A DNA stretch of 64,000 nucleotides from an uncultured bacterium (lineage in GTDB: Bacteria; Patescibacteriota; Patescibacteriia; Magasanikbacterales; UBA922). Both the position numbers and the translations under genes were made by a program. Numbering within the stretch: the first letter of the stretch is position 1; every line of letters begins with the position of its first letter. The stretch spans positions 68,941 to 132,940 of the forward strand of contig CALMAY010000037.1 in NCBI GenBank assembly GCA_937861125.1, in the 5' to 3' direction. Below the pieces are notes generated by a model. That model searched no databases, was not told where the DNA came from, and saw nothing but the letters and a program-made list of their open reading frames with translations. Positions 1 to 64,000 of this stretch are shown here, piece after piece.

Positions 1-1
1 G

Positions 2-74
2 AGCGGCAGACCAGATTTGAACTGGCGACCTCTTCCTTGGCAAGGAAGCGTTCTACCAACTGAACTACTACCGC
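2..74 (-). tRNA. tRNA-Gly (anticodon GCC)
   Basis: The reverse complement folds as a cloverleaf. Acceptor is GCGGTAG/CTGCCGC, anticodon arm is CTTCC-TTGCCAA-GGAAG, T-loop is GTTCAAATC. No CCA is encoded. Confidence 0.85.
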
Positions 75-90
75 ATAGTTTACTACCTAG

Positions 91-164
91 TTGCGGGGGT
101 TGGATTTGAACCAACGGCCTTCGGGTTATGAGCCCGACGAGCTGCCAGGCTGCTCTACCCCGCT
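91..164 (-). tRNA. tRNA-Met, initiator type (anticodon CAU)
   Basis: Anticodon arm is TCGGG-CTCATAA-CCCGA, with three consecutive G:C pairs next to the loop (initiator hallmark). There is a 1:72 mismatch, here A1/A72. T-arm is GTTGG-TTCAAAT-CCAAC. Confidence 0.8.
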
Positions 165-182
165 GTCATATATTTGGTTGTG

Positions 183-254
183 AGCGGGCGAACGGAATCG
201 AACCGTCATCTCCAGTTTGGAAAACTGGAATAATAACCACTATACGACGCCCGC
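183..254 (-). tRNA. tRNA-Gly (anticodon UCC)
   Basis: Acceptor is GCGGGCG/CGCCCGC, anticodon arm is CCAGT-TTTCCAA-ACTGG, T-loop is GGTTCGATTCC. The D-stem is weak. Confidence 0.8.
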
Positions 255-304
255 ATAGCGCATCTCACGTACGAACAGTAGCTTACACGATTTACAAAAA
301 AATG

Positions 305-700
305 TCAATTATGTGCGCCGTGATCATTCCACATCAAAAGAAGTAAGGCAAGTATTGTAACAAAAACACCTTGCCACCACCACCCAAGCCCAACAGCCAT
401 ACCAACAGCAGACATAAGCCACAGACCGGCGGCTGTCGTAAGCCCTTCTATATCACCTTCTTTATGCATAATCATACCAGCACCAATAAACCCAATACCC
501 GTCAACACTGCCGCTGCCACACGATCATCACCGCCCATTTGTGTTGACATCAGCGTAAAAAGTGTCGCAGCCATTGTCACAAGTGCATAGGTGCGAGGAC
601 CCGCTTTTTTTCCTGCATGAAGACGCTGTATCCCTGCCACCAACCCAAGCGTCATAGACAATACAATTGAAAAAAGAAAAAATAATATTTCAACAAACAT
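305..700 (-). CDS. MgtC/SapB family membrane protein
   Basis: 131 aa and hydrophobic. It carries the motif GIGFIGAGMIMH...GLTTAAGLW typical of the MgtC family. Confidence 0.75.
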   Translation of the reverse strand: MFVEILFFLFSIVLSMTLGLVAGIQRLHAGKKAGPRTYALVTMAATLFTLMSTQMGGDDRVAAAVLTGIGFIGAGMIMHKEGDIEGLTTAAGLWLMSAVGMAVGLGWWWQGVFVTILALLLLMWNDHGAHN

Positions 701-780
701 ATGTAATAAAAAACAACTTGTCTCACTTTATATATATACTGTATAGTATAGTATATACTTTTTTTACATTTGTGTCTTGT

Positions 781-2016
781 ATGCGACATACCCTCTCACT
801 AGGACAACGCCAAATCCCAAAGATTGCTGTATTTATATTACCAATATCACTAATACTGCTCGCTGATTCTATCATGTCATATCTCTTTCCAGTCTTTACC
901 GAAAAAACATTGACATCCAATACACAGATGGGTCTCGTAATGGGTTTTTCATCACTTGTTGGTTTTTTATTTGACCTCATTACTCCAAAAATTTTTTCAA
1001 AACGATCTTGGGGACTCATGATAACATGCACGATCGTATCAGCAATATTTTTTCCACTATCAACATATATAGGAATACAAACATCTCATATCGCATGGTT
1101 CTTTTTTGCTGCCGCTATCTGGGGCGTCTATTTTGAATTTCTCTTTTTTTCTGCACAAGATTTTATCGTCTCAGAAGAACCCAAACGTTTTTTCCAAAAA
1201 GATCAAGGACTACTTTCTTCAATATGGCAACTGACATCAATTATTGGACCTATTATCGGAGGGCTCTTACTGAGTACTTCTCTTACGCAATTTGTGGTAG
1301 TAGTTATCACACTTCAACTAGTTGCATATGGTATCTACATCATCTTTTTTCCACATGAAACGTATAAAGAAGTGCAGCGAGAAAGAAACAACACAAACAC
1401 ACCCTCACTTTCTCTAAAAGACACTATTAACCACATGCATGGCTATCTGACACGCCTATTACCACTTGTTATTCTTGGTTTTAGCAATTCATTTATTAGT
1501 AGTTTCTTTTTTACTGTTGGCGGACTTTTTGGAATGCAGGTAGCAACCAGCATTCTCCCAGATTGGTTTTTACTTATTACTTTTAGTTTCTTTGGTATTA
1601 TTGCTACACTACTTGGACCCCACCTCCCATTACAAACGTCCAAACACTTTCTTGCAATCCGCTTTCTTGGGCTAAGTGGACTTCTCCTTTTGTGTTTTGG
1701 ATTGGTACACGACTCACTTGTGATATATAGTCTCACCGCGCTCCTTGGATTCTTTCTTTTATCAAGTTACTTTATTGTCGATATTACATACGAAGAAATA
1801 AGCAGGCTTGCAGGAAAAGATGAACTATACATATTTAGTATTGCTCGTGTTGCTACCTCTGTCGCATTTATTCTCGGACCTATCCTGGCTGGATACACAA
1901 GCGATCTCCTTGGATATCAATATGCAGCAAGTGTATTTGGTGGTATTATTCTATGTATCACAATCATTCTGTTTCGAATTACTCCATCATCATTTTCTCT
2001 CAAAACAAATATATAA
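781..2016 (+). CDS. Multi-pass membrane transporter, MFS-like
   Basis: Long hydrophobic ORF. Start moved to ATG 781 (MRHTLSLGQ) because the 667 start overlaps the divergent MgtC gene. There are about 12 hydrophobic segments. Confidence 0.55.
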   Translation: MRHTLSLGQRQIPKIAVFILPISLILLADSIMSYLFPVFTEKTLTSNTQMGLVMGFSSLVGFLFDLITPKIFSKRSWGLMITCTIVSAIFFPLSTYIGIQTSHIAWFFFAAAIWGVYFEFLFFSAQDFIVSEEPKRFFQKDQGLLSSIWQLTSIIGPIIGGLLLSTSLTQFVVVVITLQLVAYGIYIIFFPHETYKEVQRERNNTNTPSLSLKDTINHMHGYLTRLLPLVILGFSNSFISSFFFTVGGLFGMQVATSILPDWFLLITFSFFGIIATLLGPHLPLQTSKHFLAIRFLGLSGLLLLCFGLVHDSLVIYSLTALLGFFLLSSYFIVDITYEEISRLAGKDELYIFSIARVATSVAFILGPILAGYTSDLLGYQYAASVFGGIILCITIILFRITPSSFSLKTNI

Positions 2017-2021
2017 ACACT

Positions 2022-3029
2022 ATGTCAGAATCACACCTTGCACATATCGTCACACACAAACACCAACTCGATCTTCGATTTGAAATCCTCCGATGGACTC
2101 GGGAATACTTTTGGTTAAACGGATTTACAGAGATAGAAACACCACTCCTCCTCCGTCTCCCTGGACAAGAACCATACCTCTCACCCATGCGCGTCACACT
2201 CCACAATGAAACAGGTAAGGAATATCTCGGATATCTGCACACCTCACCAGAATACACAATGAAAAAAATGTTAGCAGCAGGATATACAAAAATATTTTCA
2301 CTTGGAAAAGTATTTCGTGATTATGAAAGTTTTGGCGGTACACACAATCCTGAATTTACCATGATTGAGTGGTACCAAGCGAATGCAGATATGTACACGA
2401 TTATGGATGATGTAGAGGGACTTTTACAATATCTTGCAAAAGCAATTTCAAAGCACCAAGACACACACACCAACGTAATCACACCCTCTCGCTCACACAT
2501 GCGTGAACTGTGGAGTGAGTATGCGAATATCAATCTTGATCTCAATCTCACCCAAGAAACACTCTACAAAACATTGAAACAACGTGGACTCAACGTCACA
2601 CCCGACGAACCGTACGAAGATTTGTTCTACCGTATTTTCCTCAACGAAATCGAACCACACCTAGGCAAAAATGGCCCACAAATTGTACACCACTACCCAC
2701 ATCCAATGGCTGCCCTCTCCAAACATTCCACAGTCGATATCGGGTACGCAGAACGATTTGAAGTCTATTGGAACGGCATGGAACTCGGCAATGCCTTTAG
2801 TGAACTCACCGACCCGGTCGAGCAAAAAAACCGCCTAGTCGAAGAACAAAAACAACGCAAAAAGGCAGGAAAAGATGTCTATGACATCGATCAAGAGTTC
2901 ACCGACGCTCTCGAGCATATGCCACCATCAGGCGGTATTGCGATGGGTATCGACCGCATCGTCTCATGTCTGACATCTTGCCAAAAGATAGATGATATGC
3001 TAGTATTACCGGCATCGCTGCTCTTTTGA
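2022..3029 (+). CDS. epmA: EF-P lysine ligase (EpmA/PoxA/GenX, truncated class II LysRS paralog)
   Basis: Class II aaRS motifs are present: FRDYESFGGTHNPEFTMIEWY, ERFEVYWNGMELGNAFSEL, GGIAMGIDR. There is no anticodon-binding domain. It lies immediately upstream of efp. Confidence 0.8.
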   Translation: MSESHLAHIVTHKHQLDLRFEILRWTREYFWLNGFTEIETPLLLRLPGQEPYLSPMRVTLHNETGKEYLGYLHTSPEYTMKKMLAAGYTKIFSLGKVFRDYESFGGTHNPEFTMIEWYQANADMYTIMDDVEGLLQYLAKAISKHQDTHTNVITPSRSHMRELWSEYANINLDLNLTQETLYKTLKQRGLNVTPDEPYEDLFYRIFLNEIEPHLGKNGPQIVHHYPHPMAALSKHSTVDIGYAERFEVYWNGMELGNAFSELTDPVEQKNRLVEEQKQRKKAGKDVYDIDQEFTDALEHMPPSGGIAMGIDRIVSCLTSCQKIDDMLVLPASLLF

Positions 3030-3110
3030 TTGAGCAGAAGCTCCAATTAACAAATTCCAGTCTCAAACGTATTTTGAAACTGGCAACTGAATACTTGAAA
3101 CTATTATTAT

Positions 3111-3680
3111 ATGGGAGACACTACAGACATTCGCAAAGGTGCGGTCATCCGCCACAACAACGACCTCTACGTCGTCACTTTTTGCCAATTCGTCAATCCA
3201 GGCAAAGGAACAGCATTTACCAAAACAAAACTCAAAGGAATCAGTAATGGCAAAGGAACTGAAATAACATATAAAAGTGGTGAAACAGTAGACGTCGTCG
3301 ACGTATATCGCAAATCAATGCAGTACCTATACAAAGGTGATATTTCTTATTCTTTCATGGATCAAGAAACGTTTGAAACAGTAGAAATTGATGCAGACAT
3401 CGTCGGTGATGATGGGCAGTACCTCAAAGAAGGACTTGATGTCGTCGTCGCACTTCATGACGGTCGCGCAGTCGCCATTGAGCTCCCAAAGAAAATCACC
3501 TACACTGTCATCGAAGCAGCTCCGGCTGTAAAGGGTGATACCGCAGGTGGCAACGTCACCAAAGAGGTCAAGCTCGACAACGGACTGATGATGCACGTAC
3601 CAATCTTTATTACTGAGGGTGAGAACATCACTGTGAACACTGAAACTGGTGAGTACGGTGGACGTGCAATTGAAGACTAA
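3111..3680 (+). CDS. efp: Translation elongation factor P
   Basis: 189 aa. N-terminus reads IRKGAVIRHNNDLYVV...NPGKGTAFTKTKLK, with the conserved Lys loop. Confidence 0.95.
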   Translation: MGDTTDIRKGAVIRHNNDLYVVTFCQFVNPGKGTAFTKTKLKGISNGKGTEITYKSGETVDVVDVYRKSMQYLYKGDISYSFMDQETFETVEIDADIVGDDGQYLKEGLDVVVALHDGRAVAIELPKKITYTVIEAAPAVKGDTAGGNVTKEVKLDNGLMMHVPIFITEGENITVNTETGEYGGRAIED

Positions 3681-3713
3681 TTGAAAAATTCAAAACACCA
3701 AGAAACAAGATAC

Positions 3714-3743
3714 AAAAAATCCGCTGATGAGGCGGGTTTTTTG
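3714..3743 (+). terminator. Intrinsic terminator after efp
   Basis: A-run, then hairpin CCGC-tgatgag-GCGG(G), then a T6 run. Confidence 0.65.
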
Positions 3744-3758
3744 TCCTCTGCACAGGCA

Positions 3759-3786
3759 TTGACAACTCTCTCTTTACTAAGATAAG
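3759..3786 (+). promoter_or_regulatory. Cassette promoter P1 (decayed copy)
   Basis: CATTGACA followed by (CT)4 TTTAC TAAGAT. It aligns with P2-P4, but the -35/-10 spacer is only 13 nt. Confidence 0.35.
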
Positions 3787-3824
3787 CTTGTGTTCATCTG
3801 TTTCACAAGAACAAAGGAAGGAAA

Positions 3825-3911
3825 ATGGAAGATATCTGGACTACACTCAAACTCGTACTTTTGCTTTTTTTCATTCTTGCTGTATGGTCAGCAATCAGAG
3901 CAGGAGACTAG
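3825..3911 (+). CDS. 28-aa hydrophobic peptide (MEDIWTTLKLVLLLFFILAVWSAIRAGD)
   Basis: The ATG is preceded by AAAGGAAGGAAA. One TM-like segment. It sits between cassette promoter P1 and terminator T1 and is below the ORF-track cutoff. Confidence 0.45.
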   Translation: MEDIWTTLKLVLLLFFILAVWSAIRAGD

Positions 3912-3931
3912 TACGAGAAGGGCATGAACAG

Positions 3932-4004
3932 CCGTTCGACCCTCGCGCATAGTTTCCAAAATTATTGGTTACTGTGTGGGAGGATTTGGTCGAGCGGTTT
4001 TTTT
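3932..4004 (+). terminator. Conserved bulged terminator hairpin T1
   Basis: Lower stem is CCGTTCGACC/GGTCGAGCGG, upper stem is CTCGCGCA/TGTGGGAG, with a 3'-side bulge GATTT and a T7 run. Confidence 0.75.
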
Positions 4005-4026
4005 GTTATTTATCCACTTCTAGGCA

Positions 4027-4055
4027 TTGACAACTCTCTCTCTCTTTGCTAGAAT
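4027..4055 (+). promoter_or_regulatory. Cassette promoter P2
   Basis: TTGACA (4027-4032), a 17-nt spacer made of A(CT)6TTGC, then TAGAAT (4050-4055). Confidence 0.7.
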
Positions 4056-4082
4056 GAGTTTTCCTTCAACCACCAGGTAAAC

Positions 4083-4175
4083 ATGATAGCAGCCATCATC
4101 ATCGCCTACTCAGTAGGCTTCGGATCCGGGCTGCTGCTCGGATTTGGGATTTGTTTAATTTTTGTCAAAAGATGA
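4083..4175 (+). CDS. 30-aa hydrophobic peptide (MIAAIIIAYSVGFGSGLLLGFGICLIFVKR)
   Basis: Short ORF between P2 and T2. The RBS is weak. A G8 tract (4180-4187) follows the stop. Confidence 0.4.
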   Translation: MIAAIIIAYSVGFGSGLLLGFGICLIFVKR

Positions 4176-4196
4176 GGCAGGGGGGGGAACGAACAA

Positions 4197-4269
4197 CTGC
4201 TCGACCCTCACGCAATATATTCAATATCTGTTGAGTGTGCTGCGGGAGGATTTGGTCGAGCGGTTTTTT
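4197..4269 (+). terminator. Conserved bulged terminator hairpin T2
   Basis: Lower stem is CTGCTCGACC/GGTCGAGCGG, upper stem is CTCACGCA/TGCGGGAG, with bulge GATTT and a T6 run. Confidence 0.75.
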
Positions 4270-4273
4270 GTTT

Positions 4274-4591
4274 CTACAAACTCAACACAAAAAACACCAC
4301 CGCCACCTGCATACAAAAAATAAGAAGAAAAATGGTTTGGAACGAACCTTTTTTTGTTTTGTGACGAAAGAATTTCATCGCCGTAAGTGCTCCAAGCGAT
4401 CCACCGACGAGAGAAAGAAACCACAGCACTTTTTCTGGTGTGCGACGTGTTTGGAGTTGCGCTTGGAGTTTATCAAGACCGAACCAAAAGAATGTCAGCA
4501 CGTTGATTGATGCGAAATAAATAATAGCAATTTGGTGCGTTAACGGAAGTTCAAAAAACATATACAACTTTTGACTATTAACAATTGACAA
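4274..4591 (-). CDS. DUF1294 family membrane protein
   Basis: Motifs RRTPEKVLWFLSLVGGSLGA and FRHKTKKGSF. The start may instead be Met11 (4561). Confidence 0.7.
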   Translation of the reverse strand: MSIVNSQKLYMFFELPLTHQIAIIYFASINVLTFFWFGLDKLQAQLQTRRTPEKVLWFLSLVGGSLGALTAMKFFRHKTKKGSFQTIFLLIFCMQVAVVFFVLSL

Positions 4592-4638
4592 TTAACTACT
4601 GATATTTGGGTTAATTGTCACAAGTCAATTGTTAATTG

Positions 4639-5046
4639 TTACAATATCCCAAATACAAACGTCACCAACGAATAACTCCCAAGCAACGCCGTAATCCCAA
4701 TCCCTGCCCACAGCATCATTCCAAGAGCCTCTTTTTGCACGTCTTCTTCACCTTGTGACAACATAAATCGAACACCTGCATATATGATAATACACAACGC
4801 CAGCGCACCCAAAAACCCAAGAGCATACCCAATACTACGCCCAATCAAAGTCTGTACTTGCGTAGTACCATCACCACGAATTCCTGTCTTATTGAGTCCA
4901 GCCAATTCATTAGTAGGAAAGTTTTGAATTACTTCAAGCGTTGGAGTCGCCGTCTCAGCAAACACAACGTTTGGAGCGAAAATAAAAACAAAAATGAAAC
5001 AAAAATGAAACAAAAAAATAATATAGTTATTGTTTAATTTACGCAT
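4639..5046 (-). CDS. Small secreted membrane protein with TrbC/VirB2-like (T4SS-pilin-like) architecture
   Basis: Start moved to MRKLNNN. It has a signal-like N-terminus ending VVFAE, then two C-terminal hydrophobic helices (IGYALGFLGALALCIIIYAG / LWAGIGITALLGSY). The family assignment is not verified. Confidence 0.45.
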   Translation of the reverse strand: MRKLNNNYIIFLFHFCFIFVFIFAPNVVFAETATPTLEVIQNFPTNELAGLNKTGIRGDGTTQVQTLIGRSIGYALGFLGALALCIIIYAGVRFMLSQGEEDVQKEALGMMLWAGIGITALLGSYSLVTFVFGIL

Positions 5047-5114
5047 ACTTTTTGTTTTATTTAACCTACAACTACTTTGTCTAAAACAAGTCAAATGTAC
5101 CCAAAAACTAGATA

Positions 5115-5675
5115 TCAACTCTGCGTTCCAGGTTGTGCATAATGATACTTTCGATCTTCATGGGAGAGACGGATCAGATCTTCACGAATTGTATTTGGGT
5201 GTCGGACAGTATGAAAAACGATATCAATATTTTGTGACGCTGTCTTGATCTCTACATCACCATAATGCAAGACGGATGGAATAAATCCATGCACCTCACT
5301 CGTCACATCTTGAATACGAAATAAATCAAGCTCCGCAATAGTACGAGAAAAAATATTGTACTGTTCAATATCAATAATACGATCATTGGTCACAATCCAT
5401 ATATCAAGATAATACGCGATAAACTGAGCAAAAAATAATATACTGATACTCAATACATACATCGCCCCAAACAACACCCCTACAGCAAACCAACGCGGAT
5501 CAGCAGAAATATCAAATACAAACATGTCAACCATACCATATACTACAAACGGCACAGCATACAACACAACAAACAAAAGACACACTGGCAAAAAAACAAT
5601 CGGATGACGTCGTAGAACGTATACTATATGCTCGTATGATTTTTGCTTGATGAGCTGCGAGATCAACATACACAA
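5115..5675 (-). CDS. Membrane protein with bacterial PH (bPH_2/YdbT-like) domain
   Basis: Two N-terminal TM helices followed by a roughly 90-aa domain (VTNDRIIDIEQ...LFRIQDVTSE...GDVEIKTAS). Confidence 0.5.
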   Translation of the reverse strand: MCMLISQLIKQKSYEHIVYVLRRHPIVFLPVCLLFVVLYAVPFVVYGMVDMFVFDISADPRWFAVGVLFGAMYVLSISILFFAQFIAYYLDIWIVTNDRIIDIEQYNIFSRTIAELDLFRIQDVTSEVHGFIPSVLHYGDVEIKTASQNIDIVFHTVRHPNTIREDLIRLSHEDRKYHYAQPGTQS

Positions 5676-5954
5676 TTATTCCACAAATGGTGCTGGCGCC
5701 CCACTAGTACCAAAAAAAGCTGGGAGTGTTATCTGAAACACCTCAGTTCTCCAAGAGATATCCCCAAGTAGATACCATACACCATACAAAGTGAACGCAA
5801 TCACAGCAAAGATAAAAAACGTAAAAATAAAACTAGATAACGTAAGCGATGCGCCGCTCACTAGATGATACAGTATCAGGCCAAACAATATTGCTGTAAT
5901 AAGAACAACTCCAAAAAAGAGAAATAGAAAAATATACAAAGGAATAGTTATCAT
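5676..5954 (-). CDS. Hypothetical 3-TM small membrane protein
   Basis: 92 aa and strongly hydrophobic. It abuts the downstream gene with no gap. Confidence 0.5.
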   Translation of the reverse strand: MITIPLYIFLFLFFGVVLITAILFGLILYHLVSGASLTLSSFIFTFFIFAVIAFTLYGVWYLLGDISWRTEVFQITLPAFFGTSGAPAPFVE

Positions 5955-5963
5955 ACAAATGTA

Positions 5964-6995
5964 TTATACCAAACCAACACCGGACTTGCCTATATGTTGA
6001 TATGCTTTACTTGTTGCTTTGCGCCCACGGGGTGTACGCTCAAGCATACCAATTTGAAGTAGATATGGTTCGTAGACTGTCTCGACTGTTTCCATGTCCT
6101 CTGCGATAGCTGCAGAGAGCGTATTGAGTCCCACTGGTCCACCAGAAAAATTCTCTATCAACGCACGTAAAATCTTACGATCAACACTATCAAGACCGAA
6201 CTGATCAATCGAAAGCATAGTGAGCGCCTCATTGGCGACATCGATAGTAATAAGACCATTATTTTTCACCTGCGCAAAATCACGGACACGACGAAGGAGA
6301 CGATTGGCGACACGAGGGGTACTGCGTGCACGAGTCGCGATGACGCGCTTCGCTTCATCGTGAAGCTCGGCAGTCAAAAGCGCTGCATTGCGCGCGACGA
6401 TATGTGCCATCTCATCAGGTTCATAAAAACTCAAATGATAGACATGGCCAAACCGATCACGCAATGGTCCTGAAAGAAGATTAAGTTTGGTTGTTGCGCC
6501 AATGAGAGTAAATTTCTCCAGCGGGATACGCAGTGTCCGAGCCGCTGGCCCCTTGCCCACAATGATATCGAGTGCAAAATCTTCCATTGCGCTATAAAGC
6601 ACCTCCTCAATCGTCTTATTCATCCGATGAATCTCGTCAATAAAAAGCACATCACCACGAGAGAGATTGGAGAGAATCGCAGCTAGGTCACCCACCTTTT
6701 CAAGCGCTGGACCTGAAGTCAACTTAATATTAACCCCCATTTCACGGGCGATGATGTGTGCCAATGTCGTCTTACCTAGTCCCGGATTTCCGTAGAGTAA
6801 AATATGTTCCATTGGTTCTCCACGAGCTTGACTCGCGGCAATAGAGATAGAAAGCGGTTCCTTGATCGCCTTTTGACCCACAAAATCCGCCAATCGCTCT
6901 GGGCGCAGGGTAATTTCGATCGTTTCTTCTCCGTCTGTCTGTTCTGGTTCTACAAGGCGTGAAGTATCAAATTGTTCCAGATCTTCTTCATTCAT
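5964..6995 (-). CDS. ruvB: Holliday junction branch-migration helicase RuvB
   Basis: Walker [20 protein letters not shown], and the C-terminal winged helix. Start moved to MNEEDLEQ. Confidence 0.95.
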
Positions 6996-7259
6996 AGTGA
7001 CTCTATTGTACGGGGTTATGAGGAAAGAGTAAAGCTGGCTAAAGGTTCTGAAGGTACTAAAGATGCTCATGGTGCTGCCCACGAAAATATCGCTAGAAAC
7101 ATCAGTATCTTTGAATACCTTTAGAAGCCTTATACAACAAACAATCCCCCATTGTGCATAACATATGTGGATAACTTTTGCATAACTTTTCTATATATCA
7201 GTCCCTTACATATATTCTGTCCTACACTCAGCCAAAAACATCTTCACATTACCCAGATT

Positions 7260-7288
7260 TTGCGGTCATTTTTTATTCATGCTATACT
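7260..7288 (+). promoter_or_regulatory. Putative nrdAB promoter
   Basis: TTGCGG (7260-7265), 17-nt spacer, TGC-TATACT (7283-7288). Confidence 0.5.
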
Positions 7289-7306
7289 GCTTGCATGCCT
7301 GTCAAA

Positions 7307-7354
7307 ATACTATATGTAGTGGTGTATATAAAAAAAAGCCACAACATATAGCAA
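7307..7354. promoter_or_regulatory. Tandem NrdR-box-like operators
   Basis: ATACTATATGTAGTGG (7307-7322) and CCACAACATATAGCAA (7339-7354). Both resemble the acaCwAtATaTwGtgt consensus, start 32 bp apart, and lie upstream of nrdA. Confidence 0.55.
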
Positions 7355-7519
7355 AATACCAAAAAGAAGACAGACGCCATTTTTTCCTTCAGGCGTTCTT
7401 TTTATCCCCAAACCAATTTGATTTTTTATTCCTAATACTGCCCACCACGCACGCACGTGGCAGGTGGTACCAAGAATAAAATTATTTATCTTTATTTACT
7501 CACTCATAGAGTTTGTCCT

Positions 7520-10402
7520 ATGACCAAAATCACACTGACCCGCAAACGAGATGGGTCAATCGCCGATTTCAAACGAGAAAAAATCACCTCCGCTATGCGA
7601 GGCGCCTTTATGGAAGTCAAAGGCACTGCTGACGAACTTTTGTTATCAAATTTAACTGACAATGTATTGGAAGTACTTGATGTTGCATACGGCGAAGAAG
7701 GAATTGCCTCAGTAGAACGCGTACAAGACGCAGTAGAACAAGTACTCATGAAAGAAGGATACTTTGATGTAGCCAAAGCCTACATCATCTACCGCTACTC
7801 ACACGAAAAAGTACGCGAACAAAAACGTGAAGAAGTAGTAAAGAAGATTGAAGAAGAAGGACTGATGATTACCAAACGCAACGGACAAACCGCACCATTT
7901 AGTAGCGAAAAGCTCGCTTCATTTGTGCGTAAATTCCTCACAGGACTCGATACCTCAGCTATCAATGTCGACATGCTTGTCCGACAATGTAAAGCTGACC
8001 TCTATGAAGGTATTAAATCTCGTGATATACAAAAAGCAATCGTACTTGCAGCTCGCTCTCATATTGAACGAGATCCAGACTACTCTCGTCTCGCTGCACG
8101 CATGTTACTTGATCTACATCTCAAAGAAATTATTGGCAAAGATACGATTGATTATGCTGATTTGGAAAATCAACATCGTATTGCGTTTATCGCCTACATT
8201 CAACGTGGCGTCCAAATTGGTCTCCTCGACCCACGCATGCTTACATTTGATCTCACCAAAGTAAGTAAAGCACTCAAACTCGATCGCGACAATCTCTTTG
8301 ATTATCTCGGTGCACAAACACTGGCAGAGCGCTACTGTCTTGCAGATCCAAAAACAAAACAAGTTCTCGAAACACCACAAATGTTTTGGATGCGTGTCTC
8401 TATGGGACTCTGCCTGCTCGAGGGTGCACAAAAAGAAGACGTAGCAATCAAGTTTTACGAACAACACTCGAGCATGCGTTGGATCTCATCCTCTCCAACA
8501 CTCTTTAATGCTGGTACTACACACGCACAGCTCTCATCATGTTATCTGACAACTGTAGTAGATGATCTCCATCACATCTTTAAATGTATGGGAGACAATG
8601 CACAACTTGCGAAATTCTCAGGCGGCATTGGAAACGACTGGAGTAACTTGCGTGCAACCGGCGCTCGTATCAAATCAACCAACATCGAATCTCAAGGTGT
8701 GATTCCATTCCTCAAAATCGCAAACGACACAACTGTTGCAATTAATCGCAGTGGACGTCGTCGCGGTGCTACTGTTGCCTACCTCGAAACATGGCACTTT
8801 GATATCGAAGAGTTTTTGGAGCTTCGCAAAAACACTGGTGATGAACGACGTCGCACACATGATATGAACACTTGTAACTGGATTCCTGATTTGTTTATGA
8901 AACGTGTGCGTGACGATGGTGAATGGACACTCTTTTCTCCTGATGAGGTACCAGAACTCCATCATGTCTACGGCAAAGAATTTGAACGTCGCTATACTGC
9001 ATATGAAGCAAAAGCAAAACGTGGCGAAATATATCTTCACAAAACTATCAAAGCAAAAGATCTCTGGAGAAAAATGATCAGCATGCTCTTTGAGACCGGA
9101 CACCCTTGGATGACTTGGAAAGATGCATGTAATGTTCGCTCACCGCAGGACCATGTTGGGGTTGTTCACAGTAGTAATCTCTGTACAGAAATTACACTCA
9201 ACACAAGTGCCGATGAGACGGCAGTATGCAACCTTGGTTCAATTGATTTGGGCAAACACATTACCAATGGCGCCCTAGATCTACAGCTCCTCGAAGAAAC
9301 CACCAAAATTGGTATGCACATGCTCGATAATGTAATCGATCTCTGCTACTACCCAACAAAAGAAGCAAAAGAAAGTAACCTAAAACACCGTCCGGTAGGA
9401 CTCGGCATCATGGGTTTCCAAGACGCTCTCTACAAGCTCAATATCAACTTTGAATCAGAGGCTGCAGTGACATTTGCTGACCGTAGTATGGAGGCAATTT
9501 CATACTTTGCTATCACCGCAAGCTGCTTGCTCGCCAAAGAGCGCGGACCATACATGAGTTTCCGTGGTAGTAAATGGGATCGCGGCATCTTACCACTTGA
9601 TACACTCAACACATTAGAGACAGAACGTGGTGAGCAAATTCCAGTGGATCGATCTACAACGATGAAGTGGGATGTTGTCCGTCAAATGATCAGAGAATAC
9701 GGTATGCGCAACAGCAACTGTATGGCACTCGCACCAACCGCCTCTATCTCCACCATCTCAGGATGTTTCCCGACACTTGAACCAATTTACAAAAACATCT
9801 ACGTCAAAAGTAACATCACTGGTGAATTTACCGTCGTCAATGAGTACCTGGTCGCTGATCTCAAAGCACGCGATCTCTGGGATGAATCAATGCTCAACGA
9901 AATCAAACGTCAAAATGGAAGCATCGGGAACATTGTTCGTATTCCAGCAGAACTCAAAGAAAAATACAAAGAAGTGTTTGATATCAACCCACTCCACCTC
10001 GTCAAAGTCAGTGCCTATCGTGGTAAATGGATTGATCAAGCACAATCGTTCAACATTTTCTACAAAGGCACATCTGGTAAAGAGCTCACTGATGTCTACT
10101 TCTACGCATGGCAGATGGGTCTCAAAACAACCTACTATCTGCGCACAATGGCTGCAAGTAATGTTGAAAAATCCACGATTGCACTGGATACCAACGCAAC
10201 TGGTGCAAAAAGCACTAACGCAGTTCAGCCAACAGCGGTACCAGCACCAACCATAACACTGCCAACTCCACCAACCCCAACACCAGTCACCACCGCAAGC
10301 ACACCAACACCAGCCCCATCAAGTGAAATGGTCATTGGTGCAGATGGTGTCCCAGTCAAACTTTGCAAGATAAACGACCCAGATTGTCTTGCTTGTCAGT
10401 AA
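7520..10402 (+). CDS. nrdA: Ribonucleoside-diphosphate reductase class Ia alpha subunit with N-terminal ATP-cone
   Basis: ATP-cone (ITLTRKRDGSIADFKREKI), active-site region NLCTEI, and C-terminal CLACQ after a Pro/Thr-rich linker. Start moved to MTKITL. Confidence 0.95.
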   Translation: MTKITLTRKRDGSIADFKREKITSAMRGAFMEVKGTADELLLSNLTDNVLEVLDVAYGEEGIASVERVQDAVEQVLMKEGYFDVAKAYIIYRYSHEKVREQKREEVVKKIEEEGLMITKRNGQTAPFSSEKLASFVRKFLTGLDTSAINVDMLVRQCKADLYEGIKSRDIQKAIVLAARSHIERDPDYSRLAARMLLDLHLKEIIGKDTIDYADLENQHRIAFIAYIQRGVQIGLLDPRMLTFDLTKVSKALKLDRDNLFDYLGAQTLAERYCLADPKTKQVLETPQMFWMRVSMGLCLLEGAQKEDVAIKFYEQHSSMRWISSSPTLFNAGTTHAQLSSCYLTTVVDDLHHIFKCMGDNAQLAKFSGGIGNDWSNLRATGARIKSTNIESQGVIPFLKIANDTTVAINRSGRRRGATVAYLETWHFDIEEFLELRKNTGDERRRTHDMNTCNWIPDLFMKRVRDDGEWTLFSPDEVPELHHVYGKEFERRYTAYEAKAKRGEIYLHKTIKAKDLWRKMISMLFETGHPWMTWKDACNVRSPQDHVGVVHSSNLCTEITLNTSADETAVCNLGSIDLGKHITNGALDLQLLEETTKIGMHMLDNVIDLCYYPTKEAKESNLKHRPVGLGIMGFQDALYKLNINFESEAAVTFADRSMEAISYFAITASCLLAKERGPYMSFRGSKWDRGILPLDTLNTLETERGEQIPVDRSTTMKWDVVRQMIREYGMRNSNCMALAPTASISTISGCFPTLEPIYKNIYVKSNITGEFTVVNEYLVADLKARDLWDESMLNEIKRQNGSIGNIVRIPAELKEKYKEVFDINPLHLVKVSAYRGKWIDQAQSFNIFYKGTSGKELTDVYFYAWQMGLKTTYYLRTMAASNVEKSTIALDTNATGAKSTNAVQPTAVPAPTITLPTPPTPTPVTTASTPTPAPSSEMVIGADGVPVKLCKINDPDCLACQ

Positions 10403-10413
10403 GTTTCATCATT

Positions 10414-11424
10414 ATGAACAACTCAGGAATTCTCAACAATTCAACAGTTGACCCAAACAAAATTCTCCCCATGAGATATAAATGGGCACGTGAATACTAC
10501 AAAGCGGGTGTCGCCAACAACTGGACACCAGAAGAAGTGCCAATGATGGATGATATAGAGCTCTGGAAAAAAACCCCAGATCGTGGCGGTCTCTCACCTG
10601 ACGAACGTCGCATGATTCTCTGGAATCTCGGCTTCTTTTCCACTGCTGAGAGTCTTACCGCCAACAACATTGTCCTCGCAGTCTACCGTCACGTGACCAA
10701 TCCAGAATGCCGCCAATACCTTCTGCGTCAGGCATTTGAGGAATCCATCCACACAGACATGTTTATCTACGCCTGTGACTCACTTGGACTTGACCCAGAC
10801 GAGATATACAACATGTACTTTACGATCCCAAGTATCAAAGCCAAAGATGACTTTGTCATTGAAATGACTCAATCAATCTTGCAACCAACGTTTGAAACCA
10901 AAACACCAGAGGATGTACAACGATTTGTCCATGATCTCGTCGGATACTATGTGATCATGGAGGGTATCTTCTTCTACGCTGGATTTGCGATGATGCTCAA
11001 CATGCTGCGCAACCACAAGATGATTGGTGTAGGTGAACAGTTCCAATACACACTTCGTGATGAAAGTATCCACCTCGCATTTGGCTCAGACTTGATCAAC
11101 ACGATTGTGCAGGAAAATCCTGAAATCTGGACAGCAGAGTTCCAAGCTGATTTGGTACAAAAAATCAAAAAAGCAGTCGACCTCGAGGACGCATACGCTC
11201 GCGATGCACTCCCTGTAGGTATCATGGGTATGAATCCTACTATCATCCGTGAATACCTCGAACACATCGCCGATCGCCGTCTCGAACGCATCGGCCTACC
11301 AAAACAATACGGTACCGCCAACCCATTTCCATGGATGAGTGAAATCGTTGACCTCAAGAAAGAAAAGAACTTCTTTGAGACTCGTGTGACTGAGTACCAG
11401 ACTGCTGGAAATCTCGAGTGGTAA
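10414..11424 (+). CDS. nrdB: Ribonucleoside-diphosphate reductase beta subunit
   Basis: Di-iron ligand motifs EESIHTD and RDESIHL. It follows nrdA by 11 nt. Confidence 0.95.
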   Translation: MNNSGILNNSTVDPNKILPMRYKWAREYYKAGVANNWTPEEVPMMDDIELWKKTPDRGGLSPDERRMILWNLGFFSTAESLTANNIVLAVYRHVTNPECRQYLLRQAFEESIHTDMFIYACDSLGLDPDEIYNMYFTIPSIKAKDDFVIEMTQSILQPTFETKTPEDVQRFVHDLVGYYVIMEGIFFYAGFAMMLNMLRNHKMIGVGEQFQYTLRDESIHLAFGSDLINTIVQENPEIWTAEFQADLVQKIKKAVDLEDAYARDALPVGIMGMNPTIIREYLEHIADRRLERIGLPKQYGTANPFPWMSEIVDLKKEKNFFETRVTEYQTAGNLEW

Positions 11425-11440
11425 ACTAGTCTAAAAATAC

Positions 11441-11468
11441 AAAAAACCGCTAAATCTAGCGGTTTTTT
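11441..11468 (+). terminator. Intrinsic terminator after nrdB
   Basis: A6, hairpin CCGCTA-aatc-TAGCGG, then T6. Confidence 0.8.
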
Positions 11469-11490
11469 GTTATTTATCCACTATCAAACA

Positions 11491-11517
11491 TTGACAACTC
11501 TCTCTCTTTGCTATAAT
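11491..11517 (+). promoter_or_regulatory. Cassette promoter P3
   Basis: TTGACA, a 15-nt spacer A(CT)5TTGC, then TATAAT. The upstream block GTTATTTATCCACT is shared with P2. Confidence 0.7.
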
Positions 11518-11573
11518 CAGCTGTTCCTCATGCAATTCGACAATTCCGTCGAAGAGGGACGTAAGAAGAAACA

Positions 11574-11831
11574 ATGAATCCTGGTCCTGATGACGTCGTG
11601 GCATGGGTGTGTCTTCTGGTCATCCTCTGTGGTGTCGTGGGCGGGTTGGTACACGCCTACACCCAAAACAATCACTTATGGGAACAGTTGATCGACAGCA
11701 CCCCCGAAGAAAAAAAGGGGGTCATTGAAGAAAGACGGAAAGAAAGCACACACACTACAACTAGTACCTGGTCGACTGTACTCATCGCTTTCATTGTCCT
11801 CTTTTTTGTACGCGCTGGCTGCATCGCGTAA
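11574..11831 (+). CDS. 85-aa two-TM small membrane protein
   Basis: An ORF-track entry lying between P3 and T3. It has N- and C-terminal hydrophobic helices and a charged middle. Confidence 0.55.
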   Translation: MNPGPDDVVAWVCLLVILCGVVGGLVHAYTQNNHLWEQLIDSTPEEKKGVIEERRKESTHTTTSTWSTVLIAFIVLFFVRAGCIA

Positions 11832-11877
11832 AGGGCCGCCCCTGGTAGGCTCGCCCACCGAGTTTCGGCACAATCAA

Positions 11878-11947
11878 CCGTTCGACCCTCGCGCAATATA
11901 TTTACTTTGTGAATATATTGCGGGAGGATTTGGTCGAGCGGTTTTTT
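11878..11947 (+). terminator. Conserved bulged terminator hairpin T3
   Basis: Lower stem is CCGTTCGACC/GGTCGAGCGG, upper stem is CTCGCGCAATATATT/AATATATTGCGGGAG, with bulge GATTT and a T6 run. Confidence 0.75.
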
Positions 11948-12191
11948 GTTATCTAAATAATACCCACTAAACACGTTCCCTCCTCTCGTAAAGGAGGGAC
12001 AGGGAGGAGTTACACTCACTATCTGGCACACGATAAACGCTACAGACACCCCTAACCCTTCCCTACTAAGGAGAAGAACGTATTTAGTTTATTTTGATAC
12101 AAAACACACTTCATACATCACAAACAAAATATTATCTTCTATACGAAATACGTTGTACGAAATACACCAAAAATGGTACAATACACGCACT

Positions 12192-13910
12192 ATGCTGCAG
12201 CCAAAACTATTTTCATCACTGCTTGAAAGTGTATTTGTATTAACACCCGAACAAATTGCACAATATCAAGAAGCAGCAGACAAGCTCAAGAAACCACTTG
12301 AGCTGTATTTGCGTGAAGAAAAAATAATTGATGAAGAAAAATTATATACTGCCGCAGCACAAACTCTCGGTAAACAACTCATCACACTGCGTGATAAAGA
12401 TATTACCGAAGACATACTCCACCTCATCCCCGTCACCCTCGCCGAGACACATCAACTCATCGCCTACGAAAAAACCGATACTACTATATCACTCGCCATG
12501 CTTGATCCTGAGGACATGCAAACGATTGAGTTTATCCATCGCAAAACGGGTCTGATGCCAACAGTTGTCATGAGTACACCGAGTGAGATGAAAGAAGCGC
12601 TCAAGAGATATCACATGAACGTCAAAGAGGATCTGACATTTCTCAAAGAGACACCAAGTGAACCAGGAGACCTCAAAAAAGCAGCAGAGGAACTCCCAGT
12701 AGTTCGTGTCGTCAACTCTATCCTCGAACATGCTATTTACGAGGGAGGAAGTGATATCCATATCGAACCACACGAGACAGAAGTAATTGTTCGCTACCGC
12801 ATTGATGGTGAACTCAAAGAAGTGATGAACCTCCCAAAGACTATTGCAGCAGGTATCATTGCTCGTATCAAGATTTTGAGCAATCTCAAAATCGATGAAC
12901 ATATGATCCCCCAAGACGGTCGCTTCAAAACAAAAATTGATGAGGAGTCGTTTGCATTTCGTGTCTCCACCATCCCAGTATATGACGGAGAAAAGATCGT
13001 CATGCGTATTCTCAGAGAGGGACAAAAACCGCTTTCATTGGACCAGCTCGGATTTCTCCCAGAACCACGTAAACTTCTCGAAGAGGCGATGGGAAAACCA
13101 CATGGGATGATCCTCGTCACAGGACCAACAGGAAGTGGAAAGACCACTACACTCTACTCAGTACTTGGTATTCTCAATACCCCAGATGTAAATATCTCCA
13201 CAGTAGAAGATCCAATCGAATATCACGTCGCTGGTATCAACCAAAGTCAGATCAACCCTCGCGTCAACTACACATTTGCAGCCGGTCTACGTGCTTTTCT
13301 TCGTCAAGATCCAGATATCATTATGGTCGGAGAAATCCGTGACGAGGAGACAGCAGAGGTCGCCGTACATGCCGCCATGACAGGACACCTCGTGCTCTCA
13401 ACTCTGCACACCAACGACGCACCAACGACCCTTCCTCGTCTGATGGATATGGGTATTCCACCATTTCTCGTCGCCTTTACTGCAAATATTATTATCGCAC
13501 AACGTTTAGTTCGAAAAATCTGCCAATACTGCAAAGTAGAATATCAAATGACCAAAGGTGAAATAGAAGAGTTAGAAAAAACATTCAAGACGGATGAAAT
13601 GGCTAAACTATTTACTGCGCACGGTATCAAACTCCCTGCTAAAGAAAAAAATCTTTCCTCCATGACGTTTTATCGCGGTGAAGGATGCAGTAAATGCAAC
13701 AAAAGCGGATACAAAGGACGCCTAGGAATATATGAAGTACTCTCAGTGGACAAAGATATCGCCAAACTCATCAATGAACGAGCGACTGCACGCGAGATCG
13801 GAGACTTTGCCAAAAGTCACGGAATGGTAACCATCTTACAAGACGGTTTGATCAAAGCGAAACAAGGTATCACTACAGTAGAAGAAGTACTGAGTGCAAC
13901 TCGTGAATAA
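12192..13910 (+). CDS. pilB: Type IV pilus assembly ATPase PilB (GspE family)
   Basis: Walker A GPTGSGKTT, Asp/His boxes, and the tetracysteine CxxC...CxxC. ATG 12192 is chosen because of the adjacent extended -10. Confidence 0.9.
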   Translation: MLQPKLFSSLLESVFVLTPEQIAQYQEAADKLKKPLELYLREEKIIDEEKLYTAAAQTLGKQLITLRDKDITEDILHLIPVTLAETHQLIAYEKTDTTISLAMLDPEDMQTIEFIHRKTGLMPTVVMSTPSEMKEALKRYHMNVKEDLTFLKETPSEPGDLKKAAEELPVVRVVNSILEHAIYEGGSDIHIEPHETEVIVRYRIDGELKEVMNLPKTIAAGIIARIKILSNLKIDEHMIPQDGRFKTKIDEESFAFRVSTIPVYDGEKIVMRILREGQKPLSLDQLGFLPEPRKLLEEAMGKPHGMILVTGPTGSGKTTTLYSVLGILNTPDVNISTVEDPIEYHVAGINQSQINPRVNYTFAAGLRAFLRQDPDIIMVGEIRDEETAEVAVHAAMTGHLVLSTLHTNDAPTTLPRLMDMGIPPFLVAFTANIIIAQRLVRKICQYCKVEYQMTKGEIEELEKTFKTDEMAKLFTAHGIKLPAKEKNLSSMTFYRGEGCSKCNKSGYKGRLGIYEVLSVDKDIAKLINERATAREIGDFAKSHGMVTILQDGLIKAKQGITTVEEVLSATRE

Positions 13911-13918
13911 TATACAAT

Positions 13919-15025
13919 ATGCCAGAAGAACAACAAGTAAAACCACTTACCAAAATAGATGAATTTCTCATCAAACTCACTCGTATCAAATTTACTGAGA
14001 AGATTTTTTTTGTCGATCATATTCGTACGATGATCAAAGCAGGGCTCTCACTTGTAGAAGCACTCTCAATTATGGAAAAAGAGATGTCCAATAAAAAATT
14101 TCAACGCATTACTCACCAGATCAAAGAACGTATTGAAAAAGGACAGCCGCTCTCTGAAACACTTGCACTCTACCCAGATGTATTTCCGCCCATCTATGTC
14201 AACATGATTTCAGCTGGTGAAATGTCTGGAAAACTCGAAGAGGCTCTCAACCAAACTGTCGTACAGATGAAAAAAAGCTACGAACTGATGAGCAGTATTC
14301 GAGGGGCAATGATTTACCCTGCAGTAATTATGACTGCTATGGCAGGCGTTGGGGTACTCATGACCACCGTTGTATTACCAAAATTGTTGGAAATTTTTAA
14401 AGACTTTGATGCTGAACTTCCACTCCCAACCAAGATACTGATTGCTCTCGTAGACTTCTTTAGTAACCCTGTGACAATCATGCTTTGCACCATTGGCCTC
14501 GTCGGTGGTGTAAGTGTATTCATTCGCATGATGAAAAAAAGTCCATCATTTAAACACTCAGTGCACGCATTACTACTACGTTTACCAATTTTTGGTGCCG
14601 TGATGAAAAAAATTAACCTTGCAAAGTTCTCTCTTACGCTCTCTTCACTTCTTCAAAGTGCCATTCCTATTATTGATGCACTCCGTATCACAGGTGACAC
14701 CTGTGGCAATGTACTTTTTCGAGATGCACTCCATGGCGCAGCTGAGGAAATCAAAGACGGTGCTCCACTCTCAGAAGTACTTCGTAAAAGTCCAAATTTA
14801 TTTCCACCAATGGTGACTGAGATGGTGATGGTCGGTGAACGCTCCGGTGAAGTCGAATCACTCTTACACGAACTCGCCTTGTTTTATAGCGATGAGGTAG
14901 ACAAGACGATGAAAAACTTTTCTACTATTATTGAACCAGTAATTATCTTGATTCTCGGTATGGCAGTCGCCGGTATCGCTCTTGCGGTAATGATGCCGAT
15001 GATGTCACTGGTACAAAATTTCTAA
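13919..15025 (+). CDS. pilC: Type IV pilus platform protein PilC (GspF family)
   Basis: 368 aa with two GspF repeats (YPAVIM..., EPVIILILG). Confidence 0.9.
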   Translation: MPEEQQVKPLTKIDEFLIKLTRIKFTEKIFFVDHIRTMIKAGLSLVEALSIMEKEMSNKKFQRITHQIKERIEKGQPLSETLALYPDVFPPIYVNMISAGEMSGKLEEALNQTVVQMKKSYELMSSIRGAMIYPAVIMTAMAGVGVLMTTVVLPKLLEIFKDFDAELPLPTKILIALVDFFSNPVTIMLCTIGLVGGVSVFIRMMKKSPSFKHSVHALLLRLPIFGAVMKKINLAKFSLTLSSLLQSAIPIIDALRITGDTCGNVLFRDALHGAAEEIKDGAPLSEVLRKSPNLFPPMVTEMVMVGERSGEVESLLHELALFYSDEVDKTMKNFSTIIEPVIILILGMAVAGIALAVMMPMMSLVQNF

Positions 15026-15027
15026 CT

Positions 15028-16137
15028 ATGTTTGACAGCCCGTTTGACAGCGCCTTTGGACTGGACATCTCTGATTTGTCTATCAAGATAGTACAGCTCA
15101 AAAATATGACCTCGCGTCGTCGTAGCGTCTCATTTGATGTCTCTTTGTGCGCGTCATCACCACTGCCACCAGGGCTTATTGTCAACGGAGAAATCATGGA
15201 ACCAGAAAAGGTGCGTCTCGCCATCCAAGACCTCCTCCATGGACCAAACGAACAAAAAGAACCTCGTATCAACAGTAACTGGGTCGTCGTCTCACTCCCC
15301 GATACACAGAGCTTTTTCAAACGCATCACCTATCCAGGTGATATCACCTCTATCACAGAGGCGGAAATTATCACACTTGCCAAACAACACATGCCATTTG
15401 AAGAAAGTACACACATGCTCGATTGGCAGTTACTTCCTCATGATGATACAAACAAAAAACATACACATATTCTCATTGGTGCAATCCCAAAACACATTGC
15501 CAATACCTATACTTTTTTGTGTGAGAGCCTCAATCTCAATGTAATTGCCCTAGAGCTTGAACCACTTGCTGTCGCCCGTGCCATGATCACTGCCAACAAA
15601 AGCTATGAAAATGAAGCACGTGCTATCCTGGATCTTGGTGCGACTCGCTCGAGCCTCATCATTTATGACAATGATAGTGTTCAGTTTAGTATCTCTATCC
15701 CCTTTTCCGGAGAATTAATCACTACCACTATTTCTCAAAAACTCGGCATTCCTTACGCCGAAGCAGAAGAAAAAAAACGCTCAACTGGACTCGATGCTAC
15801 CAGTGGAAACAAATCTGTCTTTGACATTATTGCACAGATGACCACACAGCTTGCTGACGATATCAAAAAAGCAATCGCATTCTACGACAGCCATTTTGAA
15901 GAAACCAACCACATCACTCACATAACCATGTGTGGTGGTACCACCAACATCAAACAACTCGATACTGTCCTGACCCAAGCACTTGGCATCGAATCACGCC
16001 CAGGCAAGGTATTTAAAAATCTCAATACAAATAAACCACTCCCACTCAGTGACGAAGCAGCACTCTCATATGCGTCTGCCATTGGTCTCGCACTACGTGC
16101 AGCAGACGACCCGTTCTTGGATCGTGACATGATATAG
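15028..16137 (+). CDS. pilM: Type IV pilus assembly protein PilM (actin-like)
   Basis: N-terminus FGLDISDLSIKIVQL, LDLGATRSSL, and MCGGTTNI. Confidence 0.8.
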   Translation: MFDSPFDSAFGLDISDLSIKIVQLKNMTSRRRSVSFDVSLCASSPLPPGLIVNGEIMEPEKVRLAIQDLLHGPNEQKEPRINSNWVVVSLPDTQSFFKRITYPGDITSITEAEIITLAKQHMPFEESTHMLDWQLLPHDDTNKKHTHILIGAIPKHIANTYTFLCESLNLNVIALELEPLAVARAMITANKSYENEARAILDLGATRSSLIIYDNDSVQFSISIPFSGELITTTISQKLGIPYAEAEEKKRSTGLDATSGNKSVFDIIAQMTTQLADDIKKAIAFYDSHFEETNHITHITMCGGTTNIKQLDTVLTQALGIESRPGKVFKNLNTNKPLPLSDEAALSYASAIGLALRAADDPFLDRDMI

Positions 16138-16143
16138 ACATAT

Positions 16144-16671
16144 ATGCTTCCTACTAGACTCAATTTTCTCCCAAAAGATAAACAACGATACCTTCATCAA
16201 GCGGTGATTGGGTCTGTGACCACACGCATACTCGAAACCGTATTGCTCTGTTTATGTGTTTGTACAATTGCCATTCTTTTGGGATATTTATTTATCGAAA
16301 GCCATTACCGCCGTGTCGCCGAAAGCACGATCAACATAGAAACACAACACACCGGACAAGGACAGACAATTCGCGAAGCGAACTACCTCATCGAACAAAC
16401 GTACGCAATTGAAAAACAGACACCACTCTTAACACCGCTCATTCTCAGTATCACAGAAGTAATACCCAGTGACGTCACACTGGACCAACTCCGTATTGAT
16501 GTAACCAAAAAAGAGATATCTATCAGTGGCATTGCCAAAACACGCGATGCGTACCTTGCACTCGAAACAGCGTTAGGCACTATTTCTTTTATTGAACATA
16601 TCCAAATTCCTCTCTCTGACCTCACCCAAAAAACAGATATCGGTTTTTCGTTTACGATGACCATGCGTTAA
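16144..16671 (+). CDS. pilN: PilN-like pilus assembly protein
   Basis: N-terminal RLNFLPKDKQ followed by a single TM. Its position after pilM supports the call. Confidence 0.6.
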   Translation: MLPTRLNFLPKDKQRYLHQAVIGSVTTRILETVLLCLCVCTIAILLGYLFIESHYRRVAESTINIETQHTGQGQTIREANYLIEQTYAIEKQTPLLTPLILSITEVIPSDVTLDQLRIDVTKKEISISGIAKTRDAYLALETALGTISFIEHIQIPLSDLTQKTDIGFSFTMTMR

Positions 16672-16674
16672 TAT

Positions 16675-17253
16675 ATGTTTTCTTTTTATCAAAAGCTATC
16701 ATCACAACACCAGCGTATTCTCATCACGCTTCTTCTAGGAATAACGATTACCTCTGTGATGATTATCGCTGTTCCTACCGCACGCGCTATTTTGATGCGA
16801 CACAGTGAGATAACATCAGCACTCGAACTGATGGAACAACAGTACCAAGCAGCGCAAAAATCAAAACGAACACTCCGAGAACTTTCCACCGTACTTGATC
16901 GTATCGCCCCATTTTCTGCTTCCTACCTCAAAACAGAAAATGAGCGTCAATTTATCACCAAGATAGAATCTCTTGCTGCAACACACAATATCACACAAAC
17001 ATTTTCTATTGAACCAACAAAAGCACAAAAAGGTATACGTGGCAACGCCTATGCCCTCAATGTACGCGCACAAGGTACATACGCCGATCTCATCACCTAC
17101 CTCCACGCACTCCAACAACAAAACATCACCATTTCACTTACTACTGTAGAATTTAGTGCTGCGACGAGCGGGCGTCGTGGTGGAGCGCAAGCAGAAACTC
17201 CATCATCACACATCTCACTTCAATTTTCAGGATTCCTCTATGCAGCTCGGTAA
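16675..17253 (+). CDS. PilO-like pilus assembly protein
   Basis: Single N-terminal TM, a coiled segment and a C-terminal domain. The call rests on position and architecture only. Confidence 0.45.
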   Translation: MFSFYQKLSSQHQRILITLLLGITITSVMIIAVPTARAILMRHSEITSALELMEQQYQAAQKSKRTLRELSTVLDRIAPFSASYLKTENERQFITKIESLAATHNITQTFSIEPTKAQKGIRGNAYALNVRAQGTYADLITYLHALQQQNITISLTTVEFSAATSGRRGGAQAETPSSHISLQFSGFLYAAR

Positions 17254-17551
17254 AAAACCTACCAATCCACTACTTCAAACAGTCGAATATAAACACTTCG
17301 GCCTGATTCGAAGTCTACGCATCGCCGTACTTATATGTGAGATATTGATTTCTCTGGGCGTCGTCTGGTTTTTGTACACAAAGACATATGCAGCGGTAGA
17401 TGATATTCAAACCGTTGTCCTCCTCAAAGAATACTCCACCAATCAAACAATCCCCTTTGACACCCTTGACAAACTCGATGAAATGTGGGACAAACGTCAT
17501 AGTGAAACACTTCAACCTGTGCAACGCAACCCATTTATTCAAGCACCGTAA
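17240..17551 (+). CDS. Hypothetical single-TM protein, last gene of the pilus operon
   Basis: Start moved to MQLGKKPTN (ATG 17240), overlapping the pilO-like stop. There is one TM (IAVLICEILISLGVVWFLY). Confidence 0.45.
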   Translation: MQLGKKPTNPLLQTVEYKHFGLIRSLRIAVLICEILISLGVVWFLYTKTYAAVDDIQTVVLLKEYSTNQTIPFDTLDKLDEMWDKRHSETLQPVQRNPFIQAP

Positions 17552-17558
17552 TACTGAC

Positions 17559-18692
17559 ATGTATCAATACGCTTTTGTCCTAGGCCATGAACCAGATCTC
17601 TCATACATAGAAATCCAGTCTATAGCTCGTGTTTTTTTTGGACATGAAACTCCAGATTTGACCAGACACAAACACATTGCGATTCTTACGACAACAGAGG
17701 AAATCGATGCTCCAGCATGGATGCAACGTCTTGGTGGCACACAAAAAATTTTAAAAGCCATCAGTATTACTCATGACACAAATCCTCTCATTTCTATAAC
17801 CAAACATCTTCAAGAAGTCCAACCAGAAGGAAAATTAGTATTTTCGATCTCAGGCGACGATGCCAAAGGACGTGCCAAAGAAATTAAAAAACGTCTCAAA
17901 AATATAGGACGCTCAGTCCGCTATGTCGAACCAAAAAATGCCGCTACGGTAGAACACAACCGCCTTGTTGAGAAACAAGGTGACATAGTTATCAGTCATG
18001 GGTGTGTCTGGTATACTGTCGCACTTCAACCATTTGAGGCGTTTGCTGATCGTGACTATGGACGCCCAATGGCAGACAGCAAACGAGGCATGCTCCCACC
18101 AAAATTAGCACGCATGATGATCAATATTGCCGGCCTCAAAGTCACTGCATCTCTATACGATCCATTCTGTGGACTTGCGACAGTACTTTCAGAAGGATAC
18201 ACACTTGGATACTCTTCACTTATTGGGAGTGATATTGATCCAAAAGCAATTGCTCAAGCAAAAGAAAATATACAATGGATTATTCAAAAAGAAGGGCGAG
18301 CTATCACACCACATCTTTTTACTCACGATGCGACCATTCACACACCGCTCCCCCCTACATCGGTTGATGCAATTATTACCGAGCCATTTTTAGGAAAACC
18401 TATTCGTGGATACGAAGATATTGCCACCATAAAAACATCTGCTCGTGGATTGCAGGCATTATACACAAAAAGTTTCACTGCATTTGCCCAAGCGCTCAAA
18501 CAAAATGCGATAGTGGTATTTATCTTTCCATCATTTATCTGTGATGGTGAAGTAGTCACAACCATATCAGTACGAGATATTGAAAATCTTGGATACAGAC
18601 ATATTCCATTTTCTCCCACACTTCCATTTCTACGATACCACCGAGAGACACAGTACATTGCTCGAGATATCTACCAATTTAGAAAATTATAA
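17559..18692 (+). CDS. SAM-dependent (RNA/DNA) methyltransferase, UPF0020/Trm11-like
   Basis: SAM motif DPFCGLATVLSEG and catalytic-like ITEPFLG. Start moved to MYQYAFVLG. Confidence 0.6.
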   Translation: MYQYAFVLGHEPDLSYIEIQSIARVFFGHETPDLTRHKHIAILTTTEEIDAPAWMQRLGGTQKILKAISITHDTNPLISITKHLQEVQPEGKLVFSISGDDAKGRAKEIKKRLKNIGRSVRYVEPKNAATVEHNRLVEKQGDIVISHGCVWYTVALQPFEAFADRDYGRPMADSKRGMLPPKLARMMINIAGLKVTASLYDPFCGLATVLSEGYTLGYSSLIGSDIDPKAIAQAKENIQWIIQKEGRAITPHLFTHDATIHTPLPPTSVDAIITEPFLGKPIRGYEDIATIKTSARGLQALYTKSFTAFAQALKQNAIVVFIFPSFICDGEVVTTISVRDIENLGYRHIPFSPTLPFLRYHRETQYIARDIYQFRKL

Positions 18693-18726
18693 AAAAATAC
18701 TCCACCATAACGGCGGAGTATTTTTA
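18691..18726. terminator. Bidirectional terminator between convergent genes
   Basis: A7, hairpin TACTCCACC-ataac-GGCGGAGTA, then T5. Confidence 0.6.
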
Positions 18727-18735
18727 TATCAAACA

Positions 18736-19461
18736 CTACATTTTCTCAGGCCAAATAGAACTGACCAGTTGACCAACAAAATATCCAACTCCTGCCGCCG
18801 CTGACGCCAACGCAAGCATCTCGAGTCCTGACCTCCACCATGTACGTTTGGAAAAACGGCTTGTATACACACCCAAACCAAATAAACCAACCAATGTAAC
18901 TCCAATAGAAATAGGAAGAGCAGTATATACAGGTAAGACAAGATATGGCGTGATTGGAAATGCACCACCAATAATATAAGAAAAAAACATAATAACTGCA
19001 TTTCTCCCTGGATTTTCCAAATTATCTGGATTAATATGTAATTCGCGATACGCCATTTCTTTGAGAAGAAGCTGTTCATTTTTTGCTGCCGTAGTTGCCA
19101 TTGTCTCTGCTAGGTCTTTTGGCCAACCATCTTTAATATACATCTCCATCATCTCCACTGTCTCTTCTTTTGGAAATTTTTGAATTTCAATTCTTTCTTC
19201 CAGTAATTTTCTTTCATCAATTTCTCGCTCTGATTTACTCGAAAGATACGACCCTACTGCCATAGAAATAGATTCAACAGCAATCACCACAGAACCAGCC
19301 AACACAACAGTAAAATGATCCCCAGTTGCTGTGGCAATACCAGTAATAGCACCCAATGTAGAGGTCATACCGTCTTCCATCCCAAATACAAGTTCACGAA
19401 TATCAGCAGCGTTACCTGAATCAGTATGATGAATGTAGTTTGGATTATGTTCAATAGGCAT
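18736..19461 (-). CDS. VIT1/CCC1 family iron/manganese transporter
   Basis: REDVFGMEDG-like motif (IRELVFGMEDGMTSTLG), ferritin-like segment and C-terminal TMs. Confidence 0.85.
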   Translation of the reverse strand: MPIEHNPNYIHHTDSGNAADIRELVFGMEDGMTSTLGAITGIATATGDHFTVVLAGSVVIAVESISMAVGSYLSSKSEREIDERKLLEERIEIQKFPKEETVEMMEMYIKDGWPKDLAETMATTAAKNEQLLLKEMAYRELHINPDNLENPGRNAVIMFFSYIIGGAFPITPYLVLPVYTALPISIGVTLVGLFGLGVYTSRFSKRTWWRSGLEMLALASAAAGVGYFVGQLVSSIWPEKM

Positions 19462-19562
19462 ACTGAAAATGGTAAAGTTACTAAAGATGCTGAAGTTTCT
19501 AAATTAACATACTTTTATGAACGACCTTAGTAATTAGTGACATACGTGCCCTCACAATATCA

Positions 19563-20654
19563 TTAAGAAGCAATATGAAAGTAACACACGTCTCCGTCTT
19601 TGATAATATAGTCACGTCCCACAAGTTGTAGTTTACCACTTTCACGCACTCCTGACCAGCCACGCTGGGAAACAAAATGTTCCCAATTGGTGATATCTGC
19701 CTTAACAAATTTTTTAACAAAGTCAGTGTGAATTACCCCGGCAGCATCTGGTGCAAATGTGTTGGCAGGTACTGTCCATGCACGCGTCTCCATCTCTCCT
19801 GCGGTAAAATATGTTTGCAATTTGAGTAACTGATACCCAGCACGAATCATCTTATCAAGCCCACTTTCATTCATCCCCGCTTCACTCAAGAGCATTGCCG
19901 CGTCTTCACTTGATAGGTCGACCAATTCAGCCTCAAGTTTGGCAGATACAGTAATAACTTCAGCAGCACTATCATGTGCTTTGAGCGCAGCAACTGTTGC
20001 ACTCACATCCTGCATCGCTTCATCACAATTAACAACATACAACATTGGTTTAGCAGAAAGAAGACATAATTCTTTTACAATCGTTCGTTTATCCTCATCT
20101 TCAACAACCAATTGTCGTGCAGGTTTTTCCTGTTCTAAGTGTAGTATCAATTCATCAAGGAGCGCAAGTTCTTTTTCAAACTCTTTGGCATTGGCACCTT
20201 TTGCTTTACCGCGCGTCACATCGCGACGTTTGGTCGCAGTCGCCAAATCAGCAAGGATCAACTCAAGACCAATAATTTGTGCATCATCCACAGGATCAAC
20301 TCGGTTGCACACATGAATAACATTTTCATCAGAGAATGCACGAACAACCTGTGCGATTGCATTGACCTCGCGGATATGTGCAAGAAATTTATTTCCGAGT
20401 CCTGCCCCCTCAGACGCTCCCTGCACAAGTCCGGCGATATCTACAAACTCGATCGCTGTTGGAATAATACGTCCAGATTTTGCCACCTCAGCAAGTGGAG
20501 CCAATCGTGTATCAGGCACCTCAACAATACCAACGTTTGGTTCAATCGTACAAAAAGGAAAGTTTTGTGCATTGGCCTGTTTACTTTTGGTCAATGCATT
20601 AAAAAGGGTTGATTTTCCTACATTTGGAAGTCCGACGATGCCGATTTGTAACAT
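19563..20654 (-). CDS. ychF: Ribosome-binding ATPase YchF
   Basis: GIVGLPNVGKSTLFNALT, and a C-terminal TGS/YchF domain (DFVKKFVKADI). Confidence 0.95.
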   Translation of the reverse strand: MLQIGIVGLPNVGKSTLFNALTKSKQANAQNFPFCTIEPNVGIVEVPDTRLAPLAEVAKSGRIIPTAIEFVDIAGLVQGASEGAGLGNKFLAHIREVNAIAQVVRAFSDENVIHVCNRVDPVDDAQIIGLELILADLATATKRRDVTRGKAKGANAKEFEKELALLDELILHLEQEKPARQLVVEDEDKRTIVKELCLLSAKPMLYVVNCDEAMQDVSATVAALKAHDSAAEVITVSAKLEAELVDLSSEDAAMLLSEAGMNESGLDKMIRAGYQLLKLQTYFTAGEMETRAWTVPANTFAPDAAGVIHTDFVKKFVKADITNWEHFVSQRGWSGVRESGKLQLVGRDYIIKDGDVCYFHIAS

Positions 20655-20777
20655 ATTTAAGTAAAATTATAAAGATACAAACATCAAGAAACAAACCAAT
20701 GAACACCGAATAGAATCTTTACTAATAAAGCACTATATTTTGATTCTTACATCTTGTTTCTTTGAATCTTAAACAAG

Positions 20778-20851
20778 TGGACCTTACCGGACTTGAACCG
20801 GTTACCTCTGCCATGCCATGGCAGCGCTCTAGCCAGATGAGCTAAAGGCCC
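20778..20851 (-). tRNA. tRNA-Ala (anticodon GGC)
   Basis: Acceptor is GGGCCTT/AAGGTCC with G3:U70. Anticodon arm is CTGCC-ATGGCAT-GGCAG. Confidence 0.9.
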
Positions 20852-20892
20852 TCACAAAAGTGACCGTACTATAGCGAAAAAAAGGCTATCCG

Positions 20893-20925
20893 TCAATAAA
20901 ATACCCAACGTGATCCGTTGGGTAT
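20893..20925 (-). terminator. Terminator after the 1606-aa gene
   Basis: Hairpin ATACCCAACG-gatca-CGTTGGGTAT followed on the minus strand by TTTATT. Confidence 0.65.
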
Positions 20926-20931
20926 TAAGAA

Positions 20932-23900
20932 TTACTCAGTGACAGGTTCTTCTGTAGGTGAATCCTGTACTGGAGGAGTTTCTTCAGGCACGACGATGTC
21001 AGTTACCATAGGTGTTTCATCGGGTACCACCACCTCTTCTGGAACAGTCACAACCTCTTCATCACCTGTTTCAACAATTACCTCCTCTACCACTTCTTCA
21101 CTCAATTCATTTTGAACCTCTTCTCCAGCACCTTCTACAGCAGAAGGTTCATCGCCTTCTGGCTGTACAGGACTATTGTCATCTTCAACCACTTGACCCC
21201 CAACCAATCGCTTGGTAATCACCACCCAATCAAATGTCGCACTACTTGAACCGTCCCGCAGTTCTCGCACCACAAATCCATCCGCACTCTTGTCTGTCAC
21301 ATAGACACCATTCGCCTCTCCTGTCAATGTGATGGAGACACGCATCTCAGTGTTTGTATCAATCAAACTTTTATCACCATCTTCAAACAAAATAGTAGCT
21401 TGTCCATTTTGCAGCTGTCCACTGCCAGATAGAACATAGTCACTATCTTCTGACTGTACACCATACAATGTTTTTGTCTCACCACCGACAACCTCAACAC
21501 GTGATACAAAACGACCATGTTCATCAATTGACCAAGTATCACTTACACTAGAAATAGATGCTACATCAAATAAAGAATAACCACCGAGATCCAAATCGCC
21601 CCCAACCCAGTCCAATGTGCCACCTTGCCCCTGAGAAACAGTAAGCGCGTCAATTTGATCTTGTTGCTCTTGAATTGCTTTAGTGAGGAATGGAATCAGA
21701 CCAATTTGAGACAGGGTCTTGTATCCATTAGCACCGGTACCAACGAGACGTGGAAATAGCGCTTCTACTTCTTGAGCAATAAATCCATAATTTACTTCTC
21801 CACTTGGATCGGTATTCCAATTATATGTAACTGGGTTGAGCTGCATAACAGCATCAAGGGTGGATCCCATCACAGTGATGTTGGTTTTGAGATTGCGATC
21901 AGACGTACAAGAAAAGTCACCATCACTTGGATCCACTGTACAAGTAGCATCAGTATCGGTAAAGGCAGCGACGATACCGTCAGATGTGCGTACCGTATGA
22001 AGAAGATATGATGGTGATGTTGTATTAATACCCACAAATCCAGTGTCCAACACACGAATACGTTGATTTCCAGCACCATCAGCAAGGATAATGTTATTAG
22101 ACACATCCGAAGAAACACTTACAGACGCACCTATAATTGTGTTGTACGAGCCACTCATAATTCCACCACCACTTGCTACACCCACTACCGTATTAAATGA
22201 TCCTGAGACCAAATTAATCAACGTATTATATCCCAAACCAACATTATAATCACCAGTTTCGTTTGATACCATAGAAGCATCTCCAAATGCACTATTATAC
22301 TCACCAGAAGTATTTGCCTCCAACGCATTGGACCCAAACGCAGCGTTTTTATTTCCATTTAACGTATTAAACAATGCTCGTACACCAAATGCAGAGTTTT
22401 TTGATCCATTATCATTATTTGCCAGCGCCTCAGATCCAAATGCAGAGTTTTGCTCACCTATATTTACTTGCAGTGCACTATTTCCAAACGCACTATTATT
22501 ATCCGAAGATATATTTTGATTGAGTGCATTTGCACCAAATGCAGTATTATATGCACCTAATGTATTTGCAGACAAAGATCCATATCCAAAACCAGAATTA
22601 AAAGAACCTTCAGTATTTACAGATAATGTACCAATACCAACAGCACTATTGTATTGTCCTGTAGTGTTACTTTGTAATCCGCCGAATGTGACATTGGTAG
22701 AAAAACCACCACCACCCAAACCAACAGCAATACCATTTATACTTACATCGGTAATAAAATTAACCTCACTATTGAAAAATGCACGACCATTTACACCCAA
22801 TTGATCTTCAATATAGACATCATTTCCACCATCCAACAAAAACCCTCCATCGACGATGGATTCCCCTGACGCACCCACCAGTACACTACTAATAAATGTA
22901 GAAGTACTTCCAATTTGATATACAAACCCATCAATCACGAGCCCTGGATTTGTTTCTGATGCCCAATCACCCCACAATGTACTTGTACCTACACCAACCA
23001 ATTGTTTCTCACTATCAATACTTAAAGACCAAATATCATCAGCATACAAGGTTGACGTACTATTAGATACTAAAAATTGTGCGCCTTGAAAATATGCACC
23101 TCCATACAAATCACTTTCGTCATTATATTGTGATGTAAAAATGAAATTACCACCCGCAGCACCCTCACTCAAAAAATTTATGTTACCAATACCATTATTC
23201 CCATCAAAAGAAATTTCACCTGTTTGTACCCCAGGATAAGACAAAATATCATCTCCTGTAAACACAATACTGTCTTGCCCTAACACAATCGAATCAGCAG
23301 AGGAGTTAGAAGTGGTTGCAACTCGAATTGTTCCAGAAACCATAACAGTACTCACATGAGCAGTATCGTATGTACCAATACTAACTACACCTGTGTCAAA
23401 ATAAATATCACTCCCACTAGTTGTCCACACCCCGTCAGGACTCAAACAAACCCCAGCAATAGAAAAACATCCAGACGCAATATCAATACTTCCACCAAAT
23501 GTTGAAGTGGATGTTCCTAACACAGAGACCTGCTGCGTTTCCACTAAACCAGTAAGACCATTGATAGTAACAGTACCACCATCATCAATTCCATTACTAA
23601 AATACAACTTACCATAGAGCCCAGACTCTTCAGAACCAAGCCAACCATCAACAAACCCACCATCCAACGCAGTTAGCATAGTAAATCCAAATGCAGGGTA
23701 AGACAAATTATTTGCATAGCCAACAAGACCAGCCCCTTGGCCGCTATTTTCAGTTGTACCAATCAAATTTAATATACCCAATTTACCTCCCGAGGTTATC
23801 TCACCAATATCAATACCCACATAATTATCTGGATAAATACCAGAAAGATCTCTCAACTGAATTGTATTGTTTACAAAACTTGCATTACCACCAAATGTAG

Positions 23901-25752
23901 AGGTGCCTGTACCAGCAACATCCAAAATTCCATCAGCATATATATTACTATTAAACCCAGCATCACCATGAACATACAGATCATTCCCATTCATCACAAA
24001 AGAGCCACTTGCTATTGCCTCAGTACCCGCACCCAATAAAAAATCATTTAACAAATACGAATCTTCCGATGTACTACCCGATATATATGCACCAAGACTT
24101 CCACCCCCAGCACCAATCACAATAGAGCCAGCACCAACAGATGGAGTGGCGCCACCTAAAGTAAGTTGGGGACGATTGGATGTACTCACAGAGAATGTAG
24201 CAGCATAACCAGTAGTCATCCCTGGTATAGTCGTGGTAGATATAGGATATAGCACCACAGCCGGACCAAGGTTTGGATTTGAACTCATAGCACGAAAGAC
24301 GCCCGCAGAACCACTAAGTCCAGTACCACTATCGACAGTGCTGATAGACGTACCCAATGAAGTATCTACATATGTTTTTACACTACCACCAGCTAGTGTA
24401 CTAGTTGCCGAAACAAACATATCACCAGACACGGCAAGATCATACATAGGACTTGTTGTGTTGATACCAACATTACCAGAACTAAAATAGATATCAGATC
24501 CAGCAGTAGTCCACTGCGAACTCCCACCAGAGATACAAGTACCATTTACCGAAAAACATTTACCACTCGCCAAATCAATACTACCAGCAAAAGTGGAAGT
24601 ACCAGTGCCAGCGACATCTAAAATACCATCAGTGAAGATATTTCCGTGGATTCCCATATCACCTTCGACATATAAATCATCGTCAGACACCGCAAATGAT
24701 CCATTTGCAATAGATTCAGTATTTGCACCAATTTTAAAGCTATCCATAATCCTGGACTTATTGCGCCCATCTCCCAAAAAGAAATAGGTTGTCCCTGTTT
24801 CATCTGCAAAATTGAGTGCAGACCCAGTATCCAACGCTTCTACAGCAAGCACCTCATTCCCTAGACCATTACTCATACGCAAGGCACCATTGATCTGTGA
24901 ACCACCAATGGTGATAAGAGCAGTTCCATATGGATTAAATATGGGTCCATAGGTAGCAAGCATAATTTCATGTGAATTCTGCCCCATTTGATTTAATGTG
25001 AGGTATGTACCTATATACGTGGAAGTATTTCCATGCAATTGAAGACTACCACCAGGCATGGCAGTACCCAAACTACCAGCAGAAAATCCATACATGGTTT
25101 CACCATAATAATTCGTTACATTTCCAACTTGTGCATATCCACCCCCAAACGTCGTCGTATTAAACGCAAAACTCCCATCAATATCAGACATTGGGATATA
25201 GGTAGTTGATTGTGGAGTTGATGTAGCTTCTACTCCATTGAGATATGATGAGTTGACAGCGTACGGGCTAGCAGTGAGTCTCTTTCTTGGGGAGAGTGTG
25301 GTGCCATCTACGATGATTTCAAGATAGAGTTCACTGTTGTCTGAGAAGATGGTTGGGTCAAGTGTATTGGTGTCAGTATCTCCGAGATTGATAGAGAAAA
25401 TACCTGCTGTAGGAGTAATCATGATAGTACCAATAGTTGGGAGTGTCCCTGCAGCAGTATAGAGTGCTGTGCCACCAGAGTCAGCGTCATAGATGGTAAA
25501 GGACATGGCTTTGGTGGTGGTGACAGAGGCACCATCTTCAAGGAGTTTTCCTTGGTAGGTAATAATACTTGGTGGTGTCGCAGAGTCTACTGAACGAGAA
25601 AACCAGACAACAGAGAAAAGAAGACTAAACGAAAAAAGAAAAATAAAAAACCAAGAAGAAAGAGTGTTCTTGTGTGTAAGAATGTGTGGTGATGTATTGT
25701 TACAATTTTCTCGATCCATGTGTGTATATACAAGAATACTAACCAGAGTCAT
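20932..25752 (-). CDS. Giant (1606 aa) surface fibre protein, tail-fibre-like, with YadA-head-like NSAFG repeats and an S74 intramolecular-chaperone motif
   Basis: An N-terminal TM/signal, an internally repeated G/S/T-rich beta region, and about 12 NSAFG-type repeats. The motif SDRNLK...YGFIAQEVEALFP...LIPFLTKAIQEQQ lies at about nt 21639-21903. The tail is acidic and E/V/P-rich. Confidence 0.85.
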   Translation of the reverse strand: MTLVSILVYTHMDRENCNNTSPHILTHKNTLSSWFFIFLFSFSLLFSVVWFSRSVDSATPPSIITYQGKLLEDGASVTTTKAMSFTIYDADSGGTALYTAAGTLPTIGTIMITPTAGIFSINLGDTDTNTLDPTIFSDNSELYLEIIVDGTTLSPRKRLTASPYAVNSSYLNGVEATSTPQSTTYIPMSDIDGSFAFNTTTFGGGYAQVGNVTNYYGETMYGFSAGSLGTAMPGGSLQLHGNTSTYIGTYLTLNQMGQNSHEIMLATYGPIFNPYGTALITIGGSQINGALRMSNGLGNEVLAVEALDTGSALNFADETGTTYFFLGDGRNKSRIMDSFKIGANTESIANGSFAVSDDDLYVEGDMGIHGNIFTDGILDVAGTGTSTFAGSIDLASGKCFSVNGTCISGGSSQWTTAGSDIYFSSGNVGINTTSPMYDLAVSGDMFVSATSTLAGGSVKTYVDTSLGTSISTVDSGTGLSGSAGVFRAMSSNPNLGPAVVLYPISTTTIPGMTTGYAATFSVSTSNRPQLTLGGATPSVGAGSIVIGAGGGSLGAYISGSTSEDSYLLNDFLLGAGTEAIASGSFVMNGNDLYVHGDAGFNSNIYADGILDVAGTGTSTFGGNASFVNNTIQLRDLSGIYPDNYVGIDIGEITSGGKLGILNLIGTTENSGQGAGLVGYANNLSYPAFGFTMLTALDGGFVDGWLGSEESGLYGKLYFSNGIDDGGTVTINGLTGLVETQQVSVLGTSTSTFGGSIDIASGCFSIAGVCLSPDGVWTTSGSDIYFDTGVVSIGTYDTAHVSTVMVSGTIRVATTSNSSADSIVLGQDSIVFTGDDILSYPGVQTGEISFDGNNGIGNINFLSEGAAGGNFIFTSQYNDESDLYGGAYFQGAQFLVSNSTSTLYADDIWSLSIDSEKQLVGVGTSTLWGDWASETNPGLVIDGFVYQIGSTSTFISSVLVGASGESIVDGGFLLDGGNDVYIEDQLGVNGRAFFNSEVNFITDVSINGIAVGLGGGGFSTNVTFGGLQSNTTGQYNSAVGIGTLSVNTEGSFNSGFGYGSLSANTLGAYNTAFGANALNQNISSDNNSAFGNSALQVNIGEQNSAFGSEALANNDNGSKNSAFGVRALFNTLNGNKNAAFGSNALEANTSGEYNSAFGDASMVSNETGDYNVGLGYNTLINLVSGSFNTVVGVASGGGIMSGSYNTIIGASVSVSSDVSNNIILADGAGNQRIRVLDTGFVGINTTSPSYLLHTVRTSDGIVAAFTDTDATCTVDPSDGDFSCTSDRNLKTNITVMGSTLDAVMQLNPVTYNWNTDPSGEVNYGFIAQEVEALFPRLVGTGANGYKTLSQIGLIPFLTKAIQEQQDQIDALTVSQGQGGTLDWVGGDLDLGGYSLFDVASISSVSDTWSIDEHGRFVSRVEVVGGETKTLYGVQSEDSDYVLSGSGQLQNGQATILFEDGDKSLIDTNTEMRVSITLTGEANGVYVTDKSADGFVVRELRDGSSSATFDWVVITKRLVGGQVVEDDNSPVQPEGDEPSAVEGAGEEVQNELSEEVVEEVIVETGDEEVVTVPEEVVVPDETPMVTDIVVPEETPPVQDSPTEEPVTE

Positions 25753-25774
25753 TGGCAGAATTCTCCTTCATAAG

Positions 25775-25806
25775 TATACCACAAAAAAACACGCGAGAGT
25801 ATGCGT
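25775..25806 (-). terminator. Terminator of the three-gene surface operon
   Basis: Minus strand: A5, hairpin ACACGC-atactctc-GCGTGT, then T7. It is followed by the TGgTATACT extended -10 (25773-25781) of the next gene. Confidence 0.75.
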
Positions 25807-25830
25807 GTTTTTGTGAATAACGTAATACAA

Positions 25831-28800
25831 TTACGATAGCTTTGTTGGTGAAACATCTGAAGGCGCCTCCCCTTTCTTCAAACCTACATCTTTTACCACC
25901 AAACCATTCTCTTCTTTTACCACCACAGAATCTGTTTTTTCTGGAACATATCCCTCTTTTTCAAACGTAACATAGTAATCATTTGGTCCAACCAAAAATG
26001 AATACCGCCCTTTACTATCTGTTACTTGCGTCGCAACTAACTTATCAAACTGTTTGCTAAATAAACGTGCCACAGCTCTCCCGACAGGCTGTGCCGTCCC
26101 ATGTTCATAGACCAACCCCCACCCTTTTGGTTTCTTTGGCCACACGTATCGTAAAAAGAGTACAAACAAAACGGTGTGAATGACTAAAAAGACAACAGTA
26201 AGTACCGATGGCGTAATATAGACAGAGATGACTGCACCCACAATACTAACAATCGCCACAGTATGTTGCAATCGACGCAACCATTTTTCCAACACAATTC
26301 GCTTGATCGTTTTTTCTTTTGCGTCCACTGGATCCACTGGAATATTTGGTGTGATTTGAGTATCTTTTTCATCGACTCGAATTGACTCACCATGGTAAAT
26401 ATCAAGAAATGATCCGTCTTCTTTTACACTTGAAAGTAGATGAGTCGGAAACACATACCCCTGTTTAAACACCTCAATTAAGTACTGCCCAGGCTCTACC
26501 ATAAAAAGATATCGCCCCTTGGCATCAGTCACACGAGACTGAACCACTCGTCCTGTTGTCTTGTCTATCAGGCGGATAGTCGCCAAATCAATCGGAAGTT
26601 TATTTAAACTGTTATACACCACACCCCAAGCCTGACGCTTCCTTTTTCCCACCAAATACAGTGGCTGCAAAAAGAGAAAACGAAGTAACGGTAACAAAAT
26701 TGAAAACAATGATGGAATCAATGTGGCAGCTGAGACACCAACAAACGTCGGTGCAACAACTGTTTGTACCGCTTCTTCCACACGTGGATCATCCTTTTTT
26801 TCCAGTACATCCCGTGCTCCTTGCAGTGCGGTATTGAGTACAAACCCGATCGTCTCCACTGGTGTTTCTGGTAGGGCCAGCAGTTCAAGTGAACGATTAA
26901 TAACATGATCTGTCACTTGAAATGAAAACGTCTTTCGCTGTGCATACCCACCTTTATCTACAACGAGTGTGTACACTCCGTTTGGAACAACAAAACCATA
27001 GGTACCAGAAGAATCTGTACGAAATGGATTACTCTGACGAAATGATGTAATGTCAAATACTGTATCTCCTGCATACAAAGAAACATTCGCATCAGCAAGA
27101 CGTACACGCTCTGTGTCGGAAATAATACCAAACGGAGCACTCTCGACTTGAAACGGTACAACATCTACTAAACCTTCTGCATAAAATATTTCAATCGTCG
27201 CGTCATATCGACCAACAGGAGGAAATAATACATCCGAACGATACATTCCGTCAGCTTCTCGTGTGAGAGCATATCGCTGTCCACGCAACACCAATACCAA
27301 TGTTGTTGACGGTGTAATATGATGGAGACTTCCCTCAGAGATACCGACAGTCAACTGATCTCCCGTTAAACTTTTTACGACCCCCTGTGTTGGCACCACC
27401 TCAATAGTGCGTTCAGCAATCCAATACCTTGTTGTGGTAACATGATCCGTCACGGTTACGTTTGGTGAATTATATTCATCATTGTCTGTCGCAGAAGAAC
27501 AGCCTGGGTCTTGTAAATCGACCAATCCATCTCCATCATTATCAGCTCCATCTGAACAAGCAAATACACCACGACATGCTGGCTCTCCAGCACAGTCAGG
27601 ATCAGAACAATCAATCAGACTATCACCATCATCATCAACACCATTGGTGCACTGCTCTACACCATTTGGTGGCACACCAGTACACCCAGACACATCAAAT
27701 ATACAGGCACCACCACAACTCAGCGATCCACCAGCATACCCACGACTCACACATGATGCACCACCCAGATCAGAGCCATCACATTGCTCAACCCCGCTGC
27801 GGATCACATTATCACCACATATCGCTGCCTGACACAAATTTGTACAACTATCATTTTGATTGTTATTTCCGTCATCACACGTCTCACCTACATTGACAAT
27901 ACTGTTGCCACAAGTAGCCAGCGCATTCGTACACGATGATACATTAAATGTGCACGAATTACTACAACTCAGTGATCCGCCATCATAGCCACGACTCACA
28001 CACGTCGCACCATTCAAGTTCGTGCCATCACACTGCTCTCCACTTTCAACAATATTATTTCCGCACACTGATGTTTCCACTACACCACTTGGCGTCGCAT
28101 TTGCACAGACACCAGCACTTGCATTGCCAGATGTGTCATACACAGAGAGACGATAATAATATGTTGTACTATTTGTCAGTCCAGCATGTTGTATACTCAA
28201 CTGAGCAACAGATGCAATGTTTTGTAATAACGCCCCCGCACCACGTGCAGGACAGCTACCAAGTGACCATTCGATACGGTAGTAGGCAAAATCACTCACA
28301 CTCTCACTATATTGCCATGACAAATTGTTAGCAGCAACCACACCATTTGCCGTGAATGAAGATACATCTGGTGGCGGTGTCGAATCTGACAACGTAATAA
28401 ATGGACACTCAGCTGTTCCTATCTCATTATTGGAATCAATACACGTAATACGACACTGATACGCCATATTTGGTGTCAGTCCACTAAGTGTGGATTGATA
28501 TGAACCACTGACGACACCGATCGAGATATAATTGCCAACACCATATCCAAGTGTACAACTGACAATACTTTTTGGGATGGTTGTCGAAGCATCCCAAACA
28601 ATCTGAGCACTAGTCTGTGTGGTTGAGGTAGAAATCAACGTAACAGTAACAGACGAGGACTCACTAATAGTAACAAAAGACCCAGTCTCACTATCACTAT
28701 TACCGGATGTATCACTACAGGAAATGTGATAAAAATATTCTGTGGAAGCACTTAAACCTGCCAAAGAGACAGTATATGTTCCCACCACAGTACCACTTGT

Positions 28801-29190
28801 TCCATAACCGTCTGTTAACCCATACTCAAATGAACACGATGAGACACTCACGTTATCGCTCGCACTCCAAGAAACACTCGATGTAGTAACACCGACAACT
28901 TCCACCACATTTGAGATAGATGGATTGGTGGTATCCCCGCCTCCACCACCACAAGTGCGTGTCGTACATGACAAACTACATGTTGCTGGACAACTACTTC
29001 CATTGCTTCCACCATTGTCACAGGCTTCGACACCTTCCTCTATACCATTGCCACACACCGCACCAGTCCCAACTATTGCCTCAATCGTCACATCAGTTGA
29101 TGTTGTATCAGCAGAAACAAAAGAGACAAAGCCAACAAATACAGAGACAATGAGAAAGAAAAAGGATGTACCAAATAGAATACGTTTCAT
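25831..29190 (-). CDS. 1119-aa multidomain membrane-anchored surface protein
   Basis: Signal peptide (MKRILFG...), then CGNG..E.CD cysteine-rich repeats. These are followed by FN3-like modules, DxDGD metal-binding-like repeats, and three carboxypeptidase-regulatory-like domains (DAKGRY/DSKGRY) interleaved with TM helices. The start ATG overlaps the upstream stop (ATGA). Confidence 0.8.
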   Translation of the reverse strand: MKRILFGTSFFFLIVSVFVGFVSFVSADTTSTDVTIEAIVGTGAVCGNGIEEGVEACDNGGSNGSSCPATCSLSCTTRTCGGGGGDTTNPSISNVVEVVGVTTSSVSWSASDNVSVSSCSFEYGLTDGYGTSGTVVGTYTVSLAGLSASTEYFYHISCSDTSGNSDSETGSFVTISESSSVTVTLISTSTTQTSAQIVWDASTTIPKSIVSCTLGYGVGNYISIGVVSGSYQSTLSGLTPNMAYQCRITCIDSNNEIGTAECPFITLSDSTPPPDVSSFTANGVVAANNLSWQYSESVSDFAYYRIEWSLGSCPARGAGALLQNIASVAQLSIQHAGLTNSTTYYYRLSVYDTSGNASAGVCANATPSGVVETSVCGNNIVESGEQCDGTNLNGATCVSRGYDGGSLSCSNSCTFNVSSCTNALATCGNSIVNVGETCDDGNNNQNDSCTNLCQAAICGDNVIRSGVEQCDGSDLGGASCVSRGYAGGSLSCGGACIFDVSGCTGVPPNGVEQCTNGVDDDGDSLIDCSDPDCAGEPACRGVFACSDGADNDGDGLVDLQDPGCSSATDNDEYNSPNVTVTDHVTTTRYWIAERTIEVVPTQGVVKSLTGDQLTVGISEGSLHHITPSTTLVLVLRGQRYALTREADGMYRSDVLFPPVGRYDATIEIFYAEGLVDVVPFQVESAPFGIISDTERVRLADANVSLYAGDTVFDITSFRQSNPFRTDSSGTYGFVVPNGVYTLVVDKGGYAQRKTFSFQVTDHVINRSLELLALPETPVETIGFVLNTALQGARDVLEKKDDPRVEEAVQTVVAPTFVGVSAATLIPSLFSILLPLLRFLFLQPLYLVGKRKRQAWGVVYNSLNKLPIDLATIRLIDKTTGRVVQSRVTDAKGRYLFMVEPGQYLIEVFKQGYVFPTHLLSSVKEDGSFLDIYHGESIRVDEKDTQITPNIPVDPVDAKEKTIKRIVLEKWLRRLQHTVAIVSIVGAVISVYITPSVLTVVFLVIHTVLFVLFLRYVWPKKPKGWGLVYEHGTAQPVGRAVARLFSKQFDKLVATQVTDSKGRYSFLVGPNDYYVTFEKEGYVPEKTDSVVVKEENGLVVKDVGLKKGEAPSDVSPTKLS

Positions 29191-30101
29191 ACAGCACGAG
29201 CACGGCGGTGCATTATACCAAAAAATCCAACCAAGATAAGAATAAGTACCATCACACCAACCCACGCAACTGGTGGCATAAACCAAAACGTAGTACCGCC
29301 ATATACCATTTGTTTTTCAATTCCATATTGTATGACGACTGTCGCACTAAGTGGTCCGATTGCACGCCAAGAGAGATCATTGATTGAAAGTGAATCATTT
29401 TTTTTCATCCCAGCATAGACACGACTCATACCCTCACCCAGTGGTGCTCGATATACCACACGATCACTCATGGTAGTAATAATCAACTCACCGACATATG
29501 GTGAAACCACTGTCCCCGCATTGTACAATCCAACATCAATAGTAGGTGCGTCAAAAGAAAAAAATGATGACGGGGTCATATACTCAATCTGCAAATCCTC
29601 TGTCACTACACCACCCACAGTGAGAAATACCAATGTTCCCACTCGCGCACCCAGACCCACATTACCCTCAGATTGATTCACCTCTTGTGCAAAAACACCC
29701 ACATAATATGTCTGAGGTGCTTCACCATTCGGAACACGAACTGTCGCGACTACCTCTCGTCGTTGTCCTGGTACCAACGTAAACGTGTCACCAGACACAA
29801 ATGACACCCATCGCGTTGCTGGTGTTATTTGCCCAAACACAGGACGACTGGTCACTGCATCGACTACAAATCCATCCACGTTCATACGATACGTCTTTTC
29901 CTGATCAGTATCGTTGGTTACCGTAAACGCAACATCCTGCGACATACCCGGATCTACTACAATAGTATGCTTGAGTGGTGAAATAGCAATAGCGTGTACA
30001 AATAATGCGGAATGTAAAATGCAAAATGCAGAAATAAAAAAAGAAGCCAAAAATACTATTTTGGAATTTGGAATTTGGAATTTGGAATTTTCAAACATCA
30101 T
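29187..30101 (-). CDS. Secreted Ig-like protein with a C-terminal TM anchor (CscA/DUF916-DUF3324-like architecture)
   Basis: Signal peptide, a roughly 240-aa beta-rich ectodomain, and a single C-terminal TM with a basic tail (HRRARAV). The family assignment rests on architecture only. Confidence 0.65.
   Translation of the reverse strand: MMFENSKFQIPNSKIVFLASFFISAFCILHSALFVHAIAISPLKHTIVVDPGMSQDVAFTVTNDTDQEKTYRMNVDGFVVDAVTSRPVFGQITPATRWVSFVSGDTFTLVPGQRREVVATVRVPNGEAPQTYYVGVFAQEVNQSEGNVGLGARVGTLVFLTVGGVVTEDLQIEYMTPSSFFSFDAPTIDVGLYNAGTVVSPYVGELIITTMSDRVVYRAPLGEGMSRVYAGMKKNDSLSINDLSWRAIGPLSATVVIQYGIEKQMVYGGTTFWFMPPVAWVGVMVLILILVGFFGIMHRRARAV
30061..30088. repeat. Perfect heptanucleotide tandem repeat (TTGGAAT)x4
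   Basis: Read directly from the sequence. It lies in codons 5-14 of the 29187..30101 gene, between the ATG and the signal-peptide core. Confidence 0.95.
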
Positions 30102-30742
30102 GGATTTACTGTAGCACTAAATGTAACTGTGTGACTATATGTCCCATCAGGTGTCAAGGAGGAAATACTCGCACGAAATTCTACTCCAACCTGACGCCCA
30201 GTCACTTCACCATTTGCAGATGCAATTTCCAGTGGTGTGGTAGTAATCGCCGTATCTGTCAACACAGTCGCATCACTCCCTAATACACGAAACCCATATT
30301 CTTCAGAACCAGGTGTCACAGCACCATCTCCAACATCATCAATATCATTCAATCCACTTTCCAAATTACCATCGTCAGAAATAAACAATGTATACCCCGT
30401 CTCTGAGTCAGTACTAATCGTCGTCGTCACATAGATCTGTGCTATAGATGAATCGGTAAGACTCCCAAAACTTATATCGTTATCGCTGAGTGAAAATTGC
30501 AATACCCCTTTCTCTTCTGCCTGAAATCCACCACGAAGTGCATAGGTACCACCACCACTCGTCGCAGCTTGAAATGCTTCACCACTCCCATAGAGAGTGA
30601 AGTCACCCCCAGTTGATCCAGAGGAATCCAGAAAACCGACACTATCAGCATAAATCTCAAAATCACCACCAGACATAGCTGCATGCAGTGCAAAAGGCAA
30701 AATAACACCAAAACCTAAGATAAATGCGAAGGAGAATTTCAT
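30098..30742 (-). CDS. 214-aa secreted beta-rich protein (WxL-like topology without Trp)
   Basis: Signal peptide MKFSFAFILGFGVILPFALHA and a C-terminus ...DGTYSHTVTFSATVNP. Its stop overlaps the next start (ATGA). Confidence 0.65.
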   Translation of the reverse strand: MKFSFAFILGFGVILPFALHAAMSGGDFEIYADSVGFLDSSGSTGGDFTLYGSGEAFQAATSGGGTYALRGGFQAEEKGVLQFSLSDNDISFGSLTDSSIAQIYVTTTISTDSETGYTLFISDDGNLESGLNDIDDVGDGAVTPGSEEYGFRVLGSDATVLTDTAITTTPLEIASANGEVTGRQVGVEFRASISSLTPDGTYSHTVTFSATVNP

Positions 30743-30750
30743 ATAGACCC

Positions 30751-30759
30751 ATTATAACA
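30751..30759 (-). promoter_or_regulatory. Extended -10 (TGTTATAAT) 8 nt upstream of ATG 30742
   Basis: The minus strand reads TGTGTTATAATgggtctatATG, implying a leaderless or near-leaderless mRNA. Confidence 0.5.
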
Positions 30760-30912
30760 CATTTTAAGCGTTTTTTATACAACAGGTAGTATATTCTATC
30801 ATCTTGTGGATAAAATAAGGTTATTTTTATAGATTATATTGTACGACATTGATAAATATCTTATTATATTGTTTAATTATGTAAGCTATTAAAATTTAGT
30901 GTGGAAATACTA

Positions 30913-31090
30913 CAAAATGTTTCACGACAAACAATTTTTAGATTAAAAAATTAAGATTGAAAATGAGATTAAGATTACCAATAATACAAAGAACATCTTT
31001 AAATAAGGTTTTCTAAAAACTCGCACTTTGTTTGTCGTGAAACATTGTAAAATCTTTTTTAATCTTAATCTCATTCTTAATCTTTTACTC
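30913..31090. repeat. Interleaved inverted repeats (X-U ... X'-U')
   Basis: A 19-nt perfect inverted repeat, AATGTTTCACGACAAACAA (30916-30934), pairs with its complement at 31028-31046. In addition an AGATTAAG-type unit at 30936-30978 pairs with its inverse at 31050-31088. Confidence 0.75.
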
Positions 31091-31171
31091 TTACACATAC
31101 ACTTCCACCCATTACTCACTCTAAACTAAAACCAAACACTTTTCTCTCCGTTCACCAATGTTTCACATGAA

Positions 31172-31208
31172 ACAAAAAACACCTTGCGACAAGCAAAAGG
31201 CGTTTTTG
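31172..31208 (-). terminator. Terminator after tRNA-Ala(CGC)
   Basis: Minus strand: ACGCCTT-ttgcttgtcgc-AAGGTGT followed by T6. Confidence 0.6.
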
Positions 31209-31241
31209 TGTTTAAATGTATACACTAGTGTGTACATTTTG

Positions 31242-31314
31242 TGGACCCAAGCGGAATCGAACCGCCCACCTCAGCAATGCGAATGCTGCGCTCTACCAAA
31301 TGAGCTATAGGCCC
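31242..31314 (-). tRNA. tRNA-Ala (anticodon CGC)
   Basis: Acceptor is GGGCCTA/TGGGTCC with G3:U70. Anticodon arm is CAGCA-TTCGCAT-TGCTG. Confidence 0.9.
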
Positions 31315-31380
31315 ATTTTTAGACGATCTGCATACTGTCTGTTTGTTTCACATGAAACATGTGCCCCTGGCACGAATCCC

Positions 31381-31406
31381 ACCCTGCGGGTGGTGACCCG
31401 CAGGGT
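31381..31406 (-). other. GC-rich 11-bp hairpin in the tRNA-Arg/tRNA-Ala spacer
   Basis: ACCCTGCGGGT-ggtg-ACCCGCAGGGT is a perfect inverted repeat. Confidence 0.6.
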
Positions 31407-31422
31407 CAGAACCATCACTACG

Positions 31423-31494
31423 TGCCCTCGAAGGGAATTGAACCCCTATCTCATCCTTAGGACGGATTTGCTCTATCCGTTGAGCTACAAGGGC
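31423..31494 (-). tRNA. tRNA-Arg (anticodon CCU)
   Basis: Acceptor is GCCCTTG/CGAGGGC. Anticodon loop is GTCCTAA with U33 and A37. T-arm is AGGGG-TTCAATT-CCCTT. Confidence 0.85.
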
Positions 31495-31507
31495 GTAAGG
31501 TACCTGC

Positions 31508-31536
31508 AGTGTAGAGGAACAAAACAAAATCGTCAA
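31508..31536 (-). promoter_or_regulatory. Promoter of the tRNA-Arg/Ala operon
   Basis: Minus strand: TTGACG, 17-nt spacer, TACACT, about 13 nt upstream of the tRNA-Arg 5' end. Confidence 0.6.
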
Positions 31537-31975
31537 GCGATAGATGATTGCACCACGTACACACAATGCATATACGTTCAATACGGATAGAGCGATATAC
31601 AGATACACCACTATTTGATACGCGACACCATACCCTGATACTAAAGAAAACTTACAGGTAGTATACCACACCAATGCTGATGATTATGTATTTTGATATA
31701 CACACAACAACATAAAAGAATACGCACATTAGGCAAAAATTGATCGATCTCACACAACAAATAGGTGAGAAGAGTGCTACTAAGAATAGTATAGGCCAGT
31801 ACGCATATTTTTATCAACCCCACACCAATAGATACAAATTAAATTGTACGACACGTATTTCTATTTTAATTAATTATATTTTTATATATAAATACTTATA
31901 TGCCTATCATAAAACCACCGCAATACTACTGTTCTGCTTTTCATAACACCAAATGTGGTATACAATAGACGCACT

Positions 31976-33286
31976 ATGGAAGGTAGACGTAACATATCTA
32001 GAAGAGAATTTTTACTCGGCACCCTAGGAGCCACTGGCTTAGCTGCAGGCGGAGCTATTTTGTGGAACTCACAAAAAGAATCTCGTCAAGCCAGTACAGA
32101 TGTAATGGACGTGATACAACGGATCCCTGAAGCAGTGCGCGAAACAGTGAGAGAACAACCCATAGACACACTCATCGCACAAGTGCAAACAGAGTATAAA
32201 AATCTATCTAACTCACTACGGGATATTTTTGATAACCCTATATATAACGAAGATCCACGTATCTTGGAAATACTGCGACGCGGTACTCTAGAACAACTGC
32301 GCGATAGCGGACTATTCCACAGTATGGATACACCGCTTCGAAGAAACTTTCTCAATCCACATGAATCATTAGTACCGTTTCAACCAAGCATGTGGGAACA
32401 AAAATGCGAGCAGGCACAAGAGGGGAGCAGACGATCCACTCAATATGATGTGTGCGAAGCAGCACGACGCAATACATCCTATGATACATTTCCTGAGCAA
32501 CCGATCACATCACAACAATTCATCGAGACAATTCGTGTTGGCCTCGAATCTGCTCGAGCCACCTATCCAGACCGACCAATGACTGGTAAACTAGCACAAG
32601 CACTCACTGCTGAAACACTTCTTGCTATTACCACCCAAGAGCTTATGCCTGAATCAGGCAACCCAATGGGTCGTATTGCTATGTACCGTGCATTATTAGA
32701 TGCAGGTTTTGAACCAAACAGAATTCCTGCAGTGCACGACAGTCTTCTCTCATTTGGTCTATTCCAGATGACACAAATGACCTATGAAAATGGATATCAC
32801 GGAATCGACGATACTCTTGACCTGTCCACACGAAGTGGTGGATCAATTGGGTATCTCATTGATGATGCACAGCTACCCACACGATTACACGAATGTGTGA
32901 CACTCGATAACCAAGTACTTGCTGGAGCACTGCTTCAATTTGAAAACATATATACCTACATCGCACCTGTATTTACCGACAACCCAGCACTCGTGACGTA
33001 TTGGGACACCTTAAGTGATAAAGATAGACGCAAAGCACTTGTAGCATTTCTTGGTGCTACACATCATAATCCAAGCCGAGCAGCTCAAGCACTCCGGTTA
33101 CTAAGTCGACAAATAATACGTGGATCAACCGCTGCCTCACTACATGATCTTTTTATCTCCACACTAGGCCAACGTCCAAATGATGAATCAGATGATAGAT
33201 ATGATGCGAGACTAGAAACAGTTGAACACGCTACCAACACATCAACACTTATCTCGTACTGGCACAAATACTTATCTAATGAGTAA
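31976..33286 (+). CDS. Secreted protein with twin-arginine signal; possible lytic-transglycosylase-like domain
   Basis: The N-terminus MEGRRNISRREFLLGTLGATGLAAGG matches S-R-R-x-F-L. Later motifs PESGNP ... SFGLFQMTQMTY resemble the SLT catalytic Glu and GLMQ motifs, but weakly. Confidence 0.6.
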   Translation: MEGRRNISRREFLLGTLGATGLAAGGAILWNSQKESRQASTDVMDVIQRIPEAVRETVREQPIDTLIAQVQTEYKNLSNSLRDIFDNPIYNEDPRILEILRRGTLEQLRDSGLFHSMDTPLRRNFLNPHESLVPFQPSMWEQKCEQAQEGSRRSTQYDVCEAARRNTSYDTFPEQPITSQQFIETIRVGLESARATYPDRPMTGKLAQALTAETLLAITTQELMPESGNPMGRIAMYRALLDAGFEPNRIPAVHDSLLSFGLFQMTQMTYENGYHGIDDTLDLSTRSGGSIGYLIDDAQLPTRLHECVTLDNQVLAGALLQFENIYTYIAPVFTDNPALVTYWDTLSDKDRRKALVAFLGATHHNPSRAAQALRLLSRQIIRGSTAASLHDLFISTLGQRPNDESDDRYDARLETVEHATNTSTLISYWHKYLSNE

Positions 33287-33292
33287 TACTTT

Positions 33293-34438
33293 ATGGAAAT
33301 CATCCTCATCATTCTCGTCATCCTCCTCCTCGCCACACTCGGCGGTGTCTTTGTCCTATACAAAAAACTCTCAGAATCCCAAAAGCCAAACGAGGGAGAT
33401 GCAAACCTCTTTCTCATGCTCCAAAACCAAATTCAGGAGCAATCACGTGCCGTGTCGGATCTCATGAAAACAGTTGACACAAAAATCGCTGACACACACA
33501 AACTAATGAACAGCTCACAAATCGATGTCCAAAAAATGATTGCCAATACTCAAGACAATCTTCATCAAACAATCCAACAACAATTCGGCCAGAGCGCGCG
33601 CATTATTTCAGAAGTGACGGAAAAATTGACGAAACTTGATGAAACCAATAAACAGGTGGTTGGTTTTGCGGATCAGCTGCAAAGCCTACAAGATGTGCTC
33701 AAAAATCCAAAACAACGCGGTGTGCTGGGCGAGTACTATCTTGAAAATGTTCTCAAAAATGTCCTTCCGCCAAATGCATACAAAATGCAATACAAATTCC
33801 TCAACGGAGAAATAGTGGACGCAGCAGTGTTTATCAAAGATAAAATTATTCCCATTGATAGTAAATTTTCACTGGAAAATTACAATCGCATTTTGGAAGA
33901 ACGTGATCCAGCAAAAAAAGAAGAATACGAAAAGACATTTAAATCGGATCTCAAAAATCGTATTGATGAAACAAGTAAGTATATCCGGCCAAACGAGGGA
34001 ACAATGGATTTCTCATTTATGTTTATTCCGTCTGAAGGAATTTATTATGACCTCCTCATCAATCGCCAAAATGCAGCGGGAGTAAACACAGGAGACCTCA
34101 TTGAATACGCATTCAAACAAAAACATGTCATCATCGTCTCACCAACCAGCTTCTTTGCCTATCTCCAAACAGTCATGCAGGGACTCCGTGCGCTGCAAAT
34201 AGAAGAGAGTGCCAAAGAAATTCGCACACAAGTAGAACAACTCGGAAAACATTTGCTCAGTTATGAAGAGTATCTCAAAAAACTCGGTAACAATCTGGGC
34301 ACTACGGTGAACATGTACAACAGTGCCTACAAAGAATTTGCCAAAATTGAAAAAGATGTGGTAAAAATTGCTGGGGGAGAAAAAATGGTAGAACCACTCC
34401 TCATTGAAAAACCAAAAGGACAGGAAGAATTACTCTAA
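33293..34438 (+). CDS. rmuC: DNA recombination protein RmuC
   Basis: N-terminal TM, coiled coil, and the RmuC nuclease-like core (QRGVLGEYYLENVL ... IPIDSKFSLENY ... FMFIPSEG). Confidence 0.85.
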   Translation: MEIILIILVILLLATLGGVFVLYKKLSESQKPNEGDANLFLMLQNQIQEQSRAVSDLMKTVDTKIADTHKLMNSSQIDVQKMIANTQDNLHQTIQQQFGQSARIISEVTEKLTKLDETNKQVVGFADQLQSLQDVLKNPKQRGVLGEYYLENVLKNVLPPNAYKMQYKFLNGEIVDAAVFIKDKIIPIDSKFSLENYNRILEERDPAKKEEYEKTFKSDLKNRIDETSKYIRPNEGTMDFSFMFIPSEGIYYDLLINRQNAAGVNTGDLIEYAFKQKHVIIVSPTSFFAYLQTVMQGLRALQIEESAKEIRTQVEQLGKHLLSYEEYLKKLGNNLGTTVNMYNSAYKEFAKIEKDVVKIAGGEKMVEPLLIEKPKGQEELL

Positions 34439-34439
34439 T

Positions 34440-35708
34440 ATGTCAAAAAATACCATCATCATCGGCGCCGGCCTTGCAGGGCTCGCTGCTGGATACACAC
34501 TTACCAAAGCCGGTCACAAAGTAACCATTCTAGAAAAAGAATCCTATCCAGGCGGTCGTGTCCGCAGTCTCCCAATCGACGGACACATGGTCGACTTTGG
34601 CGGTTTTATCATCTATCCATGGTACAAACAGTACCATCGCCTCATCAAAGAACTCGGTTTCAAAGAACAACTGCGAGATATTCCACTCTCCACCGTGTAT
34701 TACGAACTGGAAAAAAATATCTACACCCCTGACGACAAAATTTCTTTTCCGATTGCAGACATGGCCAAACTCTATGCAAAAACATTACCAAAAATGATTC
34801 GCTATCAAATGGATATTGCTCAACCAGCACTTCATATTTTCAAAGATCAATCCATCTCAGAATATATCCGTGACACACTTGAAACAGATCACGCAGGAAT
34901 GTATGAAACGTTTTCTGATGTGGTCTGTCAAGGATACTGCTACGGCCCTGTGACAGAATACAAAATGGCAGTTGTCGCACCAGTGGTACTCAATACCACA
35001 TTTCGTGGCAACCTCAAAGATTCTGTTTATTTTTTTGGCAACAACGGACTCTTTGCACAAGCACTCGCAGACTACATCACATCACATGGTGGCGAGATCA
35101 GATACAATGAAGAGGTGATTGAGCTCAAATCAAATCAAGTAAAGACAAATATACAAATATACACACCGAACTCCATCATCTGTGCAGCTCGCATCAACAA
35201 AACACTCCTGCAAGATATTGCACCGACTATTTATGTTGATTGCCCATATACAACATTTTACAATACAGTCATCAAATGCGACACCATTCCACAAACAAAT
35301 GGAAAAGATACTTGGGGAGCAGTCTTTTACCTCCCAGACACCACCAAACCACTGCAAATTCTCTCATCGGTCAATATACGCGAAATGCTCAGTGGTGAGA
35401 CGAATGGACTCTATATCAATCTCAACATCATTGATCGAACAAATAAAAAAACGCTTTCAAATAAAGAACTACAAAAACAAATACTGGAGGATGTAAAAAG
35501 AATATTTCCAAACGTACAAGATGCAGAAGTGGTTGAGTCAATCCACTGGAGTGAAACCATGCCGATTGCCGAAGAATCATTTATTGAATCGATGCGCGAG
35601 ATACAAGGAAAAGACAATATTTGGTTTGCAGGAGATTACCTTGGATCTCCTTCGATGGAGACAGCATTACAAACCGGAATAGTGGCAGCAAAAAATATAC
35701 TAAAGTAA
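34440..35708 (+). CDS. FAD-dependent oxidoreductase (amine oxidase/protoporphyrinogen-oxidase-like)
   Basis: Rossmann motif IIIGAGLAGLAAG...LEKESYPGGR and C-terminal FAGDY. Confidence 0.75.
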   Translation: MSKNTIIIGAGLAGLAAGYTLTKAGHKVTILEKESYPGGRVRSLPIDGHMVDFGGFIIYPWYKQYHRLIKELGFKEQLRDIPLSTVYYELEKNIYTPDDKISFPIADMAKLYAKTLPKMIRYQMDIAQPALHIFKDQSISEYIRDTLETDHAGMYETFSDVVCQGYCYGPVTEYKMAVVAPVVLNTTFRGNLKDSVYFFGNNGLFAQALADYITSHGGEIRYNEEVIELKSNQVKTNIQIYTPNSIICAARINKTLLQDIAPTIYVDCPYTTFYNTVIKCDTIPQTNGKDTWGAVFYLPDTTKPLQILSSVNIREMLSGETNGLYINLNIIDRTNKKTLSNKELQKQILEDVKRIFPNVQDAEVVESIHWSETMPIAEESFIESMREIQGKDNIWFAGDYLGSPSMETALQTGIVAAKNILK

Positions 35709-35737
35709 AAAATCCAGGCATTATCCTGGATTTTTTA
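35706..35737. terminator. Bidirectional terminator between convergent genes
   Basis: A5, hairpin AATCCAGG-cattat-CCTGGATT, then T6. The lysA-like stop lies in the loop. Confidence 0.8.
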
Positions 35738-36923
35738 TATCATAGATACCCATCAGATCTTCCAGTGTTTCTCGCCTTCGAATAACTCTTACATCCTCAC
35801 CATCCACCAAAATTTCAACTGGTCGCGGACGAAACTGATACTCACTACTCATACTAAATCCGTACGCTCCAGCATTTTTGATTGCAACGATATCTCCAAC
35901 CTCACTTTTTGGAAACATCCGTTCTTTGGCAAAAAAGTCCGCACACTCACACACATTTCCACCAATATCAGTAGAACTCTCACCCCCACTACGAGAGAGA
36001 TTGACTATCTCATGATATGAATCATATAGCGCTGGTCGAATCAGATGTGCCATACTCGTATTGAGCCCTACATATGCGCGCCCATTTCCAAGTGTTTTAG
36101 TCTCCGCCACTTCTGCTACAAGTGTCCCTGCCTCAGCAATAGGAAAACGTCCTGGCTCAAACCGCAATACAATCTCTCGCCCATATGCAACACAAAACGC
36201 ATGAAGTTTCTCCACTGTTTTTTCTCCCAATATTTTGAGATCCAGTGGCTGCTGATTGGGACGATACGGAATACCAAACCCACCACCCACATCAACAAAC
36301 TCAATGTCAGGAAACTGTTTTGCAATACCCAACATAGTATCAAGCGCCAAAAGAGGCTTTTCACTTTCAAGCCACCCAGAACCAATATGTCCATGAATAC
36401 CGATAATACACACACCGTACTGTGTTGCAATATCTCGTGCCTGCACTACCTCTTCTGGAGGAATACCAAATTTACTATCTGGTCCACCTGTAAAGTTGGT
36501 CGCATGTGATCCGTCAGCAACATTTGGATTGATACGAATACACACGTCGGTGGAAGGAAACGCTTTTACATACCGCTCCAACCGAGATATCGATCCAATA
36601 TTGATAAGGATGCCAAGCGCACGTGCGGTCACCATCTCAGTGTCTGTCATCGCACTCTCGGTATACATGATCTTTTTTGGTGAGACACCGCATGCGAGTG
36701 CTAGTTGTACTTCTTCTAGAGATACCGCATCCACTCCAAACCCTTGGGCTGCGATAAGTCGAACAATGTGTGGATTATAATTTGCCTTGACTGCATACAA
36801 CCACTCTACTTTTTCGTATGATGCATACACAGCTTTGAGCTGTGCACATCGGTCACGAATGATTTGCACATCGTAGACATATAGTGGTGTGCCGTACTGC
36901 TGGGCGAGTGAGGTGAGATTCAT
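35721..36923 (-). CDS. lysA: PLP-dependent decarboxylase, diaminopimelate decarboxylase family
   Basis: AVKAN (PLP Lys), GGGFGIPY, EPGR, and CECAD. Confidence 0.8.
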   Translation of the reverse strand: MNLTSLAQQYGTPLYVYDVQIIRDRCAQLKAVYASYEKVEWLYAVKANYNPHIVRLIAAQGFGVDAVSLEEVQLALACGVSPKKIMYTESAMTDTEMVTARALGILINIGSISRLERYVKAFPSTDVCIRINPNVADGSHATNFTGGPDSKFGIPPEEVVQARDIATQYGVCIIGIHGHIGSGWLESEKPLLALDTMLGIAKQFPDIEFVDVGGGFGIPYRPNQQPLDLKILGEKTVEKLHAFCVAYGREIVLRFEPGRFPIAEAGTLVAEVAETKTLGNGRAYVGLNTSMAHLIRPALYDSYHEIVNLSRSGGESSTDIGGNVCECADFFAKERMFPKSEVGDIVAIKNAGAYGFSMSSEYQFRPRPVEILVDGEDVRVIRRRETLEDLMGIYDIKNPG

Positions 36924-37015
36924 AATATATACAAATGTTACTTGTTAACAGTTACTAGTTAATAGTCGGTTAGATGTGTTTGTGTGAGCGTGCCCCTCAC
37001 ACGCCCACACCGCCG

Positions 37016-37210
37016 CTACTCTGCGGCGAGCCTCTCCTTCACCCCCTTCTGTTGAAAAAACTCCCGAACCTCCTCCACAGTCGCATTACGACCATTTCGG
37101 AGGTGAAACTCGGACAGGAACATCTCGAGCACGTCGATGTTCCAGCCCGCCTCTCGCGCCTCACGGCGCAGCTCGAGGTACTCCTCGAGCGTCATCTGCT
37201 CTGGCCACAT
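37016..37210 (-). CDS. 64-aa hypothetical protein in a GC-rich islet
   Basis: ATG 37210 is preceded by AAGGAGGTG. Sequence: MWPEQMTLEEYLELRREAREAGWNIDVLEMF... The local G+C is far above that of the flanks. Confidence 0.5.
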   Translation of the reverse strand: MWPEQMTLEEYLELRREAREAGWNIDVLEMFLSEFHLRNGRNATVEEVREFFQQKGVKERLAAE

Positions 37211-37295
37211 TGGGCCACCTCCTTGCATCCTGGCGGTGCCTTGTTATTTGTTGTTAAATTTATTACCAGGAGAAATGTCACGCATCACCTAGTAA

Positions 37296-37318
37296 CAAAA
37301 AGCCCGCTTTCGCGGGTC
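37296..37318 (-). terminator. Minus-strand terminator-like hairpin
   Basis: Minus strand: GACCCGC-gaaa-GCGGGC followed by T5. Confidence 0.55.
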
Positions 37319-37491
37319 ATGTAGGTTTGTTGTGAAAATACTATTCGCAGACAAACAAAGACAACCCGCTACCGAGCACCTTCTTTGTCTTTTTTGTGTA
37401 TAGTTTAAATACATTTATATACATACTATATATAAGCCTATCAATGTTTGATGTACAATGCAACTATATACTGTGGATAACCATCATCACA

Positions 37492-37520
37492 TTGACAAAA
37501 CCACTTTTTTGTGCTATACT
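37492..37520 (+). promoter_or_regulatory. rpsT promoter
   Basis: TTGACA, 17-nt spacer, TGC-TATACT (extended -10). Confidence 0.8.
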
Positions 37521-37610
37521 ATATATATATTGTGTTAATCGCTCTCACTTTTAACCAAAAAGCCTTGAAAGCATTTTAAGCCTATCAAGCCTTCTAAGCC
37601 TTAAACAAAT

Positions 37611-37877
37611 ATGCCAATCAAACGCAGTGCGGAAAAAGCGCTCCGCCAATCAAAAAAACGCGCCACTCGTAACGAAGTCTACCGTGCAGCGTACAAACAG
37701 GCAGTCAAAGATGTCAAAAAAGCTATCGAGGTCGGAGAAAAAGAGGTAACCAAAAAAATCAGCACAGTACAAAAAACACTCGGCAAAGCTGCAAAAAAGG
37801 GTGTCCTCAGTAAAAAAACCGCTGCGCGTAAAATCTCTCGTTTGATGAAAAAAGCAAACAAAACGCTCACGAAATAA
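37611..37877 (+). CDS. rpsT: 30S ribosomal protein S20
   Basis: MPIKRSAEKALRQSKKRATRN... is typical of S20. Confidence 0.95.
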   Translation: MPIKRSAEKALRQSKKRATRNEVYRAAYKQAVKDVKKAIEVGEKEVTKKISTVQKTLGKAAKKGVLSKKTAARKISRLMKKANKTLTK

Positions 37878-37886
37878 TATTACTCA

Positions 37887-37912
37887 ACACCCGATATCAT
37901 TCGGGTGTTTTA
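37887..37912 (+). terminator. Terminator after rpsT
   Basis: Hairpin ACACCCGA-tatcat-TCGGGTGT followed by TTTTAT. Confidence 0.8.
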
Positions 37913-37922
37913 TGTATCAAAT

Positions 37923-39455
37923 ATGTCAGAAGGTATACGCACAAGACGCCCCGCAGTAGAAACTGAAGATGTTGTAATTCTTCAGCAAGAACACAGTGCG
38001 GTTGCCCAACAACATTTGGACCAGTACGTCAAAAGCCGTCTTTTTCCTATTGAAATTTTTTTAGAAAAAATTTCAAAACTTACGGAACAAGATTCACAAA
38101 ATTCTATATTAGAAAGAGATGAGATAATCTCTGAGAATTCTTTTTTCGAAAAAGCAAGAAAATCTCGTGACCGCGCACACAAAATGTTTGTGGCATTCCA
38201 ACATATTCTCCATGCGCGGATCACACGCGATGCTCATACATTCACAGAAGAACATGGAACATGGAAGCCTGCAGTCTATGCATCACTCATGGAAGCACTT
38301 TCTTTTGCAAAACCTAAACTAGATGCTATTTTTACTTTTTTAGAAAATACACCAGCCGATGAATTGCGGAGTACTCTCTCTGGAGAAGAACCACACACAT
38401 CCCTACGAACGGTTGAGCCTGCTGCACTTCGAGATATTATTCAAACGATTTCTGACGAACAAACAAAAGCTATCGAACAATTCAAACAAAAAATCAGACA
38501 ATCTATACCTGACTTACAAGAAATGGCTATTTTATCTATAGAAAACCAAGAAGGAAATACAATAGACCCACTTACAGAGCTCATGAACAAAGCAGGTATC
38601 ACAGCGCACGCAGAAGAAGCCAAAAAAAGACTTGAATCCAGATATGCTCTATGGAATACAAACGAAAACAAAAAGCCAAAAGATGAACCTGTCACAGTTA
38701 TAATACATTTTGATATAAATGACTTTAAAGGTATCAATACTCGAATTGGACATGAAGGAGCTGATAAACTTTTAGTTATTACAGGAGAGATAATAAAAAA
38801 AGCAATCCGATCTGACATAGGAGACGGTGCTGCCCGTATGGGGGGTGATGAATTTTGTATAATTCTTGATACAACAATTGATGCAGTGACAAAAATTCAG
38901 ACACGTTTTAATAATTTACTTAATTTTGATCCACCAGAAAATCCAGAGGAACACGCTACCCACCCAAATGAAAAAATTCGTGTGGCTGGAGGTATCTTTG
39001 TTATGCGACATACCACAAAAAAAACCTTTTCAAAGATGGTAGAAGCAGCAGAAATAGCAGGTTTTACAAGAAAAATACGCAAAACGGATGGAATTACTGG
39101 CTTAGCCATCTATAGCAAAGAACTAAAAGAAAGTTTTAAAAAACATATTAAAGAAAATAGAGATGGAATACAAAAATTTGCACAATTATATGCTCGTATG
39201 CTTCTTGATCGACTTATCAAGCAAGCAGAGAATCAGTCTGAATCTGCTGATGAAGATATACAGCTAGCTGGTAGAGAAAATATGGCTGATTACGAACAGA
39301 TGTTGCCTATACAAGAGAGAATTGCGACTCGAGAAATTAATCTAGCTCTAAAAGGTAAATCAACCAACGAAACACTAAATGCACTTTTAAACTCAGATCA
39401 TTCATCTTCCCCCGATACGCAAACCTATCAAAGTCTCACACCACCTCAAACATAA
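37923..39455 (+). CDS. GGDEF-domain protein (putative diguanylate cyclase) with uncharacterised N- and C-terminal regions
   Basis: DINDFKGINTRIGHEGADKLL ... ARMGGDEFCIIL. Start set to ATG 37923, downstream of the rpsT terminator. Confidence 0.85.
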   Translation: MSEGIRTRRPAVETEDVVILQQEHSAVAQQHLDQYVKSRLFPIEIFLEKISKLTEQDSQNSILERDEIISENSFFEKARKSRDRAHKMFVAFQHILHARITRDAHTFTEEHGTWKPAVYASLMEALSFAKPKLDAIFTFLENTPADELRSTLSGEEPHTSLRTVEPAALRDIIQTISDEQTKAIEQFKQKIRQSIPDLQEMAILSIENQEGNTIDPLTELMNKAGITAHAEEAKKRLESRYALWNTNENKKPKDEPVTVIIHFDINDFKGINTRIGHEGADKLLVITGEIIKKAIRSDIGDGAARMGGDEFCIILDTTIDAVTKIQTRFNNLLNFDPPENPEEHATHPNEKIRVAGGIFVMRHTTKKTFSKMVEAAEIAGFTRKIRKTDGITGLAIYSKELKESFKKHIKENRDGIQKFAQLYARMLLDRLIKQAENQSESADEDIQLAGRENMADYEQMLPIQERIATREINLALKGKSTNETLNALLNSDHSSSPDTQTYQSLTPPQT

Positions 39456-40408
39456 CATACAAATCGATCCAACAATACGGCCGCATTCGCGCCGTATTTT
39501 GTTTGTTTGTCGATCTCAAAAAGCTGTGTGTGAATCGCTTGCAATTCTGCGAGTGTGATGCGTTTTACCAATGGCAATGTTTTCTTGACAACAAATGGAT
39601 GAAGTCCAAGCTTCTTTGCTGCTGCATCACTAGAGATTCCATCTTCGTGTACAAATAAATCTGCAAGTTGAATCAATATACGATACTGTCGAATCAACAT
39701 CGCGAGAATGTATTGTGGTTCTTTCCCTATTTTATACTGATCGGTAATTAATTTTTGGGCACGTGCCGTTTGTTTAGACACTACTGCGTCTACTAAAGCA
39801 AAAATATCATCACTTGCAGACGGATCGAGAAACAATGTGACATCTTGTCGCGTTATCTCCCGCCCGAACACATAGGCGCACACCTGTTCGATCACATTGT
39901 GCGCGAGCCACAGATCACCACAACTGTTAATAGAGAGGTAACTAATAGCATCTTTGGCCATCATACCACCACGTTTTTTTACCTCGTCATGTATCCATGC
40001 TTCACGTTTACGATCATCGAGCACAGCAAACTCGGTGGCATATTTTTCTTTTTTCAGCAATGCAAACAACTCTTTTTTGGCCTTGGCTTTGGGCTCATCA
40101 CTACCTTCCCAAAATACAATGATGTTGGAGTCAGGAAATCCACCTGCACCAATACGTTCTATTACCTGCTCAATAATTTCTTCATGTTTGGACGCAAGCA
40201 AATTTTCAACCACCACCATACGCTTTTCGGCGAGAAAGGGGGAAGCGAGCATCTCAGACCAGAGTTTAGATCCATGCTTTTCTTCGAATGCATCAAGCAG
40301 GACCACGTTATAGCCAGCAGGATCACGTAGCTGCTTAAACCGCTCAATCTGATCGTGTAAGTAGGAGCGGCTACGAAAAGTGTCTGGACCGTAGAGAAAG
40401 AGAATCAT
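39446..40408 (-). CDS. holA: DNA polymerase III delta subunit
   Basis: MILFLYGPDTF..., with length and C-terminal helical pattern typical of HolA. Start moved to Met37. Confidence 0.8.
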   Translation of the reverse strand: MILFLYGPDTFRSRSYLHDQIERFKQLRDPAGYNVVLLDAFEEKHGSKLWSEMLASPFLAEKRMVVVENLLASKHEEIIEQVIERIGAGGFPDSNIIVFWEGSDEPKAKAKKELFALLKKEKYATEFAVLDDRKREAWIHDEVKKRGGMMAKDAISYLSINSCGDLWLAHNVIEQVCAYVFGREITRQDVTLFLDPSASDDIFALVDAVVSKQTARAQKLITDQYKIGKEPQYILAMLIRQYRILIQLADLFVHEDGISSDAAAKKLGLHPFVVKKTLPLVKRITLAELQAIHTQLFEIDKQTKYGANAAVLLDRFVCYV

Positions 40409-40476
40409 AGCAGTCGTATTGTATACGTAGAAATCACTTTGCGCAACGGTCGCATTTCCTGATATACTGTATCCAT

Positions 40477-40896
40477 ATGAACATACCACTTCTCCACACA
40501 GACGAAAAACACCCAATCATCGCCCTACGTGAAAAACGCACCTTTGGTCAACGAGTGAGTGACAACGTCACAAAACTACTAGGTAGCTGGACATTTATCC
40601 TTATCTTCATCTCATACTTGATCCTGTGGGTAGCACTCAATGTATACGAATTCCTTTTTAACGCATGGGACCCATTTCCATTTATTCTCCTAAACCTCAC
40701 GCTCTCCTGTGTATCAGCACTTCAAGCACCCCTCATCCTGATGAGTCAAAACCGACAGGCAGAACGTGATCGTGTCGCTGCCAAATATGATTATGCGGTA
40801 AACAAAAAGGCTGAGAAAGAGATACAGCAGGCGCTAAAAGAGTTGCAAGAAATAAAAGAATTACTCAAACAATCTCATCCAAATACCCCACAGTAA
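40477..40896 (+). CDS. DUF1003 family membrane protein
   Basis: FGQRVSDNVTKLLGSWTFI ... FPFILLNLTLSCVSALQAPLILMSQNRQ. Confidence 0.75.
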   Translation: MNIPLLHTDEKHPIIALREKRTFGQRVSDNVTKLLGSWTFILIFISYLILWVALNVYEFLFNAWDPFPFILLNLTLSCVSALQAPLILMSQNRQAERDRVAAKYDYAVNKKAEKEIQQALKELQEIKELLKQSHPNTPQ

Positions 40897-40980
40897 CGGG
40901 GTATTTTATTTTCACTCTCAAACCACATATGGGTGTTGTTTTTTTACAAAACCGTGTACAATAGGCCTACATATAATTCT

Positions 40981-42246
40981 ATGACTATTCATAAAACCCA
41001 AACAACCCACCATGCAGATATCCTTATTGTTGGAGCAGGTATCGCTGGATACGAGGCATTTCGCACACTCTCCAAAGAACTAAAGAAACACAAGATCAAA
41101 AAAACCATCACCCTAATTGACCAAAACAACTTTTTTACCTTTGTACCGCTTCTGCACGAAGTCGCATCAGGCGCAGTAGAACCAACTCATGCTTCTGTCC
41201 CGATTCGCGAACTCATTCACAATACGCCACACACATTCATCCGTGCCCGGATGACACACATTGACCCGGAAGAAAAGATAGTGAGCACTACAGCAGGAAA
41301 TATCACATTTGAAACCTGTGTCGTAGCGACTGGTAGTACGACAAACTATTTCAACACGCCAGGAGCAAAAGAACACACCTACCACGTCCGCACACTCCGC
41401 GATGCGCTCACACTACAGAGTGCACTGCTTAGCAAACTTGAATCATGCACCACATGTCCACTTAGTATTACTATTGTTGGAGGCGGATACACTGGCGTAG
41501 AGTTGGCAGCTGAATTTGCACAACTTGTAAACCACGAACTCAGACAGCTCTATCCAACAGGAAAAGCATCGGTAACTATCATCGAACCAAACCAAAGCAT
41601 CCTCTCTATCCTCCCTAAAAAAGTACAAACAAAAGTAACAAAGCGCCTGACAGATATGCACGTCAATATTCTCACAGGCGAACGTGTCACAGAGGTAACT
41701 TCTACAGAACTCAAACTAGCTTCAGGAAATACACTCCCAAACAGCATCACCATCTGGTCCACTGGATTTACCACCGACGCGGGATCGTTTCTCCCAGAGA
41801 GCTGTGTCGAAAAGGGGAGAATATTAACCAATGAATATCTCCAGACAAAGCAACACTCGTCCATCTACGCACTCGGCGATGTCGCTCGCATCGTCGACCC
41901 GACCAATCCAGAAGTGGTCTATCCACAGCTAGGCGAAGCAGCACACAAAGCAGGGGAGTATGTCGGCACACACATCGTCCGTACACTCCTAGGCAAACAA
42001 ACAAAACCATTTCGGTTCAAGTCACATGCCACACTTATGCCAATTGGTGAGTGGTACGGAGTTGCCATATTTTCCCCTCGCATCATTCTCTTTGGCAAAC
42101 TCGCTTGGTGGATGCGACGCACAGCATATGTCCTCTTTATGCCTGGTTTTTTGCGTAAATTACGCATTGTTTTGGATTGGACCTTGATGTCTTTTGGATT
42201 TCGACATATAATAGACTTACAAATTGAGGAAGAACACGATATATGA
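40981..42246 (+). CDS. ndh: Type II NADH dehydrogenase-like FAD oxidoreductase
   Basis: ILIVGAGIAGYE, a second Rossmann fold ITIVGGGYTGVE, and ALGDVA. Start moved to MTIHKTQ. Confidence 0.8.
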   Translation: MTIHKTQTTHHADILIVGAGIAGYEAFRTLSKELKKHKIKKTITLIDQNNFFTFVPLLHEVASGAVEPTHASVPIRELIHNTPHTFIRARMTHIDPEEKIVSTTAGNITFETCVVATGSTTNYFNTPGAKEHTYHVRTLRDALTLQSALLSKLESCTTCPLSITIVGGGYTGVELAAEFAQLVNHELRQLYPTGKASVTIIEPNQSILSILPKKVQTKVTKRLTDMHVNILTGERVTEVTSTELKLASGNTLPNSITIWSTGFTTDAGSFLPESCVEKGRILTNEYLQTKQHSSIYALGDVARIVDPTNPEVVYPQLGEAAHKAGEYVGTHIVRTLLGKQTKPFRFKSHATLMPIGEWYGVAIFSPRIILFGKLAWWMRRTAYVLFMPGFLRKLRIVLDWTLMSFGFRHIIDLQIEEEHDI

Positions 42247-42360
42247 CAAAAATTATGATGAAAATGAAACAAAAATTTTCTCAGTAATTAAATAATTTTT
42301 GACTCATTTTTGAATAATTTTCATTTATTAGTCTTATTCTTAATTATTTACACTATTTGT

Positions 42361-42780
42361 ATGAAGCAACTTCAAAAATGGTACAACGCAGACACAGGGC
42401 TCCTGATGCTCCGCGTCGCAACAGGTCTCGTATTCCTCTATCATGGATGGACCAAACTCCAAGGTATTGATGGAGTAGGCATGTTCTTTGGATCCCTCGG
42501 TATCCCTCTTGCCTCAGTTATGGCTTGGGTCGTTGCACTCGTTGAATTTGTTGGCGGTATCGCACTTCTCACTGGCGTATACAGTCGCATTGCAGCCAAA
42601 TTCCTCGCAGTTACTATGATTGTAGCGCTCCTGACCGCACACATCGACGGACCATGGAAATCAGCAGAACTTCCACTTGTTCTTCTTGGTGCCATGTTTG
42701 CTCTCATGATGGGTGGCCCTGGTGCATACGTTGCCATGAAAAAAGATTGCACATGCCTCGGTTGGTGCAAAAAATCATAA
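42361..42780 (+). CDS. DoxX family membrane protein
   Basis: LMLRVATGLVFLYHGWTKL, with 4 TMs. Confidence 0.75.
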   Translation: MKQLQKWYNADTGLLMLRVATGLVFLYHGWTKLQGIDGVGMFFGSLGIPLASVMAWVVALVEFVGGIALLTGVYSRIAAKFLAVTMIVALLTAHIDGPWKSAELPLVLLGAMFALMMGGPGAYVAMKKDCTCLGWCKKS

Positions 42781-42798
42781 CCTCACCATAACAAACAC

Positions 42799-42824
42799 AA
42801 ACCCCGACAACTGTCGGGGTTTTA
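42799..42824 (+). terminator. Terminator after the DoxX gene
   Basis: Hairpin CCCCGAC-aact-GTCGGGG followed by TTTTAT. Confidence 0.8.
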
Positions 42825-42839
42825 TAACTTCTATTTCCT

Positions 42840-43148
42840 ATGCAATTTTCAGAACTTCAAAATGAGATCAACAAAAACATGGATCGATATTCGCAGCACA
42901 ACAATATTACAGTGGATGAAAACTGGGCAGTACTCAAACTCCTCGAAGAACTCGGCGAGTTTTCTCAATCGGTTATTATTCATCGCAAACAAAGTAGACC
43001 TGAAAAATATTTACCGGAAACAGAATCAAAAAATGAAATAGCCAAAGAATTGGCTGATGTAATCGGTATGGCAATTGTCTGTGCAAAATTATTTGATATT
43101 GATTTGGAAGAGGCACTAAATAAAAAATGGATAAAAAGAACATCATAA
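42840..43148 (+). CDS. MazG-like nucleotide pyrophosphohydrolase
   Basis: LLEELGEFSQ ... ELADVIGMAIV is the EExxE/D four-helix pattern. Confidence 0.65.
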   Translation: MQFSELQNEINKNMDRYSQHNNITVDENWAVLKLLEELGEFSQSVIIHRKQSRPEKYLPETESKNEIAKELADVIGMAIVCAKLFDIDLEEALNKKWIKRTS

Positions 43149-43152
43149 ATTT

Positions 43153-44184
43153 ATGTCACAAAAAACAACACAAAATCCTGTCGTATCCATCGCTCGACTT
43201 CTTAAAACATTAGGAAAAGAAGAACATATTGTCGTAGAAGTAGAACCAACATGGGAACATGTCGGTCGCATTTTGAAAAAAAATAACACATACTCTTATT
43301 TTCGTGGTGCTCATTTTGATCTCAATGGACTCGGCTCAACTGAGATAGCAGTAGACAAAGCATACACACATTATTTTCTTAAAAAAAGCGGCTTTCGTAC
43401 TATCGATACAAAAACTTTTTTTTCACAATCTTTTGGCAAAAAAATTCATAGCACAAATACTATACGTAGTGCCTACACACATGCCAAAAAAATTGGCTTT
43501 CCGGTAGTAGTAAAACCAAATACAGCATCCCAAGGACGTCTTGTCTGCGTTACACATAATCAAAGAACATTTTTTGAAGCAGTAAAACACATCACACAAA
43601 TAGATCGTGTATTCCTCGTCCAACCACTTATCTCTGGACATGATTACCGCGTCGTAGTACTCAACAATGAAGTACTCTCAGCATACGAGCGACTTCCACT
43701 CACTGTCACTGGAGATGGTACATCTACCATTCATCAACTTCTTGTCAAAAAACAAAAACAGTTTATAACAGAGGGACGAGATACACATATCAACGCTGAC
43801 GACTTTAGAACCACACATAAACTAGCACGTCTTGGATATACAAAAAAGACAATTCTACCTGCAGGTGAATCATGTGCACTCCTTGATAACCGAAATTTAT
43901 CCACTGGCGGTGACTCTATCGATGTAACTACTACCATTGATCCGACATACAAACAGCTTGCTATTGATATTGTCAAAACTATGGGTCTCTCATACTGTGG
44001 CATTGACCTAATGGTTCAACACTCTATCACCCAACCATTTCACCCAAAAACAAACACATACACAGTCATTGAACTCAACGCTGCCCCAGGAGTAGATCAC
44101 TATGCCAAGTCAGGACCAGCACAAAAAAAGAATGTGAAAGAAATGTATCGAAAAGTTCTCAAAGCAATATATACACAAGAATAA
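43153..44184 (+). CDS. ATP-grasp ligase resembling the cyanophycin-synthetase N-terminal / RimK type
   Basis: IAVDKAYTHYFLKKSGF, GFPVVVKPNTASQGR, GHDYRVVVL, NLSTGGDSIDVT, and VIELNAAPG. Confidence 0.75.
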   Translation: MSQKTTQNPVVSIARLLKTLGKEEHIVVEVEPTWEHVGRILKKNNTYSYFRGAHFDLNGLGSTEIAVDKAYTHYFLKKSGFRTIDTKTFFSQSFGKKIHSTNTIRSAYTHAKKIGFPVVVKPNTASQGRLVCVTHNQRTFFEAVKHITQIDRVFLVQPLISGHDYRVVVLNNEVLSAYERLPLTVTGDGTSTIHQLLVKKQKQFITEGRDTHINADDFRTTHKLARLGYTKKTILPAGESCALLDNRNLSTGGDSIDVTTTIDPTYKQLAIDIVKTMGLSYCGIDLMVQHSITQPFHPKTNTYTVIELNAAPGVDHYAKSGPAQKKNVKEMYRKVLKAIYTQE

Positions 44185-44195
44185 TACATGTACAC

Positions 44196-44226
44196 AAAAA
44201 ACCACCCAAAGAACGGGTGGTTTTTT
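44196..44226 (+). terminator. Terminator after the ATP-grasp gene
   Basis: A5, hairpin CCACCC-aaagaac-GGGTGG, then T6. Confidence 0.8.
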
Positions 44227-44242
44227 GTTCCACTTTTAAGCA

Positions 44243-44271
44243 TTGACATCTCTCTCTCTCTTTGCTAATCT
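44243..44271 (+). promoter_or_regulatory. Cassette promoter P4
   Basis: CATTGACA, a 17-nt spacer T(CT)6TTGC, then TAATCT (weak -10). Confidence 0.5.
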
Positions 44272-44302
44272 AATAATTAACCAGCTAGAGCCACGGAGGA
44301 AT

Positions 44303-44602
44303 ATGAGCAAATCATATGTGAACGTCAAAATCGACCATCTTGATTTCTTCAATCTTTTCGAGGAATTTCTAGAAACGGAAAACCAATACGTTCGCATCTA
44401 TCGGCGACCCATTGGACAAGAAGGTGGGAGTGGAAGGTTTACAATCAGAGGGAAAGAGTACCCATCGATCAAACTCTTTAGACATAGAGAATACTGCACA
44501 ATCGGTGACCACGAAGAATTCGCAACACGAGTTCATGAAGTAGTTGCTGCTTTTCTGCAGTTTCTCGACAAGAGAGGCATAACGTACACCATACTTGACT
44601 AA
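44303..44602 (+). CDS. 99-aa hypothetical soluble protein (cassette 4 cargo)
   Basis: ATG 44303 is preceded by GGAGGA. No recognisable motif. Confidence 0.6.
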   Translation: MSKSYVNVKIDHLDFFNLFEEFLETENQYVRIYRRPIGQEGGSGRFTIRGKEYPSIKLFRHREYCTIGDHEEFATRVHEVVAAFLQFLDKRGITYTILD

Positions 44603-44630
44603 TCTCATAGTAGGCGTTGTGGAATAAAAA

Positions 44631-44706
44631 TCCACCCGATCCTGCCAATGTATTCGAATGATCGAATGTATTGGGAGGAGGCTAACGGGTGGGTTTTTAT
44701 TTTTTG
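44631..44706 (+). terminator. Bulged terminator hairpin T4 (structural homolog of T1-T3)
   Basis: Lower stem is CCACCCG/CGGGTGG. The upper 17-bp stem is CCTGCCAATGTATTCGA/TCGAATGTATTGGGAGG with one G/G mismatch. There is a 3' bulge AGGCTAA, then T5AT7. Confidence 0.7.
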
Positions 44707-44747
44707 TGTAGTAAACTTCGTCAACTCCGCAAACTCCCAAAACTTCT

Positions 44748-47399
44748 TCATTTTATCTCCCCCCATCGCTTCCCAAATCCAACCTCCACTGCAATCGGTA
44801 CTTTCAATTTCGTTACATTTTGCATTGTCTCTTTTACTAATTTTGAAACCTCGTCTTCCATTCCTTCTTTAACCTCCAACACAAGCTCGTCGTGTACCTG
44901 CAATATCATCTTTGTAGAATTTCTAATTTCTAATTTCAAATTTCTAATATTCTTGTCGAGTTCAATCATAGCGAGCTTCATAATATCCGCCGCTGTACCC
45001 TGCACCGGCATATTGATCGCCATCCGTTCACCCGCATTTCGAAGTTGAAAATTATCTGAACTTAATTCTGGAATATAACGACGACGCCCAAACAATGTCT
45101 CCACATATCCATTATTTTTGGCAAACACCAAGGTCTCATCCAAATATTTTTTTACCCCAGCAAATTTTTGGAAATACGTTTCGATAAATCGCTTCGCTTC
45201 AAACTGTGTCAATCCTGTCCCACGAGCAAGTCCAAACGCCCCCTGACCATAGAGTACGCCAAAGTTCACTGCCTTGGCAGCGCGACGCATATCCTTGGTC
45301 ACGTCCTCGAGTTTCACACCATTGATCACCGCAGCAGTCGCAGCATGGACGTCCTCACCACGCTCAAAGATACCAATCAACGTCTCATCATTGGCAAGCG
45401 AAGCAACCACACGCAATTCAATCTGTGAGTAATCAGCTGCAATCAACGAGCACCCAGGCGCAGCGATAAACGCATTACGAATCTCACGCCCTAGTTCTGT
45501 ACGAATCGGAATGTTTTGCATGTTTGGATCTGTACTTGAAAGTCGTCCAGTGGAAGCCACCGCCTGATTAAACGTTGTGTGGATGCGACCATCATTTTTG
45601 ACCAACGTCGGTAATACATCGATATAGGTATTACGCAGTTTTTCGAGTTCTCGATATTCTTCAATTGATTCTATAATTGGGTGCAGCTCTCGCAATTTAT
45701 CGAGCTCAGACGACGCAGTTGAATATCCTGTCTTTCCTTTTTTAATTCCCTGCGTTGGCAGCGCAAGTGTATCAAACAACACATCGCGCAACTGAGTAGA
45801 TGATGAGATATTAAATTCCACACCAGCTTCTTTCCAAATAGTTTTGCTCACAGCTTCAATTTCACCTGCCACACGCTTGGACAACTCACTCATCATCTGT
45901 GTATCCACCACAATACCGTTTTCCTCCATGTTCGCCAGCACTGGCAACAGCGCCATTTCAATATCGGCAAACACCACTCGATCTGCTGGAGTCAACTGTT
46001 CATTGTATAACGTATAGAGCTGCGTTAATGCAGACACCTCCTGCGTATGATCTTCTGAAGTTTCTGCACCAAACAAATCTCCCTGCACAATTGCAGCTGC
46101 CGTTGCCTCACTCCCAAGCTCTCGCATCATCAACGACGCGAGGTCGTGTGAACGCGTACTACTATTGAGCACATAAGAAGCAATCATGACATCAAAGAGT
46201 GTGTTTTCTACTTTCATTCCTTTTGCAAAAAATGCATGCATCATTTGCTTAATATCATGACCAATTAACGTAAGATCTTTATTACTAAAAAGTGACTGAC
46301 AATCAGTAACTAGCAACTGCAGATTATATATTGCACACGTATCACCTTTTTCAACTCCTATATATATTGTCTCACCGACAATTCGACAAACAAATCGTTT
46401 TACCTCTTCTATCTCTTTTACCAATGTACCAAACTCTTTCTCAGTCTTGACCGACACAACTTCAATGACCTCCTTTTTACTTTTCTTGGTGTTTGTATCT
46501 TGGTGTTTTGATGTTTCTCCAAGAGCCGCACGTGCACGTTTGATAAAAGAGAAAAACTCAAACTTCTGCAATGTTTCAACCACAGTATCTGCCTGAAATG
46601 AAACCGCGCATGTACTCAATTCACACGCAATATCAGGCACATCAGTATGAATCGTCGCTAACTGTTTACTCAACTGTGCGTCTGTTTTTCCCTCAACAAT
46701 TTTTGTATACATTGCTGGTTTCACTAATTCTTTTAACTGATCAAGCCGTTCATACATCTGCTCAATACTTCCAAATTCTTTAATCAATTCAATCGCCGTT
46801 TTGTCACCGACCCCTTTAATCCCTTTGATATTATCCGACGTATCTCCGGCGAGCGCCTTGTAATCTGGGACAAACTTTGGTTCAAAGCCGTAGATATCTA
46901 CCACCTCATCATCACCACAAAGCAGTGTGTCTGACATACCTTTGCGCATCAGATACACTTTGACGTTTCCACCGACAAGCTGAAGCAAATCCTTATCCCC
47001 CGTCACAATCACAATGTCACATTCTGCATTTTGCATTTTGCATTTTTGTGCAAGCGTTCCAATCACATCATCTGCTTCAAATCCTTTCTTTGTTACAATC
47101 GAAATACCAAACGACTCCACCAAAGTATAGACAAGTGGAATTTGATCATAAAGATCCTGGTCTGCCTTGACGCGTGTGGCCTTGTAACTCTCCGCTAAAT
47201 CATTGCGAAACGATCCACCGGCCACATCAAACGCTACCACCATATGTGTTGGTTTGAGATCAGCAATGATTTTGAGTAGCATTGATGCAAATCCAAACAC
47301 CGCCTGTACAGACGTACCATCTTTGGTCGTCATTGGTGGGATGGCGTGATAGGCACGGTGGATGATGGCATTCCCATCAATCAGAACAAATTTACTCAT
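44748..47399 (-). CDS. polA: DNA polymerase I
   Basis: 5'-3' exonuclease domain (VTGDKDLLQL) and polymerase motifs DYSQIELR, RRAAKAVNFG and QVHDELV. Confidence 0.97.
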   Translation of the reverse strand: MSKFVLIDGNAIIHRAYHAIPPMTTKDGTSVQAVFGFASMLLKIIADLKPTHMVVAFDVAGGSFRNDLAESYKATRVKADQDLYDQIPLVYTLVESFGISIVTKKGFEADDVIGTLAQKCKMQNAECDIVIVTGDKDLLQLVGGNVKVYLMRKGMSDTLLCGDDEVVDIYGFEPKFVPDYKALAGDTSDNIKGIKGVGDKTAIELIKEFGSIEQMYERLDQLKELVKPAMYTKIVEGKTDAQLSKQLATIHTDVPDIACELSTCAVSFQADTVVETLQKFEFFSFIKRARAALGETSKHQDTNTKKSKKEVIEVVSVKTEKEFGTLVKEIEEVKRFVCRIVGETIYIGVEKGDTCAIYNLQLLVTDCQSLFSNKDLTLIGHDIKQMMHAFFAKGMKVENTLFDVMIASYVLNSSTRSHDLASLMMRELGSEATAAAIVQGDLFGAETSEDHTQEVSALTQLYTLYNEQLTPADRVVFADIEMALLPVLANMEENGIVVDTQMMSELSKRVAGEIEAVSKTIWKEAGVEFNISSSTQLRDVLFDTLALPTQGIKKGKTGYSTASSELDKLRELHPIIESIEEYRELEKLRNTYIDVLPTLVKNDGRIHTTFNQAVASTGRLSSTDPNMQNIPIRTELGREIRNAFIAAPGCSLIAADYSQIELRVVASLANDETLIGIFERGEDVHAATAAVINGVKLEDVTKDMRRAAKAVNFGVLYGQGAFGLARGTGLTQFEAKRFIETYFQKFAGVKKYLDETLVFAKNNGYVETLFGRRRYIPELSSDNFQLRNAGERMAINMPVQGTAADIMKLAMIELDKNIRNLKLEIRNSTKMILQVHDELVLEVKEGMEDEVSKLVKETMQNVTKLKVPIAVEVGFGKRWGEIK

Positions 47400-47401
47400 A
47401 C

Positions 47402-47575
47402 CTAATGAATCATACTAATAGCAATTTTAGCAATTGCCAACGCTTGCTCAGTGGTAATTTCAGGTGGCTCGGTCATCATCTTTTCCAAACTCTTTAACCC
47501 AAGCGCTTTTGGTATTTCATCCAAATCTTCGGAAATTGTGATTTTTTTTCTTGGTTTTTTTTGAGACTGTTTCAT
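47402..47575 (-). CDS. 57-aa hypothetical basic protein upstream of polA
   Basis: Start set to MKQSQKK because a TGCTACAAT extended -10 lies at 47592-47600. The stop is 2 nt before the polA ATG. Confidence 0.4.
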   Translation of the reverse strand: MKQSQKKPRKKITISEDLDEIPKALGLKSLEKMMTEPPEITTEQALAIAKIAISMIH

Positions 47576-47591
47576 AAAAGTACTTTTTCTC

Positions 47592-47600
47592 ATTGTAGCA
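47592..47600 (-). promoter_or_regulatory. Extended -10 (TGCTACAAT) for the small ORF-polA unit
   Basis: Minus strand: cgTGCTACAATgagaaaaagtactttt ATG. Confidence 0.5.
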
Positions 47601-47610
47601 CGGGTAGGAA

Positions 47611-47635
47611 ACAAAAAACAGCCCTTTTGGCTGTT
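47611..47635 (-). terminator. Terminator after tRNA-Cys
   Basis: Minus strand: AACAGCC-aaaag-GGCTGTT followed by T6. Confidence 0.75.
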
Positions 47636-47638
47636 TAG

Positions 47639-47710
47639 AGGTACCAGTCGGAATCGAACCGACGCATGGAGGTTTTGCAGACCTCCGCCTTACCACTTGG
47701 CAATGGTACC
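47639..47710 (-). tRNA. tRNA-Cys (anticodon GCA)
   Basis: Acceptor is GGTACCA/TGGTACC, discriminator is U73, anticodon arm is GAGGT-CTGCAAA-ACCTC. Confidence 0.9.
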
Positions 47711-47722
47711 ATCGTGAAACGC

Positions 47723-47751
47723 ACTATAACACAGACACAACTCTTTTTCAA
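47723..47751 (-). promoter_or_regulatory. tRNA-Cys promoter
   Basis: Minus strand: TTGAAA, 17-nt spacer, TGT-TATAGT, 12 nt upstream of the tRNA. Confidence 0.6.
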
Positions 47752-47825
47752 GTATAAACCCACCAAAGAATTGGCGGGTTTATCTAGCTTACTCTGCCTA
47801 ATCTGCTTACGAACTTAAAAACCGT

Positions 47826-48398
47826 TTAGAATACTTCCATCTCCACATGCTTCACACCGAGTTCTTTCGCACGAGCACGTGACGCCTTTGCATCCACTTT
47901 TCCATCTTCGCCAAGTACTGCGATATAGACATCCACGTAGCGTGTCCCGTTGTAACGGGTATTCATGCGGTCACGGACAGTAAAGATTTTTTCTGGAAAC
48001 ATCACACCATCGATAACTATATCTTTGAAACGCACCTGTGTTCCAAGTGGTAAGAAATTAGCAGCAATTGCGTCAGTCAGACCTTCCTGAGCCATGATAC
48101 AAAGATCTGATCCATCGGCTGGGATACATGGTGTATTGTCAGTCTGGTTTGGGTCACTCGAGTAAAAAGACAAACGAACCGTCATTGTCTTTTTTACTGG
48201 TTTATCTTCAGCCACCGGAAATGTATTTGCATCTTTTGCTTTCACCTCAGAAAAAATTGAGGTAAAGAATGAACGAGCTGTTGTCGTCGCCTCACTTACT
48301 GAAATTGCATGTACCGGGGTACTCTGCAACAGAAGCGTTGCGATTGCAAGTGTCGAAATTGAATATTTTGTTGCTTTTTGTATTGATGTATGAAACAT
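47826..48398 (-). CDS. Secreted 3D-domain (RlpA/MltA-like double-psi barrel) cell-wall protein
   Basis: Signal peptide, then SFYSSDPNQTDNTPCIPADG ... FTVRDRMNTRY ... VDVYI. Confidence 0.8.
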   Translation of the reverse strand: MFHTSIQKATKYSISTLAIATLLLQSTPVHAISVSEATTTARSFFTSIFSEVKAKDANTFPVAEDKPVKKTMTVRLSFYSSDPNQTDNTPCIPADGSDLCIMAQEGLTDAIAANFLPLGTQVRFKDIVIDGVMFPEKIFTVRDRMNTRYNGTRYVDVYIAVLGEDGKVDAKASRARAKELGVKHVEMEVF

Positions 48399-48530
48399 AT
48401 ATTGTCTGTGGTGTAGTGGGTAATCCCTCTACCACACAGGCGTGTTCCAGAGACCGAAGTTATGGCTCTCACCCATGACCTTGCCTCTAAAAACAGTATA
48501 CCCTGAGGTTAGTACCCCAGGGCGTTACGA
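48399..48530 (-). promoter_or_regulatory. Structured roughly 130-nt 5' leader (candidate cis-regulatory RNA)
   Basis: Three hairpins: CCCUGGGG-uacuaa-CCUCAGGG followed by UAUACUGUUUUU, then GAGAgCC-auaacuuc-GGUCUC. The third is a long hairpin CUGUGugGUAG-aGGGauuaCCCa-CUACacCACAG that ends 10 nt before the AUG. Confidence 0.4.
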
Positions 48531-48536
48531 TGCCCC

Positions 48537-48565
48537 ATAATACCACCAAATTGACTTTTTGTCAA
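48537..48565 (-). promoter_or_regulatory. Promoter of the 3D-domain gene
   Basis: Minus strand: TTGACA, 17-nt spacer, TGG-TATTAT. Confidence 0.65.
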
Positions 48566-48734
48566 TGGGTTATGGCACATAAATAAACAAAATTTGCCTC
48601 TATATAGCAAAATTGTATCTACATGTTATCCACACCCCAAAGAGACCTTTGACAAAGCAATGACGAGACTGTAGGGTTGTGCTATACTATATAACATACA
48701 AATACTAGCTTTTTTAGCTCTATAGAGCATAATT

Positions 48735-51700
48735 ATGAGTCCACATAGAAATCCACACCGCCAATACGGCTTTATCGATGAGGAACAAAACGAAAAAGAT
48801 GAAGAGCAGATACGCGAATCCCAAGAAACACACGCACACACACCTCCTCAACGAACCACACACAAACCAAACCTCTCCACCCAACCACTTGTCTTACAAC
48901 TCTTAACTGGTGTTTTTCGTGGCATTTGGATGATACTCACCTTCATCTTCAAAACACTTTGGATACTCTGTAGAGGGCTTGGCGTACTTCTCCTGAGCGT
49001 ACTTGACCTCACGCGTCTCATTGGAGAAGAACGCAAAGCAGCTCTAAAACAATCATTTTGGAAAATGATTCTTTGGGGAGTAGGACTAGGCACTGTTGCA
49101 TTGGTATTACTCGTGCTATGGGTAAGTAAAGATCTTCCTGACCCAAATCGTATCACTGACCGCAACATCGCCCAAAGTACCAAAATATACGATAGAACAG
49201 GAGAACACATCCTCTATGAAGTGTACGCCGATGAAAAACGCACTCTTGTCACTATCGACAAGCTACCACAACACCTCATCGACGGTGTCATTGCTACTGA
49301 GGATACCAAATTCTACGAACACGCGGGTATTCGTCCACTTTCGTTTTTACGCGCAGCAGTGTTTGGACTACTTCCTGGCAGACGAGCAGCAGGCACATCA
49401 ACACTCACACAACAGCTGGTAAAAAATGCAATTCTCACAAACGAACGTAGCTACATCCGCAAACTCAAAGAGGTAATCCTTTCACTCCGACTCGAACAAA
49501 AGTACACCAAGGATCAGATTTTGCAGATCTATTTCAATGAAATTCCCTACGGTTCTACCAACTTTGGTGTTGAAACAGCGGCTCAAAGTTATTTTGGTAA
49601 AAGTGTCTCTGAACTCAATCTTCAAGAAGCAGCCACCCTCGCAGGGTTTCCAAAAGCACCATCACGCTATCTCAATAACCCAGAAGCGTTGCTCGAGCGT
49701 CGCAACTTTGTCTTGCGTCGCATGTATGAAGAGGGATACATCACCGAAGAAGAGAAAACGTCTGCACAAAATGAACCACTTACACTTTCTCGTACATTTA
49801 GTGACATGAAAGCACCTCACTTTGTACTCTACGTCAAAGAACAATTGGTAGAAAAATTTGGCGAACAACTTGTTGATACCGGTGGACTCAAAGTCATCAC
49901 CACACTGGACTGGAAGATGCAGGAGGCAGCCGAGACAGTGATAGAGAACGCATCATCAACCATGCTTGCGTCAAACGCAAACAATACGGCCCTCCTCGCT
50001 ATGGACCCAAAGACTGGACAGATACTGACGATGGTCGGCTCACGTGATTTTTATGACGACGAGATTGATGGGCAATTCAATGTCGCAACACTCGGTAAAC
50101 GCCAACCAGGATCATCATTCAAACCAATCATCTATGCAGCAGCGTTTGAAAAAGGATATACACCGGATACTATCCTCTATGACGTCAACACCAACTTTGG
50201 TGCCAACGGCTCAACTCCATACGAACCACGCAACTACGATCTCAGCGAACGCGGCCCAGTAACTATTCGCACAGCACTCCAAGGCTCTCTCAATATTCCT
50301 GCTGTCAAAGCACTCTATTTAGTTGGAGATAAAAAGGGGGTGGAATTTGCTGAACGTCTTGGATATAGCACCCTCTCTGAGGGGGAATTTGGACTTTCAC
50401 TCGTACTCGGTGGCGGGGAAGTCAAACTTATTGATCACGTCAATGCTTATGCCGCATTTGCAAACAGTGGCATACAACATGACACGGTCAGTATCCTGAG
50501 TGTCGAAGACCCTACCGGTGACATGCTTTATGAATGGAAAAGAACAAAAGGTACGGAGGTTGTGTCAAAAGAAGTAGCACACACACTCAGCAACGTGCTC
50601 TCAGATGACGCTGCTCGTGCCTATGTCTTTGGTGCTGGTGGGGTGCTCACACTTCCAGACAGACCGGTTGCTGCGAAAACAGGTACTACCAACAACTATG
50701 TTGACGCCTGGACTGTCGGATATACACCAAATCTCGTCGCAGGTGTCTGGGCAGGTAACACCAATAATACCCCAATGAAACAAGGAGATGGAGGAAGTCG
50801 TGTCGCAGCGCCGATTTGGCAAGCATTTATGAAAGCAGCCCTTGCAGACAAACCAATTGAAACATTTCCAGAACCACCACCAAACGACGCCACCAAACCA
50901 GTATTGCGTGGTTCAAGTGAGGGGGGTGCGCGTGTTAGTATCAATCGTGTCACAGGAAAAATCGCAACAAGCTCCACACCACCAGATCTAATTGAAGAAA
51001 AAACATTTATCCAACCACACGATATTCTCCATTACGTCTACAAAGATGATCCTCGTGGTCCAATTCCAACAAATCCACAGGAGGATCCACAATATACTAT
51101 CTGGGAAAATGCCATCGCTGATTGGATTCGAAGAAAAAAAGAAAGTGATCCGAATTGGTCAATTGAATTTGGAGAAGCTCCCACAGAACTTGATGAAGGG
51201 TATGATCCAGCACTTCTCCCAACACTAGAGATCACCTTTCCAAGTGAAAACACAGTACTCACAACACGCGCATTTACATTCCGCATAGAAACAGATGCGC
51301 CGCGCGGTGTGGCAAAAGCCATCTATAGTATTGATGGTAAAATAGTTGAAACAATTCGATCATACCCATTTACGCTTTCGTACTATGCTGCCAATCTTGA
51401 CAGTGGTACACATACACTAAGTGTCTCTGTAGAGGACGACCGAGGAAATAGAACCACAAAAGAACGAACGTTTACACTAGACGCAGGAACACCCACTCCC
51501 GCCGCCACATTTGACACCCAGCCACCGACACTCGATCGCACTGATGCGCCATGGCGCCTGTCAATCCGCACGTTCAAAAACAGCGCTATCCAAAAAATAG
51601 TTATCTATGGAACACATAATGGTAGCACTGAAACCATCGCAGAAATTACACATATCCAAGATATCCTAGACGGAAGACAATCATTTTTGTGGAATAGCAC

Positions 51701-51794
51701 CACCACCTCAGGAGAGTGGCAACTACAACCGGTAGTGTATACAACAACCGGAGAAACACTAGAAATGCCAAAAATTACCGTCATTATTGAGTAA
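48735..51794 (+). CDS. Class A penicillin-binding protein (PBP1A; GT51 glycosyltransferase + transpeptidase) with a C-terminal Ig-like extension
   Basis: GT51 motifs ATEDTKFYEHAGI and RKLKE; transpeptidase motifs SSFKP, SLN and KTGTT. Confidence 0.95.
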   Translation: MSPHRNPHRQYGFIDEEQNEKDEEQIRESQETHAHTPPQRTTHKPNLSTQPLVLQLLTGVFRGIWMILTFIFKTLWILCRGLGVLLLSVLDLTRLIGEERKAALKQSFWKMILWGVGLGTVALVLLVLWVSKDLPDPNRITDRNIAQSTKIYDRTGEHILYEVYADEKRTLVTIDKLPQHLIDGVIATEDTKFYEHAGIRPLSFLRAAVFGLLPGRRAAGTSTLTQQLVKNAILTNERSYIRKLKEVILSLRLEQKYTKDQILQIYFNEIPYGSTNFGVETAAQSYFGKSVSELNLQEAATLAGFPKAPSRYLNNPEALLERRNFVLRRMYEEGYITEEEKTSAQNEPLTLSRTFSDMKAPHFVLYVKEQLVEKFGEQLVDTGGLKVITTLDWKMQEAAETVIENASSTMLASNANNTALLAMDPKTGQILTMVGSRDFYDDEIDGQFNVATLGKRQPGSSFKPIIYAAAFEKGYTPDTILYDVNTNFGANGSTPYEPRNYDLSERGPVTIRTALQGSLNIPAVKALYLVGDKKGVEFAERLGYSTLSEGEFGLSLVLGGGEVKLIDHVNAYAAFANSGIQHDTVSILSVEDPTGDMLYEWKRTKGTEVVSKEVAHTLSNVLSDDAARAYVFGAGGVLTLPDRPVAAKTGTTNNYVDAWTVGYTPNLVAGVWAGNTNNTPMKQGDGGSRVAAPIWQAFMKAALADKPIETFPEPPPNDATKPVLRGSSEGGARVSINRVTGKIATSSTPPDLIEEKTFIQPHDILHYVYKDDPRGPIPTNPQEDPQYTIWENAIADWIRRKKESDPNWSIEFGEAPTELDEGYDPALLPTLEITFPSENTVLTTRAFTFRIETDAPRGVAKAIYSIDGKIVETIRSYPFTLSYYAANLDSGTHTLSVSVEDDRGNRTTKERTFTLDAGTPTPAATFDTQPPTLDRTDAPWRLSIRTFKNSAIQKIVIYGTHNGSTETIAEITHIQDILDGRQSFLWNSTTTSGEWQLQPVVYTTTGETLEMPKITVIIE

Positions 51795-51823
51795 TTATCC
51801 CCACAATCCACAAGTTATCCCCA
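51795..51823. promoter_or_regulatory. Near-consensus DnaA boxes upstream of dnaA
   Basis: TTATCCCCA (51795-51803), CAATCCACA (51804-51812) and TTATCCCCA (51815-51823). Confidence 0.5.
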
Positions 51824-51924
51824 GCTTAGTACAATTTAGCTTTACTAAGCTGGTTTTTTATTCGCTTGGCGTATGGTACACTTCTATCGTATACTGTTTT
51901 CACTGTATTTTATCGTCTTTTTCT

Positions 51925-53331
51925 ATGACCAATCATGAAATCTGGCAATCTGTGATGGCCGAGTTTGAACTCAAGGTCTCAAAGGCCAACTTCACCACCT
52001 GGTTTCACGGTACTGGTATTTCAGAATTTACCCCCGATGGAAATGTGGTTGTCTGTGTACCAACACTCTTTGCCAAAAGTTGGTTAGAAAAAAAATACCA
52101 CGCTGAAATAGTCAAAATACTTGAAACAGTCACTCACCAACGTATTAAAAAAGTGGTTTACAAGGTAGAAAACCCAAAAAATATCGAGGAGAAAGAGATG
52201 TCTTTTGGCTCAACACAGCCACAAAACAACCAACACACTCAATCGGAGCAGCTATTTTCGGCACCTAGTGTACAACCAGAGTATCGACCGATTCCAACAC
52301 AATTTGGACTCAACCCAAAATATACATTTGATACTTTTGTGGTGGGCAAAAACAACGAGCTCGCCCATGCTGCAGCTCAGGCTGTCGCTCGACGTCCTGG
52401 TGAAGCCTACAACCCACTCTTTATCTACGGGGGAGTCGGACTCGGTAAAACTCACTTGCTCCAAGCCATCGCCAATGAGATGCTCACACAAAACCCAAGC
52501 CTTCGTATTACCTACGTAAACACAGAGAAATTTATGGGGGAGTTTATCCTTGCACTTAAAGAAAAACGCATGGACGAATTCAAACAGCGTTATCGTACCA
52601 CCGACCTTCTCCTTATTGATGATATTCAATTTATCGGAGGTAAAGAGCAAACCCAAGAAGAGTTCTTTCACACATTCAACGAACTTCATCAAAATTATAA
52701 ACAAATTGTTCTCACCGCTGACCGACCACCAAAAGCGATTCCAGCGCTTGAAGATCGTCTTCGTAGTCGATTTGAGTGGGGGATGATTGTAGATGTAACA
52801 AGTCCAGATCTAGAAACACGTGTGGCGATTTTACAAACTAAGTGTCAAGAGCGCCATTTTCCGATTCAAGAAGAATACCTTCAACTTATTGCAGCAAGCA
52901 TACAAAACAATATTCGTGAGCTTGAGGGCGCTCTGAACAAAGTAATTGCCTATCACCAACTCAAAAATATTGAACCGGACAAAGAAAGTGTCAAAGCAGT
53001 ACTCTCAACACTTGAAAACCGAGCAAGTAAGAAATCAACAACACCAAAAGAAATTATTGAAACTGTTGCTAAGTTCTTTGATATCTCTTTAGATGAACTC
53101 CAGAGTAAAGGAAGAGAGAAACGTGTCTCATACCCACGTCAAATTATCATGTACCTTTTACGCTCCGAACTTCACCTCTCCTACCCAGCTATTGGAGACG
53201 AGATGGGTGGACGAGACCATACCACCGCCATCCACGCAGACGAAAAAATAAAGAAAGATGTAGAAAATGATCCAAAAGTAAAACAAGATGTTGATCTCAT
53301 CAAGCAGCGCATCTATACCGACGCGGTATAA
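51925..53331 (+). CDS. dnaA: Chromosomal replication initiator DnaA
   Basis: FIYGGVGLGKTHL, LLIDDIQF, and the C-terminal DNA-binding domain (GGRDHTTAIHA). Start moved to MTNHEIW. Confidence 0.97.
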   Translation: MTNHEIWQSVMAEFELKVSKANFTTWFHGTGISEFTPDGNVVVCVPTLFAKSWLEKKYHAEIVKILETVTHQRIKKVVYKVENPKNIEEKEMSFGSTQPQNNQHTQSEQLFSAPSVQPEYRPIPTQFGLNPKYTFDTFVVGKNNELAHAAAQAVARRPGEAYNPLFIYGGVGLGKTHLLQAIANEMLTQNPSLRITYVNTEKFMGEFILALKEKRMDEFKQRYRTTDLLLIDDIQFIGGKEQTQEEFFHTFNELHQNYKQIVLTADRPPKAIPALEDRLRSRFEWGMIVDVTSPDLETRVAILQTKCQERHFPIQEEYLQLIAASIQNNIRELEGALNKVIAYHQLKNIEPDKESVKAVLSTLENRASKKSTTPKEIIETVAKFFDISLDELQSKGREKRVSYPRQIIMYLLRSELHLSYPAIGDEMGGRDHTTAIHADEKIKKDVENDPKVKQDVDLIKQRIYTDAV

Positions 53332-53577
53332 CCTGTGGATAGTGTGCATATATATGTGTAAAAACATGAGCAAAACCCTGTGGAAATACTTCTAATAAGT
53401 GCAGAGAGTTATACAGACTATCCACACTGATACAGAAAAAACAATCTCTCCACACACCATCTCCCAATTCATCCACAGAGATATAAAGTAATTATTTCTC
53501 TCAACAGAGATAAAAAGATACGTTATACAGATTATCCACAGTACAACTATCTACTATTAGTTAATATATATACTTAT
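53332..53577. other. oriC (DnaA-box cluster plus AT-rich unwinding element)
   Basis: The boxes are:
- CTATCCACA as its complement at 53334-53342
- CTATCCACA at 53418-53426
- TCATCCACA at 53469-53477
- perfect TTATCCACA at 53532-53540
TTATACAGA appears twice. The AT-rich tract TATTAGTTAATATATATACTTAT lies next to the dnaN start. Confidence 0.8.
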
Positions 53578-54702
53578 ATGAAATTGACCTGCACGAAAGA
53601 AAATTTAGGACGAGTACTTTCTTTGGTCAGTGGAGTAGCAGGAAAACAAACAAACCTTCCTATCCTTGAACACGTGATGATCACTGCAAGTGAATCAAAG
53701 GTTGAATGTGTTGCAACCAATCTTGAAATGGCTGTTAAAGCGGTGGTACGTGCCAAAGTTGATGAGGTAGGTACATTTACTGTGCCAGCCAAAACACTTT
53801 CAGAGTATGTTGCTCTTCTTCGTGGTGATCAGGTAATGTTAAGTGTCGAGGGGAATGAACTTCTGGTGGAGTCTGGAAACTCAAAAACTCGTATTAAAGG
53901 AGCAGCTTCGGATGAATTTCCTGTTTTTCCTGAAGTAGAAGATGGTACTGTGTATAGTATTTTGGCAGAGCCCTATGCAGATGCACTAAAGAAAGTGCTT
54001 ATCTCTGTCTCAAAAAATGATGTTCGTCCCGAACTATCAGGGGTGTATTGTGGATTTTTTACCAATCGTTTTGCGGGTCTTGTGATGGCGGGTACCGACT
54101 CGTATCGTCTTTCTGAAAAGATGATCTCAGTGGTCTCTGGTGCTGATGAGCGACGTTTTATCCTCCCAGCTCGAACAGCGGCTGAGGTGGTGCGTCTGAT
54201 CTCTGTGCCAAAAGATGGAGAAGGTGAAAGTGTAGTGCGTATCTGCGTAACTGATAACCAGATTTTATTCCGCTACAATTCGTTTGAACTTACTTCTCGG
54301 TTGGTTGAGGGGAAATATCCAGATTATACACAGATTATCCCAGAGACCCATCGTACTACTGCGCTGCTTCCTGTGGAAAATGTGGTCAATGAGGTGAAAG
54401 CGGCTGGTATTTTTTCTACTACAGGGGTGAATGCAGTGCTCTTTGATATTAAACCAGATGACCACACTGTCTCTATCGCATCAGAAAGTATGCAGCGTGG
54501 TGCCCATGCTGCCACAGTAGATGCTGAGGTGACCGGTGAAAATGTCTCTATTTTACTCAACCATCGATATGTCTTGGATGGGTTGGCACATATTGAGACT
54601 GATGATGTGTCTGTGGGGCTCAATGGTGCTGATATGCCCTGTGTCTTTCGTCCCAAAGGGAAACAAGATTTCCTCTATATTGTGATGCCGATTCGAAAGT
54701 AA
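53578..54702 (+). CDS. dnaN: DNA polymerase III beta sliding clamp
   Basis: 374 aa with a three-domain clamp pattern. It is in the canonical position after dnaA. Confidence 0.95.
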   Translation: MKLTCTKENLGRVLSLVSGVAGKQTNLPILEHVMITASESKVECVATNLEMAVKAVVRAKVDEVGTFTVPAKTLSEYVALLRGDQVMLSVEGNELLVESGNSKTRIKGAASDEFPVFPEVEDGTVYSILAEPYADALKKVLISVSKNDVRPELSGVYCGFFTNRFAGLVMAGTDSYRLSEKMISVVSGADERRFILPARTAAEVVRLISVPKDGEGESVVRICVTDNQILFRYNSFELTSRLVEGKYPDYTQIIPETHRTTALLPVENVVNEVKAAGIFSTTGVNAVLFDIKPDDHTVSIASESMQRGAHAATVDAEVTGENVSILLNHRYVLDGLAHIETDDVSVGLNGADMPCVFRPKGKQDFLYIVMPIRK

Positions 54703-54704
54703 CG

Positions 54705-54733
54705 TTGACAAACAGAAGAAATTGTGCTATACT
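54705..54733 (+). promoter_or_regulatory. rpmH-rnpA promoter
   Basis: TTGACA, 17-nt spacer, TGC-TATACT. Confidence 0.8.
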
Positions 54734-54805
54734 ATCACTCGTTGCCTGGTGTAGAGATAGTTCCTACGCCATTTCCACCTCTTTAGATATTCCACATATT
54801 TTTGT

Positions 54806-54988
54806 ATGGCTACCAAACGTACCTATCAACCAAACAAACGCAAGCGTGCTAAGACTCATGGATTCCGTGCTCGTATGGAAACCAAAAATGGTCGTGACGT
54901 ACTCAAACGTCGTCGTGACAAGGGTCGCAAAAAACTCACTGTCAGTGATGAACGAACAGGAAAACGCACACGTAAAGCAAAACGATAA
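54806..54988 (+). CDS. rpmH: 50S ribosomal protein L34 (with about 15-aa basic C-terminal extension)
   Basis: [24 protein letters not shown]... Confidence 0.9.
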
Positions 54989-54993
54989 AAAGA

Positions 54994-55018
54994 AAAGCCG
55001 CTTGATTGCGGCTTTTTT
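54994..55018 (+). terminator. Terminator or attenuator after rpmH
   Basis: Hairpin AAGCCGC-ttgatt-GCGGCTT followed by T6. Confidence 0.8.
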
Positions 55019-55054
55019 AAACTGTAGAATACTGAGTAGTTATTTATAAATACT

Positions 55055-55432
55055 GTGCTTCAAAAAGAAAACCGCCTTACTCGAAAACGTGATTTTGAAA
55101 TTCTCTTCAAAGAGGGTCGTTTTGTGCCGGGCACACTAACGACGATGAAGTATTGGAAAGTACAACCGGAAAAATATCCGAAGCGCGGGTACAATACGGC
55201 GGATCTCAAAATTGGTTTTATTGTCTCAGCAAAATTTAGCAAAAAGGCAGTCGATCGAAACCGAGTAAAACGACAAATGCGTGAAGTGGTTCGTTTACTT
55301 CTCAAAGAAAACAAAATTCCCGTTGGATATATGATTGCAATTATGGTGAAAAACGAGATGCTTGGGAAAGAGTATGGGGAGATAGAGAAAAGTATCGTGC
55401 AGATGTTGAAGCGTGCTAATTTGTTCATGTAA
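55055..55432 (+). CDS. rnpA: RNase P protein component
   Basis: GTG start. LTRKRDFEILFKEG... and the RNR motif (AVDRNRVKRQMRE). Confidence 0.85.
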   Translation: MLQKENRLTRKRDFEILFKEGRFVPGTLTTMKYWKVQPEKYPKRGYNTADLKIGFIVSAKFSKKAVDRNRVKRQMREVVRLLLKENKIPVGYMIAIMVKNEMLGKEYGEIEKSIVQMLKRANLFM

Positions 55433-55488
55433 CATGTAGCACAAAACATGTAACAAATATAAATGTGTTACATGTTATATGTTACATG
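55426..55488. repeat. Four copies of CATGTAACA (two direct, two inverted) between rnpA and yidD
   Basis: Direct copies are at 55426-55434 and 55447-55455. Inverted copies (TGTTACATG) are at 55466-55474 and 55480-55488. The array overlaps the rnpA stop and the yidD start. Confidence 0.75.
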
Positions 55489-55736
55489 ATGTTTTTCTAA
55501 TATCACGACGAATCGTGCTACGATGCATTCGTCTTTACCAAAAATTCCTCTCTCCAGATCATAGTTTTTGGGCCAAACATATTCACCCAATTGGATACTG
55601 CAAATTCACGCCTACATGCTCTGAGTATGGATACACGTCTATTGAACGCTACGGAGTGGTTCGTGGTGGTCTACGGGCACTGTGGCGCGTTCTACGGTGT
55701 AATCCATGGAGTAGGGGTGGCGAGGATTTACCATAA
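55479..55736 (+). CDS. yidD: Membrane protein insertion efficiency factor YidD
   Basis: YQKFLSP...CKFTPTCSEYGYTSIERYG...RCNPW. Confidence 0.85.
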   Translation: MLHDVFLISRRIVLRCIRLYQKFLSPDHSFWAKHIHPIGYCKFTPTCSEYGYTSIERYGVVRGGLRALWRVLRCNPWSRGGEDLP

Positions 55737-55739
55737 ACT

Positions 55740-55958
55740 ATGCTCATACATATCAAAGTAACTCCACGCTCCAGCAAAAACGAAATCCTTCCCCAAACAG
55801 ATGGTTCATATAAAATTCGTCTGACTGTACCACCGGTGGACGGAAAAGCGAATGAAAAAATAATCGAACTATTGTCCGATTATTTTGATGTTGCGAAAAG
55901 TAAAGTTATGATTGTCCGTGGGGAGGGTTCGAGAAATAAGGTGGTTGAAATATTTTAA
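55740..55958 (+). CDS. DUF167 (YggU) family protein
   Basis: IKVTPRSSKNEI...PPVDGKANEKIIELLSDYF...IVRGEGSRNKVVEI. Confidence 0.8.
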   Translation: MLIHIKVTPRSSKNEILPQTDGSYKIRLTVPPVDGKANEKIIELLSDYFDVAKSKVMIVRGEGSRNKVVEIF

Positions 55959-56566
55959 ACAAGTTTGGATATCTGTTGGGTGTGTGTTTTCCACTCATAC
56001 TCCATATTTATGTTTAATTTTTTGACAGCTCGTCCAATATATAAATCTTGAAAAATTTCTTCTATGTTTTCTTTTATATCTCGAGATCTGTTAAATATTA
56101 CAAGAGGGGAATTATTATCTCTTGCAAGTTCGTTGTAAAAATTTTTTATATTGTTAAAAAGTGTATCAAGTGCCTCTACACTTGGTATAGGTTTTTCTGA
56201 TTTAAAGCCGCGCCCATCTTTATGTCCAAAACCACGGTCTCTTAAATCTTTTAATTGTTCGATTGTTTTTTTATTATGTTTTATAAAAACAGTTGTTTTT
56301 TATTCGCTAACTTTAATTAGCGAATAACTTTCCTGTTGTTTATCAAAACAATGAAGTATTGTGATTGTAAAGTTGATAAGTAAGGCACGCTCTATTTGTA
56401 TGAAAAATGATGAATAATTTTTTTGTATATGTGTATACTTATCCGCCATAAGTTCAGGCAAGATACTTTTTGATTTTGATAATTTTATAATTTTCCAACC
56501 ATTGTAAGCAGATTCTGCTTGAAATATATTTTCTTTAAAATAATTAAGAATTTTTTGATTGTTCAT
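55955..56566 (-). pseudogene. AT-rich 203-codon gene interrupted by one in-frame TAA (56300-56302); possible HEPN/Abi-like protein
   Basis: The 88-aa ORF (56300..56566) continues in the same frame for 114 more sense codons to TAA 55955-55957. The distal part has no ATG, GTG or TTG start in its first 100 codons. An Rx5H-like motif LRDRGFGHKD is present. Confidence 0.55.
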
Positions 56567-56575
56567 ATTCAGTAT

Positions 56576-57934
56576 CTATTTGGGATCAAACACTGATTTA
56601 TCTAACTTACCAAAATGTATGTATTCCGCAATACGTTTGCCACCATAGATAGATGGTAAGATACCAACACCGTTGCAGCCGAGATTGTAGAGGAGTCTGT
56701 TGTTTCTAGGATCTGGGCCGATCATACGTAGGCCGTTTTTGGTATATCCCATCAGGCCGTGCCAGAGAAATGCGTAGTCTCCGTTTGGGTGGTCGAGACG
56801 GCTGGAACGCAAAAAGTCATCAATTTCTTGTTTGGCTTTGTCTGGGTATGGGTGGGTATATTTGTCGTATGTGTGTTTTTCGTGGAGATCTTGCTCAGGT
56901 CCGCCGATACAGATGAGGTTGTGGACCTGTTGAGGTTCGTATTCATACAGACGCCTCGTGATGTACATGTATTTGTCACTTCCGTCTTCACTTTTGTCAT
57001 TGATGTAGCTGATCGCACAGACATCCTCACCAGGTGGAGTGAGGTAGCCTGCCATGTATCCCACTTTTCCTTCGACTGTTTCATGGAAACTCGCATCAAT
57101 TGGATCACCTGACTGATTTTCTATGTGCAAATGTGTGAATCCATTGGTGCACAGTACTGTGTGTGATGCTGTCACGGCAAATCCACCATGGATCATACAC
57201 TGTGTGTTTGAGTCAGTGAGGACGACACGCTCTACCATGGTGTGTTCGTGTAAGGTAAAGCGATCAGAATAGTGTGTCAAAAAATGGGTAACGAGCTCTT
57301 CACAAAGTGCGGCACTGTTAGTACATCCTTTTTTGCTTGCTAGAGCAATGCAATACTGCGTATCAATTGTTTCAAGTACATTGAGAATATGCTCATGGCT
57401 AACGACCGCTGCTACATCTTTGAGACGAGATGGGAGTTCAGCGAAACCGAGTACTATATCAGAGATGAGTACCTGCTCGACCATGAGACCCGCCTCTTTT
57501 TGGGCGGCGACACTTTCGATATAGGGGAGTGCGTCAGTGAGAGATCGAAATCCAGCATAGCCTGTACAGACAGAGATGGGTGTTTTGAGATTGAGATCTT
57601 TTTGCATCTCTGCAATAGTATCCCACATACTAAACAGTCCAAGTTGTGCTTTGACCGCGAGATCGATTCCAAACTCTTTTGAAATATCTGGAAATGATCG
57701 TTCAAAGTATGAAACGATTTGACCCGCGTTGTGTCCAGAGGCACCATGAGCAATTTTGCTTCCCTCGAGTAGTGTGATTTTTTTGTCTGTAGCTTTGAGG
57801 AGAAAATATGCTGTCATGACACCTGCAATTCCACCACCAACAATAATAATGTCTGTGCTCGCATCAGCCATGACAGGTGTCGCGGATGTGCGGGTTTGCT
57901 TGAGTTCATGTATCCAGGGAGAAAAATGTTGCAT
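56576..57934 (-). CDS. FAD-dependent oxidoreductase (DAO/glycine oxidase-like)
   Basis: IIIVGGGIAGVMTAYFLL...LLEG, 452 aa. Confidence 0.8.
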   Translation of the reverse strand: MQHFSPWIHELKQTRTSATPVMADASTDIIIVGGGIAGVMTAYFLLKATDKKITLLEGSKIAHGASGHNAGQIVSYFERSFPDISKEFGIDLAVKAQLGLFSMWDTIAEMQKDLNLKTPISVCTGYAGFRSLTDALPYIESVAAQKEAGLMVEQVLISDIVLGFAELPSRLKDVAAVVSHEHILNVLETIDTQYCIALASKKGCTNSAALCEELVTHFLTHYSDRFTLHEHTMVERVVLTDSNTQCMIHGGFAVTASHTVLCTNGFTHLHIENQSGDPIDASFHETVEGKVGYMAGYLTPPGEDVCAISYINDKSEDGSDKYMYITRRLYEYEPQQVHNLICIGGPEQDLHEKHTYDKYTHPYPDKAKQEIDDFLRSSRLDHPNGDYAFLWHGLMGYTKNGLRMIGPDPRNNRLLYNLGCNGVGILPSIYGGKRIAEYIHFGKLDKSVFDPK

Positions 57935-57983
57935 ATGTATTTATATTGGTCCATTGTATCGTTTCTGGCCTATTTTCGCAAAT

Positions 57984-58014
57984 TAAAAACCGCCTTATTT
58001 TCGGGCGGTTTTTA
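57984..58014. terminator. Terminator after tig (bidirectional shape)
   Basis: A5, hairpin AACCGCC-ttattttcg-GGCGGTT, then T5. Confidence 0.8.
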
Positions 58015-58029
58015 GGTATCAATTACTGT

Positions 58030-59358
58030 TTAGTGTTTGCAATTCTCATCATGTACGTGTTCTACTTCTGTAGTCTCTTCACCAAGAATTTCTTTTTTCA
58101 ACCAGCGAACCACTTTTTTGTTTTGCATGCTCACTGCGATAGTTTCTCGTACATCTTGACGTTTGAGATTTTCTTCTACTGCTGAGTCGCCTTTGTACAT
58201 AGTGCGGATGAGCTCAAGTTCGTGTGTCAGTTCGTCATCACCAATAGTGATTCCTTGCTCTTTGGCAATCGTACGTGAGACGAGTGCTGCCTTGGCACGT
58301 TTCTCGGCTTGAGCGGTGAAGTCTGCCATCATTTCTTCCTCTGTTTTTTTGATATCTGCGAGGTACTGTCCGACATCCACGCCGTGTTTTTCCAAATCAC
58401 GGAGGAGCTCATTGTAAATACGATGTCGTTCTGAATCAATAATCACATCTGGAAGTTCACTAAACTTTGTTTTTTCAATGATTGCATCGAGCATTTCAAT
58501 TTCTACACGCTGATCTTCTTTTTGTTGTGCTTCTGCGTTGATGTTTTCGGCGATGCGAGCGCGGAGTGCGACTGCATCTGTCTGCCCTAGTTTTTGTGCA
58601 AATTCGTCAGTGACTTCTGGGAGTTCGCGACTGAACACTTCTTTTACTTTGACGATAAATGTTGCTGTTTTACCAGCAAGTTGTTTTTTGAAATAGTCTT
58701 TTGGAAATGGAAGATCAAATGTTTTTTCCTCACCCGCTTTGAGACCAATCAGTGCTTCGTTAAATCCTGGGATGTAGTGATCTTCACTGAGGTAGACGCC
58801 ATAGTCGATTGCTTGTCCACCCTCTACTGATACACCATCTTGTTTGAGATCCATATCAATAACGAGTTTGTCAGTACCTTCAGCTGGACCATCCTTTTTG
58901 ATTTCAATCGCGTGCATGCCGCGGAGTGCGTCCATGGTTTCGTCCACTTTTTTTTCATCTGTCTTTATTTCCTTTCGTGTTACTTTGATTTTTTTGATAT
59001 CTGGCAAAGTAACAGTTGGGAGGAGTGCAACGACTGCCTTGAATACAAGGTCATTTGCTGGTGCAACCTTTTCAATCTCTACTTTTGGTCCACCGACGGT
59101 ATCGAGCTTTTCTTCTAGTACTGCTTGGTAGAATGCTTCTTGAACTACTGACTCAAGTGCTTCTTGGAGGATTCCCATTTCACCGACTTCTTTTTTGATC
59201 ATGTCATATGGAGCGTGACCTGGACGAAATCCCTTGATACTTGCACGTTGGGAAATTCGAGTCGCAGCTGCTTCGAGGTGTTTTTGATATTCTGTTGGGG
59301 TGACAGTGATGGTGAGTTCCACCTGGGACTTTTCGAGTTTTTTGATGGTGTGTGACAT
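58030..59358 (-). CDS. tig: Trigger factor
   Basis: GFRPGHAP ribosome-binding loop region, FKBP-like middle and C-terminal arms. Confidence 0.95.
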   Translation of the reverse strand: MSHTIKKLEKSQVELTITVTPTEYQKHLEAAATRISQRASIKGFRPGHAPYDMIKKEVGEMGILQEALESVVQEAFYQAVLEEKLDTVGGPKVEIEKVAPANDLVFKAVVALLPTVTLPDIKKIKVTRKEIKTDEKKVDETMDALRGMHAIEIKKDGPAEGTDKLVIDMDLKQDGVSVEGGQAIDYGVYLSEDHYIPGFNEALIGLKAGEEKTFDLPFPKDYFKKQLAGKTATFIVKVKEVFSRELPEVTDEFAQKLGQTDAVALRARIAENINAEAQQKEDQRVEIEMLDAIIEKTKFSELPDVIIDSERHRIYNELLRDLEKHGVDVGQYLADIKKTEEEMMADFTAQAEKRAKAALVSRTIAKEQGITIGDDELTHELELIRTMYKGDSAVEENLKRQDVRETIAVSMQNKKVVRWLKKEILGEETTEVEHVHDENCKH

Positions 59359-59529
59359 ACGGATTTAAGTCGATTAAAAGTGTGCAAAATATACCTGAGT
59401 TGAGGGATTTTGTCAACCTAATGATGTCAAGGATGCTGAGGCTTCTGATGTTGCTTGTGTCGTGTGTGGTTCTATGTATTTTGAAAGCATCTTTAGAAAC
59501 CTTAGCATCCTCAGCGTCCTTAGTCACGA

Positions 59530-59558
59530 TTGACCAAAACCCCATTTTTTGGCATACT
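59530..59558 (+). promoter_or_regulatory. Promoter of the LysM/M23 gene
   Basis: TTGACC, 17-nt spacer, TGG-CATACT, 13 nt upstream of ATG 59572. Confidence 0.6.
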
Positions 59559-59571
59559 ACAGGGTATAAAT

Positions 59572-60957
59572 ATGAGTCAATGGAAAGCAAAATCTCTCCT
59601 CGTACTCCTTCGTTGTGGTGTCTACGCACAACGACTTCTTTTTTTTCTTGGACGACGTATAGGAAGAGTGGGCTTGTGGATAGCTGTGTTGTTTCAAAAG
59701 ACGGTTTGGCTTCGTATCTATCAGCGCTGGTTTAGCTTTTATCGGAGACATTTGGCAGTGACAGTGGGGGGATCTTCTTGGTTTTTTGATGTGATCGTGA
59801 GAAGACATGTGCTTGAAGCTTCTTTTTTCGTTGTTGGTTTGTTGGTGGTGTTGCCAGAAAGTGTTTTTTTTACTCAAAGCCCAGGATTGCCTTGGCAAAA
59901 TACTCCTTTGTTTCAGTTGGTTGGTTTGTCAGAAGAAATTGGTGGTACTGAGGAAGTAGTACTCAATTTTGATGATTTGGCTCGTGGTGATGTGGTGCCT
60001 GCATGGCGTCAGGGGGCAGTACAGCAGACAACTGTGGGCTCATCTGACGAGACATCATATCTCTATACTCCAGCGGATCCGTTGTCTCATACTCCCAGAG
60101 GTATGGCAGCCATTAAACCAATTCTTGTGCCATCGGCTGGCGGTGTTGTTGATGTGAGCGGAACTCCTAGTACTGGACGAAAAGAAATTACTACATATGT
60201 TGTTCAAAGTGGTGATGTGTTAGGAAAAATTGCCACCGATTTTGGCATCTCTATTGAAACACTACTTTGGGCAAATAATCTTACGTTGCGGTCATATATC
60301 CGTCCAGGAGACACATTGCGTATATTGCCAGTGTCTGGTATCACATATACGGTTAAAAAAGGCGATACGTTGTCAAAAATTTCCAAGACGTATGGTGCGG
60401 ATCAAAAACAAATTATTGCATTTAATGGGTTAAATGAAGCCGGAACCAATCTTGTGATTGGAAAAGAACTGATTATTCCTGGGGGACAACGCATTGCTGC
60501 TGCAGCACCTGTGCGGTCTACGCAGGTGTCTACGCCAGCACGTACTGTGGCAGCCCCACCTTCTTCAGAGGCACCATCTGGTTCTGGGTATGTATGGCCT
60601 ACGAGTGTTCGACGGATTACAACATATTTTGGTGCCTACTATCGTTTTGGTGTACACACTGGTCTTGATATTGCTGGTCCAAAGGGTACGCCGCTATATG
60701 CATCTCGTGCAGGTACTGTGACATATTCACAGTGTACCAAGGGTGGATATGGATGCCATATTATGATTGATCATGGTGATGGTGTGGTGACATTGTATGG
60801 ACATGCATCAGCACTACATGTCTCTGTCGGAGATTATGTGTCACAAGGACAAACGATAGCTGATATGGGCTCTACCGGTCTCTCTACAGGTCCACACGTT
60901 CACTTTGAGGTGCGTGTCAATGGAAAACAGGTCAATCCGTTGAAATACGTACGCTAA
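59572..60957 (+). CDS. Membrane-anchored LysM (x2) / M23 metalloendopeptidase
   Basis: Two LysM repeats (YVVQSGDVLGKIA..., YTVKKGDTLSKIS...) and M23 motifs HTGLDIA and GPHVHFEV. Confidence 0.9.
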   Translation: MSQWKAKSLLVLLRCGVYAQRLLFFLGRRIGRVGLWIAVLFQKTVWLRIYQRWFSFYRRHLAVTVGGSSWFFDVIVRRHVLEASFFVVGLLVVLPESVFFTQSPGLPWQNTPLFQLVGLSEEIGGTEEVVLNFDDLARGDVVPAWRQGAVQQTTVGSSDETSYLYTPADPLSHTPRGMAAIKPILVPSAGGVVDVSGTPSTGRKEITTYVVQSGDVLGKIATDFGISIETLLWANNLTLRSYIRPGDTLRILPVSGITYTVKKGDTLSKISKTYGADQKQIIAFNGLNEAGTNLVIGKELIIPGGQRIAAAAPVRSTQVSTPARTVAAPPSSEAPSGSGYVWPTSVRRITTYFGAYYRFGVHTGLDIAGPKGTPLYASRAGTVTYSQCTKGGYGCHIMIDHGDGVVTLYGHASALHVSVGDYVSQGQTIADMGSTGLSTGPHVHFEVRVNGKQVNPLKYVR

Positions 60958-61016
60958 AAATATCCTTTGTGCATAGCGAGGATAGTGGTGTATGTTTGTT
61001 TGTCTAAAAAGCAGAG

Positions 61017-61083
61017 TTTTAGATTAAGAATGAGATTGAGATTAAAAAAACAGAAAGACAATCTTAATCTTAGTCTTCAATCT
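61017..61083. repeat. Imperfect inverted pair of the AGATTAAG repeat unit between convergent genes
   Basis: TTTTAGATTAAGAATGAGATTGAGATTAAAAAAA (61017-61050) faces AATCTTAATCTTAGTCTTCAATCT (61060-61083). A 30-nt core matches the reverse complement of 31050-31088 with one mismatch. Confidence 0.7.
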
Positions 61084-61089
61084 TCTTGT

Positions 61090-62613
61090 TTAATCACTCT
61101 TCGCCCGATACTGCAACGCTTCCGCCACATGCATCGTCTCAATGGTTTCTGACCCTGCGAGATCCGCAATGGTTCGTGCAAGCTTTAATATGCGATGATA
61201 GCTGCGTGCTGAGAGATGGAGTTGTGTGACAGCATTACGCATGAGCTCAAGTGATGTGTTATTAAGTTTACAGTGTTCTTTGATCTCTTTGTTTCGCATC
61301 TCACTATTTGCTTGTACTGGACTGCCTGCGAAGCGTATGCGTTGTCGTTCTCGTGCAGCCTCGACACGCACACGAATATCAGCCGATGATTCAGATAGTG
61401 TATCACTGCTGAGCTTTTCAAATTTCACTCGTGGCACTTCGATATGTAAATCAATACGATCGAGTAGTGGCCCGCTAATCTTTTTTTGATATTTACTAAT
61501 AGTTATAGGTGAACAAAGACATTGTTTTTCTGGATCTGTAGCATAACCACACGGACATGGATTTTGACTGGCAATCATGGTAAATCGTGCTGGAAACGTG
61601 ACGGTACCTTGGGCACGTGAGACGGTGATGAGTCCATCTTCGAGTGGTTGGCGTAAGTTTTCCAATACTAAGCGCGGAAACTCTGGAAATTCGTCGAGAA
61701 ACAAAACACCACGATGTGCAAGTGAAATTTCACCTGGTTTTGGAATTTTGCCACCACCCACGAGTGCAACGGCTGATGCGCTGTGATGGGGTGTACGAAA
61801 TGGTCGTGTGGTAATGAGCGGTGTTTCTGTAGGAAGTAGTCCTGCGACAGAATATATTTTGGTTACCTCAATAATTTCTGCCTCTGTCATGGTCGGCAAA
61901 ATAGAGGGAAACGATCTGGCAAGTAATGTTTTTCCACTGCCAGGTGGGCCTGACAACAAAATATTGTGTGCGCCAGCCGCAGCAATTTCGAGTGCACGTT
62001 TGGCATATTCTTGTCCTTTGATATAAGACATGTCTGATTCGTACGACGCATGTATTTTGAGCGTCTTGAGATCTATGGGTGGTATGGGTTGGATATGTGA
62101 TGCACCTGTGATGTGTTGGATAATATCGCGGAATGTTTCAATTGGATAAATCTCAATATCAGTAATAACTGAGGCTTCACGAGCATTGATCTTTGGAACA
62201 AACAATCGTTTGTATCCGTGCTCTTTAGCAAATATAGCGAGAGGTAAGATGCCTGGTGTATGACGTAGTGTGCCGTCCAGTGCAAGTTCACCTACAAACA
62301 AGGCGTCATTTAATTGCGTGTATTCTATTTTTTCACTCGTGATGTACATGCCCAGTGCCATCGGTAGATCAAAGGCAGAGCCTTCTTTGCGTACATCTGC
62401 TGGCGCGAGGTTGATGACAATCCCAGCATTATTTGGAAATTCAAAACCGCCATTTTTCCAGGCAGTTCGGATGCGTTGTTTTGCTTCTTGAATAGCGGTG
62501 TCCCCCATGCCGACAATTTGAAATCCAGGCCAGCCACCAGAAATATCAACCTCAACATCGATCGGTGTGCATTCGAGTCCGAGCACTGCTGCGCTGTTGA
62601 GTTTGATAAACAT
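61090..62613 (-). CDS. comM: Mg-chelatase-like AAA+ ATPase YifB/ComM
   Basis: N-terminal Lon-like domain, Walker A GPPGSGKT, LFLDEFPEF, and a C-terminal ChlI-type domain. Confidence 0.9.
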   Translation of the reverse strand: MFIKLNSAAVLGLECTPIDVEVDISGGWPGFQIVGMGDTAIQEAKQRIRTAWKNGGFEFPNNAGIVINLAPADVRKEGSAFDLPMALGMYITSEKIEYTQLNDALFVGELALDGTLRHTPGILPLAIFAKEHGYKRLFVPKINAREASVITDIEIYPIETFRDIIQHITGASHIQPIPPIDLKTLKIHASYESDMSYIKGQEYAKRALEIAAAGAHNILLSGPPGSGKTLLARSFPSILPTMTEAEIIEVTKIYSVAGLLPTETPLITTRPFRTPHHSASAVALVGGGKIPKPGEISLAHRGVLFLDEFPEFPRLVLENLRQPLEDGLITVSRAQGTVTFPARFTMIASQNPCPCGYATDPEKQCLCSPITISKYQKKISGPLLDRIDLHIEVPRVKFEKLSSDTLSESSADIRVRVEAARERQRIRFAGSPVQANSEMRNKEIKEHCKLNNTSLELMRNAVTQLHLSARSYHRILKLARTIADLAGSETIETMHVAEALQYRAKSD

Positions 62614-62680
62614 AATGGAAAATTAAAAAGGATACAAGATACAAAATGGTCAATGTCGCTTTGTATCCTTTCCAATTATA

Positions 62681-63106
62681 TCATTTTTTCCATTGCTCGC
62701 GTAAGAGAATACATACACCTGTCAGAATATATACATCAGCCAGATTGAACATACTCGTGACCACGCGGAGATAATCAATCACATACCCGTGTATTGCACG
62801 ATCAATCATGTTGGAGAGTGCACCGACACACACTAGTACAAAGCTGATTTGCGACCGGAGAGTTGTTTGTTTTTGTGTATAAAAAAAGAACCAGAGAATA
62901 AGTGGTGTTATAATAAGCAATGGGATAAGTGGAAAAGAGATACCAAAAGCGATTCCGTGATTTGCAAAAAATTCCCAGCCCACCGTATTGTCGATCAGAT
63001 AGTGCGTATATGTTTGATGTGTTTGTGCGAGATATTTGAGTATTTGATCAAAACAAAAAAGACACCCGCTGAGCAGTATAAGCCAGATACGGATGTCTTT
63101 TTTCAT
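62681..63106 (-). CDS. lspA: Lipoprotein signal peptidase II
   Basis: NHGIAFG, ALSNMIDR, and VIDYL...FNLADV. Confidence 0.9.
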   Translation of the reverse strand: MKKDIRIWLILLSGCLFCFDQILKYLAQTHQTYTHYLIDNTVGWEFFANHGIAFGISFPLIPLLIITPLILWFFFYTQKQTTLRSQISFVLVCVGALSNMIDRAIHGYVIDYLRVVTSMFNLADVYILTGVCILLREQWKK

Positions 63107-63188
63107 ATAGTAGAGTACTTAGTGTATCGTTCGCAATCTGTGTAATTCCGCCCACCGGCGGATTGTAACATCAGTGTAATCTGTGGTC

Positions 63189-63662
63189 TTAGACTTCATC
63201 AGTAATTGCTTTTTTGCATTCAACACACGAGCTGGATGCAGGACGAGCTCGAAGACGTTTTTCTTCGATTGGGTTTTTGCAGTACTTGCAGATGCCGTAA
63301 GTTCCTTTTTTGATTGTTTCGAGTGCTTTTTTAACATCGCGGTAAGCATTTTCGAGTGTTACTTCGAGTGGCTTGTTGACAGTATATTCTTCAATCTCAT
63401 GAGCATTAGCATCAAGTTCATCACCAAATTCAGAGAATGTGGTTTCAAAATCGTCAGGATTACGCTCGGTGCGTTTAGCAAAATGTCCAATTTCAACTTC
63501 AATACGCTCTTTTTCAGAAAGCAGTAATTTTTCCATTTCTTTAATAAATATCATGGTGTGTTTTGTTGGTTTTTTGGTAGGAAGCACCTTTGTGACTGTT
63601 TTTGTCACTTTCTTTACAAGTTGTTTGGTATTTCGTGTGAGTTTTGCAGAAGGTGTTGGCAT
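63189..63662 (-). CDS. DksA/TraR family C4 zinc-finger protein
   Basis: C-terminal CKYCKNPIEEKRLRARPASSSCVECK. The start could instead be the internal MIFIKEMEK. Confidence 0.75.
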   Translation of the reverse strand: MPTPSAKLTRNTKQLVKKVTKTVTKVLPTKKPTKHTMIFIKEMEKLLLSEKERIEVEIGHFAKRTERNPDDFETTFSEFGDELDANAHEIEEYTVNKPLEVTLENAYRDVKKALETIKKGTYGICKYCKNPIEEKRLRARPASSSCVECKKAITDEV

Positions 63663-63703
63663 ATAAGGTCAGCTAAAAGTAGGGGTAGTATATCAAGATA
63701 GGA

Positions 63704-63738
63704 CAAAAAATCAAGCCCTGTTGGCCTGATTCATTTTT
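63704..63738 (-). terminator. Terminator-like hairpin
   Basis: A6, hairpin TCAAGCC-ctgtt-GGCCTGA, then (ttca)T5. It is readable on both strands. Confidence 0.5.
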
Positions 63739-63743
63739 GAGAA

Positions 63744-63792
63744 TAAAAAAAGGGCATTCGACCCGCAAATTGAAAATTTATGGCCAATGCCC
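63744..63792 (-). terminator. Terminator-like long-loop hairpin
   Basis: Minus strand: GGGCATT-(27 nt)-AATGCCC followed by T7. Confidence 0.45.
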
Positions 63793-63817
63793 TTAGTCCA
63801 ATTGGAGTCAGCCAATT

Positions 63818-63865
63818 CCAGACGGTTGTATGCTCAATATATTATTTCAGCGCACAACCGTCTGG
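63818..63865. other. Perfect 12-bp stem hairpin
   Basis: CCAGACGGTTGT (63818-63829) pairs with ACAACCGTCTGG (63854-63865), with a 24-nt AT-rich loop. Confidence 0.6.
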
Positions 63866-64000
63866 ACATCAGACACAATCTCCATATGGTAGAAACTCTG
63901 AAACCACTCAGGTGGTGTGGACCTCGACATACAAAAGCCTAAGCTGATTGTACGTAATGGATGAGGGCACCAAAGATTTCGGGCGTATCTCTATTTTCGT

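Follow-up and report, generated by a model that had tools for sequence, protein, structure and literature searches.

The 64,000-nt stretch of DNA analysed here (the window) carries four copies of a compact unit in which a conserved promoter module and a conserved terminator hairpin enclose unrelated small orphan genes. Two of the four units stand after efp, one follows nrdB and one lies at 44.2 kb, and family members occur also in three related metagenomic genomes. Judging from sequence features, the units are interpreted, with moderate confidence, as a lineage-specific family of self-contained expression cassettes that would be shuffled by recombination at their conserved terminator and promoter ends. 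Their nearest counterpart in appearance is the regulatory cassette shuffled by recombination, a kind of element hitherto known from T4-type phages only. The setting is the chromosome of an uncultivated bacterium of the Magasanikbacteria (CPR), where the units adjoin housekeeping genes and the context includes dnaA, dnaN, polA, ruvB, nrdAB, type IV pilus genes and tRNAs. The tandem units after efp had been picked out by the first-pass annotation, and all the features it described were found in place. Its view of a conserved shell around a variable cargo was borne out as well: more copies exist in the genome and its relatives, the cargo DNA is statistically unrelated, and the proteins are ORFans. 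It had missed two more units in the window, and family members were found in the relatives L002/L015, L007 and L008.

The slot occupied by the tandem pair is anchored upstream by efp (3111..3680, plus strand), which encodes elongation factor P (Pfam EFP_N/EFP/Elong-fact-P_C) and whose homologues are named Magasanikbacteria EF-P. The simple efp terminator, AAAAAATCCGC-TGATGAG-GCGGG-TTTTTTGT (3713..3744, plus strand), forms the left boundary of the slot. Unit 1 opens with the promoter CATTGACA-A(CT)4TT-ACTAAGAT (3757..3783, plus strand). Its cargo, the 28-aa ORF MEDIWTTLKLVLLLFFILAVWSAIRAGD (3825..3911, plus strand), is preceded by AAGGAAGG and contains one TM-like segment, and its 3' module (3926..4004, plus strand) consists of a type-A bulged hairpin (stem 3932-3997) and T7. 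This terminator (T1) passes directly into the unit 2 promoter (P2) via TTTTTTTGTTATTTATCCACT, within a composite of terminator tail, AT-rich block TTATCCACT and promoter (3998..4055, plus strand). The promoter part (4025-4055, plus strand) reads CATTGACA-A(CT)6TT-TGCTAGAAT, with a 17-nt spacer and an extended -10 element. The cargo of unit 2 is a 30-aa hydrophobic ORF, MIAAIIIAYSVGFGSGLLLGFGICLIFVKR (4083..4175, plus strand). The 3' shell then starts with a G8 run (4180..4187, plus strand), at a position where unit 1 has GGG and the L015 cassette GGGG, and continues with a 3' module (4191..4269, plus strand) made of a type-A bulged hairpin (stem 4197-4263) and T6. The stop codon of a convergent DUF1294 gene (4274-4561, minus strand) lies 5 nt from this module.

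Two further siblings complete the set. Unit 3 (11489-11947) follows the simple nrdB terminator (11439..11470, plus strand), whose stem and tail, AACCGCT...AGCGGTTTTTTGTTAT, echo the base of the type-A hairpin. It comprises the promoter CATTGACA-A(CT)5TT-TGCTATAAT (11489..11517, plus strand), an 85-aa ORFan with two TM-like segments (11574..11831, plus strand) and a type-A bulged hairpin with T6 (11872..11947, plus strand). Unit 4 (44241-44706) follows the simple terminator of an ATP-grasp gene (44194..44228, plus strand), whose stem CCACCC...GGGTGG echoes the base of the type-B hairpin. Here the promoter CATTGACA-T(CT)6TT-TGCTAATCT (44241..44271, plus strand) precedes a 99-aa soluble alpha/beta ORFan (44303..44602, plus strand) and a type-B hairpin with a U-tract (44626..44706, plus strand), which has the type-A architecture in another sequence and keeps GGAGGA. 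Chance cannot account for this repetition: three occurrences of the 20-mer GGGAGGATTTGGTCGAGCGG were counted against 0.00 expected, and the 16-mer CATTGACAACTCTCTC occurs three times exactly and once with one mismatch, against 0.86 expected at up to three mismatches. An assembly artefact is excluded, since the same arrangement is present in the independent assemblies L005 and L006 from other samples. No further copies were found in about 20 kb of extra flank on the same contig.

The promoters share one form, a near-consensus sigma-70 site written as CATTGACA-(CT)4-7-TTTGCTAnnAT, followed by a short leader with a Shine-Dalgarno (SD) sequence. In unit 2, TTGACA-17 nt-TAGAAT matches the sigma-70 consensus at 11 of 12 positions. 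The -35 and extended -10 elements of the cassettes are equal to those of the rpsT and rpmH promoters, and the (CT)n spacer was found to be cassette-specific. The unit 1 promoter is probably the weakest of the family, because its spacer measures just 13 nt and TG is missing; neither this spacer nor the 15-nt one of unit 3 would suit a promoter that depends on its -35 element. The block upstream of the promoter is AT-rich (TTTTTTGTTATTTATCC), and in six of seven units the -35 element is located 12-22 nt 3' of a terminator T-tract. Control by DnaA through the TTATCCACT block was also considered and rejected, the block being only an 8/9 match and the genuine intergenic boxes here being TTATCCACA. 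The conserved ends extend over about 90 nt on the 5' side and about 85 nt on the 3' side. Pairwise identity of the 5' modules amounts to 81-86% in five of the six pairs, over alignments of 76-92 nt, and to 76% in the remaining pair. In the repeat family D2, the T1-P2 junction and the junction between the nrdB terminator and unit 3 show 89% identity over 45 nt; unit 2 resembles the distant unit 3 more than the neighbouring unit 1. Moreover, unit 3 and the L015 cassette have a common leader up to the ATG, after which the ORFs are unrelated.

At the other end of each unit, a hairpin of 61-67 nt is directly followed by a U-tract. It is built of a base of 7-10 bp and a 3'-side bulge of 5-6 nt beside an invariant GGAGGA, followed by a short helix that is capped by an apical helix of variable sequence. 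The six hairpins compared have this one architecture: the base stem carries compensatory changes (G-C to A-U, U-A to C-G, U.G to C-G), and the apical helices, wholly different in sequence, are all fully paired. The 3' arms have 26 identical nt in common. The 5' arm had been described earlier as CCGyTCGACC; the arm is present, and unit 2 reads CTGCTCGACC, so the consensus becomes CyGyTCGACC. The folding energies lie between about -39 and -44 kcal/mol, and the z-scores between -7 and -10 (unit 1, -37.5 to -40.9 kcal/mol, z -8.8; unit 3, -43.8 kcal/mol, z -10; type-B hairpin of unit 4, -39.9 kcal/mol, z -7.8). When all T-run-adjacent hairpins in the window were ranked by stability, the four cassette hairpins took the top four places. 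Folded as the sense strand, the hairpins gain 6-16 kcal/mol in stability over the antisense strand and have 1-5 G.U pairs, compared with 0-1; this much greater stability points to an RNA terminator or stabiliser. The combination of a stable GC-rich hairpin on the sense strand and an immediate U-tract is that of an intrinsic (Rho-independent) terminator, and termination is predicted. The covariance model R1, built from type-A hairpins only, scored unit 1 at 91 bits, unit 3 at 93 bits and L007 at 46 bits, and it also detected the type-B hairpin of unit 4 (33 bits, E 1e-6). The hairpin is a candidate new structured 3' RNA element.

The space between these ends is filled by one ORF per unit, of 28-150 aa. 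In all seven units the ORF lies in the sense direction behind an SD sequence, and the set includes ORFs of 60, 66, 85, 99 and 150 codons. Five of the seven cargos are small membrane proteins with TM-like segments. Although the flanks are 76-100% identical, the cargo DNA is unrelated between units: of the 21 pairs, 20 fall within the range of the shuffle null and one lies marginally over its null maximum. All three cargo proteins tested were strict ORFans; the 85-aa cargo of unit 3 hit only itself among 1.84 billion representatives, and the 99-aa cargo of unit 4, which is present on contigs of up to 329 kb, only itself among 5.8 billion proteins. No significant match to the cargo proteins was obtained in Pfam, PHROGs or PADLOC. 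The AlphaFold (AF2) model of the 99-aa cargo has a pLDDT of 65, and Foldseek gave no match to it in the PDB at E <= 0.001. For the 28- and 30-aa ORFs, openness is weak proof of coding, as about a quarter of random sequences that long stay open; their translation is presumed, and any function of the cargo peptides is likewise presumptive.

The behaviour of the units in relatives was followed in three genomes, two of whose contigs are short. The efp-DUF1294 slot contains two cassettes in the window; in L007, whose EF-P is 94% identical, a different one is present, and in L008 (89%) yet another. No empty-site allele was seen among the sampled genomes. Different cassettes thus occupy one syntenic slot in three genomes with 89-100% identical EF-P, and the breakpoints lie at terminator T-tracts. 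Between the window and L007 the orthologous flanks align as far as the T-tract of the efp terminator and break after it; at this slot they realign at the cassette's own GCGG-T6-GTT. The indel and replacement differences among the window, L007 and L008 are bounded by the shared motifs. The first-pass annotation had looked to conservation of the micro-ORFs at homologous loci as a mark of genuine units. They are not conserved there, because the whole cargo is replaced and not because the unit is spurious. Direct repeats are also found at cassette borders: unit 3 is bordered by the 16-nt repeat AGCGGTTTTTTGTTAT, present in the nrdB terminator and at the end of the unit, and unit 4 by AACGGGTGG and a T-tract on both sides, part of each repeat being trivial because the T6GT tail is widespread in terminators here. 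This tail is all that the other terminators in the window have in common with the cassette borders. The cassette of L002/L015 has the promoter, leader and hairpin of the window units together with a 150-aa cargo in a sufB/nifS context, and no terminator copy stands upstream of it in L015. The shell was not found in the more distant relatives L011-L014 (EF-P 72-75% identical). When genome and metagenome collections were scanned with the 20-mer of the 3' arm, one true relative, L002, was recovered; two other matches, inside secA-like and enolase coding regions of high-GC organisms, were due to chance. Viral contigs scanned with the hairpin arm and the promoter gave no match, nor did units 1 and 2 in blastn searches of phage and plasmid collections. 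Among the origins proposed by the first-pass annotation, a cassette-type duplication mechanism was one of three. The cassette part of that proposal fits best of the three; simple local duplication does not hold, since unit 2 is closer to unit 3 and related genomes hold other cassettes in the slot.

In the favoured interpretation, each cassette would be an autonomous mini transcription unit composed of a promoter, a leader, one orphan gene and a hairpin with its U-tract. The promoter would be of the near-consensus sigma-70 type with an extended -10 element, marked by the (CT)n spacer, and the gene would encode one small orphan protein, mostly a membrane peptide with one or two TM segments. Transcription from this promoter is predicted, and the hairpin and U-tract would terminate it and probably shield the 3' end of the mRNA too. 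The transcripts of units 1 to 4 would start near 3790, 4062, 11524 and 44278 and stop in the U-tracts near 4000, 4266, 11945 and 44700. The conserved ends may serve as portable homology. Recombination between such ends, and with the look-alike simple terminators of resident genes, would move the cassettes and could lead to insertion, deletion, tandem stacking and swapping in terminator-proximal intergenic slots. Since recombination would take place at the shell ends, the cargo would arrive with its own promoter and terminator, and the neighbouring genes would be left undisturbed. The presumed mobility would depend on homologous recombination, possibly via excised circles.

Two other readings were raised by the first-pass annotation and fit less well. 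The first concerns type I toxin-antitoxin-like loci, in which the 28- and 30-aa peptides would be membrane toxins, with their mRNA curbed by structure or antisense RNA and with regulatory untranslated regions. The size and single-TM character of the peptides are like those of type I toxins, the units are in tandem, and each is predicted to be a strong, insulated transcription unit. However, no antisense promoter was detected above chance, as the lone minus-strand TGCTATCAT equals the expected background and the consensus scan gave no minus-strand promoter site at all, and the leaders of units 1 and 2 are unstructured. The only Rfam match to a toxin-antitoxin RNA family, OrzO-P, fell on the plain efp and nrdB terminators at 25 and 23 bits, far below the gathering score of 60, no toxin family was matched in Pfam, PHROG or PADLOC, and siblings with the same shell encode soluble proteins of 99 and 150 aa. 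Repeated copies within a type I family encode mutually homologous toxins, whereas the cargo peptides of the units are unrelated. Such loci are therefore considered unlikely, and a toxin-like role of the two micro-peptides is possible only as a guess at their function. The other reading takes the units as small non-coding RNAs of the OmrA/OmrB sort, about 210 nt long, whose ends are conserved while the centre varies and in which the micro-ORFs would be incidental. Transcripts of about 210 nt with a common 5' start and terminator are predicted for units 1 and 2, and ORFs of 28-30 codons may be open by chance. This reading is very unlikely in view of the SD-preceded ORF that spans the cargo in seven of seven units, as chance openness is implausible for the five of 60-150 codons. 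Moreover, the variable centre has no conserved seed, and Rfam searches gave nothing but tRNAs at the gathering score; relaxing the cut-off to E 1 added only sub-threshold hits, most of which resemble terminators (OrzO-P, rimP leader, IS128).

A site-specific system would treat the hairpin as a folded single-stranded DNA site (attC or an IS200/IS605-type end), served by an unlinked recombinase with the crossover in GCGG-T6-GT. Such a system would account for a hairpin whose architecture is conserved over its sequence, with an asymmetric bulge, a variable terminal helix and strand asymmetry, as well as for the short motif that bounds cassettes on both sides and for their tandem stacking. It appears improbable, because the 3' ends read GTTATTT, GTTTCTA and GTTATCT and not the attC GTTRRRY, the 5' side reads GAACAAC and not RYYYAAC, and the genes annotated over about 84 kb include no integrase, transposase or reverse transcriptase. 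The cassettes are, in addition, dispersed, each with its own promoter and U-tract, and the invariant U-tract and the G.U pairs suit an RNA terminator. The units could also be a paralogous family of small genes diverged past recognition, or a case of convergence on the best promoter and terminator of the genome. The -35 and extended -10 elements do fit the general strong-promoter consensus of the genome, and the T6GT tail is found genome-wide. Nevertheless, this origin is extremely improbable, as the identity exceeds functional consensus: it takes in the (CT)n spacer, the start of the leader, 26 nt of the 3' arm, and both the bulge and the G-rich stretch that leads into the 3' shell. Cargos of 28-150 aa with DNA similarity at null level stand beside flanks of 76-100% identity, and the leader shared by unit 3 and L015 ends at the ATG. 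As an addition to the cassette model, slippage of (CT)n in the spacer (13, 15, 17, 19 nt) might toggle the cassettes by phase variation. The spacers differ by whole CT units only (n = 4, 5, 6, 6, 5, 7), but n is constant per locus across independent assemblies and samples (L004/L005/L006, L009/L010, L002/L015), frequent slippage would call for tracts longer than 4-7 dinucleotides, and spacing is less critical given an extended -10 element; such toggling is given little probability. Other candidates were dropped: a tRNA-fragment or attachment-site remnant, suggested by the loose likeness of the 3' arm to the 5' end of a type II tRNA (ARAGORN and Rfam detect nothing); DNA-uptake-sequence terminators, as the motif is confined to the cassettes; and hypermutation of the DGR type, as the cargos differ in length and have nothing in common.

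The strict conservation of GGAGGA and the bulge is left unexplained by a role as plain terminator or as homology. The invariant core might be recognised by a factor acting in trans, for instance a recombinase that works on the folded strand, an RNA-binding protein or the ribosomal anti-SD, and the shell would then be a dedicated cassette system; this extension is rather unlikely. If it were true, a CPR bacterium with a reduced genome would capture, express and turn over orphan membrane proteins that are newly born or newly acquired, as a cellular 'ORFan nursery' whose insertions at terminators follow a logic of their own. CPR (Candidate Phyla Radiation) organisms contain many unexplained small ORFan and membrane proteins. 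If the cassette interpretation is true, conserved promoter and terminator modules render orphan genes portable and instantly expressible, and a testable route is provided by which such genes may be gained, stacked and replaced beside essential genes without disturbance. The (CT)n promoter together with the bulged GGAGGA hairpin (covariance model R1) gives a signature for harvesting cassettes and their cargo from metagenomes.

Several known systems share part of this organization. With integron cassettes and attC sites the units have in common a variable cargo, an imperfect bulged hairpin at the cassette end, structure kept over sequence and tandem stacking. However, the bases of the unit hairpin, GAACAAC...GCGGTTTTTTGTTAT/GTTTCT, lack R'/R'' core sites, the hairpin has the properties of an RNA element of the sense strand, and neither attI nor an integrase (among the genes annotated over about 84 kb) was found. 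Integron cassettes are arrayed and mostly promoterless, whereas the units are dispersed and have their own promoter and U-tract. Type I systems such as Ibs/Sib, Ldr/Rdl and Zor/Orz resemble the units in their very small hydrophobic peptides, in tandem copies and in the conservation of untranslated regions, but the peptides of the units show no relationship to each other or to known toxins, the units lack an antisense RNA gene, and sibling units encode soluble proteins. Phage morons are autonomous promoter-ORF-terminator insertions between two genes and are not defined by shared flanks. The units, too, stand alone between two genes with a sigma-70 promoter and an intrinsic terminator of their own; unlike morons, they have flanks that form a repeated conserved family, and they lie in a bacterial chromosome without prophage context.

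Putative mobile promoters (PMPs) are conserved promoter regions of 50-100 nt which are repeated within genomes at >=80% nt identity (Matus-Garcia et al., 2012, PMC3488235). The 5' modules of the units (76-86%, about 80-90 nt) come close to this definition, and the genes behind them are non-homologous; PMPs are defined by the promoter alone, whereas the units add a conserved 3' terminator module and a mini-gene that is consistently an ORFan. The promoter-early stem-loops (PeSLs) of T4-type phages, termed 'mobile regulatory cassettes' (Arbiol et al., 2010, PMC2839356; Comeau et al., 2014, PMC4122927), combine a sigma-70 promoter with stem-loop motifs that reach the SD sequence and start codon and flank ORFans, and the borders of indels and replacements that distinguish close relatives are marked by them (PMC2839356; PMC4122927). 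They differ from the units in location, being found in hyperplastic regions of phages and not on a cellular CPR chromosome among efp, nrdB, polA and sufB-type genes, and there is no sequence similarity between them. The stem-loop of the units is separate, longer (61-67 nt) and bulged, stands at the 3' end and has the GGAGGA/bulge core, and the promoter of the units has a (CT)n spacer. PeSLs have been shown to give rise to mini-circles; the units are known here from assembled sequence. The likeness nevertheless extends to the whole plan: a composite motif in which AT-rich DNA precedes a consensus sigma-70 promoter, with a terminator stem-loop, and which reaches the SD sequence and start codon; small ORFans flanked by these motifs; indels and replacements between close relatives that are bounded by them; and a cargo placed with its own promoter and terminator in harmless intergenic sites. 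If the cassette interpretation is correct, the mechanism of the hyperplastic regions of T4-type phages would also work in a cellular CPR chromosome.

Directly downstream of efp (3111–3680, with EFP domains), which ends in a short terminator (3713–3744), lie two consecutive units. Unit 1 comprises the promoter CATTGACAACTCTCTCTTTACTAAGAT (3757–3783), a 28-aa ORF (3825–3911) and a hairpin stem (3932–3997) directly followed by T7. The block TTTTTTTGTTATTTATCCACT joins its end straight to unit 2, which comprises a promoter (4025–4055), a 30-aa ORF (4083–4175), a G8 run (4180–4187) and a hairpin stem (4197–4263) directly followed by T6. Reading of positions 3000–5000 confirmed all elements listed by the first-pass annotation, with one correction: the hairpin arms are shared between the units, but the 5' arm of unit 2 is CTGCTCGACC, which differs from the consensus proposed for it. 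The sequence of both units was identical in independent assemblies of other samples. The first-pass annotation had also proposed a search for further copies, and this returned two more units in the window, as well as units in relatives. Unit 3 (11489–11947), located 3' of the nrdB terminator, repeats the junction block, the promoter and the hairpin but carries an 85-aa ORF with two transmembrane (TM) segments. Unit 4 (44241–44706), located 3' of an ATP-grasp gene, shares the promoter and encodes a soluble protein of 99 aa; its hairpin follows the same design in a different sequence. Neither the rest of the window nor about 20 kb of extra flank on the same 149-kb contig yielded a copy beyond these four. 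In the window the 3'-arm 20-mer was counted three times (0.00 expected), and the promoter 16-mer three times exactly and once with one mismatch (0.86 expected at up to three mismatches). The hairpins reach -39 to -44 kcal/mol, 7–10 SD under shuffles, and the four cassette hairpins are the most stable of all hairpins abutting a T-run in the window. The cassette repeats are beyond chance; the family is real, present in several copies and restricted to the lineage.

When public collections were scanned with the 3'-arm 20-mer, one true relative was retrieved, L002, of which L015 is a longer copy; two other matches, both inside coding regions, were due to chance. Promoter, leader up to the ATG and hairpin (identity 92%) are common to L002/L015 and unit 3. 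The L002/L015 cargo is a 150-aa ORF unrelated to that of unit 3, and the cassette lies antisense between sufB and a nifS-like gene. The best named EF-P matches were Candidatus Magasanikbacteria (CPR/Patescibacteria). The gene order epmA-efp-slot-DUF1294-bPH-ruvB is kept, and the content of the slot between efp and the convergent DUF1294 gene is different in every genome sampled. In the window (EF-P 100%) the slot holds units 1 and 2. In the relative L007 (EF-P 94%) it holds one cassette, whose promoter spacer differs, whose leader resembles that of unit 2 and whose ORF encodes 60 aa with two TM segments; its hairpin has the bulge, GGAGGA and compensated changes in the base stem (CCGCCCGG/UCGGGCGG). 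In the relative L008 (EF-P 89%) it holds one cassette with a (CT)7 promoter, a 66-aa ORF (one clear TM-like segment) and a hairpin of the unit 4 type. No shell was found in the efp slot of L011 and L012–L014 (EF-P 72–75%). When the window was aligned with L007, the flanks were about 90% identical; identity ends at the T-tract of the efp terminator and restarts just past the cassette GCGG-T6-GTT. As read from their sequences, the three genomes demonstrate cassette replacement at one syntenic slot.

Two further differences were noted in these relatives. L007 carries between its epmA-like gene and efp (4196–4447) a strain-specific, GC-rich ORF of 83 Cys/His-rich residues, which lacks the shell and has neither a counterpart in the window nor a recorded Pfam hit. 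In L008, about 150 nt of hairpin-rich extra DNA (2279–2435), matching no Rfam family, separates the efp stop from the terminator GTCGGGACGGA-T8. This terminator resembles the 3' arm of the L007 cassette hairpin, and therefore the extra DNA may be a decayed cassette.

The 5' module consists of CATTGACA, a (CT)4–7 spacer and TTTGCTAnnAT, and an extended -10 (TGnTAnnnT) is formed in most units. Its -35 and -10 parts are those of the rpsT and rpmH promoters, and therefore the cassettes are predicted to carry top-strength promoters of the housekeeping type. The (CT)n spacer, with lengths of 13, 15, 17, 17, 17 and 19 nt, is found only in the cassettes. Overall, the 5' modules are 76–86% identical. 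Conservation runs 10–15 nt into the leader and, within subfamilies (unit 3 with L015; unit 2 with L007), as far as the start codon; unit 3 and L015 also have in common a 5' stem-loop of two tiers, the inner stem of which is compensated.

The 3' module starts 7–45 nt past the stop codon with a run of three (unit 1), four (L015) or eight (unit 2) G residues, followed by AACGAACAAC, the hairpin and a closing U-tract. All six complete hairpins follow one plan: a base helix of 7–10 bp, a bulge of 5–6 nt on the 3' side only, a second helix of 3–4 bp that takes in part of the invariant GGAGGA, a 1x1 mismatch (in L007 a single unpaired base on the 3' side), an apical helix of 12–14 bp in total, broken in three copies by small internal mismatches, and a loop of 3–6 nt. 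The apical helix differs in sequence in nearly every copy with pairing retained, and changes in the base stem are compensatory (G-C to A-U, U-A to C-G, U.G to C-G). The covariance model R1, built from the four type-A copies alone (the form of units 1–3 and L002/L015), finds the hairpin of L007 (46 bits, E 2e-10) and, over its full length, the type-B hairpin of unit 4 (33 bits, E 1e-6). The cassette hairpins are one evolving RNA structure. Moreover, the sense strand is 6–16 kcal/mol more stable than the antisense strand and has 1–5 G.U pairs versus 0–1. The compensatory changes, covariance matches and sense-strand stability together point to selection on the transcribed strand, as a role as RNA terminator or 3' stabiliser would require. 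The GGAGGA/bulge core is not explained by a plain terminator role; a site for an RNA-binding factor, a ribosome contact, a processing site and a recombinase site are possibilities.

In all seven units the space between leader and 3' shell is filled by a sense ORF preceded by a Shine-Dalgarno (SD) sequence, and in five of them it spans 60–150 codons, far beyond chance openness. For the ORFs of 28 and 30 codons length alone is no guide; their coding plausibility is inherited from these siblings, and any biological role of the peptides would likewise be a prediction. The contrast of conserved shell and variable cargo, already described from units 1 and 2, extends to the family: the shell is repeated across units, whereas pairwise cargo DNA scores are at the level of shuffled controls on both strands, one of the 21 pairs lying slightly above its null maximum. 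Comparison of the cargos by tblastx gave nothing meaningful, and no match was found in Pfam, PHROG or PADLOC. Among 5.8 billion proteins or 1.84 billion representatives, the cargos of unit 4, L002 and unit 3 matched only themselves. TM-like segments occur in five of the seven cargos. For the unit 4 protein, AlphaFold run on the single sequence gave a generic alpha/beta fold, which no PDB entry matched significantly. GC content exceeds that of the respective genome in some cargos (0.50–0.58 vs 0.41–0.44) but not in those of units 1, 2 and 4.

Every chromosomal cassette is immediately preceded by a simple terminator, and the stem of that terminator recurs as the base of the cassette hairpin. For unit 3, the nrdB terminator AACCGCT...AGCGGTTTTTTGTTAT and the cassette end ...AGCGGTTTTTTGTTAT form a 16-nt direct repeat; for unit 4, the preceding terminator (CCACCC...AACGGGTGG-T6-GT) has its match in the cassette end AACGGGUGGG-U5. 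The remaining window terminators have only the T6GT tail in common. In distant relatives, the efp terminator CCGTTCG-TGATG-CGAGCGG-T6 (L012 10605–10635; L014 1569–1599) reproduces exactly the seven basal pairs of the type-A hairpin, U.G wobble included, which hints at sequence exchange between cassette hairpins and resident terminators. We lean towards reading the units as autonomous expression cassettes whose conserved terminator and promoter ends serve as recombination handles. A cassette between two similar terminator tails could be lost or excised by recombination between them, and a cassette, possibly circular, could enter wherever a terminator matches it in stem and tail. Such entry would regenerate the flanking direct repeats, and repeated events would stack units head to tail, producing the composite junction between the first terminator and the second promoter.

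The first-pass annotation had offered three explanations. Cassette-type duplication is retained in part: unit 2 is nearer to unit 3 than to its tandem neighbour unit 1 in both modules, which argues against simple local duplication and favours cassette-like exchange among dispersed copies. Type I toxin-antitoxin loci, the second, are improbable, since there is no antisense gene, the peptides are unrelated and sibling cargos are soluble. The third, small regulatory RNAs, is rather less probable still in view of the ORF in 7/7 units.

An integron-like, site-specific cassette system keeps a small probability through the conserved bulged architecture, but core sites are absent, no integrase is among the annotated genes, and U-tracts and promoters are present; we consider it about as unlikely as toxin-antitoxin loci. 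Phase variation through (CT)n stands no higher: the spacers differ among copies by CT units, but the CT number of each locus is identical in assemblies from different samples, and thus this comparison gave no sign of it. Ordinary paralogy or convergence is the least probable, because identity goes far past a functional consensus beside null-level cargo similarity.

The window is ordinary chromosome, with tRNAs, ruvB, nrdAB, polA, the type IV pilus genes pilBCMN, and dnaA, dnaN, rnpA and rpmH; no integrase, transposase or reverse transcriptase is among the genes annotated. Several other features were observed in it. The DnaA-box core TTATCCAC occurs eight times against 2.2 expected (4010, 7167, 11474, 30806, 37473, 43897, 48626, 53532). 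Five are full TTATCCACA boxes, all intergenic: three adjoin promoters, of rpsT (37473), at 48.6 kb and of dnaN (53532), and the others lie in the ruvB-nrdA intergenic region (7167, with two variant boxes) and at 30806. In units 2 and 3 the shared junction block contains an 8/9 variant, TTATCCACT, situated some 10 nt 5' of the -35 hexamer. Dense nested palindromes between the DUF1294 gene and a T4SS-pilin-like gene (4566–4644; TAACAATTGACAATTAAC.../GTTAATTGTCA...) and just downstream of rnpA (55425–55489; CATGTAACATG repeats) look like operator-type sites. Between an Orn/DAP decarboxylase gene and rpsT lies an orphan ORF of about 70 aa (MWPEQMTLEEYLELRREAREAGW...; 36980–37200, minus strand) that is GC-rich and has its own SD but no cassette shell; its GC of 0.58–0.60 is the window maximum. 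Two giant ORFs of 1606 and 1151 aa (20932–29286, minus strand) have domains of the phage-tail-fibre type (Peptidase_S74 chaperone, CarboxypepD_reg, weak phage_tail_N) and are probably surface or adhesion proteins rather than prophage. The interval from unit 3 to the pilB promoter contains pyrimidine-/purine-rich repeats (11975–12095; CCCTCCTCTCGTAAAGGAGGGACAGGGAGGAG ... CCCTTCCCTACTAAGGAGAAG).

Summarizing, the finding is not categorically new, and it offers a clean, testable case of how a reduced-genome bacterium packages and turns over orphan mini-genes. The recombination mechanism sketched above has been proposed, and partly demonstrated with mini-circles, for the promoter-early stem-loops (PeSLs) of T4-type phages. 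These motifs combine a sigma-70 promoter with a stem-loop and extend as far as the SD and start codon; they flank ORFans and lie at nearly all boundaries of the indels and replacements that distinguish sister phages (PMC2839356; PMC4122927). The 5' modules also nearly fit the definition given for putative mobile promoters (PMC3488235). However, PeSLs belong to phages, whereas the cassettes reside in a cellular (CPR) genome, have no sequence relationship to PeSLs, and differ from them in the (CT)n spacer and in the hairpin, which is a separate long 3' structure with a conserved GGAGGA/bulge core. The feature is best placed among regulatory cassettes of the PeSL or mobile-promoter type, set apart by its CPR chromosomal location and its distinctive structured 3' element.

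Follow-up and report, generated by a model that had tools for sequence, protein, structure and literature searches.

Between the genes nrdB and pilB, the interval from 11441 to 11947 harbors a compact series of elements, consisting of the nrdB terminator, a predicted promoter, a short leader, an open reading frame for an 85-residue orphan protein, and a long bulged hairpin followed by a U-tract. The DNA that was analyzed comprises 64 kb of the host genome, referred to here as the window, together with short stretches from five relatives. The window belongs to the core chromosome, with dnaA, dnaN, polA, efp, and nrdAB present alongside ruvB and pilBCM, and the interval is found within 40 kb of dnaA.

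The elements make up what is termed here cassette 3. A first-pass annotation of this DNA had described the interval as the third copy of a repeated promoter-cargo-terminator cassette, and this description holds, as both modules also flank unrelated genes elsewhere in the window and in five related genomes. Within the cassettes, the promoter and the terminator are the reusable modules, and the gene between them is variable. Two further cassettes stand in tandem after efp, and a fourth promoter copy, absent from the earlier annotation, is located at about 44241-44243 (Table 1). No phage genes were found in the window, and a Pfam scan of about 30 of its 49 long open reading frames returned no integrase, transposase, or recombinase. 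With Rfam, the whole window yields only seven tRNAs at the gathering threshold, and an E-value scan of 11400-12250 gives sub-threshold matches only, located on the nrdB terminator. In contrast to MITE- or REP-type repeats, which are short and non-coding, the repeated parts lie on either side of a gene, with the hairpin inside the transcript, and no terminal inverted repeats were found. A full-text literature search returned no description of such cassettes in Patescibacteria.

Table 1. Features of cassette 3 and positions of the other cassettes in the window
Feature	Coordinates	Strand	Details
nrdB bidirectional intrinsic terminator	11439-11470	+	Stem CCGCT/AGCGG between A-run and T-run; terminator scan, both strands
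Upstream element of cassette promoter, TTTTTTGTTATTTATCCACT	11463-11490	+	Aligned in 8 cassette promoters
Cassette promoter P_CT (predicted from consensus)	11491-11517	+	-35 TTGACA 11491-11496; 15-nt spacer; extended -10 11509-11517
5' leader	11524-11573	+	Predicted stem-loop 11524-11559, then purine-rich ribosome-binding region AAGAAGAAACA
15-codon uORF, MQFDNSVEEGRKKKQ and stop	11530-11577	+	ATG 11530, TGA 11575-11577
Cargo gene, 85-aa orphan protein	11574-11831	+	Predicted two-helix membrane hairpin
T3, long bulged hairpin and U-tract, family Ta	11876-11947	+	66-nt hairpin, then U6
Right flank, beginning GTTATCTAAATAATACCCACTAAACAC	11948-11990	+	Repeats GCGGTTTTTTGTTAT...CCACT motif of left junction
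Cassette 1, after efp	3757-4004	+	P_CT, 28-aa TM peptide (3825-3911), hairpin T1 (3932-3997 and T-run)
Cassette 2, tandem with cassette 1	3998-4270	+	P_CT, 30-aa TM peptide (4083-4175), hairpin T2 (4197-4263 and T-run)
Cassette 4	44202-44705	+	Upstream terminator (CCACCC/GGGTGG), P_CT (44243), 99-aa soluble orphan (44303-44602), hairpin T4 (44625-44699)

Promoter and hairpin modules

The T-run of the nrdB terminator doubles as the start of the conserved promoter module. This terminator is conserved in the relatives L093, L094, and L100, and more distant relatives have a simple terminator at the homologous position. The predicted promoter, P_CT, contains a (CT)5 tract within its spacer and an extended -10 with the sequence TGcTATAAT, which would place the transcription start at about 11523-11525. 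At this cassette the spacer between TTGACA and TATAAT measures 15 nt, a suboptimal length, and not 17 nt, and because of this difference a consensus scan did not list the cassette 3 promoter. A 17-nt spacer is found in cassette 2, where TTGACA at 4027 is followed by TAGAAT.

The first-pass annotation also held that about 60 nt are nearly identical to the junction at 3995-4055. The match does extend far beyond the two hexamers, but "nearly identical" is slightly generous: between 11457-11517 and 3992-4055, 56 of 65 columns are the same (86%). The differences are a 1-nt change in the length of the T-run, one CT unit, one base in the -10, one at the first aligned position, and four substitutions with two 1-nt indels in the stretch from the CCACT block to the CATTGACA block. 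Identity is 66-70% for the promoter copies of cassettes 1 and 4. Within the window, CATTGACAACTCTCTCT occurs four times at up to two mismatches, against 0.02 occurrences expected. All occurrences of TTGACA combined with a CT tract and TTTGCTA, in the window and in the approximately 1.1 Mb of DNA examined, lie at cassettes: four are in the window and seven in five related genomes. The housekeeping promoters of the window resemble plain extended -10 sites.

The upstream element contains TTATCCACT (11474-11482), which agrees with the DnaA box TTATCCACA at 8 of 9 positions; the corresponding site is an exact TTATCCACA in the efp-slot copy of L093 and TTATACACA in L085. The element might act as an UP element or a DnaA site. 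DnaA boxes with at most one mismatch are only weakly enriched in the window (32 against 22.5 ± 4.6 expected), and the DnaA-box idea for TTATCCACT was not retained.

In the hairpin T3, a 12-bp basal stem is combined with a G.G mismatch, a variable AT-rich apex, and, on the 3' side, a 5-nt bulge (GAUUU) after GGGAG. That it is nearly identical to T1 and T2 except at the apex is confirmed by the arms, which are 86-100% identical (20/21 and 28/30 to T1; 18/21 and 30/30 to T2), and by the apex, which is only 42-65% identical and still pairs. The 26-mer GGAGGATTTGGTCGAGCGGTTTTTTG occurs three times at zero or one mismatch, against none expected. Folding of T1-T3 gives energies of -42 to -46 kcal/mol with z-scores of -6.5 to -9.9, and T3 lies at -45.6 kcal/mol with z = -9.9. 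As a stable GC-rich hairpin directly followed by U6, T3 resembles intrinsic (Rho-independent) terminators, and it is predicted to act as a strong one that insulates pilB. Across the five copies of the Ta family, 95.8% of cells are paired, compared with about 40% in slid controls, and compensatory changes are found at five pairs, a number reached by none of 500 shuffles. The non-Watson-Crick pairs include 12 G.U against 1 A.C; the pairing is therefore selected in the sense-strand RNA.

The hairpins of the cassettes belong to four sequence-unrelated families with one architecture, found only in this clade, in which a one-sided bulge of 5-8 nt, a purine-purine mismatch, and a variable apex are combined with a U-tract. 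As alignment with MAFFT fails for families alike in architecture and not in sequence, they were located by folding every T-run region with RNAfold. T4 represents such a case, being built in the same way although it is of a different sequence family (Tc), and it shares its basal stem with the terminator upstream of cassette 4. The two terminators that flank this cassette are the only CCACCC...GGGTGG terminators in the window. A 23-mer from the hairpin has no match in GTDB species genomes and a 19-mer none in viral contigs. In JGI metagenomes the 19-mer has 11 matches, of which 1 is real (L085) and 10 are chance matches inside unrelated GC-rich genes. The right flank of cassette 3 may be a decayed second terminator-promoter junction, to which it bears a weak resemblance.

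The leader and the cargo gene

The leader is predicted to open with a stem-loop in which UUCCUC...GAGGGA encloses UCGAC/GUCGA. The same fold is predicted for the homologous leader of L085, with a compensatory inner stem (CAGC/GCUG); the fold is backed by this two-sequence comparison only, as the folding energy by itself is not significant (z = 0.17). In leaders of 50 nt, upstream ATGs are expected by chance.

The 15-codon uORF does overlap the main ATG at 11574 in an ATGA arrangement, as had been noted. The coupling or regulation that was suggested for it is not supported. In L085, the only homologous leader, the 5' stem-loop and the ribosome-binding region are kept but the uORF ATG is absent, its position being occupied by CAC AAA, and the uORF lacks a Shine-Dalgarno sequence. 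The uORF is probably incidental and not functional.

The 85-residue protein contains hydrophobic segments at residues ~7-29 and ~64-85, separated by a charged loop with 5 K/R and 7 D/E. Its AlphaFold model (AF2, single sequence) consists of helices 5-42 and 45-84, with a pLDDT of 73 and a pTM of 0.44, and is consistent with a membrane hairpin without being decisive. The longest ATG open reading frame takes up 73% of the transcribed interval of cassette 3 (shuffle test, p = 0.013), and in ten cassettes the open reading frames fill 60-87% of the promoter-to-hairpin interval, giving a Fisher combined value of 9e-12. This length beyond chance argues that the cargo is probably coding. The earlier assignment as a two-TM protein of 85 residues thus stands as far as the sequence allows, on the strength of the frame's length, the two clear hydrophobic helices, and the helical-hairpin model.

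The cargo is unrelated to the 28- and 30-residue peptides of cassettes 1 and 2, as had been proposed. No homologue was found in any collection searched: a full phmmer search of 1.84 billion cluster representatives and a word-indexed search of 5.8 billion clusters were both negative, and comparison with Pfam, PHROGs, PADLOC, NCBIfam, and PDB sequences returned only the protein itself or sub-threshold noise. In composition, the gene has a GC of 0.50 and a GC3 of 0.56, compared with 0.43 ± 0.03 and 0.36 ± 0.06 for the long open reading frames of the window. Its codon log-likelihood ratio of 0.125 per codon falls below the 5th percentile of true genes (0.141) but is well above the mean for spurious frames (-0.20).

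Slots and cargo turnover in related genomes

The relatives L096-L099, in which NrdB is 83-85% identical, have an empty nrdB slot, with nrdB and pilB adjacent and separated by a spacer of 110-125 nt. Likewise, efp and the gene for the DUF1294 protein are adjacent in these genomes, with a 64-nt spacer. The nrdB slot is filled in five closer genomes, where the same promoter is followed by unrelated genes. The cargo at this position is a protein of 85 residues in the window, one of 71 residues in L093, a different peptide in L094, and one of 50 residues in L100 and L106, and L101 contains two cassettes with cargo of 91 and 76 residues. Homology of the relatives with the window ends at 11508-11524, around the -10 and +1, and the alignment with L100 resumes at the hairpin. 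The efp slot has two cassettes in the window, one different cassette in L093, and none in L100, and a third slot is found between ruvB and nrdA.

The 13 cargo proteins are mutually unrelated, both in an all-against-all BLASTP comparison and in tBLASTN against all DNA examined, and none has a family match. Most of them are small membrane proteins and most are encoded by DNA richer in GC than the host, reaching 0.58 in GC and 0.70 in GC3, where the GC3 of the host is 0.36. The 150-residue cargo of L085 has an internal repeat that is conserved at the protein level, and it is the only cargo for which a variant is available, in L102. Over 1028 aligned bases these two contigs show 2 differences, of which one is non-synonymous and lies in the open reading frame.

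Although nrdB and pilB of L100 and L106 are 78-92% identical, the two genomes are 95-100% identical over ~900 nt that span the cassette. This tract indicates the transfer of a cassette allele by homologous recombination. It is the only direct evidence of transfer, and it concerns a different allele from that of the window.

Interpretation and alternative explanations

The interval 11441-11947 is, in our view, probably a member of a lineage-specific family of moron-like, single-gene expression cassettes that are insulated and carry exchangeable orphan cargo. The cassette resides on the core chromosome of its host, a member of the Patescibacteria to which Magasanikbacteria are the closest named relatives. 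In the mechanism that we propose, RNA polymerase would start at the conserved promoter module, right behind the terminator of the preceding gene, and the resulting mRNA would open with the 5' stem-loop and a weak, purine-rich ribosome-binding site. The 85-residue orphan protein would then insert into the membrane as a two-helix hairpin. Transcription would end at the bulged RNA hairpin of about 66 nt and its U-tract, and because it stops there pilB would keep its own promoter. Alleles would pass between lineages by homologous recombination via the flanking core genes, and new combinations of promoter, cargo, and terminator would probably arise from recombination inside the conserved modules. 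As to the role of the protein, an envelope or accessory function particular to the strain is the likeliest class, for instance in immunity, exclusion, or host contact.

The closest known systems are the phage morons and the putative mobile promoters. A moron, in the concept of Hendrix and Juhala, is one coding region that brings its own promoter and terminator and is inserted between genes adjacent in relatives (PMC4378225). Cassette 3 is similar in having a single open reading frame with its own predicted -35 and extended -10 and its own hairpin and U-tract, in its insertion between genes that are adjacent in L096-L099, in a cargo composition unlike that of its neighbors, and in being found in one genome while close relatives lack it or have another in its place. 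However, it is found on the core chromosome of a cellular organism and not in a phage or prophage, and its promoter and terminator are conserved, reused modules, which lies outside the moron concept. Putative mobile promoters are sequences of 50-100 nt with at least 80% identity that are found upstream of non-homologous genes, both inside a single genome and between related ones (Matus-Garcia, Nijveen & van Passel 2012, PMC3488235). Cassettes 2 and 3 reach this level, with 86% identity over 65 columns and unrelated downstream proteins, and the copies at cassettes 1 and 4 fall below it. Whereas putative mobile promoters have been described as promoters only, P_CT is coupled to a matching family of 3' hairpin terminators and marks variable slots in which strains differ by replacement of the cargo.

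A bolder and rather unlikely proposal is that P_CT and the bulged hairpins form the standard ends of an undescribed gene-cassette system of candidate-phyla-radiation (CPR) bacteria, with a pool of orphans pre-packaged with portable promoter and terminator. The modules would double as homology arms or recombination sites, and capture, stacking, and exchange would take place at many terminator-proximal intergenic slots through natural transformation and recombination or through an unknown recombinase. In such a system, the duplication of the terminator at cassette 4 and the shuffling of promoter, leader, cargo, and hairpin variants between loci would be explained as its footprints.

It is also unlikely, as an addition to the main reading and not an alternative to it, that the (CT)n tract makes the cassettes phase-variable or tunable by slipped-strand mispairing. 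Tracts of (CT)4-6 do give spacers of 13, 15, or 17 nt, in CT steps, across paralogous and orthologous copies, and even at the nrdB slot the spacer is 15 nt in the window, 13 in L093, 15 in L094, 17 in L100, and 15 in the first cassette of L101 (L101A). The mechanism is known from the TA repeat of hifA/hifB in H. influenzae and the poly-G tract of porA in N. meningitidis (PMC3899988), and as in these repeat-tuned promoters the dinucleotide tract sits exactly between the -35 and the -10 and varies in two-base steps. In contrast to them, the P_CT tract is short, four to six units being little for high-frequency slippage, and it is of equal length within the near-identical pairs L100/L106 and L085/L102. 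The extended -10 may also lessen the importance of the -35 spacing.

The possibility that the interval encodes a non-coding small RNA, or that its frame is a young proto-gene or spurious, with only the promoter and terminator modules being functional, appears quite unlikely. It would account for the negative searches of 5.8 billion clusters and 1.84 billion representatives, the codon score under the 5th percentile of true genes, the atypical GC3, the weak ribosome-binding site, and the rapid turnover of cargo. Against this, the frame is longer than expected by chance in cassette 3 and over the ten cassettes, the protein it encodes combines two clean hydrophobic helices with a charged loop, and the internal repeat of the L085 cargo is conserved at the protein level; a foreign origin would explain the high GC3 equally well.

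An integron-like system, in which the bulged hairpins would be attC-like single-stranded DNA sites for a site-specific recombinase that captures and shuffles cargo, is very unlikely. As in integron cassettes, diverse and mostly unknown small genes each precede an imperfect hairpin that has unpaired bases, in this case with a conserved base, one-sided bulge, mismatch, and variable apex, and the cassettes form short arrays of one or two with modules that are similar within the lineage (PMC5027507). Homology breaks at the module borders, and hairpin variants switch slots, with a T3-like apex in the ruvB slot of L100 and a T2-like one in its nrdB slot. Cassette 4 lies between two same-stem terminators, as a Campbell-type insertion would give. 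However, no integrase or recombinase was found among the approximately 30 window proteins scanned, and the R''/R' core sites (RYYYAAC / GTTRRRY) are absent, T3 being flanked by AATCAAC and GTTTTTT/GTTATCT, which are not mutually complementary. Integron cassettes typically lack promoters (PMC5027507) and are expressed from a common Pc, whereas every cassette here carries a P_CT of its own. The U-tract after every hairpin and the 12:1 bias toward G.U in the sense strand fit an RNA terminator, with pairing at the level of RNA. The cassettes are dispersed over several separate loci and not in a single array, and flanking homologous recombination accounts for the only transfer that is documented.

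Type I toxin-antitoxin loci, such as Ldr/Rdl, Ibs/Sib, and Zor/Orz, encode small hydrophobic toxin peptides, usually of fewer than 60 residues, in strain-variable and sometimes tandem intergenic loci that have structured UTRs. If the cassettes belonged to this class of small toxic membrane peptides, their conserved flanks would be long structured UTRs, and an antisense RNA would control translation. Many cargo products are indeed small and very hydrophobic (28, 30, 58, 76, 85, and 91 residues), and the loci are intergenic, strain-variable, and tandem in the case of cassettes 1 and 2, with 5' structure in the leader. In size, the 28- and 30-residue peptides fit, but the 85-residue protein is larger, and the same modules also flank soluble proteins of 50, 99, 134, and 150 residues. 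Nor do the peptides share a common conserved family. A search of the minus strand of 11441-11950 found neither a promoter-like site nor an extended -10, and no antisense RNA gene was detected in cassette 3. The hairpin pairing is in the sense RNA only, and the Rfam scores for antitoxin or antisense RNAs stay far under the threshold. Such an explanation is highly improbable.

Finally, there is next to no chance that the likeness reflects generic promoter and terminator features without any cassette family: -35 and -10 elements, GC-rich stems, and T-runs are generic, but on aligning the loci the identity is found to include the spacer and the upstream region, the hairpin-arm 26-mer recurs against zero expected, and the promoter motif is absent from housekeeping promoters and the remainder of the ~1.1 Mb.

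The reading of these elements as a family of insulated, moron-like expression cassettes bears on a general feature of CPR bacteria, which have tiny genomes and in which most strain-specific genes are unexplained orphans. The cassettes represent a concrete, recurring orphan package, in which a single promoter type and a single terminator architecture are found at fixed slots beside core genes, and their cargo is replaced between otherwise syntenic genomes. The P_CT promoter and the very stable bulged terminator would also be candidates for the genetic toolbox of Patescibacteria, which is still poorly stocked. If the arrangement extends genome-wide, it would offer a simple sequence signature for finding accessory and probably highly expressed small (membrane) proteins, a natural case of modular "plug-and-play" expression units, and a tractable case for the origin and spread of orphan genes in bacteria that are dependent on DNA uptake.

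Cassette slots compared across relatives

Comparison among relatives, at the level of sequence, is the heart of the case for a cassette family; the data covered a 64-kb stretch of the host genome together with short segments from five relatives. The window belongs to the core chromosome (efp, ruvB, nrdAB, pilBCM, polA, dnaA, dnaN, PBP and trigger factor), the named relatives closest to its PilB, at 61-68% identity, are Magasanikbacteria and further Patescibacteria, and a Pfam scan of about 30 of the 49 long ORFs found no integrase or transposase. In the genomes L096-L099, where NrdB is 83-85% identical, the entire gene order is kept, and the nrdB-pilB and efp-DUF1294 spacers, at 110-125 nt and 64 nt, are so short that the nrdB and efp slots, the intergenic sites that hold cassettes, are empty. 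Among the closer relatives, this nrdB slot opens every time with one and the same promoter, behind which the gene varies. This cargo is the 85-aa two-TM protein in the window (hairpin family Ta), a 71-aa product in L093 (Tb), a different hydrophobic peptide in L094, where the contig ends before the hairpin, and a 50-aa soluble beta-rich protein in L100 and L106 (Ta, with a T2-like apex), while L101 holds two cassettes of 91 and then 76 aa (Tb then Tc). BLASTN homology with the window breaks off at 11508-11524, the -10/+1 region, and the L100 alignment restarts at the hairpin.

At the efp slot the window has a pair of cassettes, L093 has a single, different one (134 aa), and L100 lacks any. About 50 nt of that "empty" slot (L100 1955-2045), including ATCAGGCGATTTTTTT, align to a cassette hairpin at its 3' end, and this remnant may be the scar of a lost cassette. 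The spacer between ruvB and nrdA makes up a third variable slot, vacant in the window (7082-7127), occupied in L100 (4740-5090) by a gene for a 58-aa TM protein, which has no CT-type promoter and whose hairpin shares 93% identity with T3, and in L093 (5600-6250) by a 161-aa gene read in the opposite direction. The metagenome contig L085, with sufB-like and cysteine-desulfurase-like neighbours, shares the promoter, carries a leader homologous to the cassette 3 leader as far as the ATG, and has a 92% identical hairpin, around a gene for a 150-aa soluble protein with internal repeats. Promoters, leaders, cargo genes and hairpins of different types are thus found in varying combinations. Some close relatives also carry, between nrdA and nrdB, a 124-130-aa gene of the bAvd/23S_rRNA_IVP fold (L094 546-920, L106 1445-1837), a diversity-generating-retroelement accessory protein fold; it is missing in the window, L093 and L100.

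L100 and L106 are 78-92% identical over nrdB and pilB, and 95-100% identical over about 900 nt that run from the nrdB end through the entire cassette and 300 nt into pilB. This segment is a recombination tract: the cassette allele moved recently between diverged lineages through homologous recombination via the flanking core genes. The only two CCACCC...GGGTGG terminators of the window flank cassette 4, a pairing that hints at single-crossover insertion at a terminator, whose expected trace it matches.

Promoter, leader and hairpin of cassette 3

The first-pass annotation had seen the T1/P2 junction repeated after nrdB, and alignment bears this out, with 56 of 65 columns identical between 11457-11517 and 3992-4055. 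Its description of a third copy holds for the repeat and falls short in the count: a further promoter copy at 44243 is the fourth. The element CATTGACAACTCTCTCT occurs at four window sites with at most 2 mismatches (3757, 4025, 11489 and 44241; 0.02 expected). The -35/-10 spacer of cassette 3 is corrected here to 15 nt, with the extended -10 TGcTATAAT; among the copies, spacers of 13, 15 and 17 nt differ by two-base steps of (CT)n. The T-run of the nrdB terminator merges directly into the conserved element TTTTTTGTTATTTATCCACT. The cassette promoters also carry, some 10 nt ahead of the -35, the sequence TTATCCACT, which is related to the DnaA box.

Features of cassette 3 and other elements of the window
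Feature	Position	Strand	Detail
nrdB terminator	11439-11470		short, bidirectional
Cassette 3 promoter	TTGACA at 11491; ends 11517	+	consensus prediction; spacer with (CT)5; TGcTATAAT
Transcript 5' end	near 11524		predicted; opens with small 5' stem-loop
Leader, purine-rich ribosome-binding region, ORF	ORF 11574-11831		in that order
3' UTR			44 nt between ORF and hairpin
T3	11876-11947		66-nt hairpin + U6; fold -45.6 kcal/mol, z = -9.9
pilB promoter	12174-12182		own extended -10, downstream of cassette 3
DnaA boxes upstream of nrdA	7153-7174		pair; canonical TTATCCACA and one-mismatch variants
DnaA-box cluster, dnaA-dnaN spacer	53334-53540		canonical and one-mismatch; spacer is likely oriC
AT-rich palindrome downstream of dnaN	55425-55489		65 nt, near-perfect; ACATGTAACATG repeat units
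Direct repeat	27680-27789, 27929-28038		110 nt, 75% identity; within 1151-aa ORF 25831-29286, probably a repetitive surface protein

The likeness of T3 to T1 and T2, save for a self-complementary apex, is likewise confirmed: the arms are 86-100% identical and the apex just 42-65%, with pairing kept. A 26-mer of the hairpin arm, GGAGGATTTGGTCGAGCGGTTTTTTG, has three window copies against none expected. Across the five Ta copies (three from the window, L085 and L100), 95.8% of cells are paired, compared with about 40% in slid controls, and five pairs show compensatory changes, a number reached by 0 of 500 shuffles. The non-Watson-Crick pairs comprise 12 G.U and 1 A.C, so that pairing is kept in the sense transcript. 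This argues that the hairpin works as sense-strand, terminator-like RNA, and neither as a DNA cruciform nor as antisense RNA.

Three other hairpin families bear no sequence relation to Ta (T4 with L101-B; L101-A with L093-nrdB; L093-efp). All share a 7-13 bp basal stem, a bulge of 5-8 nt restricted to the 3' side, an AT-rich apex that varies, and a U-tract, usually with a purine-purine mismatch, and in most a GGAGG-like purine run lies immediately 5' of the bulge. When 4,525 T-runs from about 1 Mb of fetched DNA were scanned with RNAfold, the bulged form turned up only in loci of this clade, and within the window only at T1-T4. The Shine-Dalgarno-like run (GGGAGGA, GGGAGGAGG, GAAGGAGGA, GUAGGAGG; window 11918-11930 and 44672-44686, for example) abuts the bulge on the 3' arm in four of five hairpin types and pairs partially with CCUC of the 5' arm.

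Beyond the cassette terminator, before the pilB promoter, stands an imperfect palindrome of about 110 nt with many CCCTCC/GGAGGG tracts (11973-12081; also L101 1945-2033, not L100 or L106). It folds at -48.7 kcal/mol on the minus strand versus -34.6, and has no Rfam match and no further copy in the fetched DNA. The pilB start codon (12192) lies 10 nt past the extended -10 (TGGTACAAT; 12174-12194), as in L100 and L101, so pilB mRNA would be leaderless or nearly so. In L101 (800-905, equal to L095 1490-1595), a different palindrome of about 100 nt (ACGTCATTGCGAG...CTCGCAATGACGT), not found in the window, comes straight after the nrdB stop.

Cargo proteins and the upstream ORF

The 85-aa ORF, the 15-codon uORF and their ATGA overlap are all present in the sequence, as first annotated. 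Several features speak for a real gene. The 85-aa ORF fills 73% of the transcribed interval, more than any other ORF there (shuffle p=0.013), and the same is true of each of the ten cassettes tested (Fisher combined 9e-12). The product is predicted to form two hydrophobic helices and a charged loop, and single-sequence AlphaFold likewise gives two helices (pLDDT 73). Speaking against one, its codon log-likelihood ratio, 0.125 per codon, is above the spurious-ORF mean of -0.20 ± 0.20 but just under the true-gene 5th percentile of 0.141, and its GC3 is 0.56 versus 0.36 for the host. Homologues were found neither by a word-indexed search of 5.8 billion clusters nor by full phmmer against 1.84 billion representatives. 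The ORF is probably coding, and of foreign or recent origin.

The cargo proteins as a set show the same isolation. No two of 13 are related in an all-against-all comparison, none of the 10 tested matched the family libraries, and exact-sequence lookup of nine placed six alone in their 90% cluster and one with a single near-identical partner, with two absent from the collection. GC exceeds that of the host locus in 10 of 12 cargo genes.

The suggestion that the uORF serves coupling or regulation fares less well. It has no SD, its ATG lies some 6-7 nt from the predicted transcript 5' end, within the leader stem-loop, and in the sole homologous leader (L085) the stem is kept with a compensatory inner helix, as is the ribosome-binding region, and the uORF ATG is absent. 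The uORF is most likely incidental.

Known systems and proposed function

Of the four features that define phage morons (PMC4378225), the cassette unit shows three; it differs in being chromosomal. Its promoter falls within the definition of a putative mobile promoter (PMC3488235). The layout resembles that of integron cassettes (PMC5027507), but the unit departs from them in the defining features tested: no integrase was found among the roughly 30 window ORFs scanned, the core sites are missing, and the cassettes are not promoterless. It also lacks an antisense gene such as type I toxin-antitoxin loci have. A literature search turned up no account of a reused promoter coupled to a reused terminator architecture, with interchangeable orphan genes between them, at fixed sites in a Patescibacteria chromosome.

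In the mechanism that we propose, the strong cassette-specific promoter would initiate an mRNA with the 5' stem-loop at one end and the very stable 3' hairpin at the other. Such structures usually stabilise bacterial mRNAs. The message would yield a small membrane protein, and the hairpin is predicted to end transcription and to shield pilB. By analogy, the (CT)n spacer may tune or switch expression, spacer repeats in the hifA/hifB and porA promoters being a precedent (PMC3899988). Our best guess for the 85-aa protein, purely conjectural, is that it may have a strain-specific function in the envelope.

Follow-up and report, generated by a model that had tools for sequence, protein, structure and literature searches.

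What is the role of the long hairpin, T4, that closes a small gene cassette at positions 44196-44706 of the 64,000-nt stretch of DNA analysed here (hereafter the window)? A first-pass annotation had pointed out that T4 shares its layout with three other hairpins of the window, T1 to T3, and had taken this conservation of shape, together with an invariant GGGAGGA heptamer, as a sign of an RNA function beyond termination. The window is a piece of bacterial chromosome, carrying tRNA genes, efp, nrdAB, pilB, polA and dnaA, and its PolA and PilB homologues assign it to Candidatus Magasanikbacteria (Patescibacteria), with a few congeners at 90-96% protein identity and, outside those congeners, identities of at most 57% for PolA and 68% for PilB. 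The cassette and its surroundings are made up of the following features:

44198-44230, plus strand: simple intrinsic terminator of the upstream ATP-grasp gene, AAAAAACCACCC-aaagaa-CGGGTGGTTTTTT, -20.8 kcal/mol
44243-44271, plus strand: promoter P4, with a -35 box TTGACA (44243-44248), a 17-nt spacer holding (CT)6 (44250-44261), and an extended -10 region consisting of TG (44263-44264) and TAATCT (44266-44271)
44295-44300, plus strand: Shine-Dalgarno (SD) sequence GGAGGA of ORF99, 2 nt 5' of the ATG
44303-44602, plus strand: ORF99, the cargo of cassette 4, encoding a soluble alpha/beta protein of 99 aa
44616-44631, plus strand: pre-hairpin motif GTTGTGGAATAAAAAT, kept in 5/5 T4-type copies
44632-44705, plus strand: T4, a two-tier intrinsic terminator
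44632-44692, plus strand: the T4 hairpin proper (61 nt), followed by GUUUUUAUUUUUU
44632-44638 and 44686-44692: lower stem of T4, CCACCCG/CGGGTGG (CGGGUGG in the RNA), separated from the clamp helix by a single unpaired A on the 5' side
44640-44643 and 44676-44679: clamp helix of T4, UCCU/AGGA
44644 and 44675: G.G mismatch of T4
44645-44657 and 44662-44674: upper stem of T4, 13 bp, CCAAUGUAUUCGA/UCGAAUGUAUUGG, with an apical loop AUGA
44673-44679: heptamer GGGAGGA of T4
44680-44685: 3' bulge of T4, GGCUAA
44694-44705: U-run of T4
44748-47399, minus strand: polA, convergent on T4

The promoter is present as first described, its full reading (44241-44271) being CATTGACA-T-(CT)6-TTGC-TAATCT; a simple consensus scan misses it because the -10 hexamer agrees with the consensus at just 3 of 6 positions. 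T4 likewise folds as proposed, with lower stem, 3' bulge, mismatch, upper stem and U-run, and together with its flanks reaches -42.7 kcal/mol (z = -9.3 versus shuffles). In a scan of every T-run of the 64 kb, T1 to T4 came out as the four most stable terminator-like hairpins. The antisense strand of T4 folds at -26.8 kcal/mol and also has a U-run after it and, since T4 is placed between the A-tract of the pre-hairpin motif and a U-tract, the geometry suggests that it probably terminates the convergent polA as well. The stem of the simple terminator at 44198-44230 resembles the T4 lower stem in sequence, and this terminator is 98% identical to its counterpart on the related contig L182.

The first-pass annotation spoke of a short transcript upstream of the hairpin; such a transcript would encode a real 99-aa protein. 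ORF99 is a genuine gene: 1.8 billion representative proteins contain just three homologues, all of them remote, and with these in the alignment an alpha/beta structure is predicted with confidence (pLDDT 92). No significant match was returned by a fold search of ORF99 against the PDB, and Pfam and PHROGs searches gave no family for ORF99 or the other cassette proteins. The latter are encoded by three further cassettes, each opened by a promoter of the P4 kind:

3759-4004, plus strand: cassette 1, starting with promoter P1 (3759-3783; (CT)4, 13-nt spacer)
3825-3911, plus strand: ORF of cassette 1, 28 aa, hydrophobic
3932-3997, plus strand: hairpin T1, then a U-run
4027-4269, plus strand: cassette 2, starting with promoter P2 (4027-4055; (CT)6, 17-nt spacer)
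4083-4175, plus strand: ORF of cassette 2, 30 aa, hydrophobic
4197-4263, plus strand: hairpin T2, then a U-run
11491-11947, plus strand: cassette 3, starting with promoter P3 (11491-11517; (CT)5, 15-nt spacer)
11574-11831, plus strand: ORF of cassette 3, 85 aa, with hydrophobic stretches at both ends
11878-11941, plus strand: hairpin T3, then a U-run

Folding of T1 to T3 gave the same layout as that of T4. P2 starts about 20 nt 3' of T1, each of P1, P3 and P4 is preceded by a simple terminator, and a linker, GCGGTTTTTTGTTATTTATCCACT, is common to the upstream sides of P2 and P3. A type I toxin/antitoxin reading of the hydrophobic peptides was considered and rejected, the lone signal being a sub-threshold, terminator-like match to ohsC.

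We extended the comparison to contigs of relatives, fetched via the neighbouring genes and the ORF99 homologues and consisting mostly of short metagenomic contigs. Nine elements were found beyond the window, on seven other contigs, which brings the two-tier terminator family to 13 elements on 8 contigs. The added elements are:

L172a and L172b: T1-3 type, from the genus of the window
L173a: a new lower stem, CCGCCUCAAGC
L173b: T4 type
L020 and L032: from other Magasanikbacteria, with different stems again
L182, L304 and L305: T4 type, each 3' of an ORF99 homologue

All 13 elements display the same architecture, namely a lower GC stem, an asymmetric 3'-side loop and a short clamp helix, then a purine-purine mismatch or an A bulge, a long AU-rich upper stem and, after the hairpin, a U-run. 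The geometry is that of 7-11 bp, 3-8 nt of asymmetric loop on the 3' side and a further 14-22 bp, about two helical turns in total, and the lower stems fall into five different sequences. As the family-wide pairing table of the 13 copies was built from each sequence's own fold, it carries no value as a test of pairing. In the RNase III sites (R1.1-type) of phage T7 early mRNAs, an asymmetric internal loop separates the upper from the lower stem, a layout that the two-tier hairpins may resemble. The hairpins could thus be RNase III-type processing sites, at which one cleavage within the 3' loop would leave the upper hairpin as a protective 3' end; however, the U-run right after the lower stem already suffices to make a 3' end, and we judge this reading improbable.

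Several properties point instead to intrinsic termination: (i) a GC-rich lower stem of 7-11 bp precedes a T-run in 13/13 elements, (ii) at least five consecutive T directly follow the stem in 11 of them, the exceptions being T4, in which a G comes first, and L032 (TTTGTTGTTT), and (iii) every element lies 3' of a co-oriented ORF. In 12/13 elements, folding is better for the sense than for the antisense strand, with 30 versus 9 G-U pairs, which argues for selection on the RNA and not on a DNA palindrome. This sense bias and the uniform co-orientation with the upstream ORF (13/13) set the family apart from REP- or MITE-like palindromes.

Compensatory changes, which the first-pass annotation had put forward, do exist among the enlarged set of copies. 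Within the T4 type, the lower helix is invariant and four pairs of the upper helix and clamp have changed on both sides, compared with 0.9 in shuffles (1/500) and 0-1 when the pairing partners were slid; within the T1-3 type, three pairs show double-sided changes, all at the apex. The further step, from compensatory change to a function beyond termination, does not follow, because an intrinsic terminator is itself a hairpin selected for pairing.

The relationship between T4 and T1-T3 was addressed with covariance models of the two types. The T1-3 model matches T4 (28 bits, E = 3e-4), as well as L173a, L020 and L032, and the T4-type model in turn matches T3 (48.8 bits), L020 (44 bits), T2 (36 bits) and T1 (33 bits), compared with at most 29 bits for simple terminators, a score that high being seen only with a CCACCC stem. 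Furthermore, the T4-type element L173b lies just 5' of pilB, the position held by T3 in the window and by L172b, with the same downstream flank. Taken together, the reciprocal model matches and the location of L173b argue for divergence within one family and not for convergence, and by these criteria T4 is a diverged homologue of T1-T3. The stems of T4, first described as completely different from those of T1-T3, are diverged, but the base of its upper stem, CCAAT/ATTGG, remains close to the GCAAT/ATTGC of T2 and T3, and the notion of an identical shape maintained by compensation in unrelated sequence has to be abandoned. We also considered that T4 might resemble T1-T3 by chance, any strong terminators looking alike and the shared heptamer being a coincidence. 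GGGAGGA is in fact the sole 7-mer outside the T-run common to T1-T4, as annotated, but carries little weight in itself, since about 9% of shuffled T4 sequences share such a 7-mer with T1-T3 (a figure relating to the four window copies only). A chance likeness is nonetheless already contradicted by the reciprocal matches, well above those of most simple terminators, and by the T4-type element at the orthologous T3 position; the promoter and upstream module are also common to the cassettes, and GGAGG is found again in five further sequence types, making coincidence extremely unlikely.

The family appears to be lineage-specific, its members coming from a single Candidatus Magasanikbacteria genus and from a small number of Magasanikbacteria outside it. 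The pilB locus of more distant Magasanikbacteria (L177-L181; PilB identity 64-68%) is devoid of a family member, which indicates a narrow family. Scanning metagenomes with the pattern ATTGN{0,3}GAGGATTTGGN{5,8}TTTTT revealed no two-tier terminator after folding among the at least 120 matches listed, and a scan of IMG/VR with a looser 3'-arm pattern gave no family member, again among at least 120 listed matches; the matches listed in both scans are attributed to chance. In comparisons with Rfam 15, tRNAs alone reached threshold in the window, all matches within 44150-44760 being far below the gathering threshold, and no family reached threshold on L173, L182, L304 or L305.

The enlarged set of copies also shows that the heptamer, first described as invariant, is not: GGGAGGA occurs in 8/13 elements, GGAGGA in 11/13, and the core GGAGG in 12/13. 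The closest T4 orthologue, L182, has GGAAGGA in its place (reading GGAAGGAGG); every paired position is identical between L182 and T4, and the differences are confined to the mismatch (G.G to G.A), the bulge and the tail. GGGAGGA is altered also in L173a, L173b, L020 and L032, L173b reading GGUAGGGGG at this site. The site itself is constant, at the 3' junction of the upper and lower helices, where the motif is partly paired with a CCUC, UCCU or CC clamp and partly exposed in the asymmetric loop; according to the folds, the heptamer is one nucleotide off register relative to the mismatch in T4 versus T1-T3. The mismatch is purine-purine throughout its variants (G.G, A.G and G.A). GGAGG is carried in the 3' half by 8 of the 52 terminator-like hairpins at the genus loci, 7 of these 8 being family members, and in the window as a whole GGAGG is about as frequent as expected by chance (30 and 38 per strand versus 25 and 51 expected). 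The maintenance of GGAGG in 12/13 elements across five lower-stem types, along with that of the purine-purine mismatch, is unexplained by simple termination.

One possible explanation, already raised by the first-pass annotation, is that, in addition to termination, GGAGG(A) acts as an SD mimic binding the anti-SD of 16S rRNA in the 30S subunit, or a GGA-binding protein, and so stabilises the mRNA or tunes its translation. GGAGG is present upstream of just 1 of 61 called genes of the genus, that one being ORF99, and GAGG or GGAGG is found upstream of most cassette ORFs; the near absence of SD use in the genus and its frequency before cassette ORFs would therefore make GGAGG a distinctive signal. 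An SD mimic would also fit the constancy of GGAGG at one junction next to wholly different lower stems, the near confinement of GGAGG-bearing 3' halves to the family, and the AGGA predicted as unpaired in the 3' loop of L020, L032 and L173a. Weighing against it, the exact heptamer varies, with the deviating site of L173b as an example, in T1-T4 the motif is largely taken up in pairing with CCUC or UCCU, GGAGG is at about chance frequency window-wide, and common descent of a young, recombining family could account for the conservation; overall, we regard such a role as conceivable but rather unlikely. Three other readings of the junction were discarded. A kink-turn is not apparent, as no 3-nt bulge is followed by tandem G.A pairs; translation of a small ORF from GGAGG would lack a well-spaced start codon, save a GUG that would open a frame antisense to polA; and pairing of the 5'-UTR SD with the CCUC arm in the 3'-UTR was judged unlikely because the hairpins are very stable.

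Comparison of relatives showed a conserved promoter and terminator around an ORF that is swapped, missing or moved elsewhere. Cassettes 1 and 2 are missing from the contig L172 (72-86% identity to the window in coding DNA), which carries instead an additional cassette in the ruvB-nrdA interval; at its nrdB-pilB locus, promoter and terminator are kept around an unrelated 50-aa ORF. Its T elements are 90-93% identical to the window copies, the best matches lying at other loci. In L051, a sister genome with 92% PolA identity, cassette 4 is missing: between the mazG-like gene and polA it has one simple CCACCG/CGGUGG terminator only, as compared with the ATP-grasp gene, terminator, cassette 4 and T4 of the window. 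L182 retains cassette 4 with flanks, promoter and T4 that are 97-98% identical, around an ORF of 51% identity at the protein level. In L304 (tig 86% identical at the nucleotide level), the interval separating tig from a DAO-like gene houses a cassette of this type, with a T4 of 92% and an ORF of 40% identity. The insertion falls precisely behind the T-run that ends the tig terminator; at this point the window has that simple terminator alone. The cassette loci (efp, ruvB-nrdA, nrdB-pilB, mazG-polA and tig) are separate from one another.

The promoter class is more widespread. Using the promoter pattern on one genome per species, we recovered 48 loci, mostly from Patescibacteria, in which the promoter is mostly 5' of small ORFs with products that are hydrophobic as judged by eye; the same pattern gave a single match in IMG/VR. 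Across Patescibacteria, spacers of 13, 15, 17 and 19 nt account for 5, 14, 12 and 4 cases, respectively, with five more of 14, 16 or 18 nt, and the (CT)n repeat in the spacer is conserved across classes. Among promoters homologous to P4, the repeat is (CT)6 in the window and in L305, (CT)5 in L182, and (CT)4 in L304. For the window strain, all contigs are 100% identical to one another.

Based on these observations, we consider it likely that T4 is a Rho-independent terminator, and probably a 3'-end stabiliser, of a strongly promoted monocistronic cassette, and that its family bounds movable cassettes. During transcription, the long AU-rich upper hairpin would fold first and then bring together the GC-rich strands of the lower stem which, abutting the U-run, would cause release of the transcript; the resulting structure of about 25 bp would be expected to block 3'-to-5' exonucleases, and the same element would probably end the convergent polA transcript. 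The TTGACA-(CT)n-TGnTAnnnT promoter and the T-type terminator would form the conserved boundaries of cassettes whose cargo consists mostly of small, apparently membrane proteins, the 99-aa soluble protein of cassette 4 being of another kind. Judging from the end states, exchange, loss and relocation of the cargo would most likely involve recombination, with the conserved promoter and terminator as its sites. A bolder reading, which we think unlikely as a whole, would see in Magasanikbacteria, and perhaps in other Patescibacteria, a chromosomal cassette system similar to the PeSL (promoter-early stem-loop) cassettes discussed below, in which hypervariable small and apparently mostly membrane proteins are swapped, promoter strength is set by the slippage-prone (CT)n, and GGAGG is a working SD mimic, bound by 30S subunits or a protein, that controls the stability or translation of SD-led mRNAs.

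Most Patescibacteria (the candidate phyla radiation) are episymbionts that have not been cultured, and the gene regulation and genome plasticity of the group have been little explored. A conserved promoter/terminator pair around movable, fast-changing genes for small, apparently membrane proteins would represent a testable mechanism of variability in surface and host interaction, and strong promoter and terminator parts would serve the emerging genetics of this group. The GGAGG junction, in a genus nearly free of SD sequences, provides a specific hypothesis open to in vitro testing; should it do nothing beyond termination, the element would be a lineage-specific family of strong terminators.

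Several described systems share individual traits with the T-element cassettes. In the cry genes of Bacillus thuringiensis, a Rho-independent terminator acts as a 3' stabiliser (positive retroregulator). The T elements are similar in that a very stable 3' hairpin with a U-run follows a presumably strongly expressed monocistronic gene, where a block to 3' exonucleases would be expected, and differ in being a sequence family with an asymmetric loop, a conserved mismatch, a GGAGG core and cassette turnover. As for the promoters, the hif genes of Haemophilus influenzae have a (TA)n tract between the -35 and -10 boxes, the copy number of which shifts the spacing, so that the promoter phase-varies. 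Phase-variable promoters with simple sequence repeats are known more generally (PMC2651432). The P-type promoters resemble them by their dinucleotide repeat between -35 and -10, the copy number of which differs among homologues, and by the spacers of 13, 15, 17 and 19 nt of homologous (CT)n promoters; in contrast, the (CT)n repeat is conserved across classes of Patescibacteria, and its length differences are known here between homologues only.

Integron cassettes ending in attC sites offer a further comparison, and with it the alternative that the T hairpins are folded single-stranded DNA sites (attC or Xer/dif-like) for site-specific recombination, termination being secondary. As in integrons, the 3' end of small cassettes without assigned function is an imperfect palindrome that has bulged, extrahelical bases and an apex that varies, and the cassette content differs between relatives through gain, loss and relocation; the L304 insertion, precisely behind the T-run at the tig terminator, would fit such a site. 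However, the T cassettes lack the R''/R' core sites: in place of the RYYYAAC and GTTRRRY pair, the outer helices read CCGYTCGACC/GGTCGAGCGG and CCACCCG/CGGGTGG, and the GGCTAAC of T4 lies inside the bulge, without a partner. Moreover, every cassette comes with a promoter, and the loci are dispersed over at least five sites, unlike a promoterless array next to intI, attI and Pc; a non-exhaustive look at the window revealed no integrase or attI. The sense-biased G-U pairs point to folding of the RNA, and the apex is free to vary within one type. We therefore hold a primary role as DNA recombination sites to be very unlikely. A dif/Xer site in particular was rejected, for there is no arm like TTATGTTAAAT and the apex varies.

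The closest described system is that of the PeSL cassettes of T4-like phages, which flank ORFans and mediate modular shuffling, partly via mini-circles (Arbiol et al. 2010, PMC2839356; Comeau et al. 2014, PMC4122927). It differs from the T-element cassettes in that (i) the latter reside in a Patescibacteria chromosome and not in a T4-like phage genome, (ii) T elements are 60-70-nt two-tier structures with a GGAGG junction, whereas the PeSL stem-loop is a short GC stem, (iii) the T-cassette promoter has a (CT)n repeat of variable length as its spacer, and (iv) mini-circles are a PeSL feature, the T cassettes being known from their sequence only. Both systems nevertheless join a near-consensus sigma-70 promoter to a stem-loop terminator in one module, place these motifs around small ORFan genes and occur in tandem arrays. 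In both, small ORFs are also inserted, deleted or replaced from one close relative to another within limits set by the conserved motifs, and the inserts are flanked by a duplicated terminator-like sequence, which would fit the integration of a circular intermediate. What is new here is a strong intrinsic terminator as the boundary of what appears to be a PeSL-like cassette in a Patescibacteria chromosome.

A junction module was found at the following positions:

Window 3985-4032, terminator-linker-promoter junction
Window 11455-11496, terminator-linker-promoter junction
L172 (a related genome) 9550-9595, terminator-linker-promoter junction

This module, AGCGGTTTTTTGTTATTTATCCACT...CATTGACA, consists of a terminator 3' half, a linker and a -35 hexamer, and is common to the junction between T1, the two-tier terminator of cassette 1, and P2, the promoter of cassette 2, and to the junction between the simple nrdB terminator and P3. 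In T3 and T4 the outer stems are, moreover, similar to those of the simple terminators ahead of cassettes 3 and 4. Together, the shared module and these resemblances suggest that cassettes would integrate by recombination at terminators, with terminator duplication.

Other structured elements were located as follows:

Window 11975-12012, conserved hairpin
L173 (a related genome) ~1945-1985, conserved hairpin
L032 (another member of the Magasanikbacteria) ~2935-2960, conserved hairpin
L173 795-900, structured element, ~100 nt long, whose long-range stem is CATTGCGAG...CTCGCAATG
Window 55425-55496, near-perfect palindrome of 65 nt with ACATGTAACATG-like units, -25.4 kcal/mol

The conserved hairpin (TTCCCTCCTCTCGTAAAGGAGGGA, then CAGGGAGGAG), in which an SD-like sequence is paired with an anti-SD-like sequence, lies immediately 3' of the last cassette terminator; in both the window and L173 the hairpin is 5' of pilB. 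The L173 795-900 element directly adjoins the 3' side of nrdB and has no counterpart in the window. Rfam returned no match for either the hairpin or the L173 element. As for the palindrome, it is located 3' of dnaN and near the GC-skew sign change at ~54 kb, and because of these two neighbors it may be linked to a replication origin.

ORF99, the protein of cassette 4, belongs to a family of four members among 1.8 billion representatives (window 44303-44602, + strand, and P0242-P0244). Its predicted structure is a confident alpha/beta fold, for which no solved structural relative was found. Conserved residues include EGG, a YT motif at the C-terminal end and a G-x-H motif, which reads GDH in ORF99 but GNH in its three homologues.

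Among the 61 called genes whose starts were inspected (window 30061-50327, L172, L173 and the related genome L051), ORF99 alone had GGAGG within 22 nt upstream, while many had a TAnAAT-like box 6-12 nt 5' of the ATG. The rarity of the former and the frequency of the latter suggest that initiation in these genomes would be mostly leaderless or SD-less. In contrast to other called genes, cassette ORFs usually have an upstream GAGG or GGAGG.

Promoters with a (CT)n spacer were the following:

Window 3759-3783, 4027-4055, 11491-11517 and 44243-44271
L182 390-416, L304 ~1611-1635 and L305 ~2943-2971 (contigs with a T4-type terminator after an ORF99 homologue)
L003-L050 (loci from a promoter-pattern scan)

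The -35/-10 distance is 13, 15, 17 or 19 nt according to a repeat number of 4, 5, 6 or 7 (5, 14, 12 and 4 promoters, respectively), with five others spaced by 14, 16 or 18 nt; the cassette-4 promoter homologues are unequal, with (CT)6, (CT)5, (CT)4 and (CT)6. Promoter strength looks to be tuned by slippage, or phase-variable, through this spacer. Such promoters are nearly missing from IMG/VR and common across Patescibacteria.
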